From an uncultured Methanosarcinales archaeon (GTDB lineage Archaea; Nanobdellota; Nanobdellia; Woesearchaeales; JACJVV01), in contig CAZOOV010000001.1 in the NCBI GenBank assembly GCA_964581515.1, positions 180,823 through 244,822 on the forward strand: 64,000 nt of DNA. Reading direction: 5' to 3'. Positions within the stretch are counted from its first letter, which is position 1. Every line of letters starts with the position of its first letter. Made by a program: the position numbers and the translations under genes. The notes under the pieces were generated by a model, which saw only the letters and a list, made by a program, of their open reading frames with translations, had not been told where the DNA came from and searched no databases. Shown here piece by piece: positions 1 to 64,000 of the stretch.

Positions 1-451
1 TTCTTCTTGCTTTTGAAACATAATTAAGAATTATGCCTTCTTTGTATTTTCCACAACCCAAGAAGTCTTCATTTTTCTTTATTATAACAAAACCAACAAA
101 TTCTTGTTCTGATTTAATATCAGTGCCCATCAACCATTCTTTTGCTGTAGTGTTGTCTACTTCAAATACATTCTTAGTAGCAATCTTACCAATCAAAAGG
201 CTTCCTTCCATAGAAAGGCGAATATTACCATGATTTATCTCACAAAGATACATACCAAAGGAATTTACCCTTACTGCACTCAGGTCTATGTCTTTAATCT
301 CATTTGTTATTATATACACCTTATTCTTGTCTGATGTAAAGAAAGTATATTTGTCTATCAGAAGAGTTTTAGCATCGCACCCATATTCTTCACCTAAATG
401 TTCAAGGATCTTTGATGCTTCTTTCTTATTAAGAGCTTTTAATTTCATCAT
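1..451 (-). CDS. PUA-like / RsmF-C-terminal (NIP7-like) RNA-binding protein, 3' end outside window
   Basis: Not in the ORF track. Manual translation from ATG at 451 (ATGA overlap with the infB stop): MMKLKALNKKEASKILEHL...IRLSMEGSLLIGKIATKNVFEV...FLGCGKYKEGIILNYVSKARR, open to the window edge. The RLSxEGS and LGCGK pattern fits this archaeal family. Confidence 0.6.
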   Translation of the reverse strand, partial: MMKLKALNKKEASKILEHLGEEYGCDAKTLLIDKYTFFTSDKNKVYIITNEIKDIDLSAVRVNSFGMYLCEINHGNIRLSMEGSLLIGKIATKNVFEVDNTTAKEWLMGTDIKSEQEFVGFVIIKKNEDFLGCGKYKEGIILNYVSKARR

Positions 452-2211
452 ACACCCCATACGATGTTATTCTTTCGCATTTGTGTAGATATTTCCTTAA
501 GAACTTCAATCTCCTTATCTTTAAGAAACTTTTTTAGTCCCTTAAATTTCCTATAATCTTCGTCGCTGACACCAGAATAGAGAATATCTCCTTCATTGAT
601 CTGCCTGCCAATAGTTACATTATCAATAGAAATAGCTACTTCTGCGTCTTTTTCTACTTCTGTAACAGATTCTTTCTCTTTTTGTATACTTTTTATCTCT
701 GAGATTATTTTTCCATCCTTTAATATAGGCATACCTACCTTCAATTTACCTTCAATAACATGAACACCGCAAACTGCTGGATTTGATTGCCTGAAGATAT
801 AACCTTTCAAAACTTCAAATTTAGCAGGATAAGTCATACCATCAAGTTCTTTTCTTTCCTGCTCTTCTTTGAAATTCTTAAGATAATCATCAAGATCATC
901 TAAAATCTTATAGATTATCTTGTTGGTTATTATCTTAACATTCTTTGACTTAGTCTCCGATTGATCAATCACATTAAATCCAAGGACAATAGAATGTTCA
1001 GGATTCTTTTCCATATTAGACTCAGCATCGACAATATCTTTCTTACCTATATTACCAACTGCTGCCTTCATAACAGGTATCTCTTTCTCTTTCAATAAAT
1101 TAGTCATAGCTTCCAAACTTCCAATTGTATCTGCTTTAATGATAATACCTTCATTATCAGTCTCTACCAATGCTGATTCTACTTCTGCCTGGACTTCTTC
1201 CTTGATTGCTGGAAGTTCTATCTGCTTGCAACTTCGAACTGGCATACCTGCAATGACATCATCAATATCTGGAGCAACTATCCTTACCCCAATAGCAGCA
1301 TGTACTTCTTTGCACATACTATATTTTGTCTTCTTATCACGCATTTCACATAAGCATTCTGGTTCAAGAAGCATTTTTACTTTTGTAATTACTGGACCAT
1401 CAATCCCTCCTATTACAAGAGTATCTTCTTTGTTAAGAGAACCATCATATATTATTACATCCATAAGTTTTCCTAATCCTTTCTCTTCTTTTACTTCAAG
1501 TATTGTACCTTTAGCACCTACACCTTGTGTAACATGGAGATGATCCTCAAGATATCTTTGTGCAAGACCAGTAATCACCATAAGCAGTGATGAAATTCCT
1601 TCACCTGTCTCTGCAGAAACAGGTACTAGAGCAATCTGTTGAGTAAAATCCTGAACACGATCAAACCTTTCTGAATTAAGCCCATGTTCTGATAATGATC
1701 CAACAAGCTCATACATCTTTGTTTCAACTATAGTGTTGACATTAGGCTGTTGAGACGCAATATTTGCAAGAATTGGAGTATCTGGATTGGAATTCCAGCC
1801 AGGTATAAGATCAATCTTATTAGCTGCTACAATAAAAGGAGTCTTTGATGTCTTCAAAATCTCTATTGCTTCAATTGTCTGCGGCTTAAGACCTTCATTT
1901 ATGTCTATAACAAGAATTGCAATATCAGCGATAGTACCACCACGTTTCCTTAATGATGTGAAAGCAGCATGCCCAGGAGTATCAATAAAAAGAAGACCTG
2001 GAATGGTAAACTTAAGATTCATCTTATCAAGCATCTCACCACATTTTTGTTTTACAGTATTCAGTGGTATGATAGACGCACCAATCGCTTGTGTAATGCC
2101 TCCTGCTTCTTTAGCAAGAATATTACTGCCCCTAATACTATCTAGTATTTTTGACTTACCATGGTCTACATGGCCTAGTACAGTACATATTGGTGATCTT
2201 ATGTGTTCCAT
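448..2211 (-). CDS. infB: Translation initiation factor aIF5B (IF-2)
   Basis: RSPICTVLGHVDHGKS P-loop, GGITQAIGA, FIDTPGHAAF, NKID; archaeal length; no intein. Confidence 0.98.
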   Translation of the reverse strand: MEHIRSPICTVLGHVDHGKSKILDSIRGSNILAKEAGGITQAIGASIIPLNTVKQKCGEMLDKMNLKFTIPGLLFIDTPGHAAFTSLRKRGGTIADIAILVIDINEGLKPQTIEAIEILKTSKTPFIVAANKIDLIPGWNSNPDTPILANIASQQPNVNTIVETKMYELVGSLSEHGLNSERFDRVQDFTQQIALVPVSAETGEGISSLLMVITGLAQRYLEDHLHVTQGVGAKGTILEVKEEKGLGKLMDVIIYDGSLNKEDTLVIGGIDGPVITKVKMLLEPECLCEMRDKKTKYSMCKEVHAAIGVRIVAPDIDDVIAGMPVRSCKQIELPAIKEEVQAEVESALVETDNEGIIIKADTIGSLEAMTNLLKEKEIPVMKAAVGNIGKKDIVDAESNMEKNPEHSIVLGFNVIDQSETKSKNVKIITNKIIYKILDDLDDYLKNFKEEQERKELDGMTYPAKFEVLKGYIFRQSNPAVCGVHVIEGKLKVGMPILKDGKIISEIKSIQKEKESVTEVEKDAEVAISIDNVTIGRQINEGDILYSGVSDEDYRKFKGLKKFLKDKEIEVLKEISTQMRKNNIVWGV

Positions 2212-2242
2212 AGAATGAGGAAAAGAAGGTGTTTTTTAAAGG

Positions 2243-3181
2243 TTATGGCTTATACTTAGCTAATTCAGCCTTTAAAATCCTTAAGTTCTCTTCACCAGGA
2301 CATTCCTTTGCTGCAAAATCCCTATGCCCATAAACATTATCGTCAGAAATCTTATATCTCCTTTGAAGAGAAGTTACAAGAGCAATTACATTTGTTTTCT
2401 GCGCATCTGTAAGTGTTACAACACTACCGTCAGGATATCCTGTTTTTGGGTCGGTTGGCAATGTACCTACCATCTCTATACTTAGAGTACCTTCATTATG
2501 TCCTTTGCAGTGATACGCAATATTTGTTTCTGGAACTATCTGAATAATAGCTCCATCAATAGTACTATTCTTACCTTCACCAGTGCCATTCTCAACTATA
2601 TAATGTGCACTAAGAGATTTTTTTGCTGGAAGTTCATGATTGTGAAATGAGTTTTCTGCACTCTTGCCTTCTGACTGCGTTATATGAAGGAAGATCTGAT
2701 CAATGCCTACATTTCTGCCACCTACATGATAACCGGAAGTAAGGTTTGTTCTAGTAGGTCCAGCATAAGCTGGTGCATCTAATAATCCTGATTCTTTTGG
2801 TAAAGTCGCTTCAAGACCGATAGGTTCTGTATCATCTATCATATGTTCATCTGCAAATGCCATCAGCATCTCAACACGTAAATCCATATCGTGATTAGCT
2901 GGTGTTTTAGGTGTTTGATATGATCCAATAGAAGGTTCTTGACTTGCATCTGGTTTTGATTTAAACAGATTAGCTATACTATGTTTGCTTTGAAGATTTC
3001 CTGCAACACCAAGACCAATAACTCCTGCAAGCGCTAATAATGGAACTGCATAAGTCTTCATGTATGAGGCTACATTACCTGGCATTCTCTTAAGAGCATC
3101 AAAATAAGTGATGTCTCTAGCCATTATAGCATCAAAATCAGATGTATCAAATTCTTCTGGATTAGATTGTTTTTTAGTCAT
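2243..3181 (-). CDS. Membrane-anchored N-acetylmuramoyl-L-alanine amidase (Amidase_2/AmpD-like)
   Basis: IFLHIT, SAHYIV, IIQIVPETNIAYHC, SIEMVG, VYGHRD and KECPG give the His/His/Cys zinc ligands; hydrophobic segment AVPLLALAGVIGLGVAG near the N-terminus. Confidence 0.9.
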   Translation of the reverse strand: MTKKQSNPEEFDTSDFDAIMARDITYFDALKRMPGNVASYMKTYAVPLLALAGVIGLGVAGNLQSKHSIANLFKSKPDASQEPSIGSYQTPKTPANHDMDLRVEMLMAFADEHMIDDTEPIGLEATLPKESGLLDAPAYAGPTRTNLTSGYHVGGRNVGIDQIFLHITQSEGKSAENSFHNHELPAKKSLSAHYIVENGTGEGKNSTIDGAIIQIVPETNIAYHCKGHNEGTLSIEMVGTLPTDPKTGYPDGSVVTLTDAQKTNVIALVTSLQRRYKISDDNVYGHRDFAAKECPGEENLRILKAELAKYKP

Positions 3182-3246
3182 ATAGAACTTAGAAATGGTT
3201 TTATTTATAAGTCTTTTGGTTTTTTATCACTTAATAGTAGTTAATT

Positions 3247-3486
3247 TTATTGTTTTTGATATATTAAATGTTGATAAGGAGTTCTAGGCGTAGGTGAATA
3301 ATTAGGACCCTTATCCAGAAAGTATTTTGCTGTAACCACTGTACCAAATGAGAATGCTAATACAGTACCAGTTAGTGCAATAACTGCACCTAGTTTGATA
3401 ACAGGATAAATTACATTCTCTTTTACCTTAGTTGTCCTGGTATTCTGAGATATGCGAGTATCAATGGAATTATTGCTGATTTGCAT
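3247..3486 (-). CDS. Small single-pass membrane protein
   Basis: 79 aa ORF with one hydrophobic segment; TATA-like element upstream. Confidence 0.6.
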   Translation of the reverse strand: MQISNNSIDTRISQNTRTTKVKENVIYPVIKLGAVIALTGTVLAFSFGTVVTAKYFLDKGPNYSPTPRTPYQHLIYQKQ

Positions 3487-3586
3487 CTCAAAGAAGAATA
3501 AAATTCCCGTTATAAAGGTTTCTACACTACAAAAGAGAGGATGAAAAAGTAACTTTTAAAAAGATGCGAGAATTTCAATAGACATC

Positions 3587-4978
3587 ATGGCATTAAAACT
3601 ATTCAATACATTAGGAAGAGAAAAGCAAGAGTTTGTGCCTATTGAGAAAGGCAAGGTAAGCATGTATAGCTGTGGGCCTACTGTATACAATTATTTGCAT
3701 ATAGGAAACTTGCGTGCTTTTATGTTTGCAGATCTTCTTAAAAAATATCTGAGATTCAAAGGGCTTGAAGTCAAACATGTCATGAACATCACTGATGTAG
3801 ATGACAAGACTATAAGAGATTCTCAAAAAGAAGGAAAGAGCCTAAAAGAATTCACTGAGTTTTATACAAAAATATTTCTGGACGATATTAAAAGCTTAGG
3901 CATGGATCCTGCTGATGTAATGCCAAAAGCAACCGATCATATCAATGAGATGGTCGAACTCGTAAAGAAGATGAAGGAAAAAGGACATACATATGAAAAG
4001 AACGGAACAATATACTTCAAAATAACTTCAATGGAAGATTATGGTAAGTTAGCATGTTTAGATCTTGAGAATTTAAAAGATAATGCAGATGGAAGACTTA
4101 ATAATGCTGATGAATATGAAAAAGATGATGCAAGAGATTTTGCATTATGGAAAGCATGGGAAGAAAAAGATGGAGATGTATTTTGGGAGACTGACCTTGG
4201 TAAAGGAAGACCAGGGTGGCATATAGAATGTAGTGCAATGTCAACTAAACATCTAGGCGACCAATTTGATATCCATACAGGTGGAGTTGATCTCATATTC
4301 CCACATCATACCAATGAAATAGCGCAGACAGAAAGCGCTACATGCAAACACCCTTGGGTGAATTACTGGATACATAATGCACATTTAATAGTGAATGGAG
4401 AGAAGATGTCAAAATCAATGGGCAATTTCTTCACACTAAAAGATTTGACAGATAAAGGATATGACAAGCGAGCTATCAGATTTGAACTGCTAAAGACACA
4501 TTACAGGATGAAACTTGATTTTAGAGAAGATGAACTTAAACAGATACCTGAAACATTAGCAAAATTTGATGAGATTGTCAGCAAACTACAATCTGTCAAG
4601 GGAGATAAAGGAGAAGATAAGATCTCAGAAAAGTTCTTGAAAGAATTTGAGAATGCAATGGATGATGATCTGAACATTTCAGGAGGACTCGCTGTTGTCT
4701 TTGAATTCATAAAAGAAGTAAATAAGGAATTAGATAATAATGATGTAGGAGATGCAAAAAGCTATCTTGAAACATTAAAGAAGCTTGATTCTGTCTTAAG
4801 CATAATGAAATTTGAGACTGAAGAGATCCCTGCAGAGATAACTGAGCTTGCTGAGAAAAGGCTTAAGGCAAGAGAAGAGAAGAACTGGGAAGAAAGCGAC
4901 AAGCTTAGAGATGAGATTCAGAGCAAAGGCTATGAAATCCTTGATGAAAAGGAAGGATATAGACTAAAGAAAAAATAA
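3587..4978 (+). CDS. cysS: Cysteine-tRNA ligase
   Basis: YSCGPTVY, HIGN, GRPGWHIECSAM, DIHTGGVDLIFPHH, KMSKS. Confidence 0.98.
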   Translation: MALKLFNTLGREKQEFVPIEKGKVSMYSCGPTVYNYLHIGNLRAFMFADLLKKYLRFKGLEVKHVMNITDVDDKTIRDSQKEGKSLKEFTEFYTKIFLDDIKSLGMDPADVMPKATDHINEMVELVKKMKEKGHTYEKNGTIYFKITSMEDYGKLACLDLENLKDNADGRLNNADEYEKDDARDFALWKAWEEKDGDVFWETDLGKGRPGWHIECSAMSTKHLGDQFDIHTGGVDLIFPHHTNEIAQTESATCKHPWVNYWIHNAHLIVNGEKMSKSMGNFFTLKDLTDKGYDKRAIRFELLKTHYRMKLDFREDELKQIPETLAKFDEIVSKLQSVKGDKGEDKISEKFLKEFENAMDDDLNISGGLAVVFEFIKEVNKELDNNDVGDAKSYLETLKKLDSVLSIMKFETEEIPAEITELAEKRLKAREEKNWEESDKLRDEIQSKGYEILDEKEGYRLKKK

Positions 4979-4984
4979 GGAGAA

Positions 4985-5521
4985 TTAATATCCTCCTACT
5001 CCAATTACCACAATACCTTTTTCTTGAGCATAATCCAATAATGGTTTTGCTGGTTCTTTTGCTATAATACCATTCACAGTAACTCTTCTTGACAAATCAT
5101 CTACCATAGATGCATGATTTACTTCTTCCAAGCATACAGCTATATTATGTGGCCTTAATCCATTTGTATTTGTCATTACTGTTGCATTATTCGGGAGATC
5201 TTGGTCCCGGAAATACTGGTTTAGCCTTTCTACCAAAGTATCAGGGTGAAGATATACCATTGGAGCTGATGGAAGAGCATGACAAGCATGAAAGCCTGAA
5301 ATACTCCTTCTACTGCTACTTCTTCCTGAAGAACCAGGGGCTGATCCAAAACCTACTGATGAATGTGAAAATGGATCTTTTTGTGGAGCTTGTTCTTCAT
5401 CTTTTATGTTATAAGCCATCACAGCTAATTCATTATGTACTGCTCCACCTATATTTACTGGAACATATCTTGAATGTTCTAAACCTAGTGCTTTTGATAA
5501 TTTCATTGAGTCAACTTTCAT
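4985..5521 (-). CDS. Hypothetical protein
   Basis: 178 aa ORF, GAGG RBS upstream, convergent with cysS. Confidence 0.65.
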   Translation of the reverse strand: MKVDSMKLSKALGLEHSRYVPVNIGGAVHNELAVMAYNIKDEEQAPQKDPFSHSSVGFGSAPGSSGRSSSRRSISGFHACHALPSAPMVYLHPDTLVERLNQYFRDQDLPNNATVMTNTNGLRPHNIAVCLEEVNHASMVDDLSRRVTVNGIIAKEPAKPLLDYAQEKGIVVIGVGGY

Positions 5522-5753
5522 TTCGATAACCTCGTTTAGTGTTTTTTTAGTTGTAAAAGAAAAAAACAGTTGGTATTAAAGTCTAGAGAAATATAGCTGA
5601 CGCCAATGGCCATGAGTTGATTTGAAAATACTAAGATCTAGAAAGATTGAATAGCTACTGCCAGGCATAATCACATCTGTTTGTCATAGTTTTTGAGAAT
5701 AGGTTGAATTATATAAATGTTTCTGAACATTTGAGTAAAGATTTTTAAACATA

Positions 5754-7451
5754 ATGATATTATATTCGACTATGAATTATTTTGAAGAACTCATTGAGTG
5801 GATAAAAGAGAATAAGCCTGATAAGGATAAACTCGCTAAACAGAAGGTCAAGCTATGCAGAAAACATGGCAAAAAGGAAATTCCTACTGATATTGAGATA
5901 TATTTACAGGCCACCATATATGATGCTAAGAAAATAAGAAGATATGTAGAAACAAAACCAACAAGAACTGGAAGTGGTGTTGCAGTTGTTGCTGTAATGA
6001 CAAAGCCTGCAAAGTGCCCTCATGGCAAATGCATATTTTGCCCTGGTGGAGTAGAAAGCGAATTTGGTGATGTTCCTCAAAGCTATACAGGCAAAGAGCC
6101 TTCCACTATGAGAGGGATGAGAAATGATTATGATCCATACAGAATCGTATTTAATCGGTTAGAACAATATATAGTAATAGGACAGAACCCTGAAAAAGTA
6201 GACCAAATAATAATGGGTGGAACTTTTTGCTCAATGCCTAAAAAATATCAAGAAAATTTTATTCATCATTCATTCAAGGCATATAATGATTTTTCTGATA
6301 TGTTTTACATTAAAGGTAAGTTAGATCTTAAGAAGTTCAAAGAATTCTTCGAACTGCCAGGGAAAGTCAATGATAAGAAACGTAGCATAAGAATAAAGAA
6401 GAAAGTGTTAGCTCTTAAGAAGAAAAATAAAAAAAGCCTTTTTGAAGAGCAGAAAAGAAATGAGAAAAGTGCTATCCGGTGCATAGGAATCACTGTTGAG
6501 ACTAGACCAGATTGCGGTCTTGTTGAGGATGGTATCAGATTACTTAGTCTTGGAGTCACTAGAATAGAACTAGGAGTACAGACAGTATATGATGATGTAC
6601 TAAAGAAAGTCAATAGAGGTCATAATGTCAAAGATTCTAAAAGAAGCATTGCCGAACTCCGTGATTTAGGATTTAAACTAAATTTTCATATAATGCCAGG
6701 ACTTCCTGGAGTTAGCAAGAAAAAAGATATAGAAAATTTCAAGACTTTCTTCAGAAACAGCTGGTTCAAGCCAGATATGCTGAAGATATATCCTTGCATG
6801 GTTATGCCAGGGACTGAGCTGTATAAATGGTATAAGAAAGGTAAATTTAAACCACTCATTACAAAAGAAGCAGCTGAAATAATTGTTGAAGGTTTCAAAT
6901 ATATCCCTGAATGGTGCAGGGTTATGAGAGTGCAGAGAGATATTCCAACATATGTGACTTCTGCAGGCGTTGACAGGACAAACTTAAGACAATATGTGAA
7001 TGAACTTGCCAGAAAGAAGAAAGTTAAGATAAATGATATCAGGGCAAGAGAGATCAGAAAGGAGAAAGTAAAAGAAAAAGGAAAGATAAAAGTAATTGAA
7101 TATATTGCCAGTAACAGTAAAGAATACTTTATTAGTTGTGAAGCTGATGGAAAATTACTTGGTTTTTTGAGATTAAGGCATGTTGTCAGGTCATTGCACA
7201 GTGCCATAACACTCGATAGCGGAGTAATTAGGGAATTACATGTCTATGGAAGTGCTGTAGGTATAGGAAAAGAAGGAGATATTCAGCATAAAGGCGTTGG
7301 TAAAAGACTTATGAAAAAAGCTGAAGAAATATGTCTGAAAAAGAAAAAAGATAAGATGGTTGTCATTTCTGGAGTAGGTGCAAGAGATTATTACAGAAAA
7401 TTAGGATATAAAAAACAAGGACCTTATATGGTCAAGAAGTTGAGACTATAG
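5754..7451 (+). CDS. elp3: Elp3 radical SAM/GNAT tRNA U34 acetyltransferase
   Basis: CPHGKCIFCPGG, QSYTGKEP, ETRPD, RVQRDIP, RELHVYG, QHKGVG, ISGVGARDYYRKLGY. Confidence 0.96.
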   Translation: MILYSTMNYFEELIEWIKENKPDKDKLAKQKVKLCRKHGKKEIPTDIEIYLQATIYDAKKIRRYVETKPTRTGSGVAVVAVMTKPAKCPHGKCIFCPGGVESEFGDVPQSYTGKEPSTMRGMRNDYDPYRIVFNRLEQYIVIGQNPEKVDQIIMGGTFCSMPKKYQENFIHHSFKAYNDFSDMFYIKGKLDLKKFKEFFELPGKVNDKKRSIRIKKKVLALKKKNKKSLFEEQKRNEKSAIRCIGITVETRPDCGLVEDGIRLLSLGVTRIELGVQTVYDDVLKKVNRGHNVKDSKRSIAELRDLGFKLNFHIMPGLPGVSKKKDIENFKTFFRNSWFKPDMLKIYPCMVMPGTELYKWYKKGKFKPLITKEAAEIIVEGFKYIPEWCRVMRVQRDIPTYVTSAGVDRTNLRQYVNELARKKKVKINDIRAREIRKEKVKEKGKIKVIEYIASNSKEYFISCEADGKLLGFLRLRHVVRSLHSAITLDSGVIRELHVYGSAVGIGKEGDIQHKGVGKRLMKKAEEICLKKKKDKMVVISGVGARDYYRKLGYKKQGPYMVKKLRL

Positions 7452-10400
7452 AACCATAATCATTCCTGACATCATCAGGGGATCTAAAAGTAATAGGTAT
7501 ACTATACACCTGAGGTCTTATGGATAAATCTTTTTCTAGGAAGTAAAATATATCATTATCTACTACTACAGTAGTTTCAACAGGTATGTCAATCTGTTTA
7601 TTTGTCTGAAAGTTCATCTCAATAACATTATTGTAAGAATATCTGTTCAAGACAAGCTTTCTTTGATTATCTGTAATATATGTAAAGAAATTAAGTTCCA
7701 ATTGACCAGTCTTATCATTGTCAATGTATGTAACCCTATCGTTCAGATCTGTATAGGACGCAGGTAGTGCACTTTGATAATATAATTGCCTCTGCTGTTG
7801 AAGGCCAATCCTTAGGGAGAGGTCTCTTTTTGCTTCAAGATTTAACTTTTGCAGAAGATTTATTTCTTGTGTTGTATTTACTGTGTTATTGTATATGATA
7901 TTAAAGTTTGAAGTGTATTCATCAACATCTTGTTTTATCATCATAACATAATTTGGATCAAAAACTTCTCTTGCATTGCCCTCATATGTTGCTTCTGTAC
8001 TGCTGAGTTTCCCTATTGATAATAAACCAATAATATCTTCTCTTACATATATACTATTTTCTCCAGACATATTTGCACAATTTTTGAAACAGATATGTTT
8101 ATTTTCCATATTACCATAACTGCTTACTGCAACTTCATATTCCTGAGGAAGATATCTGTATAAGCAATCCTTTTGTCTTAATGTTACATTTGCGACATAA
8201 GTTCCCTTTATGCTATTTAATCTCCCTATACCAGGGTAAGTTGTAGTAGATTGCAAAGTAGAATGATTTATGAAATACATCTCCCAGCTACTACCTCTTA
8301 CATAATTCTCTCTTGTATTGTCTGGCAATAATGGACCAAAATAAATCTCTTTTACAGACCATGAATTGTTGTCTGGTGATGAAGCATTGATGTATGTTAT
8401 GTTACCAGATGGACTGTAATGAATTGTTATTGCATCTGCTGAGTCTGAACGCATGTAAATTTCTACATCGTCATTATGAAGGATTGCTCTATGATTAGGT
8501 GATGGTCTTAACTCAATTGCTGTTATTTCATCTACAGATGAGTCTAAGTTTGCTATCCATGAACCTTTTATTACATTGTGTGCTAAAATGGAATTATTAC
8601 CTACTTCTATCAAATTCCAAAACATTGTTGCGTGCTCTGCTACTATCAAATCAGGAGTCTGGACTAAGTCTCCACCATGATTTATTATTATTCTCTTAGG
8701 ATTTGAAATTGTTATATCTCCATATGCCCTATATGAATCATCAATTGAAGAGATTATGAAACCTGAATAGGTCTGGAAGTCTGCATCGTAGGTTTGTAAG
8801 ATGAGTGCCATCAAGTCTGATGTTATCTGGTCTGATATTTCGTTAAAGTTTGCTGTGTTTCCTTGTGATACCTCTTCTTGCAGTAAAGTTAAATATGTTA
8901 GGCCTAATATCTGTAATGCTTCTGATGATAGATTATCTGGAATAGGTATTGATACTGAAATGTTTAATGGTTGAAGTGCTGTGTTTGCTATTGAGAGTAG
9001 AGATTGATCATGATCCCTGTTAATCCTTTCTATGAATAAATTCCCTAATGTTTCTAAATCAGTTGTAGATGTTGACGTTGGCAGTGATGGTGGTGGTATC
9101 ATAGTATTATCTAATTGATCTAGAATAGTTGCTGTGTTTGGGATTGTACTTAGGAATTCTCTTGCAGGGATTAAGTTTGGATTGTTGTTTGCATCTAATA
9201 AGCTGTGTTGGATGAAGTCATAGTCTATTGTGTAGTCTGGATCGTCTGTTGGGTAGCCTGTTAGAGCGTTTGGTGTGTATGTTTGGCCTTGCATTTCTAT
9301 GATTGCAGGTGATGAATCTGGAAGGCGAACTTGTGTTTTGTCTTCATCAAAGTTTATTTGTGCAACTGGCTGTTCTGTATCTGGTTGTACAATTGTGGGA
9401 GAAGAAGATGGTAATTCTGAAACAAGAATATCATCAGGTGGAAGATATATCATTACAGAAGTATCATCATTTATAACTTCAGTTGTTGAAGCACCATCAA
9501 GTGACTGATCTACATGGACATCTGTGAATGCATTAACACCTACACTTATTTCTTGATCATCTCCTTCATGATCAAAAACTACTTCTGCAGGTGAGTCCAT
9601 AGGTCCTGAAGCCATATCTTCTGCAGTAGCAGTGGGATCAGATGTTGAAGTAAGACCTACATTATCTATAGTTTCTTCTATTTTATCAAGAGAATTAGAA
9701 GGTGGTAATTCTTCTGAAATAGTTTCTTCATCACCATTATCTTCTTCAGAGATATCTTTTAATATTTCTTCATAAGGTTTTAAATTGGTCTCAGGAAGTG
9801 CAGGTTCATAAGTTGATCTAAATTCATGAATATCGGATTGTTCTATATTAGATAAACCAAAACATTCTGGCAAGCAAACTTCAGGCCAAACATAGTTAGG
9901 ACCATCATTATCCTCTACTAAAGTGACATCTCCATTCTTAATTGCTTCATCTATCTTTTGAAAATCCTTACCAGTCATTGCTTCTAAATATATAATTGAC
10001 TTTGATGGATCTGTTTTAAAATTTGAATAAAAATATTTATTTAATGTTCCTTGAAGTAATTCATCATCTCCGTCATCAATAATTAATTGACGTAATCCTT
10101 CCTCATTTGTTGTTACAAACTTACTAACACAAGTACCACAATTAATTGCAGTGTCTTGATTGTTCATTAATTCTTTTTGTTGGTTAGCATCTAATTTATC
10201 ATATAACTGATTCTGTGATTTTATGATATTCTGCTGTTGTGTTCCTTCTAGATCATACCATACACTTTGTAACTCAGTCTGATCAATTGTATTTAATAAA
10301 GCAGGGTTATTCAGATTATCTGAATTTGATAAGAATGAATATAGATTATCACCCTTGCATTCTGTAAGAGATTCACCATCACAAGTAGCATTAATTAAAG

Positions 10401-10452
10401 GTAATACTATTATAATAATTAAAAGAATGCTAATATTATTATTAATTTTCAT
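7432..10452 (-). CDS. Large secreted surface protein, paralogue B (1006 aa)
   Basis: Signal peptide ending ...LPLINA; acidic, Ser/Thr/Pro-rich middle; C-terminal ~400 aa aligns by eye with 11606..14491. Confidence 0.85.
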   Translation of the reverse strand: MKINNNISILLIIIIVLPLINATCDGESLTECKGDNLYSFLSNSDNLNNPALLNTIDQTELQSVWYDLEGTQQQNIIKSQNQLYDKLDANQQKELMNNQDTAINCGTCVSKFVTTNEEGLRQLIIDDGDDELLQGTLNKYFYSNFKTDPSKSIIYLEAMTGKDFQKIDEAIKNGDVTLVEDNDGPNYVWPEVCLPECFGLSNIEQSDIHEFRSTYEPALPETNLKPYEEILKDISEEDNGDEETISEELPPSNSLDKIEETIDNVGLTSTSDPTATAEDMASGPMDSPAEVVFDHEGDDQEISVGVNAFTDVHVDQSLDGASTTEVINDDTSVMIYLPPDDILVSELPSSSPTIVQPDTEQPVAQINFDEDKTQVRLPDSSPAIIEMQGQTYTPNALTGYPTDDPDYTIDYDFIQHSLLDANNNPNLIPAREFLSTIPNTATILDQLDNTMIPPPSLPTSTSTTDLETLGNLFIERINRDHDQSLLSIANTALQPLNISVSIPIPDNLSSEALQILGLTYLTLLQEEVSQGNTANFNEISDQITSDLMALILQTYDADFQTYSGFIISSIDDSYRAYGDITISNPKRIIINHGGDLVQTPDLIVAEHATMFWNLIEVGNNSILAHNVIKGSWIANLDSSVDEITAIELRPSPNHRAILHNDDVEIYMRSDSADAITIHYSPSGNITYINASSPDNNSWSVKEIYFGPLLPDNTRENYVRGSSWEMYFINHSTLQSTTTYPGIGRLNSIKGTYVANVTLRQKDCLYRYLPQEYEVAVSSYGNMENKHICFKNCANMSGENSIYVREDIIGLLSIGKLSSTEATYEGNAREVFDPNYVMMIKQDVDEYTSNFNIIYNNTVNTTQEINLLQKLNLEAKRDLSLRIGLQQQRQLYYQSALPASYTDLNDRVTYIDNDKTGQLELNFFTYITDNQRKLVLNRYSYNNVIEMNFQTNKQIDIPVETTVVVDNDIFYFLEKDLSIRPQVYSIPITFRSPDDVRNDYGSIVSTS

Positions 10453-10470
10453 TTTGTTATTAATATAGTC

Positions 10471-11604
10471 CTATTTAGGTATTGCAAGATATACATTAGG
10501 TGATACATCGTAAATATATTTGATTGTTTTACTGCCTTCTTTCAATAAAACAAAGGCTTTTCCAGATTGATCCCCTATTATACCTTGAGCCATCTTATTA
10601 CTCAAATCTACACTCCCAATCATTTTTACATAAGGATTAATTTCTGTAACTAAATCATATAATTCTTTTTTCTTCGCTTCTGATAAATAATCTAAACTTG
10701 GAAAAAAGGGCAATAAAACACTTCTTAAGTTTTGACCTGGTTTAATTTTAACTATTCTTGCATTTTTTGGTGTCTTTGAGATGGATTCCTTAGAATGATT
10801 AATATCTAATTTGCCTGCTAAAGCTAAATCAAGATAAAAATCTTTTAGTGAACCTTTGTATTTTGAATCTAAAGAAGTTGCATCAATAAATCTTGCTATC
10901 TCTTGATAATCATTAAACTCATTTACGTTTTTATTAAAGTCAGAAGGCCAAAGTCGCCCCCTTTTTGCGAATACTCTTTTTGCAATTGAGTCTATTGTCC
11001 TTTGATAAGCATCTGATGTTGTATCTATCCCAAGATTATTTTTACGTATGTATTCATCAACAGCTTTTCTATATGCATCTTCTTGTAATCCTGATTCTAA
11101 TTTTATCTTAGCAGGTAGTAATTTTATTCTAGATGTAGGATATTGATTAGCCTGTTCTATTCCTTGTCTTTGTGGTTCTGGTGTTTGTTGATTTGTCTGT
11201 GCTATCGCTGGTTGAGCTGACGCAAGCATAGCTCCTGCTGCTGCTACTCGCATTGGTTGTGTTGCTCTTCTTGTGAATCTTCTCCATAAGGAAGGCCTTA
11301 GATCATCAAGATGATCTATATAATGAATAGCAGAAACTTCATGGTTCAGTTCAGAGGCCAATCTTGATTGCTCTGTTTGACTTGGATCGTTTTTTGCAAG
11401 CATTGCTTCAAGCATTTCTTTTATCCTCTTAACCTCAGCCTTAGCATGCACAACCTTGTCATCTCTTGAATGTAGCTTTGAGAGCTCCTTTAATACATTC
11501 TCAACTATAGACTTTCTCTGTTCTATATCCTTTCTAAGCCATTTCCATTGTGCAGGCAAATCACCTAATTTGTTAAGCTTAGATAGTTCTCTCTTGATTC
11601 CCAT
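10471..11604 (-). CDS. Protein with internal signal-like segment and C-terminal LysM-like motif
   Basis: RRFTRRATQPMRVAAAGAMLASAQPAIA at ~aa 108-135; C-terminus VKIKPGQNLRSV...VTEINP...SPNVYLAIPK. Confidence 0.7.
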   Translation of the reverse strand: MGIKRELSKLNKLGDLPAQWKWLRKDIEQRKSIVENVLKELSKLHSRDDKVVHAKAEVKRIKEMLEAMLAKNDPSQTEQSRLASELNHEVSAIHYIDHLDDLRPSLWRRFTRRATQPMRVAAAGAMLASAQPAIAQTNQQTPEPQRQGIEQANQYPTSRIKLLPAKIKLESGLQEDAYRKAVDEYIRKNNLGIDTTSDAYQRTIDSIAKRVFAKRGRLWPSDFNKNVNEFNDYQEIARFIDATSLDSKYKGSLKDFYLDLALAGKLDINHSKESISKTPKNARIVKIKPGQNLRSVLLPFFPSLDYLSEAKKKELYDLVTEINPYVKMIGSVDLSNKMAQGIIGDQSGKAFVLLKEGSKTIKYIYDVSPNVYLAIPK

Positions 11605-11605
11605 C

Positions 11606-14491
11606 TTAAGTAGCTATCAATTCACCATAATCCTGCTTGACATCATCAGGAGGTTTGAAATAGATCCAGTTGTCATAAACATTAGGCTGCAACGAGAGAT
11701 CATCCTCAAGGAAATAAGTTATGTCATTATCAACAACAACATTTGTTATGACAGGAATGTCTACAGGCATAGTCTCAATCGAATTGAGTTCAATCATATT
11801 ATTGTATGAGAATCTGTTCAAAACAAGTTTCCTCTTGCCATCCATGACATAAGTAAAAAGATTCAGATCAATATAACCTTCATCATTGTCTATGTAACTG
11901 ACTTTCTCATTCAAATCTGTAAATGAAGCAGGAGCTGCATTCTGATAATATAACTCACTCTGAAGTTCCAATGATTCACGCACTGAAAGATTCCTTTTTG
12001 ATTCTCTGTTTAATCTGAAAAGAAGATCATCCTCAGCAGATCCTGTTATTGAATTTGCTACAAGTGTGTTGAAGTTTGATGTGAACTCAAGATTTGAATC
12101 CTTAGTCAATAATAATGAATTTAGATCAAATACCTCTCTTGAATTGCCTTCATAATCAATCACTATGCTTCCCATAGTCCCAATTGAGATAACACCTTGA
12201 TTATCATCTCTAACATAGACAGAATTATCTATATTGATATTACTGCAATTAATGAAACAAATTATCTTCTCTTCAAAAGTACCATATCTACTTGATTTAA
12301 CTTCGTATTTTGCAGGAAGATATCTGAAGAGTGCATCTGAAGACTTTAAAGTTACATTGGAAACATACAAACTTTTGTTAACATCAAAATCACCTATAGT
12401 AAATCCAGTTATAGGATTTGTGAAGATCCCTTGTGTTTCTTTTGATGCAGCAACCATCTGTTGTAACTCCACTAAATCTATTGTAAATTGCTCTCCTCTA
12501 ACATAGTATGTTCTTTCTGTATTAGTTAGCTCTGGACCAAAGTAAACTTCAATTTCTGAACCATCACTACCGATTGCAGTTATCTTATTCATGTTTCCAC
12601 TTGAATCATAATCTACAGTTACTGATGCTGAGCCACTGCCTGATGATTGATCAAACCTGATGTCAATATCTGCATCATCATTCTGGATAATTGCTCTTCC
12701 TGAAGCTGGAGGCATTACTGTCATACTTTCAATAGTTCCAGAGATAGGGTCTCTAGTGACAATAAAACTACCACTTACAACTTCATTGTCAATTGTTAAA
12801 GTTGCATCTTCTGCTGTAATTACAGATGGTGTTACTGAAACATCTCCATTCCTATTTTGTATGTTTACATTTCCATCTTCAATGTTTTGTCTTCCTGATG
12901 CGTCGTAGCCTGACGTCCCCCATTCAAAAGAAGAATATCCAGATGTACTTGCGCCAGATGAAGTACACATACCTAAATAAGCATTCCAATATTGTCCACT
13001 AGGACATCCATCTTCAGGCATACCTGTAGTATCTGCTTCTTCAATATCTCCTGAATCTATCAAGGCCTGGATCTCCTCTTCAGTCAATGTTGAAATATCA
13101 CCTACACCTTCACCAGTCACAACATATGGATCTCCAGTTCCTGAAGGGATTATATCCCCCACAGAAGATTCTTCTTCAGGTTCTTCATCAGAACTGACTA
13201 TTACTTCACTGTATCCTTGTGTAAATACTACTTCTGCACCACCATTTTCGTCAAATATAAGAATTCCATCAGCATCAAGAGCAATATCTCCTCCAGTATT
13301 AATTATCTCTACTGTTGAAGCTGCAGCTGGTGGATTCTCTGCTAAAGAACCAGTCTGTCCAAGGAACTGACCTGTATTTGGATCATACCATTCAACTCTT
13401 CCAGTCTCTTCATTGATAGTATAAGCACGACCATCATCAAAAGTACTAAGTCCAGAAGTATCTGAAATACTTGGAAGAACATCATCTCTCCAATCCTCTT
13501 CACCCACCATTGGAGCATCATCATCAGAGCCTAATGAAAAAGGATCATCAGTAGGATATAATGAGAAAGCAAAATCACCACCAAATTGCGTATCAACAAG
13601 AGTAATTGCACCAGCATCTGAACCACCCAATTGAATTGGACTGCCATCTGCACTTGTAATCGTAAAATCGTGAGAAAGTTCTCCTGATATTGATGTCTCG
13701 TCACCGATTGTAATTTCTATTACAATTGAATCGTCATCTGCTGCTTCACTTGTCTCAAAGATATCAACTGTCGCTCCATTATATTCTGTTCCAAGCGAAG
13801 TCAAATCAAGTGCATTTCCATTTACAGTTAATGTATCAGTATCTGGGTCGTATACTACATCTTGTGCAGAATCAAAATCAGATTCAGGCATAACAAAATT
13901 GATTGAGCCTTCTGCTCTTGAGTCAAGAAATTCTGCTGCATAATCACTATCTAATAATCTTCCACTATCACTAAAATAATCTTGGAAAGATTCTTCTAAA
14001 TCAGGGTCATTAAAAAGAGCGTCTCCACTACCTACATTAGCACCGATATAAGATTCCATCGCACGTGTTAAACCAGGTTCACTATCCCAATCGACACTGC
14101 TAATAAATTCTTCTGCCTGAGAATCTGAAAGCTTATTTATTGCATTTGCATCTGTAGATGGATGTCTTAACAAAGCAACCTGATCCTCATAAGGAATATT
14201 ATCCCATGAAGCTTGAAGATCTGTATCTGAAGCAGTATTGACAAAATTTATCTTTTCTGAAGGACCCATATAACCCCATGCTTCTTGGAACTGCTGTTCA
14301 CTCAAAGCTGAAGGATTGCTCTGTGCCAGACCCATCTTATCTTCTTTTGACATTTCATCCCAATCATCTACTCCTTCGCCGCCACCTGTAGATACACTTT
14401 GTCCAGCTGCAGGAGCAGGTGGTGCATATACACTAGCAACTAACAAAATCATTATTGTTAATGTTATTAGATTGATTATATTAGTTCTCAT
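11606..14491 (-). CDS. Large secreted surface protein, paralogue A (961 aa)
   Basis: Signal peptide ending ...VASVYA; very acidic beta-rich body; shared C-terminal region with 7432..10452. Confidence 0.85.
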   Translation of the reverse strand: MRTNIINLITLTIMILLVASVYAPPAPAAGQSVSTGGGEGVDDWDEMSKEDKMGLAQSNPSALSEQQFQEAWGYMGPSEKINFVNTASDTDLQASWDNIPYEDQVALLRHPSTDANAINKLSDSQAEEFISSVDWDSEPGLTRAMESYIGANVGSGDALFNDPDLEESFQDYFSDSGRLLDSDYAAEFLDSRAEGSINFVMPESDFDSAQDVVYDPDTDTLTVNGNALDLTSLGTEYNGATVDIFETSEAADDDSIVIEITIGDETSISGELSHDFTITSADGSPIQLGGSDAGAITLVDTQFGGDFAFSLYPTDDPFSLGSDDDAPMVGEEDWRDDVLPSISDTSGLSTFDDGRAYTINEETGRVEWYDPNTGQFLGQTGSLAENPPAAASTVEIINTGGDIALDADGILIFDENGGAEVVFTQGYSEVIVSSDEEPEEESSVGDIIPSGTGDPYVVTGEGVGDISTLTEEEIQALIDSGDIEEADTTGMPEDGCPSGQYWNAYLGMCTSSGASTSGYSSFEWGTSGYDASGRQNIEDGNVNIQNRNGDVSVTPSVITAEDATLTIDNEVVSGSFIVTRDPISGTIESMTVMPPASGRAIIQNDDADIDIRFDQSSGSGSASVTVDYDSSGNMNKITAIGSDGSEIEVYFGPELTNTERTYYVRGEQFTIDLVELQQMVAASKETQGIFTNPITGFTIGDFDVNKSLYVSNVTLKSSDALFRYLPAKYEVKSSRYGTFEEKIICFINCSNINIDNSVYVRDDNQGVISIGTMGSIVIDYEGNSREVFDLNSLLLTKDSNLEFTSNFNTLVANSITGSAEDDLLFRLNRESKRNLSVRESLELQSELYYQNAAPASFTDLNEKVSYIDNDEGYIDLNLFTYVMDGKRKLVLNRFSYNNMIELNSIETMPVDIPVITNVVVDNDITYFLEDDLSLQPNVYDNWIYFKPPDDVKQDYGELIAT

Positions 14492-15471
14492 GGTGACACC
14501 GTCAGCTTGAATTTCTTAGATACCTTATATGTGTCGTCATCAAGCGTTATAGTTATATTATACTGGCCAATATCTAGTGCATCCGGGACATAATTAATCA
14601 ATCCAGTATCCTCATCTATGTCAAATAATACAGTATTGTCATAAAACTTACAATGATGTGATGCATTTATCTGCATAAGGTAAGGAGTACCTACAAAAAC
14701 TGTAATGTTTGGTAAGTTTCCTTCAAAATCCAGTATTGATGGCAGATAGTGATCATCATAGATTGCAAAAGAGAACTTCAAAGGATTGGTTCTTAGTCTT
14801 GCTGATGTGTTTATCATATCAATTACTTTGATATTTCCAGAATAAGGATTAATTATCATCTCAAAATCAGTATCATAGAGCTTATCAAGCAACATAAGAT
14901 TAGGATAATCAAGAAGATCATTAACCACTATATTTCTCAATTCCACCATCCTTCCATAAGGTATAAAATGCCTTGTCTGATAAGAATTATACCTATAAGT
15001 TACATCATCTGCAACTGTCTCAAGTGCATAAATCAATTCTGCATCAACTGACTCTGGAAAGATTGTTACTTTTGCTTCAGGAGAACCTGTTTTCATTATA
15101 TGTATAGTTGAATCATCAAGACATGAATCAATATTTTCTTCTATATACCTTTCAATCTCACTCTCCATAAATGATATACTTGGTGATGTATTTTGATTTG
15201 AGTAAATCGAATACGCAAAAGTACGCTTAGTTGTAGTAAGATTAGGATTATAAGTATAAATAAAACCTCCTTGCGCTGCTAAAATCTCAATTGAATCAAC
15301 TACATTGAATTTCATGCACTCTTTTACATAATATGGCACTGGCTGACTTGTATCTTTCAAAAACCAACGCATAGCGCCTGAATCGCTTGACGCCAGAAGA
15401 AATACAATAAAGACAATAACAAAGATTATGCCTAAAAGAACGAATACTGATACCTGAGACTTATTTTTCAT
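14488..15471 (-). CDS. Class III (pilin-like) signal peptide protein with C-terminal Ig/cadherin-like domain
   Basis: Preferred start MKNKSQ|VSVFVLLGIIFVIV (KxSQ + hydrophobic); C-terminus DIDEDTGLINYVP...GQYNITITLDD. Confidence 0.7.
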   Translation of the reverse strand: MKNKSQVSVFVLLGIIFVIVFIVFLLASSDSGAMRWFLKDTSQPVPYYVKECMKFNVVDSIEILAAQGGFIYTYNPNLTTTKRTFAYSIYSNQNTSPSISFMESEIERYIEENIDSCLDDSTIHIMKTGSPEAKVTIFPESVDAELIYALETVADDVTYRYNSYQTRHFIPYGRMVELRNIVVNDLLDYPNLMLLDKLYDTDFEMIINPYSGNIKVIDMINTSARLRTNPLKFSFAIYDDHYLPSILDFEGNLPNITVFVGTPYLMQINASHHCKFYDNTVLFDIDEDTGLINYVPDALDIGQYNITITLDDDTYKVSKKFKLTVSP

Positions 15472-15613
15472 TTTTAAGATCCTCCTCAATGAGATGTTCA
15501 ATATAATTAGAAACCTTGATCATACGGCTAGCTAGCTTTTTCTTCAGTTTTTCTATCAACTTATCGTCAATAGTTGCTGAGATGCGTGTTTTTGTTCCTG
15601 ATCCTTTACGCAT
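15461..15613 (-). CDS. Ribbon-helix-helix (CopG-like) transcription regulator
   Basis: MRKGSGTKTRISATIDDKLIEKLKKK...VSNYIEHLIEEDL; true start is the internal Met of track ORF 15461..15838. Confidence 0.75.
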   Translation of the reverse strand: MRKGSGTKTRISATIDDKLIEKLKKKLASRMIKVSNYIEHLIEEDLKNEK

Positions 15614-15803
15614 TATGGGTGATTTTAGAGTGCGGCGTTTATAAATATTACTAATATTACTCATAAGATTAATATTTTTAATAATATAAGTAATATTAGT
15701 ATTACGAATGTGAAAGATAAGAAAATGCAAGTATATTATAGTGCCTAATTTTGAAAAAAAGAAAACAAAATTATTTGTAAAAGAAGAAAACAAAATTATT
15801 TGT

Positions 15804-15921
15804 AAAAAGTCTGCTTGCACGGCGCAACGAGAAATCAAAGATTTCTGGTGTTTATTGCATAAACAACCATAATTATCCTTTTTAGGATAATTATCGCCTC
15901 ATTAGGCAAAGCTGACTTTTT
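15804..15921. repeat. Multi-hairpin palindromic element, copy 1 (REP/MITE-like)
   Basis: AAAAAGTCTGCTTGC...GCAAAGCTGACTTTTT terminal inverted repeats enclosing three hairpins; near-identical to 22685..22764. Confidence 0.85.
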
Positions 15922-15943
15922 ACCCATATAAGATTAGAAAGAA

Positions 15944-18391
15944 TCAGAACTTTATATCACAAAGATAATCTGCTTCACTATCTGCTTTTAGCTCTTTATA
16001 GAGAATACTTTGTGCCTGAGTACATGCTTTTAGATCATCTTCTATCTTTGAGAATAAATCTAGAGGGATTTTACCTTCAACTGTAAGTACTGCAACTGGT
16101 AACTTTAATGACATCTTAGCTTCTGATTTTGCCTTTCTTACATCTTGAAGTATGTTTATGAACAAATCCCCTGCTTCTTCTGCTTGATTATCTTCTAGTT
16201 TTTCATCATACTCTGGCCAAGAAGCTTGATGGATTGATTTTAATTTCTCTTTATCTGCAAAATACAAGTGATATATCTCCTCTGTAATGAATGGCATTAT
16301 TGGTGCAAGCATCTTCATTACTGAAGATAATGAATGATAAAGTGCAAACTGAGCAGACATCCGTGCCTTATCCCCGCGTCTGTCAGGATTATATAACCTA
16401 TCTTTAACTATTTCTAGATAATTGTCGCAAAGATTCTGCCAGAAGAATTTCTCAACATCAAGCTTTGTTCTTGCATATTCATATTTATCAAATGCGCCTG
16501 TAACTACTTTTATTATCTTCTGAAGCTTTGAAAGAAGCCATAAATCTATAACCTCAAGATCATCTTTCTCAAAATCCTCATCTACATTATAATCTTCTAG
16601 ATGCATAATAGAAAATTTACTTGCATTCCATAATTTCGTTATTGTCTTTTGACCTGTAAGAAGATCTTTTTCCTGGAAAGGCAGATCATCACCAAGACTT
16701 GAGCTTGATGCCCAGAACCTTAATGCGTCTGCACTGTATTTCTCTATCATCACTTGAGGCTCAACTACATTTCCTTTACTCTTAGACATCTTCTTACCCT
16801 TAGGATCAAGTGCCCAACCAGATATCATGCAATCATTCCAAGGATTAACATTATTGTGAAGCTGACTCTTAACAACAGTATTGAAAAGCCAGAATGTGAT
16901 TATGTCATGAGCCTGAGGTCTTAGTGTCATAGGATATAATTTTTCATAAACAGGATGATCCTTAAATAGTTCTGCTGCAATATTAGGTGTTAATGATGAT
17001 GTTGCCCAAGTATTGATTATATCAGTCTCAGGAATTATCTCCTTGCATTTACATTTAGGACACTCATTTACAGGTGGACTATCTGAAATAGGGTCAACAG
17101 GAAGATCTTCTTCATTTGCAGTAATTACTTCATCGCATTCTTTACAATACCATACTGGAAAAGGGATTCCATAATAAATCTGCCTTGATATGCACCAATC
17201 CCATTGGAGACCTTTTACCCAGTTCTCATAACGATTGCTCATATGCTGAGGGAACCAATTTAATTCTTTTCCCCAAGTAGACATGTCATCCTTAAGATCA
17301 AGATATTTTATGAACCATTGTTTTGAATGAACAAATTCAATAGGTGTACCACATCTCTCATGAACATTTACAGCGTGAGTTACAGGTTCTTGTGAAAGCA
17401 ATAATCTTTGATCTTTCATATCTTCAATTATTTCCTTTCTTGCATCCTCAATCTTAAGCCCTTCATATTTTCCTGCTAATGCAGTCATTTTTCCTTGTTT
17501 TGTGATTGCTTCTTTGATAGGAAGATTGTGTATCTTTTGCCACTCTGCATCTGTTGAATCACCGAATGTACAGCACATTACTATTCCTGTGCCTTTCTCT
17601 GGATCTGCACGCTCATCTTCCATTATAGGAACTTCAAAATCAAATAGAGGAACTTTTGCTGTCTTACCTTTAAGATGTGTATATCGTTTGTCAGTAGGAT
17701 GATAAAATATACCTACACAAGCAGGCAAAAGCTCAGGTCTTGTTGTTGCAATAATAAGTTCTTCTTCTTTGCCATCATTGTTTACTTTGAAGACAATATC
17801 ATTAAAAAAAGAAGATAATTCTTTATCTTCACATTCAACCTGTGAAATTGCTGTACTACATTTAGGACACCACATTGCTGGCGCTTCTTTTCTATACTCT
17901 CTACCTGCTTTTAGCAAGTCAAGAAAAGATTTCTGAGAAAGTCTTCTGCAATGATCATTAATAGTAGTATAAAATACACTGAAATCACAACTCATAGCAA
18001 TTTTCTTCCAATCTTCAACATATTTTGGCCTAAGTTCATTATCTAAAGTATCCATGCATAGTTTTCTGAATTTCTCTCTGCCTAAATCTATTGCTCTTAC
18101 TTTCTTTGTCTTCTCTATAAGCATCTGAGTTGGAAGACCATTATCATCTGTACCAAAAGGATAGAATACATTAAAGCCTTTCATACGTTTGTATCTTGCT
18201 ATAAAATCCTGTTGTGCATATGAGAAAGCATGACCAAGATGCATTTTACCTGATACAGTAGGCGGAGGTGTATCTATAGAAAATATCTCCCCTTGTGCAT
18301 CTGGATTGAACTTGAATATATTATGCTCTTCCCAGTACTTCTGCCACTTTGGCTCTGCTTCTTTTGGATCATAACGTTTAGGTAACTCCAT
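15944..18391 (-). CDS. valS: Valine-tRNA ligase
   Basis: DTPPPTVSGKMHLGH, GIVMCCTFGD, WDWCISRQ, RPQAHDIITFW, KMSKS. Confidence 0.98.
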   Translation of the reverse strand: MELPKRYDPKEAEPKWQKYWEEHNIFKFNPDAQGEIFSIDTPPPTVSGKMHLGHAFSYAQQDFIARYKRMKGFNVFYPFGTDDNGLPTQMLIEKTKKVRAIDLGREKFRKLCMDTLDNELRPKYVEDWKKIAMSCDFSVFYTTINDHCRRLSQKSFLDLLKAGREYRKEAPAMWCPKCSTAISQVECEDKELSSFFNDIVFKVNNDGKEEELIIATTRPELLPACVGIFYHPTDKRYTHLKGKTAKVPLFDFEVPIMEDERADPEKGTGIVMCCTFGDSTDAEWQKIHNLPIKEAITKQGKMTALAGKYEGLKIEDARKEIIEDMKDQRLLLSQEPVTHAVNVHERCGTPIEFVHSKQWFIKYLDLKDDMSTWGKELNWFPQHMSNRYENWVKGLQWDWCISRQIYYGIPFPVWYCKECDEVITANEEDLPVDPISDSPPVNECPKCKCKEIIPETDIINTWATSSLTPNIAAELFKDHPVYEKLYPMTLRPQAHDIITFWLFNTVVKSQLHNNVNPWNDCMISGWALDPKGKKMSKSKGNVVEPQVMIEKYSADALRFWASSSSLGDDLPFQEKDLLTGQKTITKLWNASKFSIMHLEDYNVDEDFEKDDLEVIDLWLLSKLQKIIKVVTGAFDKYEYARTKLDVEKFFWQNLCDNYLEIVKDRLYNPDRRGDKARMSAQFALYHSLSSVMKMLAPIMPFITEEIYHLYFADKEKLKSIHQASWPEYDEKLEDNQAEEAGDLFINILQDVRKAKSEAKMSLKLPVAVLTVEGKIPLDLFSKIEDDLKACTQAQSILYKELKADSEADYLCDIKF

Positions 18392-18614
18392 ATGGTTGAA
18401 AATCCTAGTTCTTTTTATATATTTAATGCTAGTTTGAGCTTATTTGGTGAGAATTATATTTATCAGCGTTCGCCAAACAGCTTCTTACTTGATATGGCTC
18501 ACAACTCACTTCATTGCATTATTGTTCATTTAATTTGTTTCATTATTTGATTAATAGATATGGATATAAATCACCGTATAAAATTATATAAAGAATCGTC
18601 AATTACATCTTAAC

Positions 18615-19826
18615 ATGAGGCCATGGATACAAAGCTATATACCAAAGAACACCAAAGAAGTGTTTGGACAAGACAAAGCAGTTGAAGAACTTCGTAGATT
18701 TGTCTCAGATCATAAGAATGGCAAGAGTAAATGCTGTATACTTTACGGTGGAATAGGTTGTGGAAAGACAAGCTGTGTCATTGCACTTGCAAATGAACTT
18801 CAACTTGAGCTTGTTGAAATGAATTCTTCTGATTTTAGAAATAAGGATAATGTTGAGAGCTTCATCGGTACTGCTATGATGCAAAGATCATTATTCTTTC
18901 AAGGAAAAATAATACTCATAGATGAACTTGACGCGCTATCTGGAACAAAAGATAGAGGCGCTGTACAAGCATTAACAAAACTTATCGAAAAAAGTGCATT
19001 TCCAATAATTTGTACTGTAAATGACCCATATGATAAGAAATTACAATCACTTCGTAAAAAATCACAACTTGTAGAATTCCATACATTAGATTATAGAACA
19101 ATAACTAATAATCTTAAACGTATACTTGAGAGTGTAAAGTGTGAATATGATGAAGAAGCACTCAAAGGACTTGCAAGAAGAGCTGGTGGAGATATGAGGG
19201 CTGCCATAAATGATCTTCAAACCGTAACTAATTCTGGAAAGAATAAACTTACAAAAGAAATTGTTACAGAGTTTGATGCTCATGACAGAAATAGGACAGA
19301 GAGTATAATGAACGCGCTCATGAAAGTCATGAAAACAACAGATATAGAAATTGCAAGAACAGCATTTGATAATGTTAATGAGGATACAGATCAAATTGGG
19401 CTTTGGCTAGAAGAAAATGTTCCTAAAGAATATGAAGGAGAAGACCTCAAAAGAGCAATGATGTGCTTATCAAAAGCTGACGTCTATAAAGGAAGAATAA
19501 GGAGATGGCAACATTGGAGATTTTTAGTGTATATACATGCATTATATTCTGCTGGAGTAGCGCTAAGTAAAGATGAGAAATACAAAATTTTTGTAAAATA
19601 CGCTCCTACAAAAAAGATATTAAAGCTATGGCAGGCAAAAATGAAGTATCAGAAAAGAAAAGTTATAGCTGAAAAGATATCCGCACATACACATACCAGT
19701 TCAAAAAGGATTGTACAAGACGTTATACCATACATTAAAGTAATGTGTAGAAATAAAGAATATGCTGATAAGTTTTCTGAAGAATTTGAACTTGAAAAAG
19801 AAGAAATCGCTTGGCTTAAGGCTTAG
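18615..19826 (+). CDS. rfcL: Replication factor C large subunit
   Basis: GGIGCGKTS Walker A, VEMNSSDFRN, IDELD Walker B, GDMRAAINDLQ, WRFLVY. Confidence 0.93.
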   Translation: MRPWIQSYIPKNTKEVFGQDKAVEELRRFVSDHKNGKSKCCILYGGIGCGKTSCVIALANELQLELVEMNSSDFRNKDNVESFIGTAMMQRSLFFQGKIILIDELDALSGTKDRGAVQALTKLIEKSAFPIICTVNDPYDKKLQSLRKKSQLVEFHTLDYRTITNNLKRILESVKCEYDEEALKGLARRAGGDMRAAINDLQTVTNSGKNKLTKEIVTEFDAHDRNRTESIMNALMKVMKTTDIEIARTAFDNVNEDTDQIGLWLEENVPKEYEGEDLKRAMMCLSKADVYKGRIRRWQHWRFLVYIHALYSAGVALSKDEKYKIFVKYAPTKKILKLWQAKMKYQKRKVIAEKISAHTHTSSKRIVQDVIPYIKVMCRNKEYADKFSEEFELEKEEIAWLKA

Positions 19827-20304
19827 GTTTAGGTTGATTGTCTTTTACTTTATATATCAAACTTTGACATTTTATTCTTTGTGCACTTACAATATGTTTG
19901 ATACCTAGCCGTCTTTTTGAATCATATTTCTCAACAACGCCTTCAATACCTAAACTAGAGTTGGTTTCACGAGAATAAGCTAAAACTGCTCTTAAATCAC
20001 GATGGTCCTCTGTAGTCGCATTAACCATTGAGATGTATACTGGAGTTGGTTTGTATGCTCCACGACTACTAGGGGATGATCTAGATCTAACAAAGAATAT
20101 AGGATCTGCACCCGGAATGTGTGTATAAGCTAAAGGTTCACCAGTAACATTTATTGTTTCACCAACAAGCTCTTTAGTCAGCCCATCTCTACCAAATGTT
20201 AGTGATGCTGCCACAGTTCCTTGTGGTGCTCTTTTCATTCTGATTGTTCTTGGTGTCCCTGGTCTTCTTGGCACTGTTGGACCTTCACTATCTAATGCAC
20301 TCAT
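19816..20304 (-). CDS. Hypothetical protein
   Basis: 162 aa ORF, no recognised motif. Confidence 0.65.
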   Translation of the reverse strand: MSALDSEGPTVPRRPGTPRTIRMKRAPQGTVAASLTFGRDGLTKELVGETINVTGEPLAYTHIPGADPIFFVRSRSSPSSRGAYKPTPVYISMVNATTEDHRDLRAVLAYSRETNSSLGIEGVVEKYDSKRRLGIKHIVSAQRIKCQSLIYKVKDNQPKPKP

Positions 20305-20316
20305 CTTTAGAACCTT

Positions 20317-20541
20317 TTAGAACCAATCGCAGAATAGTTCATCCATTTCATGATGGCCAAGGCGTTTTTTATTAAGATCTGATAGAATGTGCTTTTTTCC
20401 GTGACCGCCTTTTACTTGATCAAAGACAAAATCATCTGCTTCTTCGCCTTCTATAACTGTATCTCCTTCTTCATTCTCAACAATATCATCTTTCTCTTCT
20501 TCAGAGACATATTCTTCTTCATAAAATTCTTCATCTGACAT
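20317..20541 (-). CDS. Small acidic hypothetical protein
   Basis: Start MSDEEF chosen after a GGGGG RBS-like run; Glu/Asp-rich N-terminus. Confidence 0.6.
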   Translation of the reverse strand: MSDEEFYEEEYVSEEEKDDIVENEEGDTVIEGEEADDFVFDQVKGGHGKKHILSDLNKKRLGHHEMDELFCDWF

Positions 20542-20792
20542 GGTTAGACCCCCCATTAATTAGGTTTAATCCATTTTCACCCCCTTATACCATGTGCAAA
20601 AATTACTAGTATATAAATGTTTCTATTTTTTTGCTACTTTAGAGTCGTAAATCGTAATGATTGAGGGAAACAGAACCTATATTGAGTAAGAAAATCCAAA
20701 AAAAGGAGAATTAAGAAGACATAGAAAAGATATAATGATAGAGATGTAGAAGAATATATGATATAAACCAGAGGACTAACTTTAAGTTTAAC

Positions 20793-21875
20793 CTAGAAAA
20801 TCTTTCTTATGAATTTATCTAAAACATTGTAATATAAGAGTAAAGAGTCTTTTTTTACAAACTCATTACTTCTATGAAGATTTGCGCCCCTTGGACCAAA
20901 GTTAACAACAGGAATACCTTTTGCAGTAAAGAATTTTCCATCAGAACTTGCACATCCTTTTTGATATTTTACTCTTCGAGAAGTATTTCTTTGCATTATC
21001 TTCTTTAATTCTCGCACATAAGGATTTTTTACTGATGTAAAAAGCATACCCCTATTAATTATTACTTTATACTTTATTTTTTGTTTTTTTAGTAGAGATA
21101 GAATCTTTTTGTTGGTAATATCTTCAGTTGTTCTAAAGTCCACTATCATTTCAGCTTTTGAAGGAGTGACATTATAAGGGCTAGTTGCCATAAAATTAGT
21201 AGGATTTATACTGACTTTCCATTTTTTCTTACTTGTTGCCAAATCCAACTCTGAAATAAGTTTATAGTATTGTTTCATAAGTTTCTCAATAGCATTACAT
21301 CCAATCCAGGGTTTTGAACCATGTGAACTACTACCATATGCTGTTAATTTAACTTGCATTGAACCCTTATGACGTGTCTGGACATGAAGATTAGTAGATT
21401 CACCGATTATTGCAAAATGTGATCGATATTTCCTAAGCAAATACTGCGTACCATATTCTCCGCCAGTCTCTTCATCTGAGACAATCATTAATGCTAAATT
21501 TGGTTTTTTCTTAGTCTTAGATAAATTCTTCATAAGCACCATCATTACAGCAACAGCTGCTTTCATATCACAAGTCCCTCTACCATAGAGCATATTCTTA
21601 TTCTTTTGCAGAGTAAATAATGATTCATTTCCTTCAATAACATCTATATGACCATTTAAGATTAGACCAAACTTTCTTTTTTTCTTAAAAGAAATAATCA
21701 AAGATGGTTTCTCTTTATAGACCCATTCTGTAATTAACACACCAGAACCCATAAAATATTCTTTGATATAATCTAAACAAGCTTGCATCTCAAAAACACG
21801 ATCTTCTGTACTCCTAAAAGATATTAATTTAGCAGTAACTTCTAAGATTTCTTTTTCTAAGTATTCTTCTTTCAT
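20793..21875 (-). CDS. M20/ArgE-DapE family metallo-hydrolase
   Basis: LNGHIDVI, LYGRGTCDMKAA, SDEETGG, HGSKPW, GIPVVNFGP, LHRSNE. Confidence 0.92.
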   Translation of the reverse strand: MKEEYLEKEILEVTAKLISFRSTEDRVFEMQACLDYIKEYFMGSGVLITEWVYKEKPSLIISFKKKRKFGLILNGHIDVIEGNESLFTLQKNKNMLYGRGTCDMKAAVAVMMVLMKNLSKTKKKPNLALMIVSDEETGGEYGTQYLLRKYRSHFAIIGESTNLHVQTRHKGSMQVKLTAYGSSSHGSKPWIGCNAIEKLMKQYYKLISELDLATSKKKWKVSINPTNFMATSPYNVTPSKAEMIVDFRTTEDITNKKILSLLKKQKIKYKVIINRGMLFTSVKNPYVRELKKIMQRNTSRRVKYQKGCASSDGKFFTAKGIPVVNFGPRGANLHRSNEFVKKDSLLLYYNVLDKFIRKIF

Positions 21876-21980
21876 GATATAATCTCAAATTATAGGAGAT
21901 TTCTTTTTAAATTTAGTGTTTTTAGATATAATTTTTCTGATTACATAAATTATTTAAATAAAGCAGAGGCAGTAGAAGAT

Positions 21981-22652
21981 ATGAGAACAGTTGTATTATC
22001 ATTAGGAGGATCATTGATAGTGCCAGATGCTATTGATATAGATTTTCTTAAAGGATTTAAGAAATTAATAAATGATTTTATTGTAGATAATAGAGTCATC
22101 ATCGTATGTGGTGGTGGAAAAGTATGCAGAAATTACCAGAATGCATTAGGTGAGTTGAGTGATGTAGATAATGATGCAAAAGATTGGGTAGGAATTGCTG
22201 CTAGCAGACTTAATGCTGAGCTTGTCAAGCAGATGTTTGGCAGTGAAGCATATGAAAAAACGATCATAGATCCAACTCAGAGGATAGAGACTGATAAAAA
22301 AATCATTGTAGCTGCTGGATGGAAACCTGGATTTTCTACTGATATGGACGCAGTTGAACTAGCAAAACAGTTTGATGCTTCTGAAGTACTTAATATCTCA
22401 AACGCAGACCATGTATATAACAAGGATCCAAATAAATTTGATGATGCAAAACCATATGACAAATTATCCTGGAAAGAGTTCTTTGAGATAGTTGGAACAG
22501 AGTGGAAACCCGGACTTAACGCTCCTTTTGACCCTATTGCTAGCAAAGAAGCTGAGAGGACAAATATTGTTGTTAAAATACTAGGTAAAGATATAAATAA
22601 TCTTAATTCTTGCATACAAGGAAATAAGTTTGATGGAACAACGATAGAATAA
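21981..22652 (+). CDS. pyrH: Archaeal UMP kinase
   Basis: VLSLGGS, VCGGGKVCRNYQ, PGFSTDMDAV, VYNKDPNKF, PFDPIAS. Confidence 0.95.
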   Translation: MRTVVLSLGGSLIVPDAIDIDFLKGFKKLINDFIVDNRVIIVCGGGKVCRNYQNALGELSDVDNDAKDWVGIAASRLNAELVKQMFGSEAYEKTIIDPTQRIETDKKIIVAAGWKPGFSTDMDAVELAKQFDASEVLNISNADHVYNKDPNKFDDAKPYDKLSWKEFFEIVGTEWKPGLNAPFDPIASKEAERTNIVVKILGKDINNLNSCIQGNKFDGTTIE

Positions 22653-22684
22653 ATTCAATTAAGATAATTTCTAAATAAATTTAT

Positions 22685-22764
22685 AAAAAGTCTACTTGCA
22701 CGGCGAAACCATAATTATCCATAAATAGGATAATTATCGCCTCAATGGGCAAAGTTGACTTTTT
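22685..22764. repeat. Multi-hairpin palindromic element, copy 2
   Basis: AAAAAGTCTACTTGCACGGCG...ATAATTATCC-loop-GGATAATTATCGCCTCA...GCAAAGTTGACTTTTT, between convergent genes. Confidence 0.85.
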
Positions 22765-22815
22765 ATTCAATATAAACAGATAATATTTCTTAATAAAATA
22801 ATAAAACGTATTTTC

Positions 22816-23124
22816 TTAATAAGGATAATTTCTTTCTGATATTATCTTAATTTTTGCTTCTAAATTCTTGACTTTTTTCTTAGTTTTAGGAAAAGTCACG
22901 TTTTGATCAAATTTCCAAGAATGTTTGCCATCCCAATCATCGTGACCAGAACCTAAGAAATCTACAGGAATTGTAATATGACGATTACAATTAGGACAAA
23001 AAGTAGATTTATACATCTGTACACCTTCGTGAATAGTCTCCCAAGAAATCTTATCAAACGTCGTAGAGCAATACATGCATTGCCTTTTAAAATCTAAAAT
23101 GTTAAAGCTATGATGTAGTGTCAT
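22816..23124 (-). CDS. Zinc-ribbon hypothetical protein
   Basis: CMYC...CPNC pair followed by GSGHDDW. Confidence 0.7.
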   Translation of the reverse strand: MTLHHSFNILDFKRQCMYCSTTFDKISWETIHEGVQMYKSTFCPNCNRHITIPVDFLGSGHDDWDGKHSWKFDQNVTFPKTKKKVKNLEAKIKIISERNYPY

Positions 23125-23225
23125 TGCATTTCACTTCTATACATATAATAATTCAATACCTGTTTAAAAGATTTATTGTTGAATAACGGTAATTTTGTAA
23201 CATAGTATGAAAAGTATTTAAAGAA

Positions 23226-23999
23226 GTGAATGTTTTTTATGATATTATGGATGTAGACGAATTTAAACAAATAAGAAAACAATGCTTAGATCTAACAAAA
23301 CAAAAGATTAGAGATAGTGTTGATTATGATACTTTAATCATACAAACAATATCTAGTATAGATGAGATTGAGCCTATAGTAAACAAGATAATAACCAGAG
23401 TAAGAGAATGGTATTCATGGCACAATCCTGAATTCTCTAGAAAGCTATCAAATCCAGATAAATTTATTGAGCTTATATTAAAAAAAGACAAGAAGACATT
23501 ACTAAATGAGATTAATGTAAAAGAAAGCATGGGAAAGGACTTTGGTAAAGATGATCTAGATGCAATATTTTGTTTAGCAGAGCAAGCACAAGAACTAGTT
23601 AAAACAAGAGATAAAGAAAAAAATTATCTAGAAAAATGCCTTAAGAAGCATTGTCCTAACTTACTTGATGTACTTGGCGTTAGCCTAAGTGCAAAAGTAA
23701 TAAAACATACAGGTAGTCTTAAGAAATTAGCAATGATTCCTGCACCGGTAATACAAATAATGGGTGCTGAAAAAGCATTATTTAAACACTTAAGCAAAAA
23801 AGGAAAAAGTCCAAAATATGGTATGTTATTTGCCCACCCACTCATAGGAGTAGTAGATAAGAGACAAAAAGGAAAGATGGCAAGAGCAATTGCAGATAAA
23901 GCAGCAATAGCTGCAAGACTTGATCTATTCAAAGGAGAATATATGGGTCCAAAGTTCAAAATATTACTTGAGAAAAAAGCGAAGGAACTAAATAATTAA
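23226..23999 (+). CDS. Nop5/Nop56-58 C/D box sRNP protein
   Basis: VREWYSWHNPE, HCPNL, IQIMGAEKALFKHL, PKYGMLF, GKMARAIADKAAIAARLD. Confidence 0.92.
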   Translation: MNVFYDIMDVDEFKQIRKQCLDLTKQKIRDSVDYDTLIIQTISSIDEIEPIVNKIITRVREWYSWHNPEFSRKLSNPDKFIELILKKDKKTLLNEINVKESMGKDFGKDDLDAIFCLAEQAQELVKTRDKEKNYLEKCLKKHCPNLLDVLGVSLSAKVIKHTGSLKKLAMIPAPVIQIMGAEKALFKHLSKKGKSPKYGMLFAHPLIGVVDKRQKGKMARAIADKAAIAARLDLFKGEYMGPKFKILLEKKAKELNN

Positions 24000-24134
24000 A
24001 ATAATATAGAAAAATATAATTAATATAAAAAATTATAAAAAAGAATATAATAGTAATGAGTAAAGATATAAAAGTAATAAGAAAATAAAATATAATATTA
24101 AACTAATAAAATAATAGTTCTAAATCATCTCAAT

Positions 24135-26441
24135 TTAAATCATTTCAGCGCCAATAGATTTGTTTAATATGCTCATTGCAATAGTATTAAATATGAGTAT
24201 TACAATTGCTGTTAAGAGCGCGTAAAGAATAGTTGAGCGAAGAAGATTTCTTCCAACTAAATTCTCTTCAGTTAACTTATCATCACCATTAGATATTCCT
24301 GCAATTGTCTTTGAAATAATAAAAACTACTTGTACTATGTATAAACCAACTACTATCTGAAAAAAATAAGTAGGGATTCCATCACCAAACATACTTGTCA
24401 AGCCTTCCATACCACTTGCTTGCTCAGAACCCACCTCTATATTCTGAATAGAACTTGAAAGTGTACCAATAATATTAGTTATCATAGCAGTTATACCAAC
24501 AACAATACCAGAGATTACAGGAGCTAAGAATTTTATCAAAGAGTTCATAGAAGAGATTACTTCTCCAAGAAGATCCTTAAGCCTTTCTTCAACAGCATGC
24601 ATCTCTTTAACATATCTTGCAATATTACTCATCGCTTTAGCTGCAATCAATGGACCTTTCTTGATAGATTCTGTCAAAACCTTCATAGTAGAAAGTATTA
24701 ATGAAGAAGGAAAATATTGGATTGCTCCAATCTTCTCATCGAATATAGCCTGTTCAGGCGACATCCCTAGACGTCTGATATTTTGATCAATAATACCAAA
24801 GAATTTTCCTGATTTTGAATCCTGCATGACCTCCACTACTTTACTAAATGACATTTCCAAGGGGATTCCATCTCCCAACCTATTCCCAAGTTGGAATACT
24901 GCTGATCCAAACTCGTCTTCTAATTGTCTTGTCTGTTCACGTATTATTACAATATCTTTTGTTTTAAGAGTATAATATATGCCAACACCAACTCCAAAAG
25001 ACAGTATCAAACAAATACCCAAGAGAGTTGCAATAACACCATAAGGACCTTTATAGATTGGATTTCCATCTTCATCTGCTCCACCTTCACGATAATCAAG
25101 TACAGACATACCTGGTTCTCCTAAATCTACATTTCTCCCAATATAAATATCATTTCCATCTCCTAAAGCAAGATTTAAAATTAAAGGGGATACACCAAGT
25201 AAAAAAAGCGGGATTGCGACAAGTAATGCAGCAAATAAAGGAGTAAATTTGATTCCAAAATGTTTCTTATGTTTCTTCCTTTCCTCAATTACAAGAGGAT
25301 TATCCTCTGATATATCATTCCCACCATAACCTCCTGGCCGCTCTGATAAGATCTTTTTCCCAACAAAATAAACAGAGATAGGTATGACTACATTATATAA
25401 TATCGATAAATGATACCATCGAACACTTTCCATAAAACTTACTACGAGAGGAAGGATTACAAGACCAAGTATCGGAAGGATTACCCCAAGCATATGAAGC
25501 GTACTGATAGGAGATTGAATATCATGAGAATAATGGAGCATCTTCTCATATGTCTCTGAAAGAATCACATCAAGAGCCTTATCAAGTAGAGCTATACGAT
25601 TCTCTTCTTTTCCCTCATATAATGAGGATTCAATAAGATTAATACCTTCTAAGAATTCACTGTTTGTCTTTCTCCATTTTTCCATATAAACATCTAATGA
25701 TTCCTTTATAGTACCATATTTCTGGGATTCAACATCCCATAATACCTTCTTAAGTTCTACAGCAAGAGGACCAGAAAGATGATCACCTGCAAACTCAATT
25801 GCTTTCTCAAGATTTGAGTTCTGACGCATATATGTTACAATATAAAATACACAAATGACAATCTCTTTACTACTTTTCAACCGCCATATGCTAGCAAATA
25901 TGGCAGGAAGTTTTGTCAATGGAATCATAATACCAATTGCTGCTAATAAAAAGAATGAGATAAAGAAAAGATCACCATTCAAAAGAAATATAGATGTAAG
26001 AAGACCAACAACCATAAATATAATTGGGCCAATTATAGCAAAAGCAAAAGTATCTTCAGGTGTAATATTCATATGACAAGTATCAAGCGCTGCCTGTATC
26101 TCTGGCTTCATCTTCTCTCCTGGATTTATTTTTGCAATACTACCTGAAAATTGACATGCTTTCTCATATAAAGAATGCATTGCAGGCTTGTTTTCCTTCA
26201 GAAATTGCCTAAATTCAGGACTAGAGATAAACTGTTCATCAGAATCCATAAATTCTTCTGCTGTCTTCTTTTGTTCTATTAACTTGCCTTTCTTATCTTT
26301 CTTGCCTTTCTTGTCTTTCTTCTTTATTTTATCACTTATTTTCTTTTTCTCAGATATAATATCTTGCTCAATAGCGTTAGTACTACCTGCATCATATTTA
26401 CTCATTGCTTTTCTTATCTCTTCAGGTGATATTTTGTCCAT
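24135..26441 (-). CDS. Type IV pilus/Tad inner-membrane platform protein (two T2SSF-like halves)
   Basis: Multi-TM; NLEKAIEFAGDHLSGPLAVELKK and QLGNRLGDGIPLE halves; directly downstream of the ATPase. Confidence 0.85.
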   Translation of the reverse strand: MDKISPEEIRKAMSKYDAGSTNAIEQDIISEKKKISDKIKKKDKKGKKDKKGKLIEQKKTAEEFMDSDEQFISSPEFRQFLKENKPAMHSLYEKACQFSGSIAKINPGEKMKPEIQAALDTCHMNITPEDTFAFAIIGPIIFMVVGLLTSIFLLNGDLFFISFFLLAAIGIMIPLTKLPAIFASIWRLKSSKEIVICVFYIVTYMRQNSNLEKAIEFAGDHLSGPLAVELKKVLWDVESQKYGTIKESLDVYMEKWRKTNSEFLEGINLIESSLYEGKEENRIALLDKALDVILSETYEKMLHYSHDIQSPISTLHMLGVILPILGLVILPLVVSFMESVRWYHLSILYNVVIPISVYFVGKKILSERPGGYGGNDISEDNPLVIEERKKHKKHFGIKFTPLFAALLVAIPLFLLGVSPLILNLALGDGNDIYIGRNVDLGEPGMSVLDYREGGADEDGNPIYKGPYGVIATLLGICLILSFGVGVGIYYTLKTKDIVIIREQTRQLEDEFGSAVFQLGNRLGDGIPLEMSFSKVVEVMQDSKSGKFFGIIDQNIRRLGMSPEQAIFDEKIGAIQYFPSSLILSTMKVLTESIKKGPLIAAKAMSNIARYVKEMHAVEERLKDLLGEVISSMNSLIKFLAPVISGIVVGITAMITNIIGTLSSSIQNIEVGSEQASGMEGLTSMFGDGIPTYFFQIVVGLYIVQVVFIISKTIAGISNGDDKLTEENLVGRNLLRSTILYALLTAIVILIFNTIAMSILNKSIGAEMI

Positions 26442-26455
26442 TTTTATTTATTTTC

Positions 26456-28747
26456 TTATTTATTTATTCTTGAAAGATTATTCTTCTTAATCGTTTTCTT
26501 AAGCCATTCATTCCATTCATAGAAAATTCTTTTAGTATCAAGGGTACCTACTTCTTCTTTGACAGAATCACTGATTTTATGGAAAAAATCATTACATAAA
26601 ACTGTAAACTTAGCCTCTAACAAATCAGGATTCTTTACTTTTTCAGCCATATCTACTTGTGTCTGTTTAATTTTAGCTCTAAGTTCAATACTTTCCCAAA
26701 TAGCGTCCCAATTATTTGCATATTCTTTAATATTTGATGCTATTGTCTTTAATATCTCTGATTCACCATTCTTTAATTCTGCACTTACCTTCAACTCATC
26801 AGTCTTAGGGTCATATTTCATAAGATCAGTAAAGCCATGTTCAATCAATGGATCATTCACCCAATTCTTTCCCATCTCTGTTATCTGTGTGACTCTCCTA
26901 AACTTATGCAAGCCATCTGCACTTCTGATTGGATTTGCAACAATAATAACATCTGTAGCTTTGAAAGAAGTACTTGGAACACCTATATCATTGACAACAC
27001 GGTCATAAATACCATATGGACTATCACCATGAATAGTTCCTGCGACAGTATTTGCTGCTGCACCAACACGCATAGCTTCATACAAGGCTTTTGCCTCTTC
27101 ACTTCTTACTTCTCCTACAATCAAAGCTGAATCTCCTAACCTTAAAGTTGAACGAATACCATCTGACGCTGTCATCTCTGTAGTGTTCTTTGTCAAAGAT
27201 GATGCTACTTGAAGCGGCTGGATATTGAATCCTAATTTTCTCAAGTGAGGAGTAGGAAGTTCTAATGTATCTTCAATAGTAATAATACGATACTTCCTCA
27301 TTATATCAACAAGAACTGCAGAAAGCAAAGAAGATTTACCTGAACTTCTTGTTCCTGCTATCAACATAGTCCTTGTTCCGTCAATCAGAAAGGAAATAAG
27401 ACCTGCTGCAAATGAATTAATCATTTTTGCTTTTATGAAAAGTGGCAAAGTCCATGGTTTATCCCTATGACGCCTAAAAGAGAATGCTAGTCCTGTAGGA
27501 TCAAGTGGTCTAGTAACTGCCGATACACGAGTTGACGCTCCAGGTAACTCTAATTCTGTATCAAGGATGGGATTTGCTTCATCTAAAGGACGTCCTGACA
27601 TAAGACGTAGTTTTGTTGCCCAAGATTCTACCTCCCTTAATGTAGGGATTATGTTTGTTTTACAATCATCATAATCTTGATGAACGATAAACATAGGAAT
27701 AATTCCAGGAGGTGAGTTAATACTGATATCCTGAATTCTTTCATCAGAAAGAAGAACTTCTATCAATCCAAAACCGACAGTATATCTTACAAGAATTCTT
27801 GTAAGTTTTGCTACTTCTTTCTCAGTCATGGTCATATTCCTGTATGTTGCAAGCTCTTCTATGAGGTCATGACTGATATTGTAGAATACTTCTCTCATTC
27901 TTTCTGGATTTACAAACTCAGATTTTGTAGGTTTGTGTTCTGCCATGACTTGTCTGGCAATGTCAAGTATTTCATATTGTTCTTCATCCAGTTTAAATTC
28001 AGGAGGAAGAATATGGTAAAGATATTGTACAGTCTCAGGAACCTTGAAGACAGTAATCTCTATATCATCATCAACTGTGTAAGAATCTATCTCTTCACCA
28101 TCTAAAGGATAATCTGCCATAAGTTTAGTAAACATAAAGTCTGGTTTTATTGTTGGTGAGAAAATCCTTTGATATAAGTCTCTATTTCCTGGCTTAAAAC
28201 CTGAAAGAAAAGGCTGCACTATCACTATAAGTTTTGTCTTATCCATAAGAGATATAATATACTTCAAAAGCATGAAATATTTCTTATCATGTGGCGCTTG
28301 TGCATTTTGTTCATTATCTGCTGATTCTCTCCTATATATCCTCTTTAACATAACATATGCACTTACAGGATCTTCTTTAATCTTTCTGAATACAATATTT
28401 TGCAGTTCAATATACCTTTGACTGTAAAAAGTATTAAAACTAGCATCTTGAGAAGAAAGATTTGAGATCTGAAACAAATCCTTTTGCTTTAGAAGTTTCT
28501 TATATATCTGTGCTATCTCAACCAAAAGTTTAGTCTGTGCATAATCGTATTCATAATCTCTTTTTTGATAGAAAACAATCTTTGTCACATCACCTACATC
28601 AATAATAGCGTCCACCACTAGTGACATAGCCTCTTCATTATCTTCAACTGAAGGAATCTCACCATAAGTCTCATAATCAATCCTAAGAATTACATCTTCT
28701 GCTTCTCTGATTATTTCATATTTTTTCTTTTTTTCGAAGAGTGGCAT
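26456..28747 (-). CDS. Type II/IV secretion (CpaF/TadA/VirB11-like) ATPase
   Basis: AGTRSSGKSS, ITIEDTLEL, LIVGEVRSEEA, GTIHGDS. Confidence 0.93.
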   Translation of the reverse strand: MPLFEKKKKYEIIREAEDVILRIDYETYGEIPSVEDNEEAMSLVVDAIIDVGDVTKIVFYQKRDYEYDYAQTKLLVEIAQIYKKLLKQKDLFQISNLSSQDASFNTFYSQRYIELQNIVFRKIKEDPVSAYVMLKRIYRRESADNEQNAQAPHDKKYFMLLKYIISLMDKTKLIVIVQPFLSGFKPGNRDLYQRIFSPTIKPDFMFTKLMADYPLDGEEIDSYTVDDDIEITVFKVPETVQYLYHILPPEFKLDEEQYEILDIARQVMAEHKPTKSEFVNPERMREVFYNISHDLIEELATYRNMTMTEKEVAKLTRILVRYTVGFGLIEVLLSDERIQDISINSPPGIIPMFIVHQDYDDCKTNIIPTLREVESWATKLRLMSGRPLDEANPILDTELELPGASTRVSAVTRPLDPTGLAFSFRRHRDKPWTLPLFIKAKMINSFAAGLISFLIDGTRTMLIAGTRSSGKSSLLSAVLVDIMRKYRIITIEDTLELPTPHLRKLGFNIQPLQVASSLTKNTTEMTASDGIRSTLRLGDSALIVGEVRSEEAKALYEAMRVGAAANTVAGTIHGDSPYGIYDRVVNDIGVPSTSFKATDVIIVANPIRSADGLHKFRRVTQITEMGKNWVNDPLIEHGFTDLMKYDPKTDELKVSAELKNGESEILKTIASNIKEYANNWDAIWESIELRAKIKQTQVDMAEKVKNPDLLEAKFTVLCNDFFHKISDSVKEEVGTLDTKRIFYEWNEWLKKTIKKNNLSRINK

Positions 28748-28756
28748 GTAAAAATA

Positions 28757-28924
28757 TCACCTCTTTTTTGTCGCCTTCTTTTCCTGGGAGATTTGTGATT
28801 TGAATTGTTCAAGTGCAATTTCAATGATATGTGATTTATTCCTATAAATAGAAGTATTCTTTGATAATCCATCAAGCCAATCAATCAGATCTTTGTCTAT
28901 TGTTGCAGAGATAGGTTTTTTCAT
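28757..28924 (-). CDS. Ribbon-helix-helix regulator
   Basis: Not in the track. Manual translation MKKPISATIDKDLIDWLDGLSKNTSIYRNKSHIIEIALEQFKSQISQEKKATKKR (55 aa); its stop overlaps the GAGGTGA RBS of the ATPase. Confidence 0.8.
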   Translation of the reverse strand: MKKPISATIDKDLIDWLDGLSKNTSIYRNKSHIIEIALEQFKSQISQEKKATKKR

Positions 28925-29039
28925 CTTATTAAAACATAATATAAAATAATAGTTTATATAAGTTTCTATTATAATATATATAACATAATATGTTTTTTTG
29001 CAGTGATGATTTTCTAGCGAAAACTACTGAACAGAGTTC

Positions 29040-29061
29040 ATACTTTTCTATCGAAAAGTAT
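29040..29061. promoter_or_regulatory. Palindrome in divergent intergenic region (candidate operator)
   Basis: ATACTTTTC-TATC-GAAAAGTAT. Confidence 0.35.
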
Positions 29062-29091
29062 ATAATGTAATACGCCTAAATTCCTATTAGC

Positions 29092-29577
29092 ATGGAATTA
29101 TTCAAGAAAAAAGAAGAGCAACCACCAGCACAAGATGCTCCGAATGCTGCACCTGAGCAAAAAAGCGGAGGTCTTGGAGGACTTTTCCAAGGTGGGAAAC
29201 AAAATGAACAACAGCAAGCAGCAGGAGCGGACGCTTCAAAAGAAATGAATACCTTGTCAAGAAGGATGAGGATTAATGAAGAAAGATCTGTAAACATAAG
29301 AAAAAAAACACAGATGATAGAACATAATATGATAACTAATCATAAAAAACTATTAAGTGAGATAAAGTATGTAAATGAAGAGATAGCAGATATCAAAAGA
29401 GAATTTGAAGAGTTAAAAGCACATGTAAGGAGCTTTTCAAGAGAACTCCAAGAGTCTGCAAAGAAAGAAGACGTACAAGTGCTTGAAAGATATATTAATT
29501 TATGGCAACCTGTTGAATTTGTCACAAGAAATGAAGTAGAGAAAATAGTTAAAGAAATAATGAATCAAAAGCAATAA
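29092..29577 (+). CDS. Coiled-coil protein
   Basis: MELFKKK N-terminus, low-complexity linker, heptads, C-terminal LERYINLWQPVEFVT. Confidence 0.8.
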   Translation: MELFKKKEEQPPAQDAPNAAPEQKSGGLGGLFQGGKQNEQQQAAGADASKEMNTLSRRMRINEERSVNIRKKTQMIEHNMITNHKKLLSEIKYVNEEIADIKREFEELKAHVRSFSRELQESAKKEDVQVLERYINLWQPVEFVTRNEVEKIVKEIMNQKQ

Positions 29578-29660
29578 TAATCGTTAAGTGTGATTTATAA
29601 ATAATAATAAGTTTTAAATATGAGTGATTTTTAAATAAGATAAATAAGATATGATATAAA

Positions 29661-30314
29661 ATGGATGATCCTAACTCGCCTTTGAATTCAAATGTGCCTT
29701 TACCGAAGATATTAGAACTACGCGCACAAGGTACACCAAATAATCAGATAATTCAAATTCTACAAAACGAAGGATATAGCAGTGATCAAATATTTGATGC
29801 CATGAATCAAGCAGATATGCAGCAGAATATTGGACAAGGAATGGCTGCACCTGAGACTGCTCCACAGCAAGAAGGTATGGAAAATCCTATGCAAATGCAA
29901 CCAGAAGGATATGGTGGTTATGAACAACAACAAGGATATGCACAGCCAGGAGCTGGAGGAATGGGTATGGGCGATCCCAACAGAGAGATGATTGAAGAGA
30001 CTGCTGAAGCAATAATCAATGAAAAATGGAAACAAATAGGAGGAAGTATGCAAAAGCTTACTGAATCTAAGGATAAAATAGAGCATCAAGTAAACAAATT
30101 AGAAGCTGATTTTAAACATCTTCAGGATAATTTTGACAAACTACATCAAGCATTGATTGGAAAAATAGGTGAATATGACCAAAATATCCTTAATGTGGGA
30201 ACTGAAATAAAAGCTATGGAAAAAGTATTCCAAAAGATACTCCCTACATTCACTGAGAATGTCAATGAACTCTCAAGAATGACACAAAGAGTAAAAGAAG
30301 GACATAAAGAATAA
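29661..30314 (+). CDS. Coiled-coil protein with Gln/Gly/Met-rich linker
   Basis: Small N-terminal helical domain, disordered linker, long C-terminal coiled coil. Confidence 0.8.
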   Translation: MDDPNSPLNSNVPLPKILELRAQGTPNNQIIQILQNEGYSSDQIFDAMNQADMQQNIGQGMAAPETAPQQEGMENPMQMQPEGYGGYEQQQGYAQPGAGGMGMGDPNREMIEETAEAIINEKWKQIGGSMQKLTESKDKIEHQVNKLEADFKHLQDNFDKLHQALIGKIGEYDQNILNVGTEIKAMEKVFQKILPTFTENVNELSRMTQRVKEGHKE

Positions 30315-30335
30315 TTCTGTTTAATATTTAAATAA

Positions 30336-30351
30336 GCAAAGCGGACTTTTT
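30336..30351. repeat. Solitary right end of the multi-hairpin element
   Basis: GCAAAGCGGACTTTTT vs GCAAAGCTGACTTTTT of copy 1; between convergent genes. Confidence 0.55.
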
Positions 30352-30392
30352 ACTTGTTATATAATAAAAATATAAGAGAATTCTTTCAAGTC

Positions 30393-30992
30393 TTAGCTTC
30401 TGGTCATGAAAAGAACTGTAAATGTAGCAATAAGACCGATTAATGCAAAACCCAAGATTGTAGGATGAAATAATGTCTTTGTCAAATTACTTTGATAATC
30501 ACTTTTAGGTATTGCCCCAGGTGGAAGATCATTAATAACTTCTCCTTCAGGAGTAGTATAGGTACCATCTAAATTCTGAGAATATCCTGGTTGTTCTTCA
30601 AGCAAATCTTGACCAAAAACATTTCCTAAACCCACTGCAACAATAACAATTGCAATAAATATTAAAATCCAAGAGATCCCTCTATATTCACTCATAACAC
30701 TCATTATTTGAGCGTCACTAACACCCATTGATTTAAATCCTATCAAAACAAAGATTATAAAGAAGAATAACACCATAAACCAAGGGGTCATGAATGAAAG
30801 CATACCAGATACTTGCGGACTAATAAGAACTAAGACAGAAGCACATAACGCTATAAAAACATTAACAAATGTGTTCTTTCCAAGTGCATGAGTATATTCA
30901 AGTATAGCAAAAAGGAGTAAGAGAACAAGTAGAGCCGGCATAAACCTGCTCAAACCTTCAACCAAGACTATACCCGATAAGAGATCTGCCAT
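30393..30992 (-). CDS. Multi-pass membrane protein, paralogue 3
   Basis: PALLVLLLLFAILEYTHALG motif. Confidence 0.8.
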   Translation of the reverse strand: MADLLSGIVLVEGLSRFMPALLVLLLLFAILEYTHALGKNTFVNVFIALCASVLVLISPQVSGMLSFMTPWFMVLFFFIIFVLIGFKSMGVSDAQIMSVMSEYRGISWILIFIAIVIVAVGLGNVFGQDLLEEQPGYSQNLDGTYTTPEGEVINDLPPGAIPKSDYQSNLTKTLFHPTILGFALIGLIATFTVLFMTRS

Positions 30993-31053
30993 TTTTCATT
31001 AATTGTTTATGGAGAAATAAATAAAAAATAAAAACCTCCTAAGAGATTTTTAA

Positions 31054-31074
31054 TCTTGCTTTAATAAAGCAAGA
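31054..31074 (-). terminator. Hairpin followed by T-rich tract
   Basis: TCTTGCTTT-AAT-AAAGCAAGA just after the stop of 31084..31683. Confidence 0.4.
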
Positions 31075-31083
31075 AATAAAAAT

Positions 31084-31683
31084 TTATTTTCCTCCACCAA
31101 ACATCTTTCCTATGTCTTCTGTTACTCTGGTAAGGACATTGCTTTTCTTCTCTGTATCATCTTTAGTGATGAACCAAATCAAGACTCCGAATACAAGCAC
31201 TATTATAACAAATGCTGCGATGTCTGGATGCTTATTGATATTTAACCAATCCAACCACCAAGGCACTTCATGCCTGAATCCTGGCCATCCTGTTGATCTT
31301 CCAAAGATGTATAAGATTATTAACAAGGAGATTATTGCAATCCAGCCAGATATGCTTGTACCAAGCCATCTAACTTCTCCGCCTAATATCCCTATTAAGA
31401 GTAAGAGCATAACAACACCGACCAAAACAATCGATACTCCAGGTAATGCACTATTTATTACCGGCACTATGTCTGGTTGCATACCAAGGACATGTGGAAA
31501 TATAACTGCTAAGCCCATAACAAGTGCAATAACTGAGTTAAAATTCTTCTTGCCTTTTCCAAGGATTTCTGTCTTTTGCAAAATTGCAAAAACAATAACA
31601 TATATCAAAAAGAATGGTAATAGCACATCAGCTACTCCCCACTGTTCTAGTAACAATATAAAACCTTTAAAGTTCATGTTCAT
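31084..31683 (-). CDS. Multi-pass membrane protein, paralogue 2
   Basis: GVADVLLPFFLIYVIVFAILQKTEILG motif. Confidence 0.85.
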   Translation of the reverse strand: MNMNFKGFILLLEQWGVADVLLPFFLIYVIVFAILQKTEILGKGKKNFNSVIALVMGLAVIFPHVLGMQPDIVPVINSALPGVSIVLVGVVMLLLLIGILGGEVRWLGTSISGWIAIISLLIILYIFGRSTGWPGFRHEVPWWLDWLNINKHPDIAAFVIIVLVFGVLIWFITKDDTEKKSNVLTRVTEDIGKMFGGGK

Positions 31684-31771
31684 AACCTCCTCATGATAAC
31701 ATTAATATTATTTTAAGGTAGTATCTATATACTGAAAGTTATCATTTATAAATGTTTATGAGTTTTAATAC

Positions 31772-32359
31772 CTAATCTGATTTTTTTGATGATGTTGACT
31801 TTCCTTGATCTGCTCCTTTCATAACAAACCACATGAATAGTACAACAATGATTAATAATACAACTGACGACACCACAGTACTGTTATTGAAATCTGCTAA
31901 AAAGCCAAATAAAACCTGCAACCATGTACGGTTACTTTCTGTCGTGATTGCATTAAGGAATATAAAAATAATTGATACAAACATAATAATCATAAAAATA
32001 GTTGACCATGGCTTCTCAAGATAGACAGGTCCTTCTTCTTCTTTCATGAATGAACCAATCAACATAAGGAAAAATACCGATAATAATAACAAGACTACTA
32101 TTTGTGCTGCAGTCTGATTAACTATTGCAACAATCCTACTTGAGGCAATCGTTAGAAACGCTATAACAAAAGCAGTCATTGCATTAAGATTCTTTTTAGT
32201 TACTTTTGTACCTTCAACTACATCCATACCAAGTACTTTTGTCTTCTCTAAAATTGCAAAGACAATTGTAAACACTAATAAGAAAGGTAGTATTACATCA
32301 TATATACCTAATTTATCAAAAAAAACTAGTGTTCCCCTGAATGTTGATACTTCTGCCAT
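31772..32359 (-). CDS. Multi-pass membrane protein, paralogue 1
   Basis: GIYDVILPFLLVFTIVFAILEKTKVLG motif. Confidence 0.85.
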   Translation of the reverse strand: MAEVSTFRGTLVFFDKLGIYDVILPFLLVFTIVFAILEKTKVLGMDVVEGTKVTKKNLNAMTAFVIAFLTIASSRIVAIVNQTAAQIVVLLLLSVFFLMLIGSFMKEEEGPVYLEKPWSTIFMIIMFVSIIFIFLNAITTESNRTWLQVLFGFLADFNNSTVVSSVVLLIIVVLFMWFVMKGADQGKSTSSKKSD

Positions 32360-32504
32360 TAGATAAAAATCTATTAATCATAATATATAAATCTTTCTGT
32401 TTTTTATATTGACCGAAAAAGAAGATTTTATATATTATAGTCGACTTAATTACTTTAAACATAATATCATCAATTTACAACGTTCGTAAACTGCCAGGCC
32501 CACG

Positions 32505-32984
32505 ATGGAAAAATTTCTTGAACTCCAGGAGTCAGCGTTAACATATCAGAAGAACGCTGAACAAGGTATTAATTTTACTTATCCTTTGGTCAAAGAGAAT
32601 AAAGTACTCCTAAGTGTTGTAAACAACCTATTTTTGGCTGGAACAAACATAATGGGGAGTATTTTACACTATGAACTGCTATATAAGCGTATACCTGCAT
32701 TTAATGATAATTTTGAAGCAAAATATAGGTTAATGCGAAGTAGAATCATGGAAAAATACCATCTTGACGCCCAGTATCTTAAATTAGTACGTGATTTGAA
32801 AGAAATAATAATAGCACATCACGAATCCCCTATTGAATTCTCAAGGGGATCAAAATTCGTCATTTGTAATGATAATTACGAACTGAAGGAAATATCCCTT
32901 GAAAGCCTGAAAGATGCCATGAGAAAAACAAAATTATTTATAGATGAAGTCATTAGCATAACAAAGCAGAAGGAAATTATTTGA
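32505..32984 (+). CDS. Hypothetical helical protein
   Basis: 159 aa; EFSR motif; possibly a distant relative of the next ORF. Confidence 0.75.
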   Translation: MEKFLELQESALTYQKNAEQGINFTYPLVKENKVLLSVVNNLFLAGTNIMGSILHYELLYKRIPAFNDNFEAKYRLMRSRIMEKYHLDAQYLKLVRDLKEIIIAHHESPIEFSRGSKFVICNDNYELKEISLESLKDAMRKTKLFIDEVISITKQKEII

Positions 32985-33117
32985 TAGGTTATGGGTCATG
33001 AACACTTTATTTGCATATAGCAAGTAGAATTTGCCGATTATCAATTTCTTCTCAAGTAAGGCAAAAATACAATAATATGATAAATATTCAATAAATAAAT
33101 ATGAAAGGTGCAAACTA

Positions 33118-33579
33118 ATGCAAGAATCACTTTTTTATGCTTCACAAGAAATGAAAAGAGCTGAACATCTATTATATGTCAGTCTAAAATATACAAGAAC
33201 GGGAGATGTAATAAAGAGCTTAGTATCCAGACTAATAGCATGTTTTGATTTTGTTATAGACGGAATGTTAGAAATAGAAGAAGAAAAAGGTAGTATTGTC
33301 GAAGTACCAAACAGCCCTTTTGCCAAAGTAACAGTATTAAAGAGAATATATAAAGATAATGAAGAGATGTGTGTATATCTTGATTACTATCTCCTACTGA
33401 GAAAAATATCAAGAAGCAATTCAGAAGCATCTCATGAGTTCAGGAGAAATCTTGTATTAAGAGTTAAACTCGATGATAAAGAGGTTGAAATTACAATCGA
33501 TATTTCTGGAGATTATTACCATAAAACTCATGATTTCTTAAAATTTATAAAGGACATCCATATATTAGATGAAAAATGA
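33118..33579 (+). CDS. Hypothetical helical protein
   Basis: 153 aa; AEHLLYV and EFRR; ATGA-coupled to minD. Confidence 0.75.
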   Translation: MQESLFYASQEMKRAEHLLYVSLKYTRTGDVIKSLVSRLIACFDFVIDGMLEIEEEKGSIVEVPNSPFAKVTVLKRIYKDNEEMCVYLDYYLLLRKISRSNSEASHEFRRNLVLRVKLDDKEVEITIDISGDYYHKTHDFLKFIKDIHILDEK

Positions 33580-34391
33580 GAAGTGTGGTTATCGCATCAG
33601 GCAAAGGTGGTGTAGGAAAAACTACTTTAGCCCTTAACCTTGCACTAGCACTTACAAGATATGGTAGACAAACTATACTTGTTGATGGGAATTTTGATTT
33701 TCCCCATGTTGGACTTATGCTTGGTAAATCAAATTTTGAAGAGACAATTATTTCTGCAATTGAAGATAGGAAGAATATAAAAGAAGTAGTGTATAAACAC
33801 CAGTCAGGACTCAAAATCGTACCTGGAAATATATCTTTAGAACATTTACACAAAAAAGATATCAATAAATTCAATAAATTAGTTAATCAATTAGATGAAT
33901 ATGCTGAAATTGTCATTGTTGATTCTGGGCATGGATTTAACAAAGAGAATATAGAAGTAATTGGTAATTGTACTGATATAATTCTTGTAACTACTCCTGA
34001 TTTTGTATCTGTTACAGAGACTCTAAAACTTTTAAAGATTATTAAACAAAATCCTAATTCTAAAATATTAGGTGTGATTGTAAATAAGGATTCAGGAAAA
34101 GATTATGATATGAAAGTAGAAAATATACAAACGTTACTTGGAGAGAAAGTAATTGGGGTTGTACCTGAACATAAGAGCGTCAAACAATCATTGAAACTTA
34201 AACATCCACTTATATATAGCCATCCAAGTTCTGCTGCAACAGAAGCGATTGAAAAAATTGCATGTAATCTAATAAACAAACCATATCAAAAAAAAGAAGT
34301 TGTGAAAAAGACAAAACTTGTAAATATTATGGATAAAGTAGGACTAAAGAAATGGTATGAAACACTTCTAGATGAGGAGGATGAAGATTAA
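33576..34391 (+). CDS. minD: MinD/ParA family ATPase
   Basis: SGKGGVGKTT deviant Walker A, LVDGN, IVPG, VIVDSG, LVTTPD, GVIVNK. Confidence 0.88.
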   Translation: MRSVVIASGKGGVGKTTLALNLALALTRYGRQTILVDGNFDFPHVGLMLGKSNFEETIISAIEDRKNIKEVVYKHQSGLKIVPGNISLEHLHKKDINKFNKLVNQLDEYAEIVIVDSGHGFNKENIEVIGNCTDIILVTTPDFVSVTETLKLLKIIKQNPNSKILGVIVNKDSGKDYDMKVENIQTLLGEKVIGVVPEHKSVKQSLKLKHPLIYSHPSSAATEAIEKIACNLINKPYQKKEVVKKTKLVNIMDKVGLKKWYETLLDEEDED

Positions 34392-34930
34392 TGCCTAAAA
34401 AAAAAGAAGTGAAGAAAAATAATAAGAAAACTAAAACTATTTCCCAAGAAGAAATCACTTCTTCTACCTTAGAGCGCATTAAAAGGCTTGAAGACATTCA
34501 TCAGAGAAAATTAGAAGAACATACTTCTTCTGATACAACTGCTTTTTGGACATTCCTATTAATTGCTATTATTACTAATTTTTTCTTATCATTCATATTA
34601 GTATTCTTATTAGTATTTCTTAATGACCCGCTTTTATATGCATTAGTTATAATAATTGGTCTTAGTTTTGGATATGTTTATACATTTCTTATCCATAGCC
34701 TTAGACATACTTTCTTCCATCATCATATGTATTCCAAGATGTTTATATTCATCACAGGAGCAATAAACATATTTTATATTGTAACCACAAGTGAGATTGT
34801 GTTCAATGGATTTAATATACCAAATGATTTCTATAATCAGATAGGAATTCCAATAGTATATTTCATAGCTTATCTTGCACCTTATTTCCTTGAGAAGATG
34901 TGGAAAGTATTGTTTGGAAAAGCGTTTTAA
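34391..34930 (+). CDS. Four-TM membrane protein
   Basis: Basic N-terminus followed by hydrophobic helices; translationally coupled to minD. Confidence 0.75.
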   Translation: MPKKKEVKKNNKKTKTISQEEITSSTLERIKRLEDIHQRKLEEHTSSDTTAFWTFLLIAIITNFFLSFILVFLLVFLNDPLLYALVIIIGLSFGYVYTFLIHSLRHTFFHHHMYSKMFIFITGAINIFYIVTTSEIVFNGFNIPNDFYNQIGIPIVYFIAYLAPYFLEKMWKVLFGKAF

Positions 34931-35023
34931 TACTCAAAAAAGCATACTCATGAGTTTTACTTTTTTGGTCGAAATCCTCTCAGGAAACTCACAACTTCAA
35001 TTGTGAGAGGATTTCATTACGCA

Positions 35024-35037
35024 AAAAGCTTTATAAA
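35024..35037 (+). promoter_or_regulatory. BRE-TATA promoter of tRNA-His
   Basis: AAAAGCTTTATAAA about 30 nt upstream of the tRNA. Confidence 0.5.
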
Positions 35038-35067
35038 ACAAAGTTAATTTATCTGATTAAATTATAT

Positions 35068-35206
35068 GGCGGCCTTAGTGTAGTCTGGTTAGCATAGAAG
35101 ACTGTGGACGATTGCTCACCTGTTTACAAAAACAGGCAGAAATCTTCTGGCCCGAGTTCAAAACAGCCTTGATTTCTTCAAGGTTGGTGAAAGTCTCGGG
35201 GGCCGC
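35068..35206 (+). tRNA. tRNA-His(GUG) with two introns (37/38 at 35108-35141; 59/60 at 35163-35192)
   Basis: Encoded G-1, acceptor GCGGCCT/GGGCCGC, C73 discriminator, anticodon arm GAAGA-CTGTGG^A-TCTTC, T arm CCGAG-TTCAAA^T-CTCGG; relaxed BHB at both junctions; CCA not encoded. Confidence 0.92.
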
Positions 35207-35221
35207 CCTTTTTTCTTTAAG

Positions 35222-35836
35222 ATGAAAGGAACTATAAATGGTAAAAAAGCAAGAGAATATGATAAACAAGTAAATGCAACTACAAGAAGCAATAAGAAAA
35301 ATTCTTTCCTTAATAGAGAAATTAAAGGCAAAAAGAATATAATTGTAGACCTATGCTGTGGAAGTGGAATTTCTTTAGATGTTTTACTTACAAAAGCTAA
35401 AAAAATCTATGCAATTGATGCTTCTGAAGAAATGATAAGTATTTGCAAAGAAAAAGTAAAGAATGAAAAAGTAAAATTTATTGTTTCTGATGTTAGGAAT
35501 GTCTCTATAAAAGATGAAGAATGCGATTATGTCATCATAAGAATGGGATTGCACCATATCAGAGATAAACAAGGAGTTATTGAAGAAGCATATAGAATTT
35601 TAAAGAAAAAAGGAAAATTATTAGTCATTGATAGGTTTAGATGTGAAAACATCATAATGACTTATCTGAAAGATATAATAAGAAATATTCATATGGGGAT
35701 GAATGCATTCCAACACCATTATATTAAATTAAATGAGTTTTATAAGATGATAAATGGAAAATTTAAAGTAATAAATAAGTTTGAACACAAGATTAAGTTT
35801 TATACAAAAGCAAACATCGTCTTAAAAAAGATCTAA
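35222..35836 (+). CDS. Class I SAM-dependent methyltransferase
   Basis: VDLCCGSG, YAIDAS, FIVSDV, RMGLHHI, RILKKKGKLLVID. Confidence 0.88.
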   Translation: MKGTINGKKAREYDKQVNATTRSNKKNSFLNREIKGKKNIIVDLCCGSGISLDVLLTKAKKIYAIDASEEMISICKEKVKNEKVKFIVSDVRNVSIKDEECDYVIIRMGLHHIRDKQGVIEEAYRILKKKGKLLVIDRFRCENIIMTYLKDIIRNIHMGMNAFQHHYIKLNEFYKMINGKFKVINKFEHKIKFYTKANIVLKKI

Positions 35837-35925
35837 TATTCTGATGTAACCATTAATTAGTACTACACAAAGTTTATAATATTTTTCAGTGGATAGTTAT
35901 TATTCAGTGGTGGGGTGTTAATATA

Positions 35926-36888
35926 ATGGGACTTTTCGGTAAAAAACAAGATAAGAATTCTGAACCTCCTTTACCAGATAATCTGCCGCCCCTTGACAGC
36001 GCTCCTCCAGTTGGCGCGCCAGGTTCTGTACCACCAATCCAACCTAACATTACAACTCATGATCAAATACCTAATGATATACAATTAAATCCACCTGTAC
36101 CAGATATGCCTCCACCTACACAACCAAGCATGGGTGAGCCATTGATTAATAATAATAGTTTTGCACCACATCCTGCACTTGGACCTGAACAAGGAATGAT
36201 GCAAAAGACGAAAGAACAAAAACTTCCAGAACCAAATATACCTAATCCAGATACATTCTCAGCAGGTGTTCCAGGAAATGTTGAAGCTCAAGAGCCAGAT
36301 AGTCTTCCAGATTTACCTGAGATAGACCATAGTAGTACTGAACTACCTGAGCTTCCAGACATAAAAGACATACCTAATCCAAGACCACAGAGTCAAAGCG
36401 CTGCACCAACCCAGATAGAAGAGCCAAGACCACAAGTAGATGATGAGGTCCCTACTCCACCACCAATATTCTCTGATGAGGAATTCTATGAAACACCTAA
36501 TGAAATAAGGCATCTTGTCAATGAGAAAAAGATTAAACATCATCATCATAAACCTAAACAATTATTTGCTGAAGAACATACTTATGTTCATGAAGACGTA
36601 GAAGATGATATACCAAAAGAAGCACCTGGAAAAGAAGGAGTAGAAGGAGGAATGGAGAATTACCATCAAAGACCAGGACCAATATTTATTAATATTGATG
36701 CTTTCAAAGGAATGCTGGGAGATATAGAAACTATTCAAAAGGACATTAAATCATCTGAGTTGATACTACAACATCTTCAGGAAATCAAAAATGCAAAAGA
36801 TATGGAACTTGAAAGATGGAGAGTACAACTTGAAAATATTCAAAAAAAAGTAACATATGTTGATAAAGTTTTATTCAATGAGGCATAA
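35926..36888 (+). CDS. Pro/acid-rich disordered protein with C-terminal helical hairpin
   Basis: MGLFGKK start, ~230 aa low-complexity region, His patch, C-terminal PIFINID...VDKVLF. Confidence 0.8.
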   Translation: MGLFGKKQDKNSEPPLPDNLPPLDSAPPVGAPGSVPPIQPNITTHDQIPNDIQLNPPVPDMPPPTQPSMGEPLINNNSFAPHPALGPEQGMMQKTKEQKLPEPNIPNPDTFSAGVPGNVEAQEPDSLPDLPEIDHSSTELPELPDIKDIPNPRPQSQSAAPTQIEEPRPQVDDEVPTPPPIFSDEEFYETPNEIRHLVNEKKIKHHHHKPKQLFAEEHTYVHEDVEDDIPKEAPGKEGVEGGMENYHQRPGPIFINIDAFKGMLGDIETIQKDIKSSELILQHLQEIKNAKDMELERWRVQLENIQKKVTYVDKVLFNEA

Positions 36889-36890
36889 AA

Positions 36891-37106
36891 ATGGAAGGAA
36901 AATCACTATACGTTAAAGTTGATGATTACAAAGATATCGTTGATATCATGACTTTGATTAAGAAAAAGATCCAGGATGCAAAAGGCATCTTAAACTCAAT
37001 CAATAATCTGAAGAACGATGAAGATATAGAAATAGATGAGTGGAATAATAATATTGAAGAGATTGATAGAAAAATAGATGACCTAGATAGGGCATTATTC
37101 GAGTAA
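36891..37106 (+). CDS. Stand-alone helical-hairpin protein, paralogue of the previous C-terminus
   Basis: LYVKVDDYK...EDIEIDEW...LDRALFE. Confidence 0.8.
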   Translation: MEGKSLYVKVDDYKDIVDIMTLIKKKIQDAKGILNSINNLKNDEDIEIDEWNNNIEEIDRKIDDLDRALFE

Positions 37107-37222
37107 AATAAAAAAATCCCAACCACCGCAAAGGTGAGGTATTTTTAATGTTATGATACCACATCAATGCGAGAAATAAGAGAGGAAATCCAACCAATAT
37201 AAGCAGAGTGGAATCATAACAA

Positions 37223-37585
37223 ATGAGCGAAGAAGAATCATCATTCTATGTTGCTATACAAGATCCAAAGAGTTTTAGAAGAGAACTACTAGGATCAAGT
37301 AAGGATATGATTAAGCTTCTTCAAAAATATGAAGACATAAAGAAGATTAGAGAACAAAAGATTAAGCTTATGTATGAATTCTCACAAACAAAAACCGAAA
37401 TTGCAATGCTTATGGGTAAGTTAAAGCGAGCAATACCTAAAACAAAATTAAGAAATGCATATGATAACCCTAAAGTAATTGAGAAAAAGAAGATTGTAGC
37501 ACCGCGTAAAGAAGTACACCCTGATCTTTCAAGTCTTCAGAATGAACTTGCTTCTATTGAAGAGAAATTAGGTAAATTGAAGTAA
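37223..37585 (+). CDS. Coiled-coil protein
   Basis: FYVAIQDPKSFRRELL followed by long helices. Confidence 0.78.
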   Translation: MSEEESSFYVAIQDPKSFRRELLGSSKDMIKLLQKYEDIKKIREQKIKLMYEFSQTKTEIAMLMGKLKRAIPKTKLRNAYDNPKVIEKKKIVAPRKEVHPDLSSLQNELASIEEKLGKLK

Positions 37586-37586
37586 A

Positions 37587-37985
37587 TTATTTCTTTAGAA
37601 GACTTCTACATCCATTATATGTTGTTTTTAGAATATTGTAAGGAATTTCAAGTGCATATGTTCCCATTAAAGTAGGTTCTTTTTCTCTTAAGTCAGGAAA
37701 CCTTGCAAAACCATCAACCATCATGGCTGCAAATGTAGTTCTAGCTTCAGGAGATTGAGAATATATCATTCCAATAAAACCAGCAGTAAGTTCTAAAGCA
37801 GAACTGAAATAAACTGATTCAGCTGCTTCATAATTAGGTATTATTTTTTCTAATTTCTTTTGTTCAGGTAAAAGAGAGACCACTGTATCAATCACTAAAG
37901 CGCATACTCCTGCTGTTAAACCAAATGTTATGTAAGAAGCGTCTAAAAATTTATCAGCGATACTTGTTTTTGTTACTGCATCCAT
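37587..37985 (-). CDS. Hypothetical membrane protein
   Basis: Start moved to MDAVTK because the track start lies inside the repeat array. Confidence 0.6.
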   Translation of the reverse strand: MDAVTKTSIADKFLDASYITFGLTAGVCALVIDTVVSLLPEQKKLEKIIPNYEAAESVYFSSALELTAGFIGMIYSQSPEARTTFAAMMVDGFARFPDLREKEPTLMGTYALEIPYNILKTTYNGCRSLLKK

Positions 37986-38089
37986 AACAGATATAATTTT
38001 AATTGATGTTTTAAAGATTTGTTTCTTTGAGAATATAAGAAAAAATGATTTAGATGTAAGAATTATGTAGAAAAAAAGTGTGAGGGAGG

Positions 38090-38240
38090 ACAATCTCACT
38101 AACGTTCTTTGCATAGTACTAATGTACTATACAATCTCACTAACGTTCCAGGCCTAGTACTATGTACTAGACAATCTCACTAACGTTCTTTGCATAGTAC
38201 TAATGTACTATACAATCTCACTAACGTTCCAAGCCCTCCC
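38090..38240. repeat. Tandem hairpin repeat array downstream of tRNA-Leu
   Basis: ACAATCTCACTAACGTTC x4 at 38090, 38131, 38171, 38212 with alternating 23/22-nt hairpin spacers. Confidence 0.95.
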
Positions 38241-38288
38241 TTTAACGTTTAATTGTGTTTTAGATGTAAATCAGGTAAAAAGATAAAG

Positions 38289-38422
38289 TGTGAGGGAGGG
38301 GATTCGAACCCCCGAACCCACTAAAGGACAGGATGCCTCAAACGCTGAAAGTCATTGTGTTTTCACACTCTTAACTCAATTTCTTGAGTCCTGCGCGTTT
38401 GACCAGACTTCGCTACCCTCAC
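38289..38422 (-). tRNA. tRNA-Leu(CAA) with 48-nt intron at 37/38 (38335-38382)
   Basis: Acceptor GTGAGGG/CCCTCAC, A73, CAGGA-CTCAAG^A-TCCTG, long variable arm, GGTTCGAATCC; BHB central helix CTCA/TGAG. Confidence 0.95.
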
Positions 38423-38468
38423 ATAAATTATAAGAATGATAAATATCAATCTCTTTTTAAAGTTTTAG

Positions 38469-38867
38469 TTACTGCTCATGCTTGTGTAAGAAGAAGGCTA
38501 TACCAAAGATTATGGTAACAGCAATAAGTACTGAGAAAAGTTCAATATTAAAATTATTATTTGGATGATTTAGTGGACTTTCAATATCTGGACGTCTTAA
38601 ATCAAGTTCCATATCATTCATAGGTATTGTAACAGAATAAATGCTTTCGCAATTATTTTCAGATTCACATACGCCCTGTCCGTTCTTCTCACAACAAATT
38701 TGATTTATACAATCTGAATCAGCTGTGCAAGATATATAGCAGTCTCCATCGATACATGTCATTGTATCTTTAATGACGTTTCCGGTTAATGAAGATCCTA
38801 AAAAGAATAAAAGAGCAGATAATGATATTATAAAAGTTACAGTGAATATTGTGTCATTTTTATCCAT
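38469..38867 (-). CDS. Cys-rich membrane-anchored surface protein
   Basis: N-terminal TM followed by LTGNVI, eight-Cys domain, C-terminal TM. Confidence 0.75.
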   Translation of the reverse strand: MDKNDTIFTVTFIISLSALLFFLGSSLTGNVIKDTMTCIDGDCYISCTADSDCINQICCEKNGQGVCESENNCESIYSVTIPMNDMELDLRRPDIESPLNHPNNNFNIELFSVLIAVTIIFGIAFFLHKHEQ

Positions 38868-39006
38868 ATGAATGAATTTTTAATATAAGCATTAATAAAT
38901 ATTTTGATTTGAATAGCAAGGGGAAAAATAACAGAGAGAGATAATAGAGAAAGATAACAGAAAAAAAGAAAGAAAAAAATAAAATAAAAAGAAAAAACTA
39001 ATCAGA

Positions 39007-40134
39007 TTAGTTTTTTGGTTGTGTTGCTTGCAAGGCTTTGAAAATACCAGCTTGTTCAGCGAACTCATTCATGTCACCGACCATAAGCTGATTTCCAGCA
39101 GCACCAGTACTGTATGGAAGCATCTTGATCTCTTTACCTTGTAAAGATCTGATCATTTCCATCTTAACTAGTGTGTCTCCACCTTCACTTGCCATAGCTT
39201 CTCTTAACTTGGTAATAGTTTCTGCTTGGTTTTTACCTTCTGTTAAAATAGCATCTGCAAGGTTGCTTTGCTCAGTGTAATAAGCATCTGCATCGATAAC
39301 TGCCCTATTATATTCACCATCAGCTAATTTCTCTTGCTCATTTTGATAAGCAATAGCCTGGTTAAGGAGCATTGCATTCTTCTCTGTTTGAGAAGCATAC
39401 TTATTATCAAGCTGTTTTGTTGTCTCTTCTGCAAGCTTTTTAAGTTCAATCTCTGAACTATATCTATCGTCAAACCTATAGTCTTTCGGAGATACTGCAA
39501 CAACCTTAACACCAAATTCTTCATTTAGTATTTCATTAAGGTATGTTTTTGCCTTTTCTGCTGCTTGCTCTCTTTGAGTCGCATCATAGAACTGCTGTGT
39601 TTCAAGCACTCCAAATGCATCTCTTGATCTTGCTCTTGCAATCCCTCTTACAACCTTATTCTTAAGCTCGTCCATATCTTCAGCAACAAACTGCCTGATA
39701 TAAGGTGCTTTATCTGGAATGATCTGATAAGAGACAATTAAGTCCAGATTGATAGGGTTACCATCTTTTGTAAAGAATTCAAGTTCGTCATTACCAACTC
39801 TATCTCCTTTGCCTGCTTCACCTGTCATCTCGACAACCTGAAGTTTTGTGTCAAATGTATCCCATGTATTGACAAAAGGCAAGAACATATATGTTGAACC
39901 TGGTTGATAAGCCTCTGCATCTACTCCTTTCTTGAATCCAAGTTTTCTTGTCCTAACTCCAACTTCATTTGTTCCTGTTCTGTGGAATGATCCAAGTCCG
40001 AGAACAACTGCTGCTAGACCAGCAACACCAACTAATCCAAGATTACCTACGCTATTTAATACTCTACCCATAGCTCCTTTGTCTACCTGAGGTCTTGGAT
40101 TTGAATTTGGACTATATCTACTTCTTCTACTCAT
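39007..40134 (-). CDS. SPFH (band 7, HflK/C-like) protein 2
   Basis: N-terminal TM, EVGVRT, FLPFVNTWDTFD, TKDGNPINLDLIVSYQI, coiled-coil tail. Confidence 0.9.
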   Translation of the reverse strand: MSRRSRYSPNSNPRPQVDKGAMGRVLNSVGNLGLVGVAGLAAVVLGLGSFHRTGTNEVGVRTRKLGFKKGVDAEAYQPGSTYMFLPFVNTWDTFDTKLQVVEMTGEAGKGDRVGNDELEFFTKDGNPINLDLIVSYQIIPDKAPYIRQFVAEDMDELKNKVVRGIARARSRDAFGVLETQQFYDATQREQAAEKAKTYLNEILNEEFGVKVVAVSPKDYRFDDRYSSEIELKKLAEETTKQLDNKYASQTEKNAMLLNQAIAYQNEQEKLADGEYNRAVIDADAYYTEQSNLADAILTEGKNQAETITKLREAMASEGGDTLVKMEMIRSLQGKEIKMLPYSTGAAGNQLMVGDMNEFAEQAGIFKALQATQPKN

Positions 40135-41183
40135 TTGCCATCACCTCCTTCTACAGCTGAAGACTCAATTGATTTCATGATAGCCTCCAATGCAGTGAAC
40201 TGATCCACTGGCAAATATATTGTGTCAATATTTTTAAATAGCTTTGCGCCTTCAAGACCAACAATCATGTCTGAACCTTCTCCTTCATAAGCTTCATTTA
40301 CTAGTCTCTTGCTTTCAGCTTCTGCAAGCTTTACAAGTTTGTCAGCATCTGATGTCTTCTTCCTAGCATATGCTTCTTGTTCTGAATGCTTGACTTGCTT
40401 ATATGCATCTCCTTCTCTTTTCTTTGAAAGAGCTGCTTCTGTTCCTTCTTTAACAAGACCAGAAAGTTTAGCTTGTGATGCTTCTCTATCTGATTCTGCA
40501 GTGTTTCTAAGCTTAACTTGTGTCTCTACAATCTTATCAAGCATCTTTGTCCTGATTTTTGGATGGTAAGTAACTTTCCTAATCTGGATATGGCTTACTT
40601 CCATTCCTGATTCAGCCAATCTTGAATTAAGCAAAGTTCTTGCTTCCTCAGCTTTTTCTATTCTTTCCTCAACATTATAGAAATCCTTTGGCTGAAGCTT
40701 TCCAAGAGTATCTTTTAGTGCTGGTTCTCCTCTTGGAACAATACCATTCTCTTCGTAAAGTTTGCCAGCTCCGATACTTGTTATTGTCTTTTTAGGATCT
40801 GTAACCCTATAAAAGATTGAAATGTCTAAGTCAACATAAAAACCATCTGATGTCTGGATGTGTGCTGCTCTCTCATTTCTCATATATCTTCTGTCATCCT
40901 TTGTAGGTTCTGTAACTGCATAATTTAGAACCTGTACATCTTTAGGAAACCTGTGCAGTTTCTGAAGTCCTGGAACAATAAAGTGTTTTCCAGTGTCATA
41001 AGTCTTATCTTCGGGTCCGGCTTTTATACCTTCCCTACCCAATATACCAAACGGCGAGAAAGTTGTCTGTTTTACAGCCAACTCATCCTGCTTAACAAAT
41101 GGCATAGCTAAGTTGTATGCCGCTAAAAAAAGAGCGCTTCCACCGACTACAGCAGCCTTTATTGCGCCTCCATATTTAACCAT
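40131..41183 (-). CDS. SPFH (band 7, HflK/C-like) protein 1
   Basis: N-terminal TM, IQTSDGFYVDLDISIFYRVTDP, alanine-rich coiled coil; ATGA-coupled to protein 2. Confidence 0.9.
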   Translation of the reverse strand: MVKYGGAIKAAVVGGSALFLAAYNLAMPFVKQDELAVKQTTFSPFGILGREGIKAGPEDKTYDTGKHFIVPGLQKLHRFPKDVQVLNYAVTEPTKDDRRYMRNERAAHIQTSDGFYVDLDISIFYRVTDPKKTITSIGAGKLYEENGIVPRGEPALKDTLGKLQPKDFYNVEERIEKAEEARTLLNSRLAESGMEVSHIQIRKVTYHPKIRTKMLDKIVETQVKLRNTAESDREASQAKLSGLVKEGTEAALSKKREGDAYKQVKHSEQEAYARKKTSDADKLVKLAEAESKRLVNEAYEGEGSDMIVGLEGAKLFKNIDTIYLPVDQFTALEAIMKSIESSAVEGGDGK

Positions 41184-41444
41184 TTTATCAGTCCTCCATT
41201 TATGGATCTATTTTTTTATTTTTGTTGCAGAAGTATACTGTTGAAATTAAGACAAGTTATAATTTACATTATCATTAACTTCTCAGCGCATAGCAAACAG
41301 ACCAACTTGTGACTCAAACATGTTTGCTATATCTGCAACTTCTAAAATCAGATTGGCATTAGCCTAAACTGAAGTATCACCTCTTCAGCCCTCGGTCTTT
41401 TCCGCCTACCTTAAGAAACCCAAGCCTTACTAGATGAAATATCC

Positions 41445-41466
41445 AAAGTGTTTAAAAACCTTTCGG
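41445..41466. promoter_or_regulatory. Candidate bidirectional TATA region
   Basis: + strand AAAGTGTTTAAAAA; - strand GAAAGGTTTTTAAA. Confidence 0.4.
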
Positions 41467-41485
41467 TGAGTACCACTCTGAAGAA

Positions 41486-43006
41486 GTGACAAAAAGAGAA
41501 GGTTTAAAAAGAGGCCAAGGATTGTATCAAGTCATGAGTACAGCACCACCATTCGGACCTTCTGGAAATGATTCTAGCAGTGAAGATGCAAGCAATGAAG
41601 ATGTAATCAAATACATGAAAATACTTGATGTTGCTGCAGCACTAAAAGAGCAGCATGATGAGCTTGGAAAAAGGCTTAGCGATGATGATTCTAAGGCAGA
41701 TTTAAGAAAGAGACTTCAAGGATGGGACACAAAAACAGGTACAGAAACAGATGTTGCCCTTATGGAAACTGCTATTGCTGATTATTTCTCAAATGCTTTT
41801 GAGTTTAAAGGAATTGAAGACCCAAAACAAGAAAGACTTGCAGACATGTATATCAATAGAGGAAAAATTATCAAAAAAAAAATATTACCAATCACAATTG
41901 CTGGTCTTATTGCACTCAGTGGTTGGGGACTTATCTCTGGAGCTAGAAAAGCTAGCATTAGATCTGAAGAGAGAAAAGTTGAAGAGAAAGTTGAACAAAC
42001 ATATGGATTAAAACAGACTCTTGAAAGACAACTTAGTGAAGTAGAAAGAGAATCAGACAATACATTAGTACTTGAGCTTGCTAAAGATGCAAGAACTGTA
42101 CTTAATGATACAGATAATTTCTTTCATACATATTGTAGAAATGGAGATGCAAAAGATAATGTCACAGTTGATAATTATAAAGATGTTGAGGCTAATATTG
42201 AAGATATAACAACTACATTAAGAAGCTCTAAACTAATTGCTGATAAGACAAGTAGCATGGTCAGAGGAATGAGAGAACTTGAAAGTGCTAAAAGAACACT
42301 TGACTCAAGAATAAATAATATTGATGCTTCAAAATATACTGCAAACATGAAAGAAAAAGCACGTGGCATGTATACATCAATGGTTAATGCTGCAAATGAA
42401 GGAGATATTGAAAGTGCACAAGCACAAAACAAACAACTTAGCGCATATTTACAAGATATAAAAACATTCTCAGCGTTAATACCTCAAACACAAAGAGCTT
42501 ATGCATCACTTAAGAGAACAGCTGTTGAAGATATTGCAAAACAAAGAACTGAGAGTTTATATGAGGGTGCAAAAACTCAAATGGAAACTGCTGATGTTGC
42601 AAGACTTAGAGGAAGTGCTGCTGCACTTGACGCTCTTGATAACTTAGTTGGAAGTGCATATAAACTCAGAATTGTTAGCAGACCTGGCGAAAAGAGTGGT
42701 GTATGGAGACAATATGGCACACGAGGAAATCAAAATGTCTCAGGATATTATATTGTAGTTGAAGCAATAGGAAATAATGGAAGAGTAATACCTATGAATA
42801 TAACAAACGAAGAGACAGGCAGAACTGAGAAAGTTACAAAATGGGGAGAGCGTGTAGCTAAATCAGTATACGAGGGAGTAGGAAGAGATAAACAGGATGA
42901 TGGAATTATTCAGAAAAATATAGTAGGAGAAAAAGAAATAGGTTATCTGACAACTAGATTCACTATGAAAGGTGTTGATGGTAAAGCACAGATAACTAGA
43001 TGGTAG
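41486..43006 (+). CDS. DUF6384-like membrane-anchored protein
   Basis: LADMYINRG + TM; C-terminal YKLRIVSRPGEKSGVWR, YYIVVEAI, EETGRTEKVTKWG, DKQDDGIIQ match my recollection of bacterial DUF6384. Confidence 0.8.
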   Translation: MTKREGLKRGQGLYQVMSTAPPFGPSGNDSSSEDASNEDVIKYMKILDVAAALKEQHDELGKRLSDDDSKADLRKRLQGWDTKTGTETDVALMETAIADYFSNAFEFKGIEDPKQERLADMYINRGKIIKKKILPITIAGLIALSGWGLISGARKASIRSEERKVEEKVEQTYGLKQTLERQLSEVERESDNTLVLELAKDARTVLNDTDNFFHTYCRNGDAKDNVTVDNYKDVEANIEDITTTLRSSKLIADKTSSMVRGMRELESAKRTLDSRINNIDASKYTANMKEKARGMYTSMVNAANEGDIESAQAQNKQLSAYLQDIKTFSALIPQTQRAYASLKRTAVEDIAKQRTESLYEGAKTQMETADVARLRGSAAALDALDNLVGSAYKLRIVSRPGEKSGVWRQYGTRGNQNVSGYYIVVEAIGNNGRVIPMNITNEETGRTEKVTKWGERVAKSVYEGVGRDKQDDGIIQKNIVGEKEIGYLTTRFTMKGVDGKAQITRW

Positions 43007-43018
43007 GATTATAAAAAA

Positions 43019-44458
43019 ATGGTCAGCGGAAGCAGAGTAGAAAGAGAAATCAATGATAAGATATCTAGTCTTCAAGATAAATACAGAACTCTTACAAGAA
43101 GAGCTGACAGATGTGAAGATAGAGTTATCAGCCTATCACATGAACGTGAAGGATTATATGCACAATTGGCTGTAAAATATCTTCCTGAAATGGATTCAGA
43201 TTCAGTTCAAAAGACACTCAAAGAAGTAAGAGGAGAAGTTGAACAATTATTTGAACAGAAAAAAGGTCGGCAAAAACAACTTGAAAAAACTCTACTTGAT
43301 CTAGATCAAAGCAAGATCAGTCTACAATTAGAACTAGATAAAATAACAATACAATTAGAAGGAAAAGTAAGAGAGCGTGACAAGCTTATGCAGTCTGTTG
43401 ACATGAGATTACTTGAACATACAGAGTATAAAGATCTAGGAGACAAAGCAGAACAAGCTAAAGAGTTAATTGCACAAGAAGATAGACGTGCAAAGACATA
43501 TGAAGAATTCACTGCACCTAGGCTTGTTGATTTCAGACAAGACAAAAGATTCTCTTATCTTATGAAAAGAAAATTTGGTACAGATAATTACAAAGGAAAA
43601 GGACTAAGCGCAAGGTTTGATAACTGGCTTGCTGAAGTTGTAGATTATACTGCACAAAAAGAAGACTATGATCTTCAAAAAGGAATACCTGACCATATAG
43701 CACATGAAAAAGCCATTAGACAAGACGCACTTGAAGATGTTGTTGGTAAAATGGAAGCTATTGAGAATAGAGAATCTCAAGATATAGGTCTTGTTGATGT
43801 AATAAAAGAAGGAAAAGAGATTGGGCAGAAAAGAGAAGAGATGATGAGTCAGATAGAAGAAATAGACAGCAAATATAAGAGATTATATGGGGAAAAGAAA
43901 GAACTTGCAACAAACAAAGGATTTTATTATAAAAACGCTGTCAAAAGACTTAAAACTTATCTAAAAGGAAGCAAACTTGCTACATTAAGAAGAACTGCAC
44001 TTGCTAGTCCAGACCCAGAAGATGATGTAATTGTTGAAAGGATTGAGACAATCAATGCAGGAATAAGCCAAATAAAAAGAAAATCAAAACATGCACAATC
44101 ACAAGCAGATGATGTAGAAGATCAACTTGATGGACTCAAAGACATCAGAAGAAAATTCAGAAGAAAGGATTATGAATCAAGAAGATCATACTTCCCAGGC
44201 GGTTTTGATATGGACTCGCTCCTTACAGGATATCTGGTAGGAACATATAACAGCAGGCAATTATGGAATAAGATTGATAGAGGTCAACGTTTCAAGCCAA
44301 AGCAAACTTATAGAAGTTCAAATTATAATTCATATAGAAGCACAAGCAGAAGATCATCACCAACAATCTCAATGCCATCTATATCAGTATCAACACCTTC
44401 TTTTAGTACAGGTGGAAGCATAAGCAGTTCCAGTTTCTCAACTGGTGGTGGGTTCTAA
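43019..44458 (+). CDS. Long coiled-coil protein with Ser/Gly tail ending FSTGGGF
   Basis: Heptad-rich; central FSYLMKRKFGTDNY...RFDNWLAEVVDY...IP; low-complexity tail. Confidence 0.85.
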   Translation: MVSGSRVEREINDKISSLQDKYRTLTRRADRCEDRVISLSHEREGLYAQLAVKYLPEMDSDSVQKTLKEVRGEVEQLFEQKKGRQKQLEKTLLDLDQSKISLQLELDKITIQLEGKVRERDKLMQSVDMRLLEHTEYKDLGDKAEQAKELIAQEDRRAKTYEEFTAPRLVDFRQDKRFSYLMKRKFGTDNYKGKGLSARFDNWLAEVVDYTAQKEDYDLQKGIPDHIAHEKAIRQDALEDVVGKMEAIENRESQDIGLVDVIKEGKEIGQKREEMMSQIEEIDSKYKRLYGEKKELATNKGFYYKNAVKRLKTYLKGSKLATLRRTALASPDPEDDVIVERIETINAGISQIKRKSKHAQSQADDVEDQLDGLKDIRRKFRRKDYESRRSYFPGGFDMDSLLTGYLVGTYNSRQLWNKIDRGQRFKPKQTYRSSNYNSYRSTSRRSSPTISMPSISVSTPSFSTGGSISSSSFSTGGGF

Positions 44459-44573
44459 CTATTTCTTATTATTTCCGCACAAAACATATAAATTAGTGAT
44501 AATTTGGTTTATATCAGATTGATTATTATATTAATTATTAATATCAGGTGAAAAATCAATATCAGGTGAAAAT

Positions 44574-45083
44574 ATGGCAGAAGAAATAATAGATATGATA
44601 ACAGAAGAAGATGAAGTCATAGGAACTATGACTCGAAAAGAAGTAATTGAACAGAACCTTTTACATAGGTCTGTATTCATATTTGTATTTAATGAAAATG
44701 GTGATGTATTCATACAAAAAAGATCAGAAGATAAAGATATATTACCAGGGATGTATGGTGTCAGTTGTGGTGGATTTGTACAATCAGAAGAAACATATGA
44801 AGACGGTGCTGAGCGAGAACTAAAAGAAGAATTAGGTATTGAGTCACCAATGATATTCATAAAACAAGCAAGGTTCAAGAGTGATAAACAGAATTATATT
44901 GGACATATTTATGCATTAGAATATGATGGTGAAATTAATTTCAATGATGGAGAAGTTGTCGATGGTAAATTCGTTTCTGAAGAAGAGCTTATGGAACTCA
45001 TAAAGAAAAAAGATTTCTTACCCGATGCAAAAAAAATGATAGAACAGTATTTCAGTGAGATAAAAGAAAGAGCAATGGGTTAA
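44574..45083 (+). CDS. NUDIX hydrolase (IDI type 1-like)
   Basis: HRSVFIFVFN, IQKRS, GGFVQSEETYEDGAERELKEELGI Nudix box. Confidence 0.9.
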   Translation: MAEEIIDMITEEDEVIGTMTRKEVIEQNLLHRSVFIFVFNENGDVFIQKRSEDKDILPGMYGVSCGGFVQSEETYEDGAERELKEELGIESPMIFIKQARFKSDKQNYIGHIYALEYDGEINFNDGEVVDGKFVSEEELMELIKKKDFLPDAKKMIEQYFSEIKERAMG

Positions 45084-45085
45084 AG

Positions 45086-46414
45086 ATGGGAATTGAAATA
45101 AGAGCAATAGGTGGCTACAGTGAAGTAGGCAAGAATATGACTGCCATCAAGGTTGATGATGAAGTCATAGTCTGTGACATGGGAATACATCTTGAAAACT
45201 ATATTGCACTTACTGAAAATGAAGATCTTGTCAAAATACAACCTTATGAACTGATAGATAATCATGCAGTTCCAGACATTGAACAAATAAAAGGATGGGA
45301 AAGCATGGTTAAGGCAATAGTACCAACACATGCACATCTAGATCATATAGGCGCAATACCTTTTATTGCTGGATATTATGAAGCACCAGTCATATGTACA
45401 CCATTTACAGCAGCAGTACTAAACAGACTCATTAGTGATGCAAGAATTCCTTTCAAGAATGAAATTAAAGTCCTTAATGTAAATTCTAAAATAAGCATCA
45501 GTGATAAAATTACAATCGAATTTGTAAGCATGACACATTCTACACCACAAACGATTCTCATCGTAATACATACACCTTATGGCAAGATAATATATGCAAA
45601 TGATTTCAAATTTGACCAATACCCTGTACTTGGAACAAAAGTTAATATTGCAAGACTCAAAGAGATTGGTCAAGAAGGAGATGTACTTTGCTTGATACTT
45701 GATTCACTCTACGCACCAGACAATAGGAAGATGCCCTCTGAAAGTGTAGCAAGAGCAATGCTCAAAGATGTATTATTAGGGACAAATTCTGATGGAAAGG
45801 CAGTCATCATTACAACTTTTTCCAGCCATATAGCAAGACTAAAGTCAATAGTGGATTTTGGCGATAGAATGGGAAGAAAGGTAGTCTTTATGGGAAGAAG
45901 CCTAAACAAATACTTATCAGCAGCTGAAGAAGTAGGACTAGTTAAGCTTTCAGAAAAAGTGGATATGGTAAAGTATTCATCAAAGATAAGGCCAAAATTA
46001 AATAAACTTATACGTGAAGGTATTGATAAATATTTAATAGTTGTAACTGGACATCAAGGAGAGCCACAATCTGCACTCAGTAAAATGGTAGATGGAAATT
46101 TCAAATTTCAACAAGGAGATCATGTCATATTCTCTTCAAGCATAATTCCTAGTCCAACAAACAAAAAGAATAGGGCATTTCTTGAACAGAAACTCAGAGC
46201 TTTTGGAGTAAGAGTATTTACAAATATACATGTATCAGGTCACGCTGCAAGAGAAGATCAAAGAGATATGCTTGAAATGCTAAGACCACAGCATATAATA
46301 CCAGCACATGCTGAAGTACATATGATGGACGCACTAAAAGAGTTAGCATTGGATTTGGGATATGAAGAAGAAAAGGTTCATATGCTCAAAAGCGGGGATA
46401 TTCTTAAACTGTAA
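45086..46414 (+). CDS. rnj: Ribonuclease J
   Basis: GGYSEVGKNMT, THAHLDHIG, HSTP, NDFKFD, TFSSHIARL, TGHQGEP, HVSGHA, PAH. Confidence 0.93.
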   Translation: MGIEIRAIGGYSEVGKNMTAIKVDDEVIVCDMGIHLENYIALTENEDLVKIQPYELIDNHAVPDIEQIKGWESMVKAIVPTHAHLDHIGAIPFIAGYYEAPVICTPFTAAVLNRLISDARIPFKNEIKVLNVNSKISISDKITIEFVSMTHSTPQTILIVIHTPYGKIIYANDFKFDQYPVLGTKVNIARLKEIGQEGDVLCLILDSLYAPDNRKMPSESVARAMLKDVLLGTNSDGKAVIITTFSSHIARLKSIVDFGDRMGRKVVFMGRSLNKYLSAAEEVGLVKLSEKVDMVKYSSKIRPKLNKLIREGIDKYLIVVTGHQGEPQSALSKMVDGNFKFQQGDHVIFSSSIIPSPTNKKNRAFLEQKLRAFGVRVFTNIHVSGHAAREDQRDMLEMLRPQHIIPAHAEVHMMDALKELALDLGYEEEKVHMLKSGDILKL

Positions 46415-46525
46415 TTGGAACATATCATATTAAGTAATCATTCAGTTGAAAAGTGATATAAAAGTATCAAAATCTTTATAAGCATGGGATTTATCCCTAA
46501 TTCTAAGGAAAGGGGGTATATTAAA

Positions 46526-47269
46526 ATGAAGCTTACACTTGCTGAACCTAAATATCTAAAGGAAAGCATCTCAATCATCTCAGAACTAGTAAATGAAGCT
46601 AGATTCAAGATTACATCACAAGCAATAGAGCTTGTAGCTATGGATCCTGCAAATGTTGCAATGGTTATATACAAATTACTTAGTAGCAGTTTTGTTGAAT
46701 ATAATGTTGAAAAAGACACAGAATTTGCAATAAATCTTAGCAATTTCAAACAGATTCTTAGAAGAGCTGGAGCAAATGATATGGTAAATCTAGAGCTTGA
46801 AGCAAATAAGCTTAAAATAACCCTTAAATCAAATACTATAAGGACATTCTCTTTACCAATAATAGAACTTGAAGAAAAAGAACAAAAGATACCTGAACTT
46901 TCTTTCCCTGTGGAAATAAAAACAAAATCAAACATCCTCACAAATGCAGTTGAAGATGTAGATATAATTGCTGATAGTGTTAGCATGATGTCAGATAATG
47001 GAAAATTCAAGATTATGGCAGAAGGGGACCTTAGCGATGCAACAATAGAGATTGAAGATGGAGAAGACACAAAAATAAAAACAGATATGAATGTTACAAT
47101 AAAAGCAAAATACTCTGTCGAATATCTCAAGAAGATGATTGCAGGTGCAAAGATTGCTGATGATGTAATGATCTATTTCAATAAAGATTATCCACTTAGA
47201 CTAGATTATGCTACAATAGATAAAGTAAGTCTTTCGTTTATTCTAGCACCTAGGGTTGAGAACGATTAA
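46526..47269 (+). CDS. pcn: DNA polymerase sliding clamp PCNA
   Basis: AMDPANVAMV, YSVEYLKKM, DYPLRLDY, FILAPRVE; start moved to MKLTL. Confidence 0.96.
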   Translation: MKLTLAEPKYLKESISIISELVNEARFKITSQAIELVAMDPANVAMVIYKLLSSSFVEYNVEKDTEFAINLSNFKQILRRAGANDMVNLELEANKLKITLKSNTIRTFSLPIIELEEKEQKIPELSFPVEIKTKSNILTNAVEDVDIIADSVSMMSDNGKFKIMAEGDLSDATIEIEDGEDTKIKTDMNVTIKAKYSVEYLKKMIAGAKIADDVMIYFNKDYPLRLDYATIDKVSLSFILAPRVEND

Positions 47270-47372
47270 AATTTAATTGTTCATTTATTTTATTATACTT
47301 AATTATTATTTCTAAATATAGATTAATCAGTATCACAAGGATTTTTAAAACACAGAATAACTACGTCTATCC

Positions 47373-48251
47373 ATGAAAAGAAAAGGAAGTTGTAATGTGT
47401 TGAGAAGTGCAGGGCTTTCTTTAGCCATTCTTATAGCTGGATGCCAGACCGTACCAAAAGAAACAGATGATGTACAGACACAGACAAAGGAATTAGATTT
47501 TGGAATATTTAAAAGTAAACAAGGAATAGAAGACTCTTTAAGATGGTTCAAGAAAGGAGTCGTTACAGAAGGTGAATATGAAGGATTAAGGTTGAGAACA
47601 GCATCAAAAGATAAGATTTCTTCACTTGATGAATATATTGATCCAAATGATAGAAATGTAGTGGCTTTCAATAAATATGCAGATGAAGAAATACCTGGAT
47701 GGAAAGAGATGAATAATCTCTATAGGGCTGGTACAATCTATAATATGTTAAAAGCCCATTTTGAATATAGAGCTAATCCTTTTGACAAGTTGGAGTATAC
47801 CCACCTAGTAGACTTCCCAGATGAACTAAAAAGAAATGTTGACAAGGTAGAAAGATTCAGAAGAAGAAAACTAATGGGTATACAGACAGTCTCTGATACT
47901 TACAAATATAGAAAAGGACATTGTGAGGACCTTGCAATCATGCTTACTTCACATCTAAGAGGAGTAGGGATAGAATCATATCTTGTTCTTGTAGAATATG
48001 AAGGAGATTCTGCTGCACATATAATGGTTGCATTTGATTCTGGACTAGTGAGCGATGAAAAGCCACCTATAGAGGTGACTGAAGCAAATAAGGAAGATTA
48101 TCCATTATTAGACAGAAAAGAAATATTTACATTTGTAGACCCTGCATACTGTAAAGATTTTGATTTTGCAGATAATATGATGTTTTGTCAGAAACATTAT
48201 TGTGAAGAAGCACAGGATAAAGTAATACAGCTTATTAGAAAAAATAATTGA
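47373..48251 (+). CDS. Transglutaminase-like lipoprotein
   Basis: Lipobox-like LIAGC; GHCEDLAI, AAHIMV, FVDP (Cys-His-Asp triad). Confidence 0.82.
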   Translation: MKRKGSCNVLRSAGLSLAILIAGCQTVPKETDDVQTQTKELDFGIFKSKQGIEDSLRWFKKGVVTEGEYEGLRLRTASKDKISSLDEYIDPNDRNVVAFNKYADEEIPGWKEMNNLYRAGTIYNMLKAHFEYRANPFDKLEYTHLVDFPDELKRNVDKVERFRRRKLMGIQTVSDTYKYRKGHCEDLAIMLTSHLRGVGIESYLVLVEYEGDSAAHIMVAFDSGLVSDEKPPIEVTEANKEDYPLLDRKEIFTFVDPAYCKDFDFADNMMFCQKHYCEEAQDKVIQLIRKNN

Positions 48252-48329
48252 TTTAGAATTTTCTAAATATATTTTGCATAAATCTGTTGTAAAAAGCAAT
48301 AGATTTATAAATCAGTAACGATTCTTTAT

Positions 48330-48344
48330 TAGTAATCATTACTA
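48330..48344. promoter_or_regulatory. Fur/PerR-type 7-1-7 operator
   Basis: TAGTAAT-C-ATTACTA perfect inverted repeat 8 nt upstream of the fur ATG. Confidence 0.75.
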
Positions 48345-48352
48345 TTTAGAAA

Positions 48353-48739
48353 ATGACAACCCAAAGAAATACCACGCAAAAAATAAAAATTTTGGAATTT
48401 TTAAGGAGTGTAAAGACACATCCTTCAGCTGAAGATGTATATAAGGCTGTAAAGGAGGATTTGCCCACTATAAGTCTGGGGACGGTTTATAGGAATCTAA
48501 ATCTTCTTGCAGAACAAGGAGAAATATTAAAACTGGAACTTGGGGGAGAATTTCGTTTTGATGGAGATATATGCCATCATGTGCATTACATATGTCAAGA
48601 ATGTGGAATAATAGTTGATGAATCCAATGGCCCACTATCAAAAATAGTGATGGACAAAATAAAATCAAAATCATTTAAACCTAAGTGTGTGAATATTTTA
48701 GTTAAAGGTTATTGCAAAGAATGCAAAGGAGGAAAATAA
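48353..48739 (+). CDS. Fur/PerR family transcriptional repressor
   Basis: THPSAEDVY, ISLGTVYRNL, HHVHYICQECG, GYCKEC. Confidence 0.93.
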   Translation: MTTQRNTTQKIKILEFLRSVKTHPSAEDVYKAVKEDLPTISLGTVYRNLNLLAEQGEILKLELGGEFRFDGDICHHVHYICQECGIIVDESNGPLSKIVMDKIKSKSFKPKCVNILVKGYCKECKGGK

Positions 48740-48740
48740 G

Positions 48741-49286
48741 ATGAGTACAACAGAAGAAAATCTCAAAGCAGCTTTCGCTGGAGAAAGCCAAGCAAGAAAC
48801 AAATATACATATTTTGCTAAGGTGGCAAGAAAAGAAGGTTATCATTACATTGCAAGATTATTTGAAGAAACTGCTGAAAATGAAAGACAGCATGCAAAAG
48901 ATGAATTCAAGCTTCTAGGGGGTATAGGAGATACAAAAGCAAACCTAAAAGCTGCTATGGAAGGAGAAAACTATGAAGTTACAGAAATGTATCCTACTTT
49001 TGCCAAAGAAGCTGAAGAAGAAGGCAATAAAGAAGCAGCCTTACTATTTACACAAATAGCTAAAGCTGAAGAAGCACATGAGAAAAGATACAAAAAATTA
49101 CTTCAAATGGTAGAAGACGGCACAGTATTCAAGAAAAAAAAACCAATTAAATGGAAGTGTGGAAAATGTGGGAGAATTGTTGAAGGTACTGAAGCACCTG
49201 AAAAATGCCCAACATGTAAGCATCCACAATCTTATTTTGAACCTGAATGCTTATGTTTTGAAGAAGATTGTGAAATTTGCAATTAA
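48741..49286 (+). CDS. rbr: Rubrerythrin
   Basis: AFAGESQARNKY, ENERQHA, GENYE, WKCGKCG...CPTCKHP. Confidence 0.95.
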   Translation: MSTTEENLKAAFAGESQARNKYTYFAKVARKEGYHYIARLFEETAENERQHAKDEFKLLGGIGDTKANLKAAMEGENYEVTEMYPTFAKEAEEEGNKEAALLFTQIAKAEEAHEKRYKKLLQMVEDGTVFKKKKPIKWKCGKCGRIVEGTEAPEKCPTCKHPQSYFEPECLCFEEDCEICN

Positions 49287-49306
49287 ATTAACCGAGGGGA
49301 ATTTTA

Positions 49307-49768
49307 ATGAATGAAAAATTGAAGATAATACTTGACAACGCAATTAAAGAAGAACAATATTTTCATGAGTTTTACAAAGCATTAGCAGAAAAAGCAAATG
49401 AACCTGCAGTGAAAAAAGAGCTCCTTAAATTATCTGAACAAGAACTGATTCATAAAGAAAAACTAAGGAGCCTAAACTTTGAAAGAATAGGTGATAAGAT
49501 AATTGCTGATGCAATAGATGAATTTGATATAGAGGAAGAAATTGCATTAAATCCTATTGAAGAATTTAGAAATATCAAAGAGATGTTGGAATTTGCAATA
49601 AAACAAGAAGTATTAGCAAAAGTGACATATCTTAAGATGGCAAAGACGATAAATGATGATGAAGCCATGAATATATTTGAAATGTTGGCTGAAGAAGAGA
49701 AGAAACATGAATTATTATTGACAGGCAAACTTGCTTTACTTGAACAGCAAGGAGCTGTAGATTGGTAA
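49307..49768 (+). CDS. Ferritin-like (rubrerythrin-type diiron) protein
   Basis: Duplicated AIKxE...ExxH motifs. Confidence 0.85.
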   Translation: MNEKLKIILDNAIKEEQYFHEFYKALAEKANEPAVKKELLKLSEQELIHKEKLRSLNFERIGDKIIADAIDEFDIEEEIALNPIEEFRNIKEMLEFAIKQEVLAKVTYLKMAKTINDDEAMNIFEMLAEEEKKHELLLTGKLALLEQQGAVDW

Positions 49769-49783
49769 AAGGAGGGAATAAGA

Positions 49784-50311
49784 ATGGCTATTTCAAAAAA
49801 GATGCAAGATGCAATAAATTTACAAATAAATGCAGAGATGTACTCAGCTTATCTTTATCTAGCAATGTCTGCAAACTTTGAAAACAGTAACTTAACAGGA
49901 TTTGCAAACTGGATGAAAGTACAAGCACAAGAAGAGATGGTACATGCAATGAAATTTTATACCCATTTAGTAGAAAGAGGAGGAAAGGTAATACTTGGTG
50001 CAATAGACAAACCACCAAAAGAATGGAAAAGCCCATTAGCAGTATTTGAAGAGGCATATAAGCATGAACAAAAAGTAACAACACTAATCCATAATCTAGT
50101 TGACCTATCAACAAAGGAAAAAGATCACGCTGCAAATAGTATGTTACAGTGGTTTGTAGATGAACAAGTAGAAGAAGAAGCTTCTGCAGATGCAGTTGTA
50201 CAGAAATTAAAGATTGCAAAAGATGCACCAGGAGCTATCTTCATGATAGACCAAGAGTTAGGAACAAGAGTATTTGTTCCACAGCCAGCAGATGGTGGTG
50301 GTGCTCAATAA
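49784..50311 (+). CDS. ftn: Non-heme ferritin
   Basis: QINAEMYSAYLYLAM, EEMVHAMKF, LQWFVDEQVEEE. Confidence 0.93.
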   Translation: MAISKKMQDAINLQINAEMYSAYLYLAMSANFENSNLTGFANWMKVQAQEEMVHAMKFYTHLVERGGKVILGAIDKPPKEWKSPLAVFEEAYKHEQKVTTLIHNLVDLSTKEKDHAANSMLQWFVDEQVEEEASADAVVQKLKIAKDAPGAIFMIDQELGTRVFVPQPADGGGAQ

Positions 50312-50394
50312 ATCAAGAGAGGTGAAGGGAGATGGCTAAATACGAGAAATTGAAAATTTCTGGACTTAGTCATTTTTAATAAAAGGTGATAAAA

Positions 50395-50562
50395 ATGACT
50401 AAGTTCAAATGTATACCATGTGATTATGTTTATGATGAAGAAACAGGGGACCCTGATAATGGAGTAGAAGCAGGAACTAAATTTGCTGATATCCCTGATA
50501 CATGGGTCTGTCCAGTATGTGGAGTAGGAAAAGACCAATTCGAAGAAATAAAAGAAGAATAA
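50395..50562 (+). CDS. Rubredoxin
   Basis: Not in the track; [55 protein letters not shown]; GGTGA RBS. Confidence 0.95.
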
Positions 50563-50622
50563 TTAACAACTAGTAAAAAAATAATAGATTGAGATTATAA
50601 TCAATTATTGGAGGTATTAAAA

Positions 50623-51006
50623 ATGGCAGAGGAAAATGGAATCTACAAATGTGAAGTATGTGGAAATATAGTATCTGTTATTGAAGCACATGATGGAACA
50701 TTAGTATGTTGTGGACAAGAGATGAAAATCTTAGAAGAAAAAGCAATTGAACAAGAAGGTAATGAAAAACATGTACCTATCATCGAAACAAGTGAAGGTA
50801 AAGTCAAAGTAAGTGTTGGATCAGTACCACACCCTATGGAAGAAGATCACTGGATAGAACTAATTCAACTCCTGAAAGATGGAAAAGTAATAGCAGAAAA
50901 GAAACTATCTCCAGGGGACACACCAGTAGCAGAGTTCTGTGTCTCAAATACAGAAGGAATTAGTGCTAGAGAAATATGCAATAAACATGGGCTCTGGAAA
51001 AGTTAA
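50623..51006 (+). CDS. dfx: Desulfoferrodoxin (2Fe superoxide reductase)
   Basis: YKCEVCGN, LVCCG, EKHVP, HPMEEDHWI, CNKHGLW; start after GGAGGT RBS. Confidence 0.94.
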   Translation: MAEENGIYKCEVCGNIVSVIEAHDGTLVCCGQEMKILEEKAIEQEGNEKHVPIIETSEGKVKVSVGSVPHPMEEDHWIELIQLLKDGKVIAEKKLSPGDTPVAEFCVSNTEGISAREICNKHGLWKS

Positions 51007-51024
51007 TCTTTTCCTTTTTAATCT

Positions 51025-51660
51025 ATGACAAATAAAAAATTAATAAGCCAAATAAAGGCTTTAAAAAACAGTAAAGTAAAGGACCAAATAGATAAAAAGT
51101 TAAAGGAATTCAAAAGTTTCAAGAGAAAAAGTACAGATGAGTGGTTCTGTGAGTTATGCTTTTGCATACTTACTGCAAATTCTAAAGCTATGACTGCCCT
51201 TTCAATCCAGGAAGAACTTGGTAGCCAAGGTTTTATCTGTAATTCTCAAAAAGAGATTTGCAATTGCATTAAAAGAAATAAACATAGATTCCATAATAAT
51301 AAGTCCAAGTATATTATAGAAGCAAGGAAGCATAAGGATGAACTTAAGAAAAAGATAAATTCTATGAGTGAGAAAGATGGTCGAGAATGGATTGTTAAAA
51401 ATATCAAGGGTCTTGGTTACAAAGAATCATCACACTTTCTCAGAAATGTCGGATATGATAATCTTGCAATACTTGATAGACATATATTGAACCTCATGGT
51501 TGATACAAATATGATAAAAGAGAAGCCAAAAACATTAACAAAGAATATTTATGAAAAAATAGAGAAGAAATTTATAGAATTAGCTAAAAAAATGAAGATG
51601 AGTGCTGCTGAACTTGATTTTTACATGTGGTATATTAAAACAAATAAAGTGTTAAAGTGA
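51025..51660 (+). CDS. ogg: 8-oxoguanine N-glycosylase/DNA lyase (OGG2 type)
   Basis: ELCFCILTAN, HRFHN, IKGLGYKESSHFLRNVG, AILDRHI, ELDFYMWY. Confidence 0.93.
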   Translation: MTNKKLISQIKALKNSKVKDQIDKKLKEFKSFKRKSTDEWFCELCFCILTANSKAMTALSIQEELGSQGFICNSQKEICNCIKRNKHRFHNNKSKYIIEARKHKDELKKKINSMSEKDGREWIVKNIKGLGYKESSHFLRNVGYDNLAILDRHILNLMVDTNMIKEKPKTLTKNIYEKIEKKFIELAKKMKMSAAELDFYMWYIKTNKVLK

Positions 51661-51725
51661 ATGAAAATAGAGAGTATTGATATTAATGAGAGTATTGGGA
51701 GTAATATATAAGATAAAGGTGTGAA

Positions 51726-52481
51726 ATGACAGAGATAGAAGAGAAAATAGGAGAATTAGTTGAAATAAAAGAAGAGACATATGATGTAAAGACATTCATA
51801 ATAAAATTTGATGAAGTCACGGAATTCATACCAGGTCAGTACTGCATGGTCTCATTAATTGATGTAGAAGGTTTTGAAAAAAAGCAAATTCCACTAACAT
51901 ATACAAATATCCCAGGAACAAATTTTATTGAACTTACTGTAAAGAAAATAGGTGGATTTACCAGTACAATGCATGAGCTTGATGTAGGTGTTAAGATAAA
52001 GGTAAAAGGACCTTTTGGTGAAGCATTGAATTTTGATAAAAACATCAAGAAGGATGTTGTATTCCTTGCTGGAGGGTCGGGAATAACGCCATTTATCACA
52101 ACAATAAGATATATAATTGAAAAAGAATTAAAGAATAATGCTGTATTGTTCTTTGGTAATAGAACTCAAAAAGATATAATATATGCCGAAGAGCTTAAAG
52201 AACACAATGAACTTGATAATATTACTATTGTAAATACTCTTTCAGATACTGAAAGCAAAAAATGGACTGGACACACTGGCCGAATCAATAAACAGTTGAT
52301 AGAAGAATATGTTGATAACCCTAAGGCAAAAATATGGTATATATGTGGACCACCACAGATGGTTGCTGGCATGAGTAAAATCCTGGATGAAATAGGAATA
52401 AACAAGGATAACATAATGGTTGAGAATTGGGAACTTCCCGGAAAGCATGATGCAGATAAACAACATAAGAATACAATATAA
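51726..52481 (+). CDS. FAD/NAD(P)H oxidoreductase (FNR-like)
   Basis: PGQY, GPFG, AGGSGITPF, FGNRT, YICGPPQMV. Confidence 0.88.
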   Translation: MTEIEEKIGELVEIKEETYDVKTFIIKFDEVTEFIPGQYCMVSLIDVEGFEKKQIPLTYTNIPGTNFIELTVKKIGGFTSTMHELDVGVKIKVKGPFGEALNFDKNIKKDVVFLAGGSGITPFITTIRYIIEKELKNNAVLFFGNRTQKDIIYAEELKEHNELDNITIVNTLSDTESKKWTGHTGRINKQLIEEYVDNPKAKIWYICGPPQMVAGMSKILDEIGINKDNIMVENWELPGKHDADKQHKNTI

Positions 52482-52553
52482 GATATTTAAAACTTATTTT
52501 CATTGTTAAAGAAAAATTAATTATATTATACTATATATCATGTGATATTGAAA

Positions 52554-53264
52554 ATGACAAAAACCATATTCCATAAAAAAAAGGAAGATTGCTATAAAGA
52601 GGCTGTAAGAATAATAATTGAATCTATAGAGAAAACTCTTGCTGAGAAGGAGTATGCTGTTTTGGCAATTCCAGGTGGGAGAAATGTTGCTGCAATATTT
52701 AATATCCTAACTAAGGAGGATATCTTGTGGGATAAGATACATATATTTATGGTCGATGAGAGATTAGTAGGGATTGATGATGAACAAAGTAATTTCAAGC
52801 TTGCGAATGATAGTTTTATCAAGAATTTAATTAAAACAGGAAAATTACAGGAAGAAAATATACATCCATTTATTGTGAATGCTAATGAAAAAGATAAAGG
52901 CATTAAGAAATATGAAGAAGAATTAAAGAAAGTTGGTGGAAAGTATGATATCGTTCTGTTGAGTGCTGGAGAAGATGGTCATGTTGGTGCGCTTTATCCA
53001 AAACATCATTCGGTCAATGATGAGAGTGATTTTTTCATTACAATAAATGATTCACCCAAAGCCCCCGCAGAGAGGATGTCTTCATCAAAGAATCTTTTGC
53101 TTAAATCTAGTATTGGAATAATAATATTTATAGGTAATGGAAAGAAAGAAGCATATGAAAAATATATTGACAAAGGATTAGAAATCGAAGATTGTCCTGC
53201 TAAGATTGTTGATTCATTAAATGAGTCATATGTACTAACTGATATCATAAAAGAAGAGGATTAA
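52554..53264 (+). CDS. pgl: 6-phosphogluconolactonase
   Basis: PGGRN, IFMVDERLV, SNFKL, GEDGHVGALYP, PKAPAERMS. Confidence 0.88.
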   Translation: MTKTIFHKKKEDCYKEAVRIIIESIEKTLAEKEYAVLAIPGGRNVAAIFNILTKEDILWDKIHIFMVDERLVGIDDEQSNFKLANDSFIKNLIKTGKLQEENIHPFIVNANEKDKGIKKYEEELKKVGGKYDIVLLSAGEDGHVGALYPKHHSVNDESDFFITINDSPKAPAERMSSSKNLLLKSSIGIIIFIGNGKKEAYEKYIDKGLEIEDCPAKIVDSLNESYVLTDIIKEED

Positions 53265-53276
53265 AAAGAGGTAAAG

Positions 53277-54639
53277 ATGGAAAGCACCATAGTAATATTA
53301 GGAGTAACAGGTGATCTTGCTAGAAAGAAGATTATACCAGCAATATACAATCTTATACTACATAAAAAACTAAAGAATTTTGCAATAATTGGTGTTGCGA
53401 GAAGCAAGCATACAAAAACTGAACTAATAAATAAATCAAAAGAATATATTAAGGGTTTTGATAAAAATGTTTGGAATAAAATAAAAGAAAGATTCACTTA
53501 TTTAAGAGCAGATTTTAATGAAGGCGAAAAAGTATGCAAGATTGGAAAAAATATAAGAGAAATTGAAAAAAAGTATAATCTTAAAGAAGACAGAATATTT
53601 TACTTAGCTACACTTCCTGATTTATTCATTCCTATAGCGTCTACTCTAAATAAATGTGGACTTACAAACAAGAAAGATAAGATAGTATTTGAAAAACCAT
53701 TTGGAAATAATCTTAAGTCTGCAGTGGAGATTAATAAAGAAATTAGAAAATGGTACAGTGAAGAATCTGGGTAAGGAAATTGTACAGAATATATCCATTG
53801 CAAGATTTACAAATACTGTACTTGAACCGTTATGGAATAACAAATTTATTGATCATGTACAAATAATATTAACAGAAGATTTTGGAATTGAAGATAGAGG
53901 AGGATTCTATGACAAATACGGTGCACTTAAAGATGTTGTACAAAATCATATGCTACAACTTTTAAGCCTTACAGCAATGGAAGCACCAACTAGCCTTAAT
54001 GAAGAGAATATAAGGGATCAAAAAATTAAAGTGCTTAGAGCTGTCAGAAATCCAGAAAAGAATAACATCATACTTGGACAATATGAAGGATATAAAAAAG
54101 AGAAAGGCGTAAAACCAAATTCAAAAACATCTACATTTGTTGCAAGTAAACTTTTTATCAACAATAAAAGATGGAAAAATGTTCCATTCTATTTAATCAC
54201 TGGAAAAAATATGAAAAATAAAACCGCCGGGATATATATTGAATTTAAACAAGCAAAATGTAGGCTGTTTGATAAAGGATGTAAATTCACACCAAATCAT
54301 CTTGTGATACAGATACAGCCAAATCAAGGAATATATATGGGACTCAATGCAAAATCGCCTGGTAATGGTGAGATTGTTCCTGTCAATATGAATTTCTCAC
54401 ATGAGCGAAAATTTGGACTCAATTCACCTGAAGCATATGAGAATCTCATAGAAGATGTAATCAAAGGCAATCAAGCAATGTTTATCAGGACAGATGAAGT
54501 TGAAGAACAATGGAGAATAATTGATAAAATTGACATAGAGAAACTTAAGGTAAATAAATACAAGAAAAAAGATTATCCAACAGAAGCTAAGAAGTTTATT
54601 GAGAAAGATTGTAGATCATGGCACCTGGAGGTGAAGTAG
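53277..54639 (+). pseudogene. zwf: Glucose-6-phosphate dehydrogenase, split by a frameshifting deletion at ~53766
   Basis: Frame 1 has GVTGDLA and EKPFG and ends at TAA 53774; frame 2 resumes LGKE and has DVVQNHMLQ and YENL; RIDHY is missing. Confidence 0.9.
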
Positions 54640-55536
54640 ATGAAGATAGGATTTATCGGACTTGGAAGAATGGGTTATAATATGGTCTTAAATTTGCTTG
54701 ATCATAAGAATAAAGTTGTTGTTTACAATAGATCTCCTGAGAAAACAAAAAAGATTGTTAAGAAAGGCGCAATAGGAGCGTTTAGTGTTAATGAACTTAT
54801 TGAAAAACTGCCATCACCGAAGATTATATGGTTAATGGTAGTAGCTGGAAAACCAGTAGATGATATGATTAAGAAATTATTGCCACACCTTAAGAAAGGA
54901 GATATCATAATCGATGGAGGAAATTCATACTATAAAGATTCTATAAGAAGATACAATATGCTCAGGAAAAAAGGTATTAAGTTCTTAGATACAGGAACTT
55001 CAGGTGGAATGGAAGGTGCAAGACAAGGTGCATGCATGATGATTGGTGGAGACAAAACAGTCTTCAAAAAAGTAGAGAAATTGTTTAGAGATATGTGTGT
55101 AAAAGAAGGTTATGGATATATGGGGAAAACTGGTGCTGGACATTTTGTTAAAGCAGTGCATAATGGGATTGAATATGGCATGATGGGAGCAATTGCTGAA
55201 GGTATGGCAAATATCAAAAGTCAGAGCAAAAAGTTTGGCACTGATCTTAATGAGGCAATTAAAGTATATGCACATGGAAGCATAATAGAGAGCAGGCTTG
55301 TATCGTGGCTTGAAAAATCATATTACACAAAAGGATACCTCGATACTATGGCAGAAATTGTCCCAAAAGGAGAAACAGAAGAAGAAATGAAGAAAATAAA
55401 GAAATTACATCCTATGCCTGTGTTGAATGAAGCAATAAAGATGAGGGTCGGGACCAGGAAGAAGCCAAAATATGAAGGTAAGCTACTTGCTGCAATGAGG
55501 AATCAATTCGGTGGACATAAAGTGGTAAAAAAATAA
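54640..55536 (+). CDS. gnd: Short-type decarboxylating 6-phosphogluconate dehydrogenase
   Basis: GFIGLGRMG, IDGGNSYY, GTSGG, GHFVKAVHNGIEYG, AAMRNQFGGH. Confidence 0.93.
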   Translation: MKIGFIGLGRMGYNMVLNLLDHKNKVVVYNRSPEKTKKIVKKGAIGAFSVNELIEKLPSPKIIWLMVVAGKPVDDMIKKLLPHLKKGDIIIDGGNSYYKDSIRRYNMLRKKGIKFLDTGTSGGMEGARQGACMMIGGDKTVFKKVEKLFRDMCVKEGYGYMGKTGAGHFVKAVHNGIEYGMMGAIAEGMANIKSQSKKFGTDLNEAIKVYAHGSIIESRLVSWLEKSYYTKGYLDTMAEIVPKGETEEEMKKIKKLHPMPVLNEAIKMRVGTRKKPKYEGKLLAAMRNQFGGHKVVKK

Positions 55537-55555
55537 AAATGTGAGGTGGCGAAAA

Positions 55556-55948
55556 ATGAAATTCTTTAAAATCAATAAAGATGAGAAAAAATTCATCACC
55601 AAAATAATACCTATAGCTGCAATAATTGGAGGACTATGTTGTTTTACACCTGTTGTACTTGTATTATTTGGGATAAGCAGTATTGCATTTGCTGCATCAC
55701 TATCAGATACACTCTATTATGGATATAAATGGGTATTTAGAGGGGTTGCACTATTATTCTTACTTGTCAGCTTAGGATGGTATTTATGGAAAAAAGAGAA
55801 AGTATGTAGTTTTGACGCCCTAAAAAGAAAAAGAAGAAAGGTACTCAATATTGTTCTAATTACGATAATAGGGGGAGTAATAGCCTATATAATATGGCTT
55901 TATGTAATTGTTGAAATAATTGGAATCTTACTTGGAATATGGGGATAA
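55556..55948 (+). CDS. MerF/MerT-like metal transport membrane protein
   Basis: LCCFTPVVLVLFG in TM1, three TM helices; start after GAGGTG RBS. Confidence 0.65.
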   Translation: MKFFKINKDEKKFITKIIPIAAIIGGLCCFTPVVLVLFGISSIAFAASLSDTLYYGYKWVFRGVALLFLLVSLGWYLWKKEKVCSFDALKRKRRKVLNIVLITIIGGVIAYIIWLYVIVEIIGILLGIWG

Positions 55949-55981
55949 TTTTAGTAAACCTCTTTTGTTTTGTAAAAACAC

Positions 55982-56350
55982 TTAAGAAGAAGGCAAATCA
56001 CAATATTGACAATTAGTAGACATACAGCTTTGATTATTGAATTTCCATTTAAGAGCCCATTTCTTTATGTCTTTTATTATCTTTATGAATGCAAGTCCTC
56101 CCTTAGTAAGAGAATATTCACATTTTATAGGAAAAGATGAAAGGTCTATATTCTTCTTTATCATCCCTTCTTTCTCAAGTTCCTTAAGCCTTGCTGATAA
56201 TATCTTTGGTGTGATTCCTGGGAGATTTGTCTTTAATTGAGAATACCTTCGTTTATGAGTCTTGCCTTTATAGATTTCTAATAAAATAAGCAAAGTCCAT
56301 TTCTTACCAATAAAGTTGGTTGTTTTATATATTGTACAATTTTCATCCAT
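55982..56350 (-). CDS. HxlR-family winged-helix regulator
   Basis: IGKKWTLLIL, ITPKILSARLKELE, EYSLT; Cys5 and C-terminal Cys cluster. Confidence 0.92.
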   Translation of the reverse strand: MDENCTIYKTTNFIGKKWTLLILLEIYKGKTHKRRYSQLKTNLPGITPKILSARLKELEKEGMIKKNIDLSSFPIKCEYSLTKGGLAFIKIIKDIKKWALKWKFNNQSCMSTNCQYCDLPSS

Positions 56351-56370
56351 AGTATATATTTAGAAACCAC

Positions 56371-56388
56371 TACTTATTTAAATAAGTA
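56371..56388. promoter_or_regulatory. Perfect palindrome, candidate HxlR operator
   Basis: TACTTATTTAAATAAGTA between divergent hxlR and Fe-S genes. Confidence 0.6.
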
Positions 56389-56445
56389 TCTATTTTATAC
56401 TTAGTATATAAAAGATATCATTAAATGTTATTGAAGATAAGAAAA

Positions 56446-57276
56446 ATGGGAAAAAGAAAAATAGTTAATATTGATGAAAGCAAATGCAATGGTTGCGGAT
56501 TATGCGTTCCAAACTGTCAGGAAGGCGCTTTGCAGATGATAGATAATAAAGCAAGACTCATCAGCGATCTTTTTTGTGATGGATTAGGTGCGTGTATAGG
56601 ACATTGTCCTCAAGGAGCTATCACTATTGAAGAAAGAGAAGCAGAACCATATGATGAAAGAAAAGTAATGGAAGATAATATTGTACCTAAAGGAGAAAAT
56701 ACCATTAAAGCACATATGTCACACTTAAAAGAACATGGTGCTATGAAATATTTTGATGAAGCTGTTGATTATCTTAATGAAAAAGGGATTTCTATCCCTG
56801 ATCTTGGAGGAAATGAAAAAATGGGAGATTTACCATGTGGCTGTCCAGGAACAGCTATGAGAGAAGTAAAACATGATAATGAAACAAACGCAGGCAATAA
56901 TACAGAACAAACTTCTGCACTAACACAATGGCCTGTACAAATGAATCTATTGCCACCACAAGCACCATTTTTTGAAAATTCACACCTACTTGTTGCTGCT
57001 GATTGTGTGCCTTTTGCAACACCTAATTTCCATTCTAAACTACTTAACGGAAAGTCACTTGTTATTGGATGTCCTAAACTTGATGACATTGAAGGCTATA
57101 CTGAAAAACTAACAGAGATATTCAAATTGAATAAGATTAAGAGCGTTACAGTTGCTATAATGGAAGTTCCTTGTTGCTACGGCATGTATGCTGCTGTAGA
57201 GCAAGCAGTGGAAAACAGCGGTAAACAGATTCCTGTGATAAAAGAAGTGATAGGAGTCAACGGCGAGATACAGTAA
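56446..57276 (+). CDS. 2x[4Fe-4S] ferredoxin-domain protein
   Basis: CNGCGLCVPNC, CDGLGACIGHCP, QWPVQ, AADC, GCPKLD, MEVPCC. Confidence 0.9.
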   Translation: MGKRKIVNIDESKCNGCGLCVPNCQEGALQMIDNKARLISDLFCDGLGACIGHCPQGAITIEEREAEPYDERKVMEDNIVPKGENTIKAHMSHLKEHGAMKYFDEAVDYLNEKGISIPDLGGNEKMGDLPCGCPGTAMREVKHDNETNAGNNTEQTSALTQWPVQMNLLPPQAPFFENSHLLVAADCVPFATPNFHSKLLNGKSLVIGCPKLDDIEGYTEKLTEIFKLNKIKSVTVAIMEVPCCYGMYAAVEQAVENSGKQIPVIKEVIGVNGEIQ

Positions 57277-57395
57277 GATTAGCTGTGTTTCAACATTTAT
57301 TTGTAATCTTATACTAATATAACTTATATGATTATCGTTCTATAACCATCAAATAGTAGCAAAAACCTTAAAAAAGCAGGAATAATCCTCTATTC

Positions 57396-59900
57396 ATGGA
57401 CCTAAAAAAGCACAGTGGATTATACAGACGTATGGCTGTTGCATGCGAACCTGAACAAAAGGCAAGACTAGATGAAATACTGCCTGGATACACTGGTGAA
57501 CCTGAACTATTAGGGCATTTTCTAAATAAATTTGGTTCAGATAATCCTTGGGAAGCGAATAATAACGCGGTACTAAAAAGAGCAGTAATCAGAAAAAAAG
57601 ATGAATTAGCTGATGAGCAAGAGATATTAGGCGTTAGCGTTTCAGGACATAAACTGACAAAACAGATGTATGTACTAGCACATAAATTTGATCCAACAAG
57701 AGGATGGATATCTGGTTCACAGGCTATAACAAAAATTAAAGAATTAGTAGGTGATTATGCTTTTACTCCAGAGGGTCAAGAAGAAATAAGACAAAAGAAG
57801 AAAAAACAAGCACAGCAAACTGTTAAAGAAGTAGGGACATGTCTTGAAGATTTTCTGACTAATCCTGATATGATAACAGATGTCAGTGGGAGAATTGCAA
57901 AACAAAAACTTCATGATATACTGCAACTTGATGATGAGTTAAGAGCAAGATTACAAAAGCTTGATGAAGTAGTATATGGAAAGAATGCAATTGTTGATGA
58001 AGGATGCAAAACATATCTTTTAAGTGCTGATCCAGGAGGACAATTCTTAGGATGGTTCAAAAGACAAAAAGATAGATTGCCACAAAGCATCAGAGATATC
58101 TATACTACTATTACAAATCCGCATATAGAAGTTCCTGATAATGAAAGGGGCTTTATGATGACTGCACTTATCGCTTACTCTGCAGCAAATATGCCTATCA
58201 GAAGAGAGGCAGTGATTGGAAGCTGGCAAAAAGATCTGACATTAATCATGGGACTTAGTGATGCACATCCAATAATTGCAAAATATGGGAAACCAGACTT
58301 AAGCCCAATAAGACATATACTACAGCAAAACGAGATAACTTTAGTTGACGCAACAAGAGTGTATGATGTATATCCAGTAAATGAAGTAAGAAAAGAAATA
58401 AACGGCGAATATAGTTCTAGATTTAGTAATGAAATTGATTCAATAAAAGAAATTCTTGAGCCACTCTTCAAAAAAGATGGTAAGATGAGAGATGATAGCT
58501 ATGGTTCCAGTGTCCCACTTGAAAGATTAAAAAGAAGCGTCTATTTCTCAACATTAACAAGAAATGATTTCGCTTCAGTAATGGAAATAATAAGACTTGA
58601 AACCATTGCAAACAGCACTGAAGAAACATATGCTGCTGTTGATATTGATAAATTCAAAGAACTGACTGATTCAATAGTATGTTCTGCTAGAAAAGTAGCT
58701 TATATGAATAAAAAATTAGAAGAGGGAGAAGTTGTCGTCGAGAATATTGAAGAAGCTGAAGAGCTTGCAGATGATCTTAGAGATAATATGTTCAGAGGTA
58801 GCAAGTATGATATTGTAGAGAATTTTGGAGAGAAAAATGGTATTGAACTTGATGAAGTGATAAGAAGATGCTCTGCAGTCCATAAAAATAATGGGGCTTG
58901 GTTTACTGTTGAGGGTTATGAAATAAAAGAAGCTGCAGAAACTGGATTATATAATAGTAAAAGCGACTCTCTTACTACATTGACTAAACTTGCAGAGAAT
59001 ATCACACCTGTCAGTGAAGTTGGTGAATTGAAAACAGAACTTGACACAGTACTTGCACATCCATTAATTACAAATATGTGGGGATATAAATCAGATACTG
59101 AATATTTATCCAAAGCAGGTCTTGCAAGTTGGCAAAAACTTGCTGAGAAAGGAAAAGCGCTTGTTGAGAGATTAGATCAAGAAATTGCAGAAGTTAATGG
59201 AGATGATTCTGAAAAAGTCACAAAACTTCTTGAAAAAAGAAAAGCATTATCTGATGCCAAAGTATATTCATACAGTGAATTCTCAAATTCATTCTCTATG
59301 AAAGAAAGCAGATTTAGCATATCAGCTACAAGCACTGATGGAATAAACCATATAGACATTAAAAATCTTGAAGGAAAAGTTGAAGGTTATACAAAAGCTT
59401 CTGAACTGGATGATGAGTGGGTACAAAGAGCTAAATTTGTAGCTAGAGGAGAAGCAAACCCAATATTAAACACATTAGGGTACAAAACTCCGAGCAATGC
59501 AACATTGTCAACAATCTTCAAATGGAGAGATCAAGAAGAATTTGGAGAAAATGCTTATGTAAGTGATAAATTTGTCGAAATAGTCAATAAAGCATATGAA
59601 AAAGTAGATGAACTCCAAAGTGATCCTTCATTGATAGTCAAAGGTAGACAAGAATTCCAACATGGAATTGCAGGAGACATGTATAAAGTAGGAATAATTG
59701 GAACAAAATTCAAAGATAAAGAAACCTTCAAACAAAGATTCAAAGGTTATTTCTGGAGAGACAAACAATGGAATTCACGTTATGATGTAGGCCGGATTGG
59801 AGTTATGGGGCTTATGGAAGCCATAAAACAATATAATGCAGACACTGGTTCTAACTGTAGATTGAGATTAGAAGTTACACAACATGGTACGTTATCTTAA
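57396..59900 (+). CDS. Large cytoplasmic hypothetical protein (834 aa)
   Basis: Long intact ORF; no signal peptide, TM or recognised motif. Confidence 0.8.
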   Translation: MDLKKHSGLYRRMAVACEPEQKARLDEILPGYTGEPELLGHFLNKFGSDNPWEANNNAVLKRAVIRKKDELADEQEILGVSVSGHKLTKQMYVLAHKFDPTRGWISGSQAITKIKELVGDYAFTPEGQEEIRQKKKKQAQQTVKEVGTCLEDFLTNPDMITDVSGRIAKQKLHDILQLDDELRARLQKLDEVVYGKNAIVDEGCKTYLLSADPGGQFLGWFKRQKDRLPQSIRDIYTTITNPHIEVPDNERGFMMTALIAYSAANMPIRREAVIGSWQKDLTLIMGLSDAHPIIAKYGKPDLSPIRHILQQNEITLVDATRVYDVYPVNEVRKEINGEYSSRFSNEIDSIKEILEPLFKKDGKMRDDSYGSSVPLERLKRSVYFSTLTRNDFASVMEIIRLETIANSTEETYAAVDIDKFKELTDSIVCSARKVAYMNKKLEEGEVVVENIEEAEELADDLRDNMFRGSKYDIVENFGEKNGIELDEVIRRCSAVHKNNGAWFTVEGYEIKEAAETGLYNSKSDSLTTLTKLAENITPVSEVGELKTELDTVLAHPLITNMWGYKSDTEYLSKAGLASWQKLAEKGKALVERLDQEIAEVNGDDSEKVTKLLEKRKALSDAKVYSYSEFSNSFSMKESRFSISATSTDGINHIDIKNLEGKVEGYTKASELDDEWVQRAKFVARGEANPILNTLGYKTPSNATLSTIFKWRDQEEFGENAYVSDKFVEIVNKAYEKVDELQSDPSLIVKGRQEFQHGIAGDMYKVGIIGTKFKDKETFKQRFKGYFWRDKQWNSRYDVGRIGVMGLMEAIKQYNADTGSNCRLRLEVTQHGTLS

Positions 59901-59916
59901 GAATTATTTAGATTTC

Positions 59917-60924
59917 TCATTTAATTTTAGTAATATTTTTGTTCATATTTAAAAGATATTGATCAAGCTTAATCTTTATCTCACTTTTCATATCTTCATC
60001 AACTTCTAGAATGCCGATTTCTTTATCCCAACCAATATCCTGTAAAGTTATAAGTGTTCCATTGAATTTTCTTCCAGTCAATTTTGCCTGACGTTCAAAT
60101 TCTTTTGCAATTTTTGTTCCAAAAAGTTTTGTTGCCTTGAATTTTGAAATAGAATTTGATCCTGCCCTTAGAAGAGTAGGAATATAATCAAGCCTGTCTT
60201 CCCAAATACCACACTCAATGTCGAGTTTAGGAAAGTTTAAACGTAAATTTGCTATCCACCATGCTTGGTCTTCTTTTGTTGGTGGACTTGAGTTTTCATA
60301 AGGAGTTCCTTTTTGTGGATTTAAACCATATACGTGAATTTTTGTTATATTATATTTCTTTATGAATTGTTCCAATAGAGGAAAATCTTCCTTCTTCTCG
60401 CCTAAACCTACAATGAATGTCATTGCACATGAAAGATTTTGCTTTTGTGCTTCCTGAAACATTTCTTCATAAGGTTTAATTGGTTTTGAAGGACATACTT
60501 TATCATGAAGCTCTGGATTTACCGTCTCAATTGAACCAACTATGCCTTTAATATATGGTTTAAACATAGTGATTTGTTCTTTTGATAATGAACCAATATT
60601 AAGCCAAACCTTACCAACTATCTGGCTTATAGTTTTAAGCATGAATCCCATTTCTTCGTCAGAGAAAACTCCTGTTCCTCCTGAAATAAAACCTATATTC
60701 CACCCTAAATTCTTTGCTAAGATTGTCTCTGCAAATAAGCTTGCAAAGCTTCTTCTTGACATCTTTAATGGCTTATCTTTTGGTTGAGTAGACATATAAC
60801 AATAAGCACAATCACCAATATTGCAGCCCCAACTGAAGAATATAGCTCTTTCAAAGCAGACTTCGTTTGGAAAATTATCTAGATAAACCTTGTTTGCCTT
60901 ATCTAGTAGAGTATTAAGTTCCAT
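59917..60924 (-). CDS. Radical SAM protein, BioB-like, CX4CX2C motif
   Basis: WGCNIGDCAYCYMS, ISGG, GSIETVNP, FIVGLGE, LNPQKGTPY. Confidence 0.85.
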   Translation of the reverse strand: MELNTLLDKANKVYLDNFPNEVCFERAIFFSWGCNIGDCAYCYMSTQPKDKPLKMSRRSFASLFAETILAKNLGWNIGFISGGTGVFSDEEMGFMLKTISQIVGKVWLNIGSLSKEQITMFKPYIKGIVGSIETVNPELHDKVCPSKPIKPYEEMFQEAQKQNLSCAMTFIVGLGEKKEDFPLLEQFIKKYNITKIHVYGLNPQKGTPYENSSPPTKEDQAWWIANLRLNFPKLDIECGIWEDRLDYIPTLLRAGSNSISKFKATKLFGTKIAKEFERQAKLTGRKFNGTLITLQDIGWDKEIGILEVDEDMKSEIKIKLDQYLLNMNKNITKIK

Positions 60925-61099
60925 AAATAGAAGGGTTTGTTAATGTTTTATAAAACTTAAGAAAAAGTAAGAAATATTCAATAAAAAACAATGAAAAGAG
61001 AGAAAGAAAATAGGAAAAGAATGGAAAAAAAGAAATAAAAAAAGATAATGAGAGAAAAAGAATGAAAAAAGAAAAGAGAAAAAAAGAAAAAAGTGGGCT

Positions 61100-62467
61100 T
61101 TAAGCTCCACATCCTGCTGCTGCACTAGGTGCTGCACCTGCTGGTGCTGCTTCCCAACCAAAACCTGGTGTTGGTGCGCCTACATCAATTTCTTCTTCAC
61201 ATTCCTCAGGTTGATCTGAGAATGCAAAACAGATTGCACTAAGTAGACTTTTTGCATCACGTCCAGCTGATGGTTCTGCTCCATTGATTCTTAATGAAGG
61301 TGAACCTCTTACACCATATTTTTGGTTATCTGCATCATGTAAGTTGAATGGTGGGAACTGACCTTTCCATTTTGACTTGTCATCATAATCAGCTGAAATG
61401 CCAAACTCTGCATCAGCATCACTTACACATGAAGCAATTGCATCAGTATCTAGTTCTAATTCTTCCATACATGCTTTTCCTTCAGCAGCTGAACCTGCAG
61501 TTGTACCTAAGAAACATTCAAGATAATCAAGTAATTTATCTGGATATTCCTTATCTATACAATACTGATTCATCTGTTCATCGATCTCTTTTTGTTCATG
61601 CATAGCATAATTAACAAACTTCAACTGGAAATCTATCTTGTCTCCAAGAAGCTGTGCAACTGGAAGGATACCTTTTTCCATCTGAGTTCCATAAGGACAA
61701 TGTGACATTACAAAAAGCTCAACAATTGGCTTATCTGCTTTTTCAACACATTCCCATACACCTGAACAATCAGGGGATGCGCAGTCAACTAGACCATCGC
61801 CTGTATCATCTTTTCCATTACCACAAACTTCTTTTGTAGGGTCATATTCTGAACCAACCCTTAAAGAAGTATATTCACCCGCTGGTTCAACATATTGTGC
61901 AACTTGACTATATGATGAATCTGCTTGTGCTTCTTTATCAAACAAGAATGCTGGTAGAGTTTTTACATTTGCTGATTTGAATAATGCTTCTCCTTCTGCA
62001 TCGCTGTAATCTACTTCTACTATCTCAACTTGAGGAAATACATTCTTCAATTGTGAGATTACTTGCTGAGCTCTAGCGTCACAGTCTGAGCACCTTGCAT
62101 CATTTAATAATGTGATCTTTATGTCACCACCTGTAGCAGTCGGTGCATTTGTTGGTGGTGTAGTTGTTGTGCCACCATTATCTGGTGTTTGCTTTTCACA
62201 TGAAGACATATTTATTGCCAAAGACAATATGAATAATGCTCCAAAAACAAATGTGAGAATTTTCCACCAATCTAATTTATTTTCTTTTTTAACAGATTTA
62301 TGCTTATGAGCGTGATGTTCTACATGCTCTTTTTTAGCACTTTCATGTTTACTTTCTTTTTTTTCGTGATTTACTTTCTTTTCATGATCTGTTTTTTTAT
62401 CATGTTCTTCTTTTTTGTCATGATTTTCTTTTTTATCATGATCTACTTTCTTATCATCATCATGCAT
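61100..62467 (-). CDS. Membrane-anchored double thioredoxin-fold (DsbA/GILT-like) protein with His/Lys-rich N-tail
   Basis: H(D/E)KK repeats, TM, Thr/Pro linker, CSDC, VCGNGKDDTGDGLVDC, FVMSHCPYG, GVRGSP. Confidence 0.78.
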   Translation of the reverse strand: MHDDDKKVDHDKKENHDKKEEHDKKTDHEKKVNHEKKESKHESAKKEHVEHHAHKHKSVKKENKLDWWKILTFVFGALFILSLAINMSSCEKQTPDNGGTTTTPPTNAPTATGGDIKITLLNDARCSDCDARAQQVISQLKNVFPQVEIVEVDYSDAEGEALFKSANVKTLPAFLFDKEAQADSSYSQVAQYVEPAGEYTSLRVGSEYDPTKEVCGNGKDDTGDGLVDCASPDCSGVWECVEKADKPIVELFVMSHCPYGTQMEKGILPVAQLLGDKIDFQLKFVNYAMHEQKEIDEQMNQYCIDKEYPDKLLDYLECFLGTTAGSAAEGKACMEELELDTDAIASCVSDADAEFGISADYDDKSKWKGQFPPFNLHDADNQKYGVRGSPSLRINGAEPSAGRDAKSLLSAICFAFSDQPEECEEEIDVGAPTPGFGWEAAPAGAAPSAAAGCGA

Positions 62468-62539
62468 TTTTGAACTACCCCCTAATTTTGTATAGCCACG
62501 ATAATAAGGCTTTGATTTATAAAAGTTATGTATGTAAGA

Positions 62540-64000
62540 TCATTTTTTATATCCAATAGCAGCTTTAATAAGTCCTAAGAATAAAGGGGCAGGAGTCTCA
62601 AGTTTTGATTTAAGCTCAGGATGTGCTTGAGTACCTACAAAATAAGGATGATTTTCTATGCAGATGAATTCAACAAGACGTTTATCTGGAGAAAAACCAG
62701 CAAGATTAAAGCCGTTTTTTTGCAAGATTTCATGGAAATCAGGATTTACTTCATAGCGATGCCGATGGCGCTCATAAACAATATCTTGCTTATTATAAAT
62801 CTTATAAAGTTTTGATTTCTTATCTAAATGAGCTTCATAACTGCCTAAACGAAGAGTGCCACCCATATCAATGTTCTCATGCTGACCTGGAAGATACATT
62901 ATTACTTTATTTTTTGCTTTATTGTCAAATTCTTCTGAAGTTGCATCTTTTATATTACATACATTCCTTGCATAATCAATTGTTGCAAGCTGAAGTCCTA
63001 GACAAATCCCTAAATAAGGTATATTATTTTCCCTTACATACCTAATAACTTCTATCTTGCCTTCAGTTCCACGATTACCAAAACCACCTGGTACGATAAC
63101 ACCCTGAATATTTTTTAGTTTTTCCTTGACATCATCTTGTGATTTGATATCTGTTGTCTCAATCATCCTTATACTTATTCTTGCTTTTGTATGGGCACTA
63201 CAATGAGTTAGCGCTTCTAAAATAGAAGCGTAAGAATCTTCAAGTGCAGTATATTTTCCACATATAGCTATTGTAATCTCTTTCTCTGGATTATTAAGAT
63301 TATCTGTTAATTTTGGCCATTTAGTATCTGGGTTTGAACTTAAACCAAGTCCCAAAAATTCATTAAGCTTAGATACTATCTTTTGTTCTTGGAAAACTTT
63401 TGGAAGTTCATATACATAGTCAACATCATGTGCTGAAAGGACTGAACTTTCTGCAACATTACAGAAGATACCTATCTTTTTCTTTACATGTTCAATGATT
63501 GGCTCTTTACACCTACATAATATCAATTGAGGTGAAATTCCACGTTCAAGCAATTGTTTTACACTTAATTGTGTTGGTTTTGATTTCTGTTCCTTAACTG
63601 CTTCAAGTATTGGAATGTATGTAAGATGAACAAACATTGTATCCTCGGGTGGAAGTTCAAGTGAAAGCTGTCTTACTGCTTCTATAAAAAGCTCATTTTC
63701 TATATCTCCAACGGTTCCACCTATCTCTATAATTACTATATCTGCTTTCTCAGTCTTGCCTACTTCCTTGAAATGCTCTTTTATCAAGTCAGTAACATGA
63801 GGTATGAATTGAACAGTCTTTCCTAGATAATCACCTCTTCGCTCCTTTTGCTGGACTCTTGAGAAAACCTTACCCATTGTAAGAGACTGCTTTTCAGTAC
63901 AAGTACAGTTAAGAAATCGTTCATAATGTCCAAAATCCATATCAACTTCTGAACCATCATCAAGGACAAAAACCTCACCGTGCTCCTGAGGATTCATTGT
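62540..64000 (-). CDS. pyrG: CTP synthase, 5' end outside window
   Basis: MNPQEHGEVFVLDDG, EIGGTVGDIE, KSKPTQ, VPGGFG, GICLGLQ, ERHRHRYE, QAHPE. Confidence 0.98.
   Translation of the reverse strand, partial: TMNPQEHGEVFVLDDGSEVDMDFGHYERFLNCTCTEKQSLTMGKVFSRVQQKERRGDYLGKTVQFIPHVTDLIKEHFKEVGKTEKADIVIIEIGGTVGDIENELFIEAVRQLSLELPPEDTMFVHLTYIPILEAVKEQKSKPTQLSVKQLLERGISPQLILCRCKEPIIEHVKKKIGIFCNVAESSVLSAHDVDYVYELPKVFQEQKIVSKLNEFLGLGLSSNPDTKWPKLTDNLNNPEKEITIAICGKYTALEDSYASILEALTHCSAHTKARISIRMIETTDIKSQDDVKEKLKNIQGVIVPGGFGNRGTEGKIEVIRYVRENNIPYLGICLGLQLATIDYARNVCNIKDATSEEFDNKAKNKVIMYLPGQHENIDMGGTLRLGSYEAHLDKKSKLYKIYNKQDIVYERHRHRYEVNPDFHEILQKNGFNLAGFSPDKRLVEFICIENHPYFVGTQAHPELKSKLETPAPLFLGLIKAAIGYKK

What the first reader, a model, noticed from the sequence alone, without database searches (positions are those of the whole stretch)
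2243..3181. Membrane-anchored peptidoglycan amidase in a DPANN-like archaeon
Seen: an intact Amidase_2 motif set (HIT, GHRD and ECPG zinc ligands; SIE glutamate) behind a TM anchor and a long linker, inserted among housekeeping genes. Established: this family cleaves the MurNAc-L-Ala bond, and archaea of this type lack peptidoglycan. Inference: the enzyme faces outward and attacks or scavenges bacterial walls, implying a bacterial host, prey or food source.
Basis: partly seen in the sequence, partly recalled or inferred. Interest (0 to 1): 0.72.

Follow-up and report, generated by a model that had tools for sequence, protein, structure and literature searches.

The report
Membrane-tethered peptidoglycan amidase in a Woesearchaeon
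A tiny DPANN archaeon (Woesearchaeota) carries a well-integrated gene for a surface-tethered enzyme that should cut bacterial cell-wall peptidoglycan; this is real and probably functional, but archaea of this group were already known to carry such enzymes.

Summary
ORF 2243..3181 (-) encodes a 312-aa protein with four parts: a 43-residue N-terminal segment, one hydrophobic helix (about residues 44-63), a 75-residue acidic disordered linker, and an Amidase_2 domain (Pfam E 1.9e-18). The domain has a complete Glu-type catalytic set: H166, E236, H286, K292, C294.

The host is a Woesearchaeota (DPANN) archaeon. The locus was assembled independently at least four times with the same archaeal neighbours. 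Its codon usage is native, and it has an archaeal TATA-like box 30 nt upstream of the ATG. It is therefore not a bacterial misassembly.

The protein belongs to a small, discrete Amidase_2 clade. Every member with usable genomic context lies in an archaeal contig, two of them attributable to Woesearchaeota/Nanoarchaeia. Other members carry signal peptides or 2-3 LysM domains after their membrane segment, which supports an outward-facing, peptidoglycan-directed enzyme.

Whether it attacks living bacteria or harvests wall fragments is unresolved.

The idea is not new. Peptidoglycan hydrolases in Nanoarchaeota, including LysM+Amidase_2 in Woesearchaeales, and possible bacterial hosts were published between 2021 and 2025. 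This is a new member of a known kind. Its modest twists are the absence of a wall-binding domain and a lineage-specific membrane anchor shared with an unrelated protein.

The parts
2243..3181 (-). Complete ORF, 312 aa plus stop: membrane-tethered Amidase_2 protein
   Evidence: ORF list; Pfam PF01510 E 1.9e-18; the identical protein and neighbours appear in independent assemblies.
3053..3181 (-). N-terminal segment, residues 1-43, predicted cytoplasmic. It holds the motif FDTSDFDxIMARDITYFD, which is shared with the unrelated 203-aa protein P0021.
   Evidence: P0021 matches query residues 2-57 at 55% identity; alignment A4. No Pfam family covers this segment.
2993..3052 (-). Single hydrophobic helix, residues 44-63 (YAVPLLALAGVIGLGVAGNL): signal anchor
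   Evidence: Kyte-Doolittle 1.93 (19 aa) and 2.33 (15 aa), the only such segment in the protein. AlphaFold places helix 37-59 here. The segment is rich in Gly and Ala.
2768..2992 (-). Linker, residues 64-138: acidic, Pro/Ser/Thr-containing, predicted disordered
   Evidence: 6 K/R against 13 D/E; pLDDT below 50 over residues 53-129; not alignable to relatives.
2246..2767 (-). Catalytic domain, residues 139-312. It comprises a clade-specific N-terminal extension (Y139-x-GP-x-R-x-N-L-T-x-G-x-H-x-G) and the Amidase_2 core. Zn ligands: H166 (2684-2686), H286 (2324-2326), C294 (2300-2302). Catalytic residues: E236 (2474-2476) and K292 (2306-2308).
   Evidence: Pfam. Invariant columns in A1, A2 and A3. 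Residue-level alignment to T7 lysozyme and the LysCS endolysin. The 44 best Foldseek hits are all of the Amidase_2/PGRP fold. Column statistics over 82 relatives.
3203..3211 (-). TATA-like box CTTATAAAT, starting 30 nt upstream of the ATG: an archaeal-type promoter for a leaderless or short-leader mRNA
   Evidence: Sequence. The same motif sits at -28 to -36 in 14 of the 57 genes, and within the counted window of -38 to -22 in 15 of 57, against 3% of random positions. aIF-2, CysRS and the 79-aa ORF are among them.
3247..3486 (-). 79-aa single-TM ORF, 65 nt upstream and on the same strand, with its own TATA-like box. It travels with the amidase in all assemblies, but a functional link is not shown.
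   Evidence: No Pfam or NCBIfam hit. No homologue at the syntenic site of the nearest relative.

Best explanation
The gene encodes a zinc-dependent N-acetylmuramoyl-L-alanine amidase that a Woesearchaeota (DPANN) archaeon displays on the outside of its own membrane.

Shown: the ORF; the Amidase_2 domain and fold; a complete Glu-type active site (Zn ligands H166/H286/C294, catalytic E236 and K292); a single N-terminal membrane helix; a disordered 75-residue linker; native archaeal composition and promoter; and membership of a small archaeal clade whose other members carry signal peptides or LysM domains.

Inferred: the helix acts as a type II signal anchor (N-terminus inside, C-terminus outside), so the catalytic domain swings on the linker in the space around the cell. 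There it would cut the stem peptide from MurNAc in bacterial peptidoglycan. Because the archaeon has no murein of its own, the substrate must come from bacteria. That could be the wall of a bacterium in direct contact (host or prey) or wall fragments released by others.

The enzyme stays tethered and has no wall-binding domain, so its action is local to the archaeal surface. It is not that of a diffusible bacteriocin.
For: - Domain: Pfam Amidase_2 E 1.9e-18. A profile of the clade hits the solved amidases LysCS/LysC at 4e-13, T7 lysozyme at 2e-12 and AmpD at 2e-10.
- Fold: AlphaFold2 gives 10-residue block pLDDT means of 51-92 for the domain. The 44 best Foldseek PDB hits are all Amidase_2/PGRP structures, including AmpD, PlyL, AmiD, LysC and T7 lysozyme.
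- Active site: H166, H286 and C294 align to T7 H17, H122 and C130, and K292 to K128. E236 is invariant in the clade. It covaries with Ala/Ser at position 192 in 43 of 43 relatives, whereas Tyr192 pairs with a non-Glu residue in 33 of 35.
- Export: every clade member has exactly one hydrophobic segment upstream of the domain. LysM domains follow it in P0002 and P0009.
- Archaeal and native: there are four or more independent assemblies with the same neighbours. GC is 0.373 against a window mean of 0.337 (sd 0.028). Codon-usage distance ranks 13th lowest (0-based rank 13) of 57 genes. A TATA-like box sits at -30.
- Clade: clade members score 218-277 bits against 111 for the next protein, and the clade is monophyletic in 32 of 40 bootstraps. 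The contexts are archaeal: RFC/CarS/PAC2/RpoK for P0002 and PTH2/TFIIE/L15e for P0006. NCBI names members of the P0006 cluster and its neighbour as Candidatus Woesearchaeota, and the L017 contig as Candidatus Nanoarchaeia.
- Inheritance: PTH2-amidase-HAD synteny is kept between contigs of 53% and 43% GC, so the gene is inherited within archaea.
Against: - No activity, localisation or expression data exist.
- The positive-inside rule is nearly neutral: 3 K/R on each side of the helix. No dedicated topology predictor was available.
- The window protein has no recognisable wall-binding domain.
- A 75-residue tether may not reach past an S-layer to an intact sacculus, least of all one under a Gram-negative outer membrane. 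That weakens the 'attack' reading.
- The structure model is only of moderate confidence (mean pLDDT 62, from 10 sequences).
- Absence of murein synthesis in this genome is assumed from knowledge of the group. Only 64 kb of about 613 kb was examined.
Confidence: 0.7

Rival explanations
1. Nutrient harvesting rather than attack. The tethered amidase strips stem peptides from soluble muropeptides or wall debris that diffuse to the archaeal surface. This would supply amino acids, and possibly amino sugars, to an organism with little biosynthetic capacity. No specific bacterial host is implied. This is a sub-case of the best explanation and differs from it only in ecological meaning.
For: The protein has no LysM or other wall-binding domain, unlike its relatives P0002 and P0009. 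It stays membrane-bound on a short flexible tether. It is expressed from its own housekeeping-style promoter among translation genes. The solved relatives AmpD and AmiD act on muropeptide turnover products (descriptions).
Against: No peptide or muropeptide transporter lies next to the gene. Relatives with LysM domains look built to hold on to polymeric walls. The third zinc ligand is Cys, as in lytic endolysins, not Asp as in AmpD/AmiD.
Confidence: 0.3
2. The domain faces the cytoplasm, or the protein acts on a substrate other than peptidoglycan, for example an amide bond in an archaeal glycoconjugate. In that case no link to bacteria follows.
For: The charge distribution around the helix is nearly symmetric. 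Substrate specificity cannot be read from sequence. Strock et al. note that some catalytic domains can cut non-peptidoglycan bonds (PMC12352652).
Against: Clade relatives carry classical signal peptides and LysM domains. All structural neighbours are peptidoglycan amidases or peptidoglycan-recognition proteins. The full catalytic set is conserved down to 37% identity.
Confidence: 0.07
3. Autolysin for a murein-like wall made by the archaeon itself, following acquisition of bacterial wall-synthesis genes.
For: DPANN genomes hold many bacterial-type genes (PMC8204110). Only a tenth of this genome was inspected.
Against: Pfam scans of the window's ORFs found no Mur-type, transpeptidase or other wall-synthesis domain; only ORFs of about 120 aa or more, plus the 79-aa ORF at 3247..3486, were scanned. 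No such wall is known in this group (established knowledge). The nearest relative lacks the gene at this site, which would be odd for a cell-division function.
Confidence: 0.03
4. Remnant of a phage or virus lysis cassette: a small TM 'holin-like' ORF followed by an endolysin with a Gly/Ala-rich, SAR-like anchor. It would have been carried in by a mobile element, or it would reflect bacterial contamination of the assembly.
For: A 79-aa single-TM ORF lies directly upstream on the same strand. The anchor is rich in Gly and Ala. The gene is absent from the syntenic slot of the nearest relative.
Against: There are no phage genes nearby. The best phage and IMG/VR matches are at most 30% identical. 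Composition, codon usage and promoter are native. The same junctions occur in four or more assemblies, including a 613-kb scaffold. The anchor sits 43 residues in and is followed by a 75-residue linker, unlike SAR endolysins. The anchor module is shared with another protein (P0021) of unassigned, probably related, origin from the same sample series.
Confidence: 0.03

Closest known systems
Archaeal peptidoglycan hydrolases surveyed by Strock et al. 2025 (PLoS Biol, PMC12352652), in particular the LysM+Amidase_2 proteins of Woesearchaeales and Pacearchaeales in their S2 Table
   Same: The phylum (Nanoarchaeota/DPANN), the catalytic family (PF01510), the patchy distribution and the proposed target (bacterial murein) are all the same. 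The closest relative of the window protein, P0002, has exactly the LysM+Amidase_2 architecture.
   Different: The window protein has no Pfam wall-binding domain, so it fails that survey's inclusion rule. It is membrane-tethered by an internal signal anchor rather than secreted through a Sec/Tat signal peptide. No member of this clade has been tested; the experiments in that paper were on haloarchaeal M23 and glucosaminidase proteins.
Glu-type Amidase_2 endolysins: PlyL (1yb0/2ar3), XlyA (3hmb/3rdr) and LysC/LysCS of Clostridium intestinale (6ssc/6srt)
   Same: The fold is the same (TM-score normalised to target 0.62-0.70). The Zn site is His/His/Cys, and the H-x5-K-x-C spacing is identical. 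PlyL's catalytic Glu90 is the residue mutated in entry 2ar3; its equivalence to E236 rests on the Pfam consensus and on my knowledge, not on a printed alignment.
   Different: Identity is only 16-21%. The window protein is not phage-encoded and has no C-terminal wall-binding domain. It has a clade-specific 20-residue N-terminal extension and two extra loops, at residues 198-207 and 244-251.
T7 lysozyme and catalytic PGRPs (Tyr-type Amidase_2)
   Same: The zinc ligands and the Lys align residue for residue: H17/H122/K128/C130 to H166/H286/K292/C294.
   Different: The catalytic Tyr46 position is Ala192. The window protein has Glu236 where T7 has Cys.
AmpD / AmiD / AmpDh2-3 (bacterial muropeptide-recycling amidases)
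   Same: These are the best Foldseek E-values (2y28, 7e-8). They share the catalytic Glu. AmiD and AmpDh2 are also membrane-attached, extracytoplasmic enzymes (their attachment is from my knowledge).
   Different: Their third zinc ligand is Asp, not Cys. AmpD is cytosolic and specific for anhydro-MurNAc. Identity is 19-23%.
Giant extracellular lytic-transglycosylase proteins of Woesearchaeota/Pacearchaeota (Castelle et al. 2021, PMC8204110; Vigneron et al. 2022, PMC9723730)
   Same: They come from the same lineages and carry the same proposed meaning: binding or degradation of bacterial walls, with possible bacterial hosts or prey.
   Different: The enzyme class differs (a glycosidic bond against an amide bond), as do size and architecture. 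No SLT domain was found in this window.

Membership tests
Pfam Amidase_2 (PF01510), N-acetylmuramoyl-L-alanine amidase / PGRP superfamily | Profile match above the curated gathering score | tested here: met
   67.5 bits against a cutoff of 26, E 1.9e-18, residues 160-297, covering profile positions 5-131 of 131.
Pfam Amidase_2 (PF01510), N-acetylmuramoyl-L-alanine amidase / PGRP superfamily | Zinc ligands His, His and Cys (or Asp), with H-x7-C spacing at the C-terminal pair | tested here: met
   H166, H286 and C294 are present. They align to T7 lysozyme H17, H122 and C130. Among 82 relatives the columns read H 80/82, H 82/82, and C 66 plus D 16.
Pfam Amidase_2 (PF01510), N-acetylmuramoyl-L-alanine amidase / PGRP superfamily | Catalytic residues: Lys two residues before the Cys, plus either a Tyr (T7/PGRP type) or a Glu (PlyL/AmpD type) | tested here: met
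   K292 and E236 are present. Position 192 is Ala, which pairs with Glu236 in 43 of 43 relatives.
Pfam Amidase_2 (PF01510), N-acetylmuramoyl-L-alanine amidase / PGRP superfamily | Mixed alpha/beta PGRP-like fold | tested here: met
   The AlphaFold2 model has domain 10-residue block pLDDT means of 51-92. The 44 best Foldseek PDB hits are all of this fold, with probability 0.72-1.00 (0.98-1.00 for all but rank 43).
Pfam Amidase_2 (PF01510), N-acetylmuramoyl-L-alanine amidase / PGRP superfamily | Hydrolysis of the MurNAc-L-Ala amide bond | not testable with these tools
   This needs a biochemical assay.
Modular archaeal peptidoglycan hydrolases as defined by Strock et al. 2025 | At least one Pfam catalytic peptidoglycan-cleaving domain | tested here: met
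   Amidase_2 is on their list (S10 Table) and is present here.
Modular archaeal peptidoglycan hydrolases as defined by Strock et al. 2025 | [quoted passage not shown] | tested here: not met
   There is no second Pfam family at E <= 0.01. The relatives P0002 (2 LysM) and P0009 (3 LysM) do meet this criterion.
Modular archaeal peptidoglycan hydrolases as defined by Strock et al. 2025 | Encoded in an archaeal genome | tested here: met
   The nearest genome is a Woesearchaeota MAG. Archaeal markers run throughout the window. The locus appears in multiple assemblies.
AmpD-type cytosolic anhydro-muramyl-L-alanine amidase | Soluble cytosolic protein without a signal or TM segment, with Asp as the third zinc ligand | tested here: not met
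   A TM helix is present at residues 44-63. The third ligand is Cys294.
Phage endolysin (including the SAR type) | Encoded in a phage or prophage lysis cassette; for the SAR type, a weakly hydrophobic anchor at the extreme N-terminus directly joined to the catalytic domain | tested here: not met
   The neighbours are housekeeping genes. Phage and IMG/VR relatives are at most 30% identical. The anchor starts at residue 44 and is followed by a 75-residue linker.

The most novel reading that the evidence does not exclude
The amidase rides on a lineage-specific anchor module: the cytoplasmic motif FDTSDFDxIMARDITYFD plus a PLLA-type TM helix. A related organism uses the same module on a quite different ectodomain (P0021, at the end of a 10-gene block of unknown and TPR proteins). 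If this module is an address tag that places effectors at a cell-cell contact site, the protein would be a contact-dependent wall-opening tool. It would also be the first concrete molecular handle for showing that a marine Woesearchaeon lives on a bacterial rather than an archaeal host.
Probability: 0.15. Interest if true: 0.65.

Novelty: new member of a known kind. Interest (0 to 1): 0.3.

Why it matters
No host of any Woesearchaeon has been identified. Enzymes that can only act on murein are among the few genomic hints that some DPANN archaea depend on, or prey on, bacteria. This locus adds a clean example that is demonstrably native. It also shows that surveys requiring a wall-binding domain undercount such enzymes. 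It defines a small archaeal Amidase_2 clade with shuffled export and anchoring modules: signal peptide, a lipobox-like Cys, a cytoplasmic domain plus TM helix, and LysM x2 or x3. The catalytic domain is small and easy to express, so the key claim of murein cleavage could be tested directly. The concept itself is already published, so the gain is incremental.

Tried and rejected
- Species-representative genomes: a scan with the clade alignment found no relative. The two peptide patterns used fit only the window/P0002-P0005 subgroup (P0006 reads HITDSEDQS and SSHYIIE). The negative result therefore means only that close relatives are absent from GTDB representatives.
- N-terminal module: a word-indexed search with alignment A4 returned nothing, not even the query. 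It is uninformative.
- P0009: an exact look-up is not on record. A near-identical 548-aa copy was later found in L017.
- Metagenome scan: it yielded only two loci.
- First tree script: it timed out and was redone with a faster distance method. That tree is a rough NJ tree with 40 bootstraps. The sister group (P0016) is not reliable.
- Donor lineage: none could be identified. The nearest non-clade proteins are far away (mean distance 1.33 against 0.77 within the clade).
- Giant multi-Amidase_2 + Peptidase_C70 proteins (P0007, P0010, P0012, P0017): these are next in E-value and come from a 71% GC contig with uninformative neighbours. They were rejected as close kin after profile scoring, at 75-76 bits.
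- Missing catalytic Tyr: considered as a sign of inactivity and rejected because of the 192/236 covariation.
- Slot proteins of the nearest relative: tested for homology to the window's 79-aa ORF, the amidase and the 178-aa ORF. None was found.
- Bacterial sigma-70 promoter and terminator scan: no enrichment (24 found against 24.2 expected), and not relevant for an archaeon.
- NCBIfam gave no hit for the amidase.
Full report
**1. What is in the sequence**

ORF 2243..3181 on the minus strand starts with ATG and encodes 312 residues. Pfam assigns residues 160-297 to Amidase_2 (PF01510) with E 1.9e-18 and 67.5 bits against a gathering score of 26, covering almost the whole profile. NCBIfam has no model for it.

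The protein has one hydrophobic segment, residues 44-63 (YAVPLLALAGVIGLGVAGNL). Its Kyte-Doolittle mean is 1.93 over 19 residues and 2.33 over the best 15. Nothing inside the domain exceeds 0.96.

Residues 64-138 are acidic (13 D/E, 6 K/R), do not align to any relative, and are modelled with pLDDT below 50.

**2. Is the enzyme intact?**

A profile of the clade finds solved Amidase_2 enzymes:
- LysCS/LysC of Clostridium intestinale, E about 4e-13
- a Clostridium perfringens endolysin, 4e-13
- T7 lysozyme, 2e-12
- AmpD, 2e-10

The printed alignment puts H166 on T7 His17, H286 on His122, K292 on Lys128 and C294 on Cys130.

The T7 catalytic Tyr46 column is Ala192, which at first looks like a defect. 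Across 82 relatives the two columns covary. Tyr at 192 goes with a non-Glu residue at 236 in 33 of 35 cases. Ala or Ser at 192 goes with Glu at 236 in 43 of 43. The protein is thus a complete Glu-type amidase: H/E/H/K/C. That PlyL has the same set, and that its Glu90 (the residue mutated in PDB entry 2ar3) is the equivalent of E236, rests on the Pfam consensus and on my knowledge, not on a printed alignment.

An AlphaFold2 model from 10 sequences has a mean pLDDT of only 62, because of the N-terminal half. In the domain, the 10-residue block means are 51-92. Its 44 best Foldseek matches in the PDB are all Amidase_2/PGRP structures, including AmpD at 7e-8, PlyL, AmiD, AmpDh2, LysC (TM-score to target 0.70) and T7 lysozyme.

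**3. Whose gene is it?**

The flanks are archaeal translation and tRNA-modification genes:
- aIF-2/aIF5B, 448..2211 (NCBIfam equivalog, 777 bits)
- CysRS, 3587..4978
- Elp3, 5754..7451

Further along the window are ValRS-type synthetase, RFC, Nop56/58, PCNA, RNase J, an anaerobe oxidative-stress cluster and an intron-bearing tRNA.

The nearest species-representative genome is 'MAG: Candidatus Woesearchaeota archaeon HK-STAS-Nano-4', with 79% aIF-2 identity on a 712-kb contig.

The identical protein with the same neighbours occurs in four kinds of assembly:
- an ENA scaffold of 612,951 bp
- a JGI contig of 307,196 bp
- a Logan contig of 7,567 bp
- a JGI contig of 2,847 bp

The gene's GC (0.373) and GC3 (0.198) lie within the window's spread (means 0.337 and 0.229). 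Its codon-usage distance ranks 13th lowest (0-based rank 13) of 57 genes.

A TATA-like box, CTTATAAAT, starts 30 nt upstream of the ATG. That is the same position as in aIF-2 (-29), CysRS (-32) and the 79-aa ORF (-30). The box falls within the counted window of -38 to -22 in 15 of 57 genes, against 3% of random positions. Misassembly or bacterial contamination can be set aside.

**4. Relatives**

The family is small. A search of 1.84 billion cluster representatives gave only 9 proteins at E <= 1e-10.

With a clade profile, seven full-length proteins score 218-277 bits and the next protein scores 111. The clade is monophyletic in a rough NJ tree, in 32 of 40 bootstraps.

All members share a 20-residue N-terminal extension, Y-x-G-P-D-R-x-N-L-T-S-G-x-H-V-G-G, which is folded into the model.

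Wherever context exists it is archaeal:
- P0002 lies between UDG and PAC2/RpoK, near RFC and CDP-archaeol synthase.
- P0006 lies between Pth2 and a HAD hydrolase, near a Ski2-type helicase, TFIIE-alpha and L15e.
- A 548-aa P0009-type copy lies in the same Pth2/HAD slot of a 48-kb contig.

NCBI names a member of the P0006 cluster 'N-acetylmuramoyl-L-alanine amidase [Candidatus Woesearchaeota archaeon]'. It assigns the L017 contig to Candidatus Nanoarchaeia.

Between the two Pth2/HAD loci (53% and 43% GC), Pth2 is 72% identical, HAD 59%, and the amidase domain only 37%. The gene is inherited vertically within the lineage but evolves fast, as surface or conflict proteins do.

By contrast, the nearest relative of the window organism has unrelated genes in the CysRS/aIF-2 slot and no amidase there. 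Distribution is therefore patchy at short range.

Phage and IMG/VR relatives are at most 30% identical.

A second, more distant Amidase_2 group (P0014 type, with Asp as third ligand) also sits on an archaeal contig with an archaeal uS12.

**5. Topology and architecture**

Each clade member has exactly one hydrophobic segment before the domain, but at different places:
- residues 5-23 in P0002, P0004 and P0005, which look like classical signal peptides
- residue 29 in P0003, with a lipobox-like LAAC
- residue 46 in the window protein
- residues 166-180 in P0006 and P0009, after a helical cytoplasmic domain

In P0002 and P0009, two and three LysM domains lie between that segment and the amidase. 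LysM is an extracytoplasmic murein/chitin-binding module (established knowledge).

This is the main evidence that the catalytic domain is exported in the window protein too. The charge rule alone is nearly neutral, with 3 K/R on either side of the helix.

The window protein's first 57 residues, including the start of the helix, are 55% identical to the N-terminus of P0021. P0021 is a 203-aa protein with a different C-terminal part. It comes from the same series of samples but is never seen on a contig longer than 192 kb, so it is probably from a related organism. The amidase domain has therefore been grafted onto a native anchor module.

**6. Mechanism**

Shown:
- an intact Glu-type zinc amidase domain
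- a single anchor helix and a flexible acidic linker
- native archaeal expression signals

Inferred:
- Orientation is N-terminus inside, C-terminus outside.
- The domain works in the space around the cell, cutting MurNAc-L-Ala bonds.
- The substrate is bacterial, because this group makes no murein (established knowledge, not checked for the other 550 kb of this genome).

The data do not decide between two uses. One is local opening of the wall of a bacterium in contact (host or prey). The other is stripping peptides from wall fragments as food.

The lack of a binding domain favours the second use. So does a tether that, even fully extended (about 25 nm by my estimate of 0.35 nm per residue), would barely clear a typical archaeal surface layer. 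LysM-bearing relatives and the Cys-type zinc site of lytic enzymes favour the first use.

**7. Comparison with what is known, and novelty**

- Castelle et al. 2021 (PMC8204110) described large extracellular lytic-transglycosylase proteins in Woesearchaeota and Pacearchaeota, and raised bacterial hosts.
- Vigneron et al. 2022 (PMC9723730) proposed 'vampiristic' Woesearchaeota that degrade peptidoglycan.
- A 2024 study of oxygen-deficient zones repeated the point (PMC10936187).
- Strock et al. 2025 (PMC12352652) found modular peptidoglycan hydrolases in about 5% of archaeal genomes, most prominently in Nanoarchaeota. They showed killing of a bacterium by two haloarchaeal enzymes. Their S2 Table lists LysM+Amidase_2 in Woesearchaeales (MBS3102811.1) and Pacearchaeales, and PG_binding_1+Amidase_2 in Pacearchaeales.

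The window protein would have been missed by that survey because it has no wall-binding domain, but it is the same kind of thing. I rate it a new member of a known kind.

Three points are new here:
- a discrete Woesearchaeal Amidase_2 clade with its own N-terminal extension
- the shuffling of export and anchor modules within that clade
- the shared anchor module with P0021

**8. Verdict**

The molecular interpretation is supported. The ecological inference is plausible but untested, and it is already in the literature. Interest is 0.3.

Noticed in passing
window 7432..15501 (-): A block of four co-oriented ORFs without any Pfam hit (1006, 377, 961 and 337 aa). The 1006-aa and 961-aa proteins are paralogues (44% identity over 449 aa), and both begin with a signal-like hydrophobic segment. 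They are candidate giant surface proteins of the kind discussed for DPANN cell-cell contact.
   Followed up: partly
window 24135..28747 (-): A T2SSE-type secretion/pilus ATPase (763 aa, PF00437) lies next to a 768-aa protein of unknown function with a Lys-rich N-terminus. This may be a pilus or secretion module.
   Followed up: no
window 53277..54639 (+): Glucose-6-phosphate dehydrogenase is split into two overlapping ORFs in different frames (G6PD_N 53277..53774, G6PD_C 53689..54639). The break is where the conserved RIDHYLGKE motif should be; only ..NLGKE.. remains. This is a frameshift, a pseudogene or an assembly error. It sits in a pentose-phosphate cluster with a lactonase-type PF01182 protein and 6PGD.
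   Followed up: partly
window 38289..38422 (-): A tRNA was found by Rfam (44.3 bits) that spans 134 nt for a 71-position model, so it carries an intron. ARAGORN found no tRNA in the window.
   Followed up: no
window 30393..32359 (-): Three tandem ORFs of 195-199 aa have hydrophobic N-termini and no Pfam hit. They are weakly paralogous (27% identity over 190 aa between two of them).
   Followed up: partly
window 48353..51006 (+): An anaerobe-type oxidative-stress cluster: Fur, two rubrerythrins, ferritin and desulfoferrodoxin, followed by an 8-oxoguanine glycosylase. This is consistent with life at a redox interface.
   Followed up: no
window 39007..43006: Two adjacent SPFH/Band 7 proteins (25% identical) lie beside a DUF6384 protein.
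   Followed up: no
L014/L015 6001..6612 (protein P0021): A 203-aa protein shares the amidase's N-terminal motif (FDTSDFDxIMARDITYFD) and the start of its TM helix, but has a different, probably coiled-coil C-terminal part. It ends a run of ten co-oriented genes of unknown function, including TPR proteins.
   Followed up: partly
L013 791..1654 (protein P0014) and relatives P0015, P0016, P0025: A second group of Amidase_2 proteins with Asp as third zinc ligand (motif HS-x-LDPSRRKDPG). P0014 lies on a contig with an archaeal-type ribosomal protein uS12, so at least one member of this group is archaeal as well.
   Followed up: partly
L012 728..5356 (protein P0007) and P0010, P0012, P0017: Giant proteins of 1100-1540 aa from a 71% GC contig carry two or three Amidase_2 domains plus a Peptidase_C70 (AvrRpt2-like) domain. 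One also has a C92 amidase domain. They sit next to a subtilase. The architecture looks like a multi-headed wall-degrading toxin.
   Followed up: no
alignment of 82 Amidase_2 domains (columns of window residues 192 and 236): There is near-perfect covariation between the 'catalytic Tyr' column and the 'catalytic Glu' column. Tyr pairs with a non-Glu residue in 33 of 35 cases, and Ala/Ser pairs with Glu in 43 of 43. This suggests two alternative catalytic solutions within one Pfam family.
   Followed up: yes

Follow-up and report, generated by a model that had tools for sequence, protein, structure and literature searches.

Bacterial PilY1/PilC is a type IV pilus tip adhesin that goes together with the minor pilins PilVWX, and the two-component S-layer of Sulfolobales is built from the SlaA canopy and the SlaB stalk. 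Woesearchaeota are uncultured, and how DPANN archaea recognize and hold on to their hosts is largely unknown. In the class III signal of archaeal prepilins, the [KR][GAS] cleavage motif precedes the H-domain and does not follow it, an EppA-type prepilin peptidase requires glutamine at +1, and the Epd pilins of M. maripaludis carry the processing sites KGQV and RAQI (PMC4371748; for the Epd sites, its Table 1).

The locus described here belongs to a marine DPANN archaeon (Woesearchaeota) and lies within a window of 64,000 nucleotides, the whole stretch of DNA that was analysed. One operon holds two pairs, each made of a small partner and a large acidic secreted protein. Its five co-oriented minus-strand genes overlap or nearly abut, which bears out the operon structure proposed in the initial annotation:

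15461-15613, minus strand: RHH-like gene, 50 aa, basic product
14488-15471, minus strand: gene D, 327 aa, prepilin-like (class III signal)
11606-14491, minus strand: gene A, 961 aa, secreted, acidic, A-type member
10471-11604, minus strand: gene C, 377 aa, basic product
7432-10452, minus strand: gene B, 1006 aa, secreted, acidic, B-type member

The RHH-like gene and D overlap by 11 nt and D and A by 4 nt (ATGA); gaps of 1 nt and 18 nt separate A from C and C from B, and there is a 20-nt overlap between B and the convergent Elp3 gene. The true start of D is the ATG at 15471, which gives the 327-aa product identical to database protein P0028.

Alignment shows A and B to be paralogous along their full length. 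Their differences lie mainly in a middle spacer that varies, and the acidic, low-complexity centre is the one unrelated region. Both consist of a signal peptide, a helical N-domain, the spacer and a beta-rich C-module of ~430 aa:

13757-14374, minus strand: A N-domain (residues ~40-245), all-helical, AF2 pLDDT about 90, conserved across the family
12911-13756, minus strand: A variable centre (residues 246-527), D/E/S/G-rich, pLDDT about 30
11609-12910, minus strand: A C-module (residues 528-961), from BLASTP, AF2 pLDDT about 80-88
9763-10380, minus strand: B N-domain (residues ~25-230), Cys pairs including CGTC, the B-group version of the family N-domain
8737-9762, minus strand: B variable centre (residues 231-572), 14-38% identity to its ortholog
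7435-8736, minus strand: B C-module (residues 573-1006), from BLASTP, 50-78% identity to its ortholog

In BLASTP, residues 528-961 of A and 573-1005 of B share 44% identity and 61% positives (E=2e-101), over a common stretch of 434 aa (nt 11609-12910 versus 7435-8736). The shared C-terminus noticed initially is thus confirmed with all four of the quoted motif pairs, at a length slightly above the ~400 aa first given. Over the 3' ~700 nt the coding DNA of A and B is about 64% identical, and the two are therefore old paralogs; this comparison gave no sign of recent duplication or gene conversion between them. In the family proteins the C-module invariably occupies the C-terminus and is conserved best, with the motifs CFxNC, YxGNxREVFDPN, LYYQNAxPASF and RKLVLNRxSYNN and with conservation reaching the last residues. 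In the AF2 model of A, built with 21 sequences, it is beta-rich with two helical hairpins. The isoelectric points are 4.05 (A) and 4.15 (B); each protein has a Sec signal peptide, beyond which neither has a second hydrophobic segment or a C-terminal transmembrane segment.

The N-domains required more sensitive comparison. Pairwise BLAST of the N-terminal halves of A and B reached E=0.064 at best, a weak match that later proved to be real homology. With signal peptides removed, hhalign joined the A-group and B-group N-regions (98%, E=1.5e-13, 135 columns; reversed control E=0.3), leave-one-out N-domain HMMs cross-matched at 24 bits, whereas shuffles never exceeded 7 bits, and one member (P0008) bridges A and B in plain BLAST. 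The N-domain was detected in 17 of the 25 members, independent ones included, and that of A is 48-58% identical to its ortholog P0007. The centre of A has 8-32% identity to the ortholog, with 21% D+E and about 1-2% K+R; the last ~150 aa of the B centre form a helical pre-module region common only to the B-type proteins P0004, P0005 and P0006. Recent tandem paralogs in locus L011 are 62-88% identical in the N-domain, 76-100% in the C-module and 26-44% in centres built of differing Pro/Ser/Thr (PT/SP) repeats. Between the N-domain match and the C-module lie 114 to ~900 aa, or more than 1000 aa where the N-domain is undetected. The Pro/Ser/Thr- or Asp/Glu-rich centre between folded ends, with widely varying length and repeat unit, resembles mucin-like or PT-linker stalked surface proteins; what sets A and B apart is that their end domains fall outside every described family.

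This is a rare family: of 25 matches among 1.84 billion representatives, 23 were real. Pfam, NCBIfam, PHROG, PADLOC and PDB-sequence searches gave no match, Foldseek with the predicted fold returned no convincing match and no informative structural neighbour, and a Pfam scan of 21 members was empty for binding domains of any kind (adhesin, Ig, lectin or other). The shared C-module lies outside the known S-layer and enzyme families, a point on which the initial interpretation holds. The large protein, D and C are three protein families without a Pfam entry or structural neighbour; that of the large proteins is new, yet of an ordinary general kind. Several known classes were tried and rejected for A and B: PilY1/PilC tip adhesins (Neisseria_PilC absent in 21 members; propeller Foldseek probability <=0.1, TM <0.1), known S-layer families (Pfam, NCBIfam and PDB sequence empty; 1l0q, the one archaeal surface-layer structure that Foldseek listed, at E=0.2 and probability 0.06), type V autotransporters with a C-terminal 12-strand beta-barrel (Pfam empty, no barrel match, helical hairpins in the C-module) and Rhs/polymorphic toxins (C-terminus conserved, Rhs Foldseek probability 0.03-0.07, Pfam empty).

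The two partner proteins carry distinct N-terminal or internal segments:

15385-15471, minus strand: class III signal peptide and hydrophobic H-domain of D (residues 1-29), read from the sequence
11197-11289, minus strand: conserved segment of C (residues 106-136), LWRRFTRRATQPMRVAAAGAMLASAQPAIAQ, signal-peptide- or signal-anchor-like

D begins MKNKS|QVSVF; a hydrophobic domain of 20 aa comes next (sequence after the predicted cleavage site QVSVFVLLGIIFVIVFIVFLL), and then a conserved ectodomain of ~290 aa. It has the basic n-region and the [KR][GAS] cleavage motif before a ~20-residue H-domain that define a class III signal, and the +1 glutamine of EppA-type processing. The motif [KR][SAG]Q[VILM][ST]x[FY] is invariant in 19 D homologs with n-regions of 3-30 aa, and the glutamine after [SAG] is invariant throughout P0027-P0045; it agrees with the EppA-type sites KGQV and RAQI. 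D is like archaeal PibD/EppA-processed prepilins (PMC4371748) in its basic n-region, [KR][SAG] followed by glutamine at +1, H-domain of ~20 aa and Ser/Thr at +3, and unlike them in its size (about 290 aa past the helix), in Phe/Tyr instead of Glu at +5 and in the lack of a Pfam pilin domain. Of the initial label "class-III-signal/Ig protein", the signal is genuine, whereas the Ig part amounts to a sub-threshold He_PIG match (E=0.028). The window ORFs that were scanned include no peptidase A24 gene. A T2SSE-family ATPase gene lies at 26456-28747, 11 kb from the operon, and this gene or a syntenic neighbour of it is also found upstream in L010, L011, L014 and L016.

In C (pI 9.6), a coiled-coil-like N-terminal region of ~105 aa is followed by an internal segment that resembles a signal anchor and by a C-terminal domain of ~240 aa. 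Residues 106-136 follow a pattern (basic, Ala/Gly-rich hydrophobic, then AxA-Q) that is present in all C-like proteins, at the extreme N-terminus in L019, and they fall within the best-kept 50-residue block of C (54% identity to the ortholog). Because the hydrophobic segment is weak, below the KD cutoff used, with an AxA-Q site at its end, C may be released and not anchored.

Gene order ties each large protein to its own partner. In 11 Woesearchaeota loci a D protein of 325-350 aa is encoded directly upstream of an A-type gene, overlapping or abutting it; ValRS always lies immediately upstream of the cassette, and in eight of the loci Elp3 follows on its other side. Mutually homologous C-like genes directly precede B-type genes at six loci (L007, L018, L019/L020, L004, L005). 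Because A-type genes follow D and B-type genes follow a gene like that of the 377-aa C, the window joins two modules, D+A and C+B. A second species has the same five-gene operon, 4-nt overlaps included. Identity to orthologs is 62% for D, 40% for A, 40% for B and 27% for C, against 70-81% for the flanking housekeeping proteins; such faster divergence fits exposed surface proteins. Some B+C pairs lie on bacterial-looking mobile-element contigs (ECF sigma, SSB, integrase), and these relatives on contigs resembling bacterial integrative elements hint at cross-domain transfer. An archaeal host-contact role would be impossible there, so that the shared function must be more general.

Against the bacterial tip adhesins, the similarities lie in a large (~1000-aa) Sec-secreted A encoded beside a pilin-like D, in a conserved beta-rich C-terminal ~430-500 aa compared with a more variable upstream part and in a T4P-type ATPase in this genome. 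On the other hand, A and B lack any Neisseria_PilC/PilY1 Pfam or beta-propeller match and have a conserved N-domain as well, the cassette contains a single pilin-like gene and is archaeal with an EppA-type +1 Gln, and the paralog B is paired with the non-pilin C.

It is quite possible, and our tentatively preferred reading, that A and B are partner-tethered cell-surface or host-contact proteins. Two paralogous two-gene modules, D+A and C+B, would stand under one small RHH-like regulator. D would be fixed by its hydrophobic N-terminal helix, either in the membrane or within a fibre resembling a type IV pilus, and attachment of A via this putative pilin-like protein is plausible given that D and A-type genes are adjacent in 11 loci. 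C, bearing a signal-anchor or signal-peptide segment, would pair with B. The Sec-secreted, very acidic A and its paralog B, neither with a membrane anchor of its own, would each be retained at the surface by the translationally coupled partner, and the fast-evolving low-complexity spacer, acidic or rich in Pro/Ser/Thr and differing greatly in length, would be a flexible stalk. The complex would most likely serve cell-envelope or cell-cell (host) contact in a marine episymbiont-type Woesearchaeote; physical binding of D to A and of C to B, surface retention and the contact function are what we infer from sequence. Several observations tell against this reading: no binding domain in 21 members, the possible release of C, the B+C pairs on bacterial-looking contigs and a fold that has no informative neighbour among known structures.

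An unlikely alternative in our estimate is that A (and B) form the main envelope or S-layer-type coat, with D or C serving, much as SlaB does for SlaA, as stalk or anchor close to the membrane. Each of the 11 loci has one D + A-type cassette, whose site is fixed and inherited vertically; its proteins of ~800-1450 aa are acidic, Sec-secreted and without their own anchor, the family is confined to a narrow clade and its fast evolution is known from S-layer proteins too. As with SlaA/SlaB, the operon couples a large acidic exoprotein that lacks an anchor with a smaller partner, presumably tethered to the membrane, and the N-terminus of the 377-aa C is coiled-coil-like. Sequence and fold are, however, unrelated, the anchor topology is reversed (TM N-terminal here, not C-terminal) and no S-layer-related Pfam or NCBIfam family is matched. 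N-glycosylation sequons in A are not enriched (4 vs 10 expected, none in the N-domain or centre), and a disordered, low-complexity centre of ~250-1000 aa would be unusual for a lattice former. Relatives on bacterial mobile-element contigs also argue against a coat, and an RHH regulator in the operon would suggest conditional, not constitutive, expression.

In the initial annotation the C-module was read as a constant domain for anchoring or assembly, on which unrelated adhesin heads could be swapped. The constant, best-conserved C-terminal position of the module would suit this, as would the blank N-domain HMM results on P0006, P0014, P0017 and L013 and the existence of P0001, a stand-alone C-module of 510 aa without head or signal peptide. 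For A versus B, however, the proposal is largely refuted and overall very improbable: the first ~200 aa past the signal peptides, described as unrelated, are homologous by profile comparison, the very outcome that had been named as counting against the idea, and most members have the N-domain. The N-regions missed by the HMMs keep, as judged by eye, the same NP/QQ helical repeat pattern, Pfam adhesin, Ig and cadherin domains are absent from the members, and it is the central spacer that varies. Only slightly less improbable would be secreted effectors (enzyme, toxin or lysin-like) with a catalytic or pore-forming C-module and with D or C as export, chaperone or immunity partner. The two-gene layout of a small partner and a large secreted protein, relatives carried as cargo beside an integrase on a bacterial element, the invariant polar residues E303, R360, S329 and D404 and CxxxC pair of the C-module, and a cell-wall amidase in the genome point in this direction. 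Enzyme and toxin families are nevertheless unmatched by sequence or fold, most invariant C-module positions are aromatic, Gly or Pro and hence structural, and polymorphic toxins vary C-terminally, where these proteins are constant.

The picture that replaces the swapped heads on a constant anchor is one of full-length paralogs with a hypervariable spacer and a dedicated partner gene each. Several properties make the cassette a tangible candidate for the host-contact or envelope apparatus in one marine clade: it is syntenic in all 11 related loci examined, diverges much faster than the genes around it, is secreted and is linked to a prepilin-type protein. A more far-reaching version, which we consider unlikely, would make D+A and C+B an undescribed two-component surface apparatus of new fold, in which D mounts a long, stalked acidic protein on the cell or a pilus-like fibre for contact with host cells, and which has been exchanged between DPANN archaea and bacterial mobile elements; it would then be a lineage-defining host-interaction organelle of the marine Woesearchaeota clade.

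The RHH-like protein, which begins MRKGSGTKTRISATIDD, is probably the regulator of the operon. Its pattern TRISxTID followed by two amphipathic helices is compatible with ribbon-helix-helix proteins (CopG/Arc/MetJ). Pfam RHH_3 was reached at E=0.061 and 13.7 bits, below the 21.6 cutoff; a PDB sequence search gave no match, and its profile against PDB gave only E>=0.76, with an RHH antitoxin at 1.8. Homologs of 51-65 aa, 62-80% identical where aligned, overlap the D gene in L007, L011, L012, L014, L015, L016 and L017. Upstream of its start, at a distance of 33-91 nt, lies one further feature:

15646-15704, no strand assigned: imperfect inverted repeat of 27 nt with TAATATTAC/GT motifs, 85% complementary (repeat search)

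This repeat is a candidate for the operon's operator or promoter region, and its regulatory role is putative. In metatranscriptome runs of the same studies, 0.00 of the sequence words were found. The window also contains an Amidase_2 muramidase-type (cell-wall amidase) gene, which fits a lifestyle involving bacterial cell walls.

The operon comprises five co-oriented open reading frames on the minus strand, at 7432-15613 of the window:

15461-15613, minus strand: 50-aa ribbon-helix-helix (RHH)-like protein, a candidate regulator
conserved start at the ATG at 15471, minus strand: D, prepilin-like protein of 327 aa, product identical to database protein P0028
11606-14491, minus strand: A, large protein of 961 aa
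10471-11604, minus strand: C, protein of 377 aa
7432-10452, minus strand: B, large protein of 1006 aa

The RHH-like gene overlaps D by 11 nt and D overlaps A by 4 nt, while A and C are separated by 1 nt, C and B by 18 nt, and B runs 20 nt into the convergent Elp3 gene. With overlaps of 4 and 11 nt and gaps of 1 and 18 nt between the five, the initial annotation of tightly packed, co-oriented genes is borne out. Upstream lie a 25-nt tandem direct repeat (15748-15797, 88% identical) and, just downstream of ValRS, a perfect 11-bp hairpin (ATAATTATCCT/AGGATAATTAT, 15869-15894), whose flanks are common to many related-genome contigs in run X1 and whose interior differs (joints 15824 to 15879-15891).

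A and B are, judged by their sequences, full-length paralogs with a variable central spacer. In BLASTP, A 528-961 and B 573-1005 match at 44% identity (E=2e-101), recovering every motif quoted initially for a common C-terminal module and setting its span at 434 aa. The coding DNA of this C-module is only about 64% identical over its 3' ~700 nt, thus the paralogs are old; this divergence, together with a within-genome A/B identity no higher than that across genomes, led us to reject both a recent duplication of the C-modules and gene conversion between them. The N-terminal halves, initially held to be unrelated swappable heads, reach only E=0.064 in pairwise BLAST. All-against-all BLAST of the members' N-regions gives transitive links, as with P0008, a database member whose matches to A and B have E-values of 3e-15 and 7e-5, respectively. 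Once signal peptides were removed, hhalign matched the A-group and B-group N-regions over 135 columns (98.0% probability, E=1.5e-13; reversed control 0.2%, E=0.3), and leave-one-out HMMs of each group scored the other window protein at 24 bits, against a maximum of 7 bits in 300 shuffles. Both groups carry a CxxC motif and an 'NDPxL...F..YF' block. Since the N-termini align under profile comparison over about 200 residues, the outcome initially named as refuting that model, the domains are homologous and 'swappable heads' is the wrong description.

The variable part is the centre. In the AlphaFold2 model of full-length A (21 sequences), a helical N-domain (residues 40-245, pLDDT ~90) and a beta-rich C-module with two helical hairpins (520-958, pLDDT ~80-88) flank a low-confidence stretch (250-520, pLDDT ~30). 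Against its counterpart in the orthologous operon found in another species, A keeps 48-58% identity across the N-domain and 36-64% across the C-module, whereas the centre drops to 8-32%. The tandem paralogs of L011, a locus from another genome, follow the same pattern (N-domain 62-88%, centre 26-44%, C-module 76-100%), and their centres are made of unlike repeats, one with the SPSVGDSSPSPSAPS type and its neighbour with the PEPLPVPEPTPIPT type. From the end of the N-domain match to the start of the C-module, members span 114 to ~900 aa (>1000 aa where the N-domain is undetected), and in most of them it is either strongly acidic or rich in PT. A and B are predicted to be Sec-secreted, acidic and devoid of an anchor of their own. 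Conservation of the C-module runs to 3-7 residues beyond an invariant Gly at the extreme C-terminus. A shows no enrichment in N-glycosylation sequons (4 observed, 10 expected).

None of the three families (large protein, D and C) has been described before. A word-indexed homolog search returned only 1-3 members; an exhaustive HMM search covering 1.84 billion representatives gave 25 matches, two of them repeat-protein false positives and 23 true members with the C-module always C-terminal. Neither the five operon proteins nor the 21 family members compared produced anything above threshold in Pfam, NCBIfam, PHROGs or PADLOC, and no relative was recovered from the PDB by sequence, whether the query was a single protein or a profile (C-module, D, RHH-like protein). 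Foldseek on an initial C-module model, built from 3 sequences (pLDDT 46), was meaningless. As modelled from 21 sequences, the fold of the large protein has no recognisable neighbour in the structure libraries searched (PDB and BFVD): no match to full-length A was convincing, including OspA single-layer sheets (E ~1e-3, TM <0.2), the MgtE N-domain (probability 0.98 but TM 0.30, rmsd 7 A) and phage tail fibres (probability <0.2). We rejected an identity as autotransporters, PilY1 propellers or Rhs proteins, whose features the large proteins did not show. Scans of metagenome contigs (two) and viral contigs turned up nothing related to the C-module or to D, and tblastn of a bacterial-type member against plasmid and phage collections gave no match. 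One relative, P0001 (L001 212-1744), consists of the C-module standing alone: the 510-aa protein has a leader of just 80 aa and lacks a signal peptide. Because an AT-rich intergenic region precedes the gene, the call is not a truncated one. Its leader motif recurs in P0010 (668 aa), and both would be cytoplasmic or differently exported versions of the C-module.

The large proteins come with one of two partners. D has only 19 homologs, all of 325-352 aa and 48-85% identical, which begin with an n-region of 3-30 aa, an invariant [KR][SAG]-Q-[VILM]-[ST]-x-[FY] and a hydrophobic domain of ~20 aa. Archaeal class III signals have the same layout, and D matches their EppA-type sites KGQV/RAQI with the obligatory +1 Gln (PMC4371748). 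D lies immediately upstream of an A-type member, usually overlapping it, at 11 loci (window, L002, L003, L007/L010 and L011-L017); the cassette directly follows ValRS in 10 of them, has Elp3 on the far side in 8, and is usually preceded by a 51-65-aa RHH-like gene. This fixed site, together with the lack of any integrase call in those D+A loci that have gene calls, led us to reject a prophage or island origin of the cassette. C-like genes precede B-type members in the window, L007, L018, L019/L020, L004 and L005, and their products are mutually homologous (BLAST E 2e-15 to 4e-4 in a 7-sequence set). They share a basic, then Ala/Gly-rich hydrophobic, then AxA-Q segment, N-terminal in L019 and elsewhere placed after a coiled-coil-like extension of ~100-130 aa. 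Because D pairs with A-type and C with B-type members, the window and L007 are two modules concatenated, RHH-D-A and C-B. Other relatives have D and one A-type protein, or a tandem pair in L011. The N-domain subtype tracks partner type wherever both are known, whereas the phylogeny of the C-module core does not, which weakly suggests that the partner-specific surface would lie either on the N-domain or within the initial ~170 aa of the C-module.

The large-protein genes are tightly linked to those for prepilin-type D or signal-anchor/signal-peptide C, and D, A, C and B evolve much faster than flanking housekeeping genes. We tentatively favour, at somewhat below an even chance, a system in which D or C would hold the large protein at the surface or assemble it there, its spacer would serve as a stalk, and the complex may mediate envelope or host contact. 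An S-layer-like coat is unlikely, and the large proteins matched no described S-layer family. Still less probable is a secreted effector with D or C as its chaperone or immunity partner, and the initially proposed constant anchor displaying different heads, at odds with the homologous N-domains, is the least likely reading. As a general kind, secreted surface proteins on stalks, encoded alongside a pilin-like gene, are already familiar; the operon is a concrete candidate for the apparatus that serves host contact or forms part of the envelope in an uncultured marine DPANN clade.

Relatives also occur on contigs that look bacterial or are binned as such. The contig L018 (Logan SRR17267536, G+C 49%) carries a C-like and B-type pair at 7914-11529 beside genes for an integrase, a DUF87 ATPase, SSB, RadC, ParE and an ECF sigma factor, and also encodes an Alginate_exp porin. 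It looks like a bacterial integrative element with the pair as cargo, suggesting cross-domain mobility of the module. Replic_Relax and a MazF-like gene are present on L004 and L005, both binned as Verrucomicrobia. The B-type members of these three loci fall towards the base, beside the midpoint root, of a neighbour-joining tree that carries no support values. It is a reasonable hypothesis that the C+B module may have passed between domains. The L005 region, with its MazF-like and Replic_Relax genes, is rearrangement-prone: adjoining a complete B-type gene are a 229-aa piece of a B-type C-module (9623-10312) and a ~250-aa membrane-protein gene in duplicate (5303-6070 and 10319-11071).

The window itself (G+C ~34%) encodes archaeal aIF5B, Nop5, Elp3, RFC and class I aaRS, partly by Pfam calls on orthologs, and related loci are annotated as Candidatus Woesearchaeota MAGs. 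Marine and seawater metagenomes contain the locus, with a depth of ~12x in one run; the DNA contigs represent a single clonal population with no variants within the operon, and the locus was absent from the RNA runs examined. A tRNA gene at 38289-38422 (minus), matched by Rfam at 44 bits and missed by ARAGORN, is 134 nt long against a 71-position model, which we take to mean an archaeal intron. At 2243-3181 (minus), a 312-aa protein has an N-acetylmuramoyl-L-alanine amidase domain (Amidase_2, E=1.9e-18); such a peptidoglycan-cleaving enzyme in an archaeal genome hints at interaction with bacterial cell walls. A 763-aa T2SSE-family (type IV pilus/secretion) ATPase adjoins a 768-aa protein without a Pfam match (24135-28747, minus). 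In L010, L011, L014 and L016 the same gene, or a syntenic one beside it, is found a few kb upstream of the D cassette; this may be the machinery handling D. Three consecutive multi-pass membrane ORFs of ~195-199 aa (30393-32359, minus), none with an above-threshold Pfam match, look paralogous. Two tandem SPFH/Band 7 genes and a DUF6384 protein (39007-41183, minus, and 41486-43006, plus) are unrelated to the operon.

Follow-up and report, generated by a model that had tools for sequence, protein, structure and literature searches.

A short, hairpin-forming family of probable MITEs in Woesearchaeota

The dispersed palindromes described here are, in all likelihood, a family of MITEs that are mobilised in trans by a transposase making 8-bp staggered cuts. 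Each copy appears to be a non-coding DNA transposon of ~85-130 bp, in which two imperfect terminal inverted repeats (TIRs) of ~30 bp enclose a short, AT-rich hairpin. The element is multi-copy, intergenic and found in either orientation, and 8 (sometimes apparently 9) bp of target DNA are duplicated per insertion, which points to a transposase with staggered cuts; this would be a DDE-type enzyme, supplied in trans by an autonomous insertion sequence (IS) with matching ends. Elements of this kind are ordinary, but the family itself is previously undescribed: neither it nor any MITE from Woesearchaeota turned up in a non-exhaustive literature search. An earlier note on this DNA had proposed a mobile palindrome resembling REPs or MITEs, or else a structured 3' RNA element. 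It is the MITE-like version that was borne out: the element has TIRs and 8-bp target duplications, it is present at multiple unrelated loci, some copies are nearly identical, and orthologous sites are empty.

Little has been catalogued of the mobile elements in DPANN archaea, in whose tiny, tightly packed genomes every intergenic insertion counts. A MITE family with an accompanying covariance model offers a marker for strain-level variation and gene flow between Woesearchaeota, a handle for finding the parent transposase, and a clean natural data set on how pairing is maintained in a DNA palindrome of drifting sequence. It also carries a lesson for annotation, in that the element is not an RNA gene.

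Copies in the window and their archaeal host

The window, meaning the whole stretch of 64,000 nucleotides that was analysed, is archaeal, with 33% GC, and encodes valS, the RFC large subunit, an archaeal-type UMP kinase, Nop5 and an intron-containing tRNA. The valS product is also encoded in a marine metagenome assembly scaffold, and in JGI and Logan contigs, while the best homologues of the window's ValRS bear the names Candidatus Woesearchaeota or Nanoarchaeota. The host is a marine Woesearchaeota MAG.

Two full copies and one isolated end lie in the window, all on the plus strand. Copy 1 (15802-15923; GTAAAAAGTC...GACTTTTTAC) is a long form that scores 78 bits against the covariance model of the family, R1 (E=1e-23), and copy 2 (22683-22766) is the short, standard form (85 bits, E=4e-26). 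The earlier note had placed these copies at 15804-15921 and 22685-22764, with shared arms, a GGCG/CGCC stem and a hairpin, all of which were confirmed in the sequence. The left arm common to both, AAAAAGTCTRCTTGCACGGCG, is 21 nt long, with zero chance matches expected, and the common right arm, CGCCTCAWTRGGCAAAGYTGACTTTTT, extends over ~29 nt; both copies also have the 4-bp GGCG/CGCC stem and the ATAATTATCC/GGATAATTAT hairpin. In copy 1, the left arm, or left TIR, including the invariant core GCACGGCG, occupies 15802-15824, the central AT-rich hairpin 15869-15894, and the right arm, or right TIR (CGCCTCATTAGGCAAAGCTGACTTTTTAC), 15895-15923. By analogy with the copies in another genome, Woesearchaeota MAG.4 (JBLKOW01), its true ends may lie ~4 nt further outward on each side, at 15798-15927.

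Copy 1 is equivalent to copy 2 plus 38 nt, corresponding to the two extra hairpins that had already been noticed. These are restricted to the long form, and lie at 15830-15864, between the GGCG stem and the central hairpin (AGAAATC-AAA-GATTTCT at 15830-15846, and GTTTAT-TGC-ATAAAC at 15850-15864). The central hairpin of copy 2 (22711-22737) has the same stem as that of copy 1 and, as previously reported, a different loop (ATAAATA). The reported replacement of an outer-stem G-C pair by A-T was likewise found, with G15813-C15912 in copy 1 corresponding to A22694-T22755 in copy 2. Both copies fold far more stably than shuffled sequences on both strands (z = -5.5 to -6.6), and equally so on either strand. 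The lone right end is also real, and slightly longer than first described, spanning 30336-30357 (GCAAAGCGGACTTTTTACTTGT) rather than 30336-30351. It matches the 15-nt terminal pattern exactly, starts 22 nt past the stop of the ORF at 29661-30314, and has neither left arm nor centre; model R1 does not score it as a full element, and it may represent a third insertion cut down to one end. No further full copies were found by model R1 in the window, or in the ~16 kb past its ends.

Copy 1 sits after valS, and copy 2 lies between a convergent pyrH-like gene and a 102-aa gene. A clean 8-bp target duplication is absent at both, which is consistent with these being older insertions. The flanks of copy 2 contain an imperfect direct repeat of ~35 nt (p ~0.015). 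At copy 1, a tandem duplication of ~25 nt, read from the sequence (GAAAACAAAATTATTTGTAAAA(A)G x2; 15761-15809, plus strand), crosses the junction between the flank and the left end of the MITE, such that its first unit duplicates the first ~12 nt of the element. As this junction duplication is one-sided, with no flanking repeat, a candidate 24-nt 'target duplication' of copy 1 was rejected.

Anatomy, covariation and spread of the family

A comparison of 20 copies revealed the same components in every one. The outer stem varies in sequence among genomes, with its complementarity kept; part of the inner stem, CTTGC/GCAAAG, is conserved and has one bulged A; an asymmetric internal loop sets AC opposite TC-NNNN-G; an invariant stem, GGCG(C)/(G)CGCC, is accompanied by a bulge of 3-5 nt on the 5' side only; and an AT-rich hairpin, which varies among copies yet remains complementary, extends for 9-13 bp. 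The left TIR reads GTA(G/C)GTAAAAAGTC-N-RCTTGC, and the right end, in reverse complement, GTAAGTAAAAAGTC-N-RCTTTGC; in MAG.4, the true ends set by the flanking repeats are GTA(G/C)GTAAAAAGTC...GACTTTTTACTTAC. The copies measure 84-122 bp in the window, ~94 bp in MAG.4, and ~140-170 bp in the MAGs L061 and L053, in which the TIRs reach ~36-45 bp. No ORF fits inside the element. The ends carry A5/T5 in the window genome and MAG.4, and T5 is absent from the copies in L053, L060, L061 and L108.

The earlier description of a structure conserved over sequence was accurate. In an alignment of these related sequences, fitted to the structure of model R1, standard pairs occupied 94.5% of 560 cells, against 38-49% when partners were slid by 1-3 columns, with the outer-stem cells being 95% paired. 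Changes on both sides were evident in 21 of the 30 pairs, and none of 500 shuffles matched the observed pairing values. Fold conservation in this family is thus unusually strict. Yet G·U and A·C each filled 8 of the 560 cells, and RNA under selection normally tolerates G·U far more often than A·C. Hence the pairing behaves as DNA pairing.

The arms recur around other centres in the window population. When the contigs of a DNA run (X1) were compared with copy 1 at ≥80% likeness, 26 matched, in which the same arms enclosed eight different centres, in addition to two long-form copies; the population contains ~10 copies of the family. The 21-nt left arm and the right arm were 95-99% conserved, with the centre being replaced by, among others, ATAATCACAAAAT-AACAG-ATTTTGTGATTAT, ATATTTTTCTTT-TGAT-AAAGAAAAATAT, ATAATTTTCTTT-CAT-AAAGAAAATTAT, ATAAAAATC-ATATTA-GATTTTTAT and ATAAAAATTA-GTAATA-TAATTTTTAT. 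The second long-form copy has diverged, with changes solely in hairpin loops and junctions, and its existence indicates that the extra hairpins travel along when the element moves, making 'plug-in arms' an apt description. The word depth of the right arm in this run was ~4x that of the left, which suggests either more solo right arms like that at 30336-30357, or other families sharing the arm.

Copies are also present in other genomes. Among the matches listed from a scan of genome collections, which also included chance matches in GC-rich bacteria, were at least 14 copies in MAG.4, at least one in Woesearchaeota SI047_bin129, and at least four in three low-GC MAGs titled 'uncultured Methanosarcinales'. 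The ValRS of MAG.4 is 67% identical to that of the window, and the arms are ~93% identical between genomes in which ValRS is only 67% identical. Elsewhere, the right-arm pattern matched 18 sequences in a metagenome contig collection that does not include the source contig, all by chance in GC-rich DNA; in viral contigs, the strict pattern had no matches, and the loose pattern 43, all GC-rich and weak against model R1; and BLAST found no match in plasmid and phage collections.

The three MAGs titled 'uncultured Methanosarcinales archaeon' (L053, L061 and L108) have 31-35% GC. This taxonomic label looks doubtful, and the MAGs are probably Woesearchaeota-like. The G6PD/6PGD genes of L108 are 58-63% identical to those of the window, and in the same order, tying this MAG to the window; no conservation of the family across phyla is claimed.

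Three of the MAG.4 copies contain a second repeat, of 161-210 nt, inserted at the identical right-arm point GAC^TTTTT (L070 ~3620-3790, and L085 ~6700-6915 and ~5070-5283, all on the minus strand; contig JBLKOW010000001.1). This repeat is GC-richer and strongly self-complementary (TGTCAATCGAAAAYCGAC...GTGGAAAAAGCAGATTTTAC), with no Rfam match, and its longer versions have extra small hairpins (AGAAATGAAATTTCT) resembling the extra arm of copy 1. One composite of MITE and second repeat has TAATTAA direct repeats at its outer ends, and may move as a unit.

Insertion as DNA and alternative readings

Exact direct repeats of ≥8 nt are present in the flanks of 10 of 18 copies; shuffled flanks had a mean of 2.2 per 18, and a maximum of 6, over 300 shuffles, and only 3.6% of pairs of mismatched flank partners reached 8 nt. 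In nine copies, the repeats abut the ends of the inverted repeats directly, and are 8 nt long, or apparently 9 where the adjoining base is ambiguous: AACTAAAC (L026), TCCTTAAC (L079), GATTTATA (L086), AAACATAC (L051), CATTTCAC (L052), TCCTTCAA (L068), TTTTCTTT (L060), CATACTGA (L061a) and CAACTTTCC (L061b). The flanks of L120 and L122 match at 7 of 8 bp. The copies at L026, L079 and L086 are near-identical, and have different flanks on different contigs, which points to recent movement.

The empty-site comparison advocated in the earlier note was made with the closest relatives, L128 (ValRS 81% identical) and L129 (72%), which are syntenic around valS and pyrH, and both window sites proved empty in both. 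The spacer containing copy 2, between the UMP-kinase and 102-aa genes, measures 163 nt in the window, against 31 and 22 nt in L128 and L129, respectively; that containing copy 1 is 280 nt, against 141 and 102 nt. This copy 1 spacer, between ValRS and the ribbon-helix-helix (RHH) gene, is without an element in L128, L129 and L175, and the valS-adjacent site is empty in MAG.4, a genome that carries the family. Model R1 found no copy in L128, L129 or the likewise syntenic L130, and four further DNA runs, at low depth, contained no empty alleles within the population.

All three window copies lie just after gene ends, as originally observed, but this does not extend to the family. The 15 copies with both neighbours known, as taken from long ORFs, comprised nine in tandem spacers (5 sense, 4 antisense), three in convergent spacers and three in divergent spacers. 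For intergenic insertion, both the sites and the orientations look random. Where a contig holds several copies, these point the same way (2/2 in the window, 2/2 in L061 and 3/3 on the MAG.4 contig), but a replication-strand hypothesis was dropped, as orientation did not consistently follow local GC or AT skew. A tie to a particular downstream gene was similarly rejected: three copies precede 269-aa ORFs, but the proteins are unrelated.

The suggested search for a RAYT/TnpA or IS transposase with matching ends found none in the DNA examined, which covered the window, its extensions and the MAG.4 loci. There were no transposase or integrase Pfam families among the called genes of the 64-kb window and ~16 kb beyond; no transposase gene or autonomous partner in ~100 kb around the MAG.4 copies, nor in the viral, plasmid and phage collections; and no multi-copy proteins, used as a proxy for IS transposases, near the MAG.4 copies.

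Some features of the family sit awkwardly with a MITE of the simplest kind. Firstly, the core is asymmetric, with AC facing TCNNNNG and a bulge on one strand. Secondly, the outer TIR varies among genomes while the inner core is constant. Simple double-stranded TIR recognition does not predict either pattern. Thirdly, the strictness of the pairing exceeds the need of a transposase binding two duplex ends. This strict, compensated pairing, together with the invariant asymmetric core, underlies a less probable but conceivable reading in which the folded form is the working form, with either the transposase acting on an extruded cruciform or hairpin, or the hairpin and T5 tract having been co-opted, in these highly compact DPANN genomes, as a portable two-way transcription stop or insulator. 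If true, either version would be a new form of archaeal MITE biology, and a transposase acting on the cruciform or hairpin would explain how an element of 80-95 bp brings its ends together.

The complementary arms cause either DNA strand, or any transcript, to form a single long hairpin. With the A5/T5 ends found in the window genome and MAG.4, each insertion therefore puts a hairpin and T5 tract on both strands, which could possibly act as a bidirectional stop signal in the archaeon. For a MITE moved in trans by a staggered-cutting transposase, a requirement at the DNA level would be the most likely reason for pairing having been kept throughout by compensatory change. The hairpin or cruciform might be needed to join the two ends, given that the element is far shorter than the persistence length of DNA, and the AT-rich centre and 3-7-nt loops are features favouring cruciform extrusion; alternatively, template-switch correction could operate within the quasipalindrome. 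Another possible reason would be host-level selection for insertions that act as harmless two-way hairpin-plus-T5 stops.

It is improbable that the element is instead a structured RNA, such as a 3'-UTR stabiliser, a terminator or a family of small RNA genes, of which the fold was selected and the spread secondary. The strong covariation and the invariant nucleotides of the internal loop would both suit an RNA, but G·U pairs do not outnumber A·C mismatches, and the target duplications and empty orthologous sites show insertion. T-tracts terminate archaeal transcription, and in two genomes the stem is followed by T5 on both strands, but these ends are missing from the copies in L053, L060, L061 and L108. 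Similarly, the position of the three window copies after gene ends is offset by the lack of any orientation preference relative to genes across the family, and by three of 15 copies lying between divergent gene starts. No Rfam 15 family matched the element, either in the window at the gathering score or, at E up to 1, in six copy-bearing loci. Four metatranscriptome runs from the same studies contained no element sequence, an uninformative result as the organism's own genes were absent from them too. The structured 3' RNA element of the earlier note is not supported.

Particular RNA motifs were also rejected. In the bulge-helix-bulge motif, a 4-bp helix lies between two bulges of 3 nt, one on each strand; in this family, a 4-5-bp GGCG(C) helix lies between a 2x7-nt internal loop and a 3-5-nt bulge, such that the sizes misfit, and the topology fits the minus strand only. 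A kink-turn has tandem sheared G·A / A·G pairs adjoining a 3-nt bulge, but the non-bulged strand has GU (minus) or AC (plus) where GA is needed. An intrinsic terminator is at odds with three of 15 copies being in divergent spacers, with sense and antisense copies being equally frequent, and with T5 missing from the copies of four genomes; a consensus scan does not flag the window copies.

Even less likely is a REP/REPIN-like or IS200/IS605-derived (PATE) element, for which an HUH Y1 transposase (RAYT/TnpA) would mobilise a folded single strand of DNA. REPs have no target duplication, a conserved 5' GTAG and an accompanying RAYT gene. The family resembles REPs and REPINs in comprising intergenic imperfect palindromes with co-varying stems and tens of copies per genome, its pairing is DNA-like, and a conserved fold with a variable sequence would suit recognition of a folded single strand. 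However, its copies bear 8-bp target duplications, and to our knowledge neither Y1 single-strand transposition nor REP dispersal leaves any (IS200/IS605, RAYTs), which argues against movement of this type. The right end carries TTAC, the target tetranucleotide of IS608, as a resemblance only, and the 5' GTAG is not conserved, with this position being GTAG, GCAG, GCTG or GTTG. Nor was a Y1 transposase, or a RAYT, gene seen in any Pfam-annotated locus, and copy orientation is unlinked to local GC skew. With target duplications present, and no such transposase gene in the window, its extensions or the MAG.4 loci, the REP variant of the original proposal is not supported. An integron attC-like site, in which the folded bottom strand pairs at its boxes, leaves a spacer unpaired and ends in a variable structure, has a negligible chance of being correct and is already effectively refuted: integrons are reported in DPANN archaea, and the architecture is alike (outer box, asymmetric spacer, inner box and variable hairpin, which is branched in copy 1), but conservation falls on CTTGC...GCAAAG rather than on the R''/R' consensus (RYYYAAC...GTTRRRY), the copies are kilobases apart among housekeeping genes in both orientations rather than in a cassette array, no integrase is nearby, and the copies bear their own 8-bp target duplications, which argue against integron recombination.

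Known systems and other features of the window

Prokaryotic MITEs are described as intergenic, AT-rich elements that have TIRs, form stable stem-loops, lose their direct repeats gradually as they age, and are sometimes nested; those listed from archaea are Sulfolobus SM1-SM4 and elements of Halobacterium and Haloquadratum (PMC10969869). This family is similarly small (<~500 bp), non-coding, AT-rich, intergenic and multi-copy, with TIRs, short target duplications and a stem-loop. It differs in consisting almost solely of TIRs and a hairpin, in its invariant, asymmetric inner core, and in that the parent IS was not found. The Correia elements of Neisseria have a TA target duplication. These, and the BOX, RUP and SPRITE elements of S. 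pneumoniae, also have modular hairpins, variable numbers of internal modules, nested insertion, and a terminator-like hairpin with a T-run (PMC10969869). Unlike these bacterial elements, which have other sequences and target duplications, the archaeal family adds modules inside a fixed pair of arms.

Among autonomous elements, ISDge4 of the IS66 family has the TIRs GTAACTGC.../GTGACTAC..., a GTAAC start and an 8-bp direct repeat (PMC12898284). The consensus terminus in MAG.4 and L060, GTAAGT..., together with the 8-bp target duplication, is similar, with the agreement being limited to the first four letters and the duplication length, and no IS66-type transposase was seen in the loci. Duplications of 8 bp are also generated by IS6, ISL3, IS256, IS1595 and ISH6, and IS66 is therefore a lead rather than an assignment.

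Several other features of the window were noticed. Between copy 1 and a ribbon-helix-helix-like ORF of 67 aa (15461-15664, minus strand), inverted AT-rich repeats (taatattactaatattac...gtaatattagtattac) occupy 15664-15760. This block is kept in the relatives L128, L129 and L175, and is probably the operator or promoter of the 67-aa regulator gene. Two large paralogues of 1006 and 961 aa are encoded at 7432-14491 on the minus strand, with stretches of 70-74% identical DNA near their 3' ends; they are acidic, Ser/Thr-rich and signal-peptide-like, have no Pfam match, and are probably surface proteins.

The intron-containing tRNA gene (38289-38422, minus strand; 134 nt) was detected by Rfam and not by ARAGORN. 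By eye, it resembles tRNA-Leu(CAA): its variable arm is long, and an intron of ~47-50 nt follows the anticodon loop. Just 3' of it is a pair of direct repeats of 66 nt each (38089-38154 and 38170-38235), which are 98% identical and lie 81 nt apart. The stretch at 29-38 kb is ORFan-rich, with a ParA-like gene (33576-34391) and many small genes without a Pfam match, and the solo MITE end at 30336 falls inside it. The repeats and this stretch could mark an element integrated at the tRNA. At ~32000-36000, the cumulative GC skew turns from falling to rising, and the strand on which most genes lie changes from minus to plus; a replication origin or terminus could lie here, or the coding strand may merely switch.

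On the plus strand at 48741-55536, an oxidative-stress cluster of FUR, rubrerythrins, ferritin, rubredoxin and desulfoferrodoxin is followed by an oxidative pentose-phosphate set, comprising a 6-phosphogluconolactonase-like gene, G6PD split into N and C ORFs, and a 6PGD-like gene. Such a set is uncommon in archaea, and L108 has the same three pentose-phosphate genes in the same order.

Follow-up and report, generated by a model that had tools for sequence, protein, structure and literature searches.

Three separately conserved gene modules, one with a pilus-type motor, adjoin in a genus of Woesearchaeales archaea

Gene content and arrangement of the region

The window, i.e., the whole 64,000-nucleotide stretch of DNA considered here, carries 16 genes between positions 24135 and 37585 (Table 1). 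All open reading frames listed for this 13-kb stretch in a preliminary description are real and lie where that description had placed them; the gene for a SAM methyltransferase (g13) had been left out. The stretch comprises three gene sets, referred to as Modules A, B, and C. Each of them is conserved separately, and they adjoin solely in the genus to which this minute, symbiotic member of the Woesearchaeota belongs.

Table 1. Modules and genes located between positions 24135 and 37585 of the window.
Feature	Position	Strand	Description
Module A	24135-32359		g01-g08: RHH protein, ATPase, platform, two coiled-coil proteins, three 5-TM paralogs
g01	24135..26441	-	768-aa polytopic membrane protein; predicted very divergent two-repeat FlaJ/TadC/GspF-type platform
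g02	26456..28747	-	763-aa long-form FlaI/GspE/CpaF-type secretion ATPase; N-terminal extension of ~250 aa
g03	28757..28924	-	55-aa ribbon-helix-helix (RHH) protein; first gene of the ATPase-platform operon
g04	29092..29577	+	161 aa; N-terminal MELFKKK, disordered linker, conserved coiled coil
g05	29661..30314	+	217 aa; small helical N-domain, Q/G/P-rich linker, conserved coiled coil
g06	30393..30992	-	199-aa 5-TM membrane protein; triplet paralog C; long variable outer loop
g07	31084..31683	-	199-aa 5-TM membrane protein; triplet paralog A
g08	31772..32359	-	195-aa 5-TM membrane protein; triplet paralog B
Module B	32505-34930		Operon: two helical paralogs (g09-g10), MinD, membrane protein g12
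g09	32505..32984	+	159-aa helical protein; unnamed family, no Pfam match
g10	33118..33579	+	153-aa helical protein; distant g09 paralog; motif RADHLxYVSLKYTRT
g11	33576..34391	+	Archaeal-type MinD ATPase
g12	34391..34930	+	179-aa membrane protein after MinD
g13	35222..35836	+	Class I SAM-dependent methyltransferase; Methyltransf_11, 76.3 bits
Module C	35926-37585		Conserved three-gene operon g14-g16
g14	35926..36888	+	320 aa; N-terminal MGLFGKK, Pro/acidic disordered region of ~230 aa, 70-aa C-terminal domain
g15	36891..37106	+	71 aa; stand-alone copy of the C-terminal domain found in g14
g16	37223..37585	+	120-aa helical protein; last of three genes in the conserved operon

Gene order was mapped in about 100 related loci using tblastn and HMM maps. 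The arrangement g08-g07-g06 / g05-g04 / g03-g02-g01 recurred in these loci. Genes g09-g16 were located beside the ATPase gene solely in loci of the same genus (L001, L002, and L030-L032), so that the adjacency of the modules is confined to one genus among the 38 genera sampled. The methyltransferase gene g13 also adjoins these genes within the genus only. The conserved gene order of the 13-kb unit that had been expected in relatives was, therefore, not recovered. Since Modules A, B, and C are contiguous in all five same-genus genomes examined, their local co-regulation within the genus is possible.

Searches of Pfam, NCBIfam, and PDB sequences with g04-g10, g12, and g14-g16 yielded generic coiled-coil noise only. 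A scan of the region for bacterial promoters and terminators revealed no enrichment, the bacterial models being ill-suited to an archaeon. A tRNA-His at positions 35068-35206 was detected neither by ARAGORN nor in Rfam.

The secretion ATPase, its putative platform and their partners

Gene g02 encodes a member of the PilB/GspE/FlaI family of secretion ATPases, with the Walker A and catalytic boxes intact. The protein matches Pfam T2SSE with 58.8 bits (cut-off, 24.9 bits), and its closest PDB sequences are those of afGspE (2oap; 9e-31), CpaF (5e-23), and FlaI (2e-18). The Walker A motif, GTRSSGKSS as read from the translation, is followed by the motifs IITIEDTLEL, GEVRSEEA, and GTIHGDSP. All 41 genomes examined in the order gave a match to this ATPase; the long form is present in 40, and the identity is 54-83% where the protein is full length. 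In three genomes (G028, G031, and G035), no second T2SSE ATPase was detected at E<=1e-20, yet the A24 peptidase is present. The ribbon-helix-helix protein encoded by g03 (RHH_3; 21.7 bits versus a cut-off of 21.6) is separated from the ATPase gene by a gap of 9 nt, and an RHH gene is located upstream of the ATPase gene in 54 of 86 loci.

It is extremely unlikely that Module A represents a strongly derived archaellum motor, i.e., one serving motility. Among the NCBIfam models, FlaI (NF058587) is indeed the one that fits the ATPase best, but the score of 142.7 bits is far below the cut-off of 550. Also, the ATPase is as highly conserved as typical archaellum motors, and flaI and flaJ genes were annotated by KEGG in surveys of Woesearchaeota (PMC11606122). 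Archaellins (PF01917), however, are absent from 10 of the 11 genomes tested, including the one examined here, and the single archaellin-bearing genome has them 470 kb away from the module. No FlaH, FlaF, or FlaG is encoded in the module, and none of g03-g08 matches a Fla family.

The platform gene is adjacent to and co-oriented with the ATPase gene in 78 of 83 loci. The product of g01 has no match in Pfam or NCBIfam, and its assignment to the platform proteins is based on weak profile scores and one domain-level fold match. Namely, the two halves of g01 aligned with genuine T2SSF proteins encoded in the same genome at hhalign E-values of ~1e-4 and ~7e-4, and one of 16 platform orthologs touched T2SSF at 2.6e-4. 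The AF2 model (pLDDT 75) was matched confidently to the cytoplasmic domain of GspF/EpsF/OutF (Foldseek; prob 0.99-1.0, TM 0.72-0.76); its whole-chain fold matches were non-significant, so that the matches to the GspF domain alone are meaningful. A PDB profile search with the platform alignment yielded no match.

No family, PDB sequence, or fold relatives were found for the five remaining members of Module A, g04-g08. The matches of g04 in Pfam and PDB were of a generic coiled-coil kind, and no specific family was found for g05 in Pfam and PDB sequence searches. The two proteins did not match each other significantly in hhalign. Orthologs of g04 adjoin the ATPase gene in most loci, and g05 is syntenic with g04. 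An N-domain 'KGWS..EI' that appeared by eye to be common to orthologs of g05 and g12 gave an E-value of 0.06 over 17 columns and is not evidence.

The membrane proteins encoded by g06-g08 had been regarded as paralogous, and BLASTP bore this out (7e-14 for g07-g08 and 5e-4 for g06-g07). Three orthologous subgroups are visible in the alignment of this triplet. Transmembrane segments and the distribution of K/R residues were computed for g06. Five transmembrane helices were predicted in the AF2 model of g07 (pLDDT 84.9), which has no fold relative in the PDB (best E-value, 1.5). The g07 sequence matches no Pfam or NCBIfam family, and all of its database relatives are annotated as 'hypothetical protein'. 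Of 301 genomes of the class, 297 encode the triplet family, three copies being the rule with few exceptions; the family comprises 3706 representative clusters (50% identity) world-wide. Where 7 kb or more of sequence was available upstream of the ATPase gene (48 loci), all of g04-g08 were identified in 31 loci, and the neighbourhood of Module A is also kept in other orders of the class.

MinD, Modules B and C, and the shared N-terminal motif

The product of g11 is an archaeal-type MinD and the sole MinD-like copy in this genome. It possesses CbiA and ParA domains as well as the deviant Walker A motif, SGKGGVGKTT as read from the translation, and its best PDB match is 1hyq (3e-38). The score obtained with TIGR01969 (198.2 bits) is just under the cut-off of 201.75, versus 44.7 bits with the CpaE-homolog model TIGR03815, for which the cut-off is 154.

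The g09/g10 family was detected in 23 of 24 genomes. In eight of nine MinD loci, g09 is located directly upstream of g10 and MinD; the exception (L025) is without g09, and the g10-type ORF there gives a weak cross-match. Orthologs of g12 follow MinD in seven of the nine loci and are placed directly after g10 where MinD was lost. Among 24 near-complete genomes, all keeping the Module A motor, MinD is present in 16; one further divergent copy was found separately. Outside the genus, MinD shares 26-39% identity and is encoded tens to hundreds of kb away from the ATPase, within its own conserved operon. Elsewhere the Module B operon adjoins the ribosomal S13 operon, and in some genomes it persists without MinD. 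In four other loci, genes that had looked like MinD beside the platform gene proved to be ParA-like, scoring 30 bits and lying more than 6 kb away.

The operon of Module C is kept in 36 of 41 genomes, in which it occupies different locations; its position also differs in other families. A g16-type gene follows the short g15-type gene in 14 of 16 loci. Of the three proteins that had been grouped as helical hairpins, g14 and g15 are related through the paralogous C-terminus of the former (5e-10). The grouping does not extend to g16, for which hhalign comparisons with g14/g15 and also with g04/g05 were not significant. Modules B and C are probably separate membrane-associated units.

The MxLFxKK N-terminus, described earlier as shared by several of these proteins, is a real feature. 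In its strict form, it occurs in 11 of the 1784 ORFs of the genome, and three of the 11 are encoded in the 16-gene stretch: the ATPase (MPLFEKK, within an N-terminus reading MPLFEKKKK), g04 (MELFKKK), and g14 (MGLFGKK). When scored in the first 60 aa of orthologs, the motif was present in 40% of the ATPases, 47% of g04, and 50% of g05 proteins, in comparison to 7.3% of other ORFs and 3% of the platforms. The g05 orthologs carrying it start with MALFGKKK-like sequences, while the g05 copy in the window is without the motif. In 36 of 44 complete loci, one or more of these three proteins (ATPase, g04, and g05) possess the motif. Orthologs of the long Module C protein display N-termini of the MGxxxFxKKK type.

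This 'hydrophobic-F then lysines' motif appears to wander among the ATPase, g04, and g05 across lineages, and it probably tethers cytoplasmic parts of the machine to the membrane. N-terminal membrane-targeting sequences are also known in MinE and SepF. As in these proteins, hydrophobic residues followed by lysines are located at the very N-terminus, and in the long Module C protein a flexible linker leads from the motif to a small domain at the C-terminus. Unlike those of MinE and SepF, the motif, which spans about eight residues on the ATPase, is shorter than a full amphipathic helix; no homology to MinE or SepF was detected.

According to the preliminary description, all 14-16 genes belong to one system, in which MinD, aided by the helical and hairpin scaffold proteins, positions a host-attachment machine of the pilus type at a particular site of the membrane. 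MinD-like ATPases can indeed position such machines, as exemplified by TadZ/CpaE and by MinD4 of Haloferax, but g11 scores as an archaeal MinD and not as CpaE/TadZ. The genes are contiguous in the window and in five same-genus genomes; this adjacency, however, is limited to one of 38 genera. The N-terminal motif is common to proteins of Modules A and C, yet Module C is also unlinked to Module A elsewhere. Finally, about one-third of the genomes keeping Module A are without MinD, and MinD resides in its own operon beside ribosomal genes. We consider the existence of such a single system very unlikely. Since the modules adjoin only within the genus, gene order gives no support to MinD-guided positioning, and this proposal is not sustained by a gene that occurs in 16 of 24 genomes and in a distant operon of its own outside the genus. 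MinD would rather be a dispensable member of Module B than a dedicated positioning factor of Module A. A functional link between MinD and Module A in trans is possible, with nothing here arguing for it.

Proposed function and comparison with known systems

An A24 prepilin peptidase (PF01478) is encoded in 38 of 41 genomes, with three matches in the genome studied here. A simple pattern scan of this genome also revealed many ORFs with class-III-type signal peptides, including pilin-like clusters on contigs C7, C8, and C12. None of the genes in Module A of the window is a pilin gene, and pilin-like ORFs were located within 3 kb of the module only sporadically among 100 loci. Most genomes hold other T2SSE ATPases, which could serve the pilins instead. 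Nanoarchaeal ATPases belonging to one clade have previously been noted to be without identifiable cognate pilins (PMC4858521).

In this region, three modules that are conserved independently of one another have probably come to adjoin in a single genus, with Module A being a core type-IV-filament-like machine. Most likely, Module A is the core type-IV-filament machine of this lineage, equipped with novel accessory parts. Of the uncharacterised system suggested earlier, a pilus-type motor with paralogous membrane proteins and coiled-coil partners stands; that MinD and the downstream genes belong to the same machine is not supported.

There is a minor chance that Module A is instead a distinct envelope machine of the Nanoarchaeota, e.g., the engine of the host-attachment organelle or of its thin tube, or a conduit for DNA or protein, built on a pilus-type motor together with the triplet and the coiled-coil proteins. 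The module is near-universal in the class and constant in copy number, which is not usual for adhesive pili; five conserved partners are without relatives in any library searched, and the module is without a pilin. Cryo-ET of the cultivated nanoarchaeon Nanobdella revealed an attachment organelle with a 7-nm tube of unknown molecular identity (PMC11104419). However, the A24 peptidase and the abundant pilin-like genes fit an ordinary filament equally well; also, lifestyles in the class have mostly been deduced for members not in culture. That Module A, with its long ATPase, giant platform, two coiled-coil proteins, and three 5-TM paralogs, would be an undescribed envelope machine defining the class Nanoarchaeia, and would build or operate the host-attachment organelle and its thin tube instead of an ordinary adhesive pilus, with the LF-KK peptide acting as a common membrane or docking tag, has a slimmer chance still.

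With Module A taken as a filament-type machine, we propose the following mechanism. The RHH protein would autoregulate the operon of the ATPase, a hexamer of the long form, and of the platform with its two repeats, and the ATPase would dock on the cytoplasmic domains of the platform. The motor may then insert or extract proteins bearing class-III signal peptides, which would be encoded elsewhere and cut by the A24 prepilin peptidase. Since the conserved module contains no pilin gene, a class-III substrate remains a candidate. As inferred from architecture, the motor is probably surrounded by a cytoplasmic scaffold made of the soluble coiled-coil proteins g04 and g05, in a role like that of FlaX or FlaC/D/E in archaella, and the platform probably by a hetero-oligomeric collar of the 5-TM proteins g06-g08 in the membrane.

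DPANN archaea need physical contact with their hosts, and the molecules of the contact structures are unknown (PMC11104419, PMC11329633). As a near-universal and strongly conserved module with a pilus-type motor, Module A offers a concrete eight-gene candidate set for testing in the few cultivated nanoarchaea. The recurrent N-terminal tag provides a simple experimental handle, and the 5-TM triplet represents a large family of about 3700 clusters without annotation or fold relative. The idea of a positioning system is attractive but unsupported, and it does not follow from MinD lying next to the pilus motor within a single genus.

Module A resembles bacterial Tad/Cpa systems in having an ATPase related to CpaF and, in this genome, a MinD-family ATPase nearby. 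Unlike in Tad/Cpa systems with TadZ/CpaE, this MinD is of the archaeal type, belongs to its own operon, and displays a genus-specific linkage; the locus is also without a Flp pilin, a TadV peptidase, a secretin, and TadG. With the FlaI-FlaJ-FlaH motor of the archaellum, Module A shares a highly conserved ATPase-platform core and cytoplasmic coiled-coil proteins, of which g04/g05 could form a FlaX-like ring. Unlike archaella, it occurs without FlaH, FlaF, and FlaG in genomes most of which have no archaellins, its coiled-coil proteins do not resemble FlaX or FlaC/D/E in sequence, and it includes the membrane triplet, which is missing from archaella.

The archaeal pilus systems characterised by ATPase-platform pairs include PilB/PilC of Haloferax, AapE/AapF and UpsE/UpsF of Sulfolobus, and Epd of Methanococcus (Makarova, Koonin, Albers 2016, PMC4858521). 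As in these type IV pili, the ATPase and platform genes of Module A are adjacent, and the genome encodes an A24 peptidase together with proteins that bear class-III signal peptides. Unlike in archaeal type IV pili, the locus is without pilins, the ATPase is about 250 aa longer N-terminally, and the putative platform has double the usual length and is missed by the T2SSF model of Pfam. Module A further differs from them in its five conserved partner genes, which have no counterpart there, and in being near-universal, at a fixed copy number, across the whole class.

Gene content and modules of the region

The window occupies positions 180823–244822 of contig C1 in an assembly of 2.03 Mb (22 contigs, ~33% GC), and the database labels of its relatives are all Candidatus Woesearchaeota or Nanoarchaeota. 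Translation revealed 16 convincing ORFs (g01–g16) across positions 24135–37585, which the preliminary description had read as a single 13-kb cluster encoding a MinD-positioned, pilus-type host-attachment system. The secretion ATPase g02 matches Pfam T2SSE with 58.8 bits, and the closest solved structures are afGspE (2oap, 9e-31), CpaF, and FlaI. The Pfam score of the RHH protein g03 is right at the cut-off. Protein g11 is an archaeal-type MinD (TIGR01969, 198.2 bits, cut-off 201.75; 1hyq, 3e-38). The search for tRNA-His at 35068–35206 gave no match in ARAGORN or Rfam, relaxed threshold included. The paralogy proposed earlier holds for the three ~200-aa membrane proteins g06–g08 (7e-14 and 5e-4) and for g15 and the C-terminus of g14 (5e-10); g16 has no detectable relation to g14 or g15.

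The ATPase ortholog was traced in 41 genomes of the order and 20 loci of 20 kb were fetched; 80 further loci were gathered via the platform alignment, and all 16 families were mapped on the loci. The single-cluster reading was not upheld: genes g09–g16 lie beside g01–g08 only in five loci, all of the same genus (L001, L002, and L030–L032). The region is made up of three modules. These are Module A (platform g01, ATPase g02, RHH protein g03, coiled-coil proteins g04 and g05, and membrane protein triplet g06–g08), Module B (helical paralogs g09 and g10, MinD, and membrane protein g12), and Module C (g14–g16).

Coordinates of the modules and other features (positions without a contig refer to the window)
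Feature	Location	Remarks
Module A	24135–32359	g01–g08
Module B operon	32505–34930; loci L021–L029, L126–L131	NAC-like gene (typically upstream), g09, g10, optional MinD, optional g12; adjoins ribosomal S13-S4-S11-RpoD operon (typically downstream)
g13, class I SAM methyltransferase	35222–35836	Pfam search; missing from the preliminary description
Module C operon	35926–37585; loci L110–L125	tagged long protein, free domain copy, g16-type gene
Intron-containing tRNA	38289–38422	Rfam; missed by ARAGORN
Class-III-type signal peptide ORF clusters	C12:27782–42109, C8:960–5889, C7:11136–16352	simple pattern scan
Ordinary pilus-type locus	C10:110036–114099, contig end	ATPase, two TadC genes, KaiC-type ATPase
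Ordinary pilus-type locus	C4:82088–84741	ATPase, two small T2SSF genes
Archaellin cluster, sister genome	G001:C1:565513–579996	nine PF01917 genes

Of 24 near-complete genomes, 16 gave a MinD match; outside the genus, its identity is 26–39% and it is never close to the ATPase. One additional divergent copy was also detected. At nine MinD loci, the gene is preceded by a g10-type gene in all cases and by a g09-type gene in eight; a g12-type gene follows it in seven. The unnamed pair g09/g10 occurs in 23 of 24 genomes and is kept where MinD, or MinD together with g12, has been lost. MinD thus has an operon of its own, in which it is an accessory component. The g14-g15-g16 arrangement is present in 36 of 41 genomes, at sites unrelated to Modules A and B. 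Its long protein carries an N-terminal MGxxxFxKKK tag, a Pro-rich disordered linker, and a 70-aa domain, of which the second gene encodes a free copy; the g16-type gene comes next. This architecture is reminiscent of membrane tethers such as SepF or ZipA, but no homology was found.

Conservation and composition of Module A

The gene order g08-g07-g06 / g05-g04 / g03-g02-g01 is repeated across families. After the ATPase comes the platform gene (78 of 83 loci), and in 54 of 86 loci an RHH gene stands ahead of the ATPase. Upstream of the ATPase, 48 loci extend for at least 7 kb: 31 of these contain all of g04–g08, 6 some, and 11 none. Triplet and platform are likewise 3–5 kb apart in other orders of the class; the Module A genes of one single-contig genome of 0.5 Mb are scattered. 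All 41 genomes contain an ATPase match, and 40 of them the long form, one per genome; full-length orthologs share 54–83% identity. A sample of 301 near-complete genomes was drawn from the GTDB phylum, all of them in the same order or class; the triplet profile found matches in 297, nearly always in exactly three copies, representing three orthologous subgroups. Module A belongs to the core of the class.

World-wide, the triplet family comprises 3706 clusters at 50% identity. The top matches are all stand-alone proteins of ~190 aa, and all named members are "hypothetical protein" without a Pfam domain. The confident AF2 model of g07 (pLDDT 84.9) displays five transmembrane helices; no PDB structure matched its fold. 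The positive-inside rule predicts an outside N-terminus and an inside, lysine-rich C-tail, in which case g06 would expose its long variable loop on the outer face. The best representative match of the family, P0121 (365 aa), contains two tandem matches; this suggests a fusion of two triplet paralogs and would agree with the triplet assembling into a hetero-oligomer. Proteins g04 and g05 are soluble, each with a disordered N-terminal part and a well-conserved C-terminal coiled coil, and searches for their relatives returned generic coiled-coil matches only. A short helical N-terminal motif was noticed by eye in g05 (LQ..GYS..QI..A; window 29661–29830) and in g12 orthologs (L..KGWS.EEI..A; L021–L028); the hhalign comparison of the two was not significant (E 0.06 over 17 columns).

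The 768-aa platform g01 had no match in Pfam, NCBIfam, or PDB sequence searches, and just one of 16 orthologs touched T2SSF. Each half aligned with bona fide T2SSF proteins from its own genome (E ~1e-4 and 7e-4). A fold search with the AF2 model of g01 (pLDDT 75) gave confident matches only to the EpsF and OutF cytoplasmic domains (prob 0.99–1.0, TM 0.72–0.76). On this alignment and modelling evidence, g01 is accepted as a putative, very divergent two-repeat protein of the FlaJ/TadC/GspF type. Its orthologs share 67% identity within the genus and mostly 41–49% outside, with one at 30%.

N-terminal motif and candidate substrates

The MxLFxKK start noted in the preliminary description was searched for as M-x(0-2)-[LFIMW]-F-x(0-3)-KK. 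Of the genome's 1784 ORFs, 11 match this strict pattern, among them the ATPase, g04, and g14; our hypergeometric estimate of the chance of three falling here is roughly 1e-4. A looser motif within the first 60 residues was present in 40% (ATPase), 47% (g04), and 50% (g05) of orthologs, compared with 3% of platforms and 7.3% of 844 other ORFs encoded in the same loci; since orthologs cannot count as independent samples, these percentages express recurrence, not probability. At least one of the three proteins carries the motif in 36 of 44 complete loci, usually two, and the carriers differ by lineage: ATPase and g04 in this genus, typically g05 (as MALFGKKK) elsewhere. The Module C long protein almost always has the MGxxxFxKKK-type start. 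Known N-terminal membrane tethers have a hydrophobic-then-basic make-up. The motif shares it and is a putative tether, shorter than needed for a full amphipathic helix.

Archaellin genes are lacking in this genome and in nine of ten others tested, and the ATPase scores far under the cut-off of the FlaI equivalog model; an archaellum is thus ruled out as the identity of Module A. One sister genome of the genus possesses an archaellin cluster and another, like the genome studied here, has no PF01917 gene, so motility genes vary within the genus.

The A24 prepilin peptidase is encoded in 38 of 41 genomes. In a simple pattern scan, class-III-type signal peptides (for example, KRAQAAMEFLMTYGWALLVV) were seen on many ORFs of the genome studied here. 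Such ORFs cluster on contigs C7, C8, and C12, and Module A contains none. These clusters, none of which is linked to an ATPase locus, are likely pilin sets. In other genomes, such ORFs occur near Module A only sporadically. Three near-complete genomes (G028, G031, and G035) have no second T2SSE ATPase at E<=1e-20 and keep the peptidase, which leaves Module A as the sole candidate motor for class-III substrates there.

Proposed function and relation to known systems

Module A joins a motor pair with its regulator and with g04–g08 as conserved companions. The ATPase hexamer would act on the platform, moving proteins with class-III signal peptides into or out of the membrane. Proteins g04 and g05 may serve as a cytoplasmic scaffold that the N-terminal tag anchors to the membrane, and g06–g08 may build a heteromeric collar around the platform with the variable loops outside. 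Module A is strongly conserved and its copy number is fixed, which points to a structure that cells cannot do without and away from an optional adhesin. The same features leave room for a bolder, less likely reading, that Module A drives the host-contact organelle observed in Nanobdella (PMC11104419).

Nanoarchaeal ATPases without identifiable cognate pilins have been remarked on previously (Makarova et al., 2016; PMC4858521), and surveys of Woesearchaeota merely list flaI and flaJ by KEGG (PMC11606122). New here are the class-wide triplet count, the separation of MinD and the Pro-rich genes into modules of their own, the tests for archaellins and for the peptidase, and the behaviour of the N-terminal motif. 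Module A would work in the manner of an archaeal type IV pilus or archaellum core. By the tests of membership, it falls outside both the archaellum and the Tad/TadZ systems.
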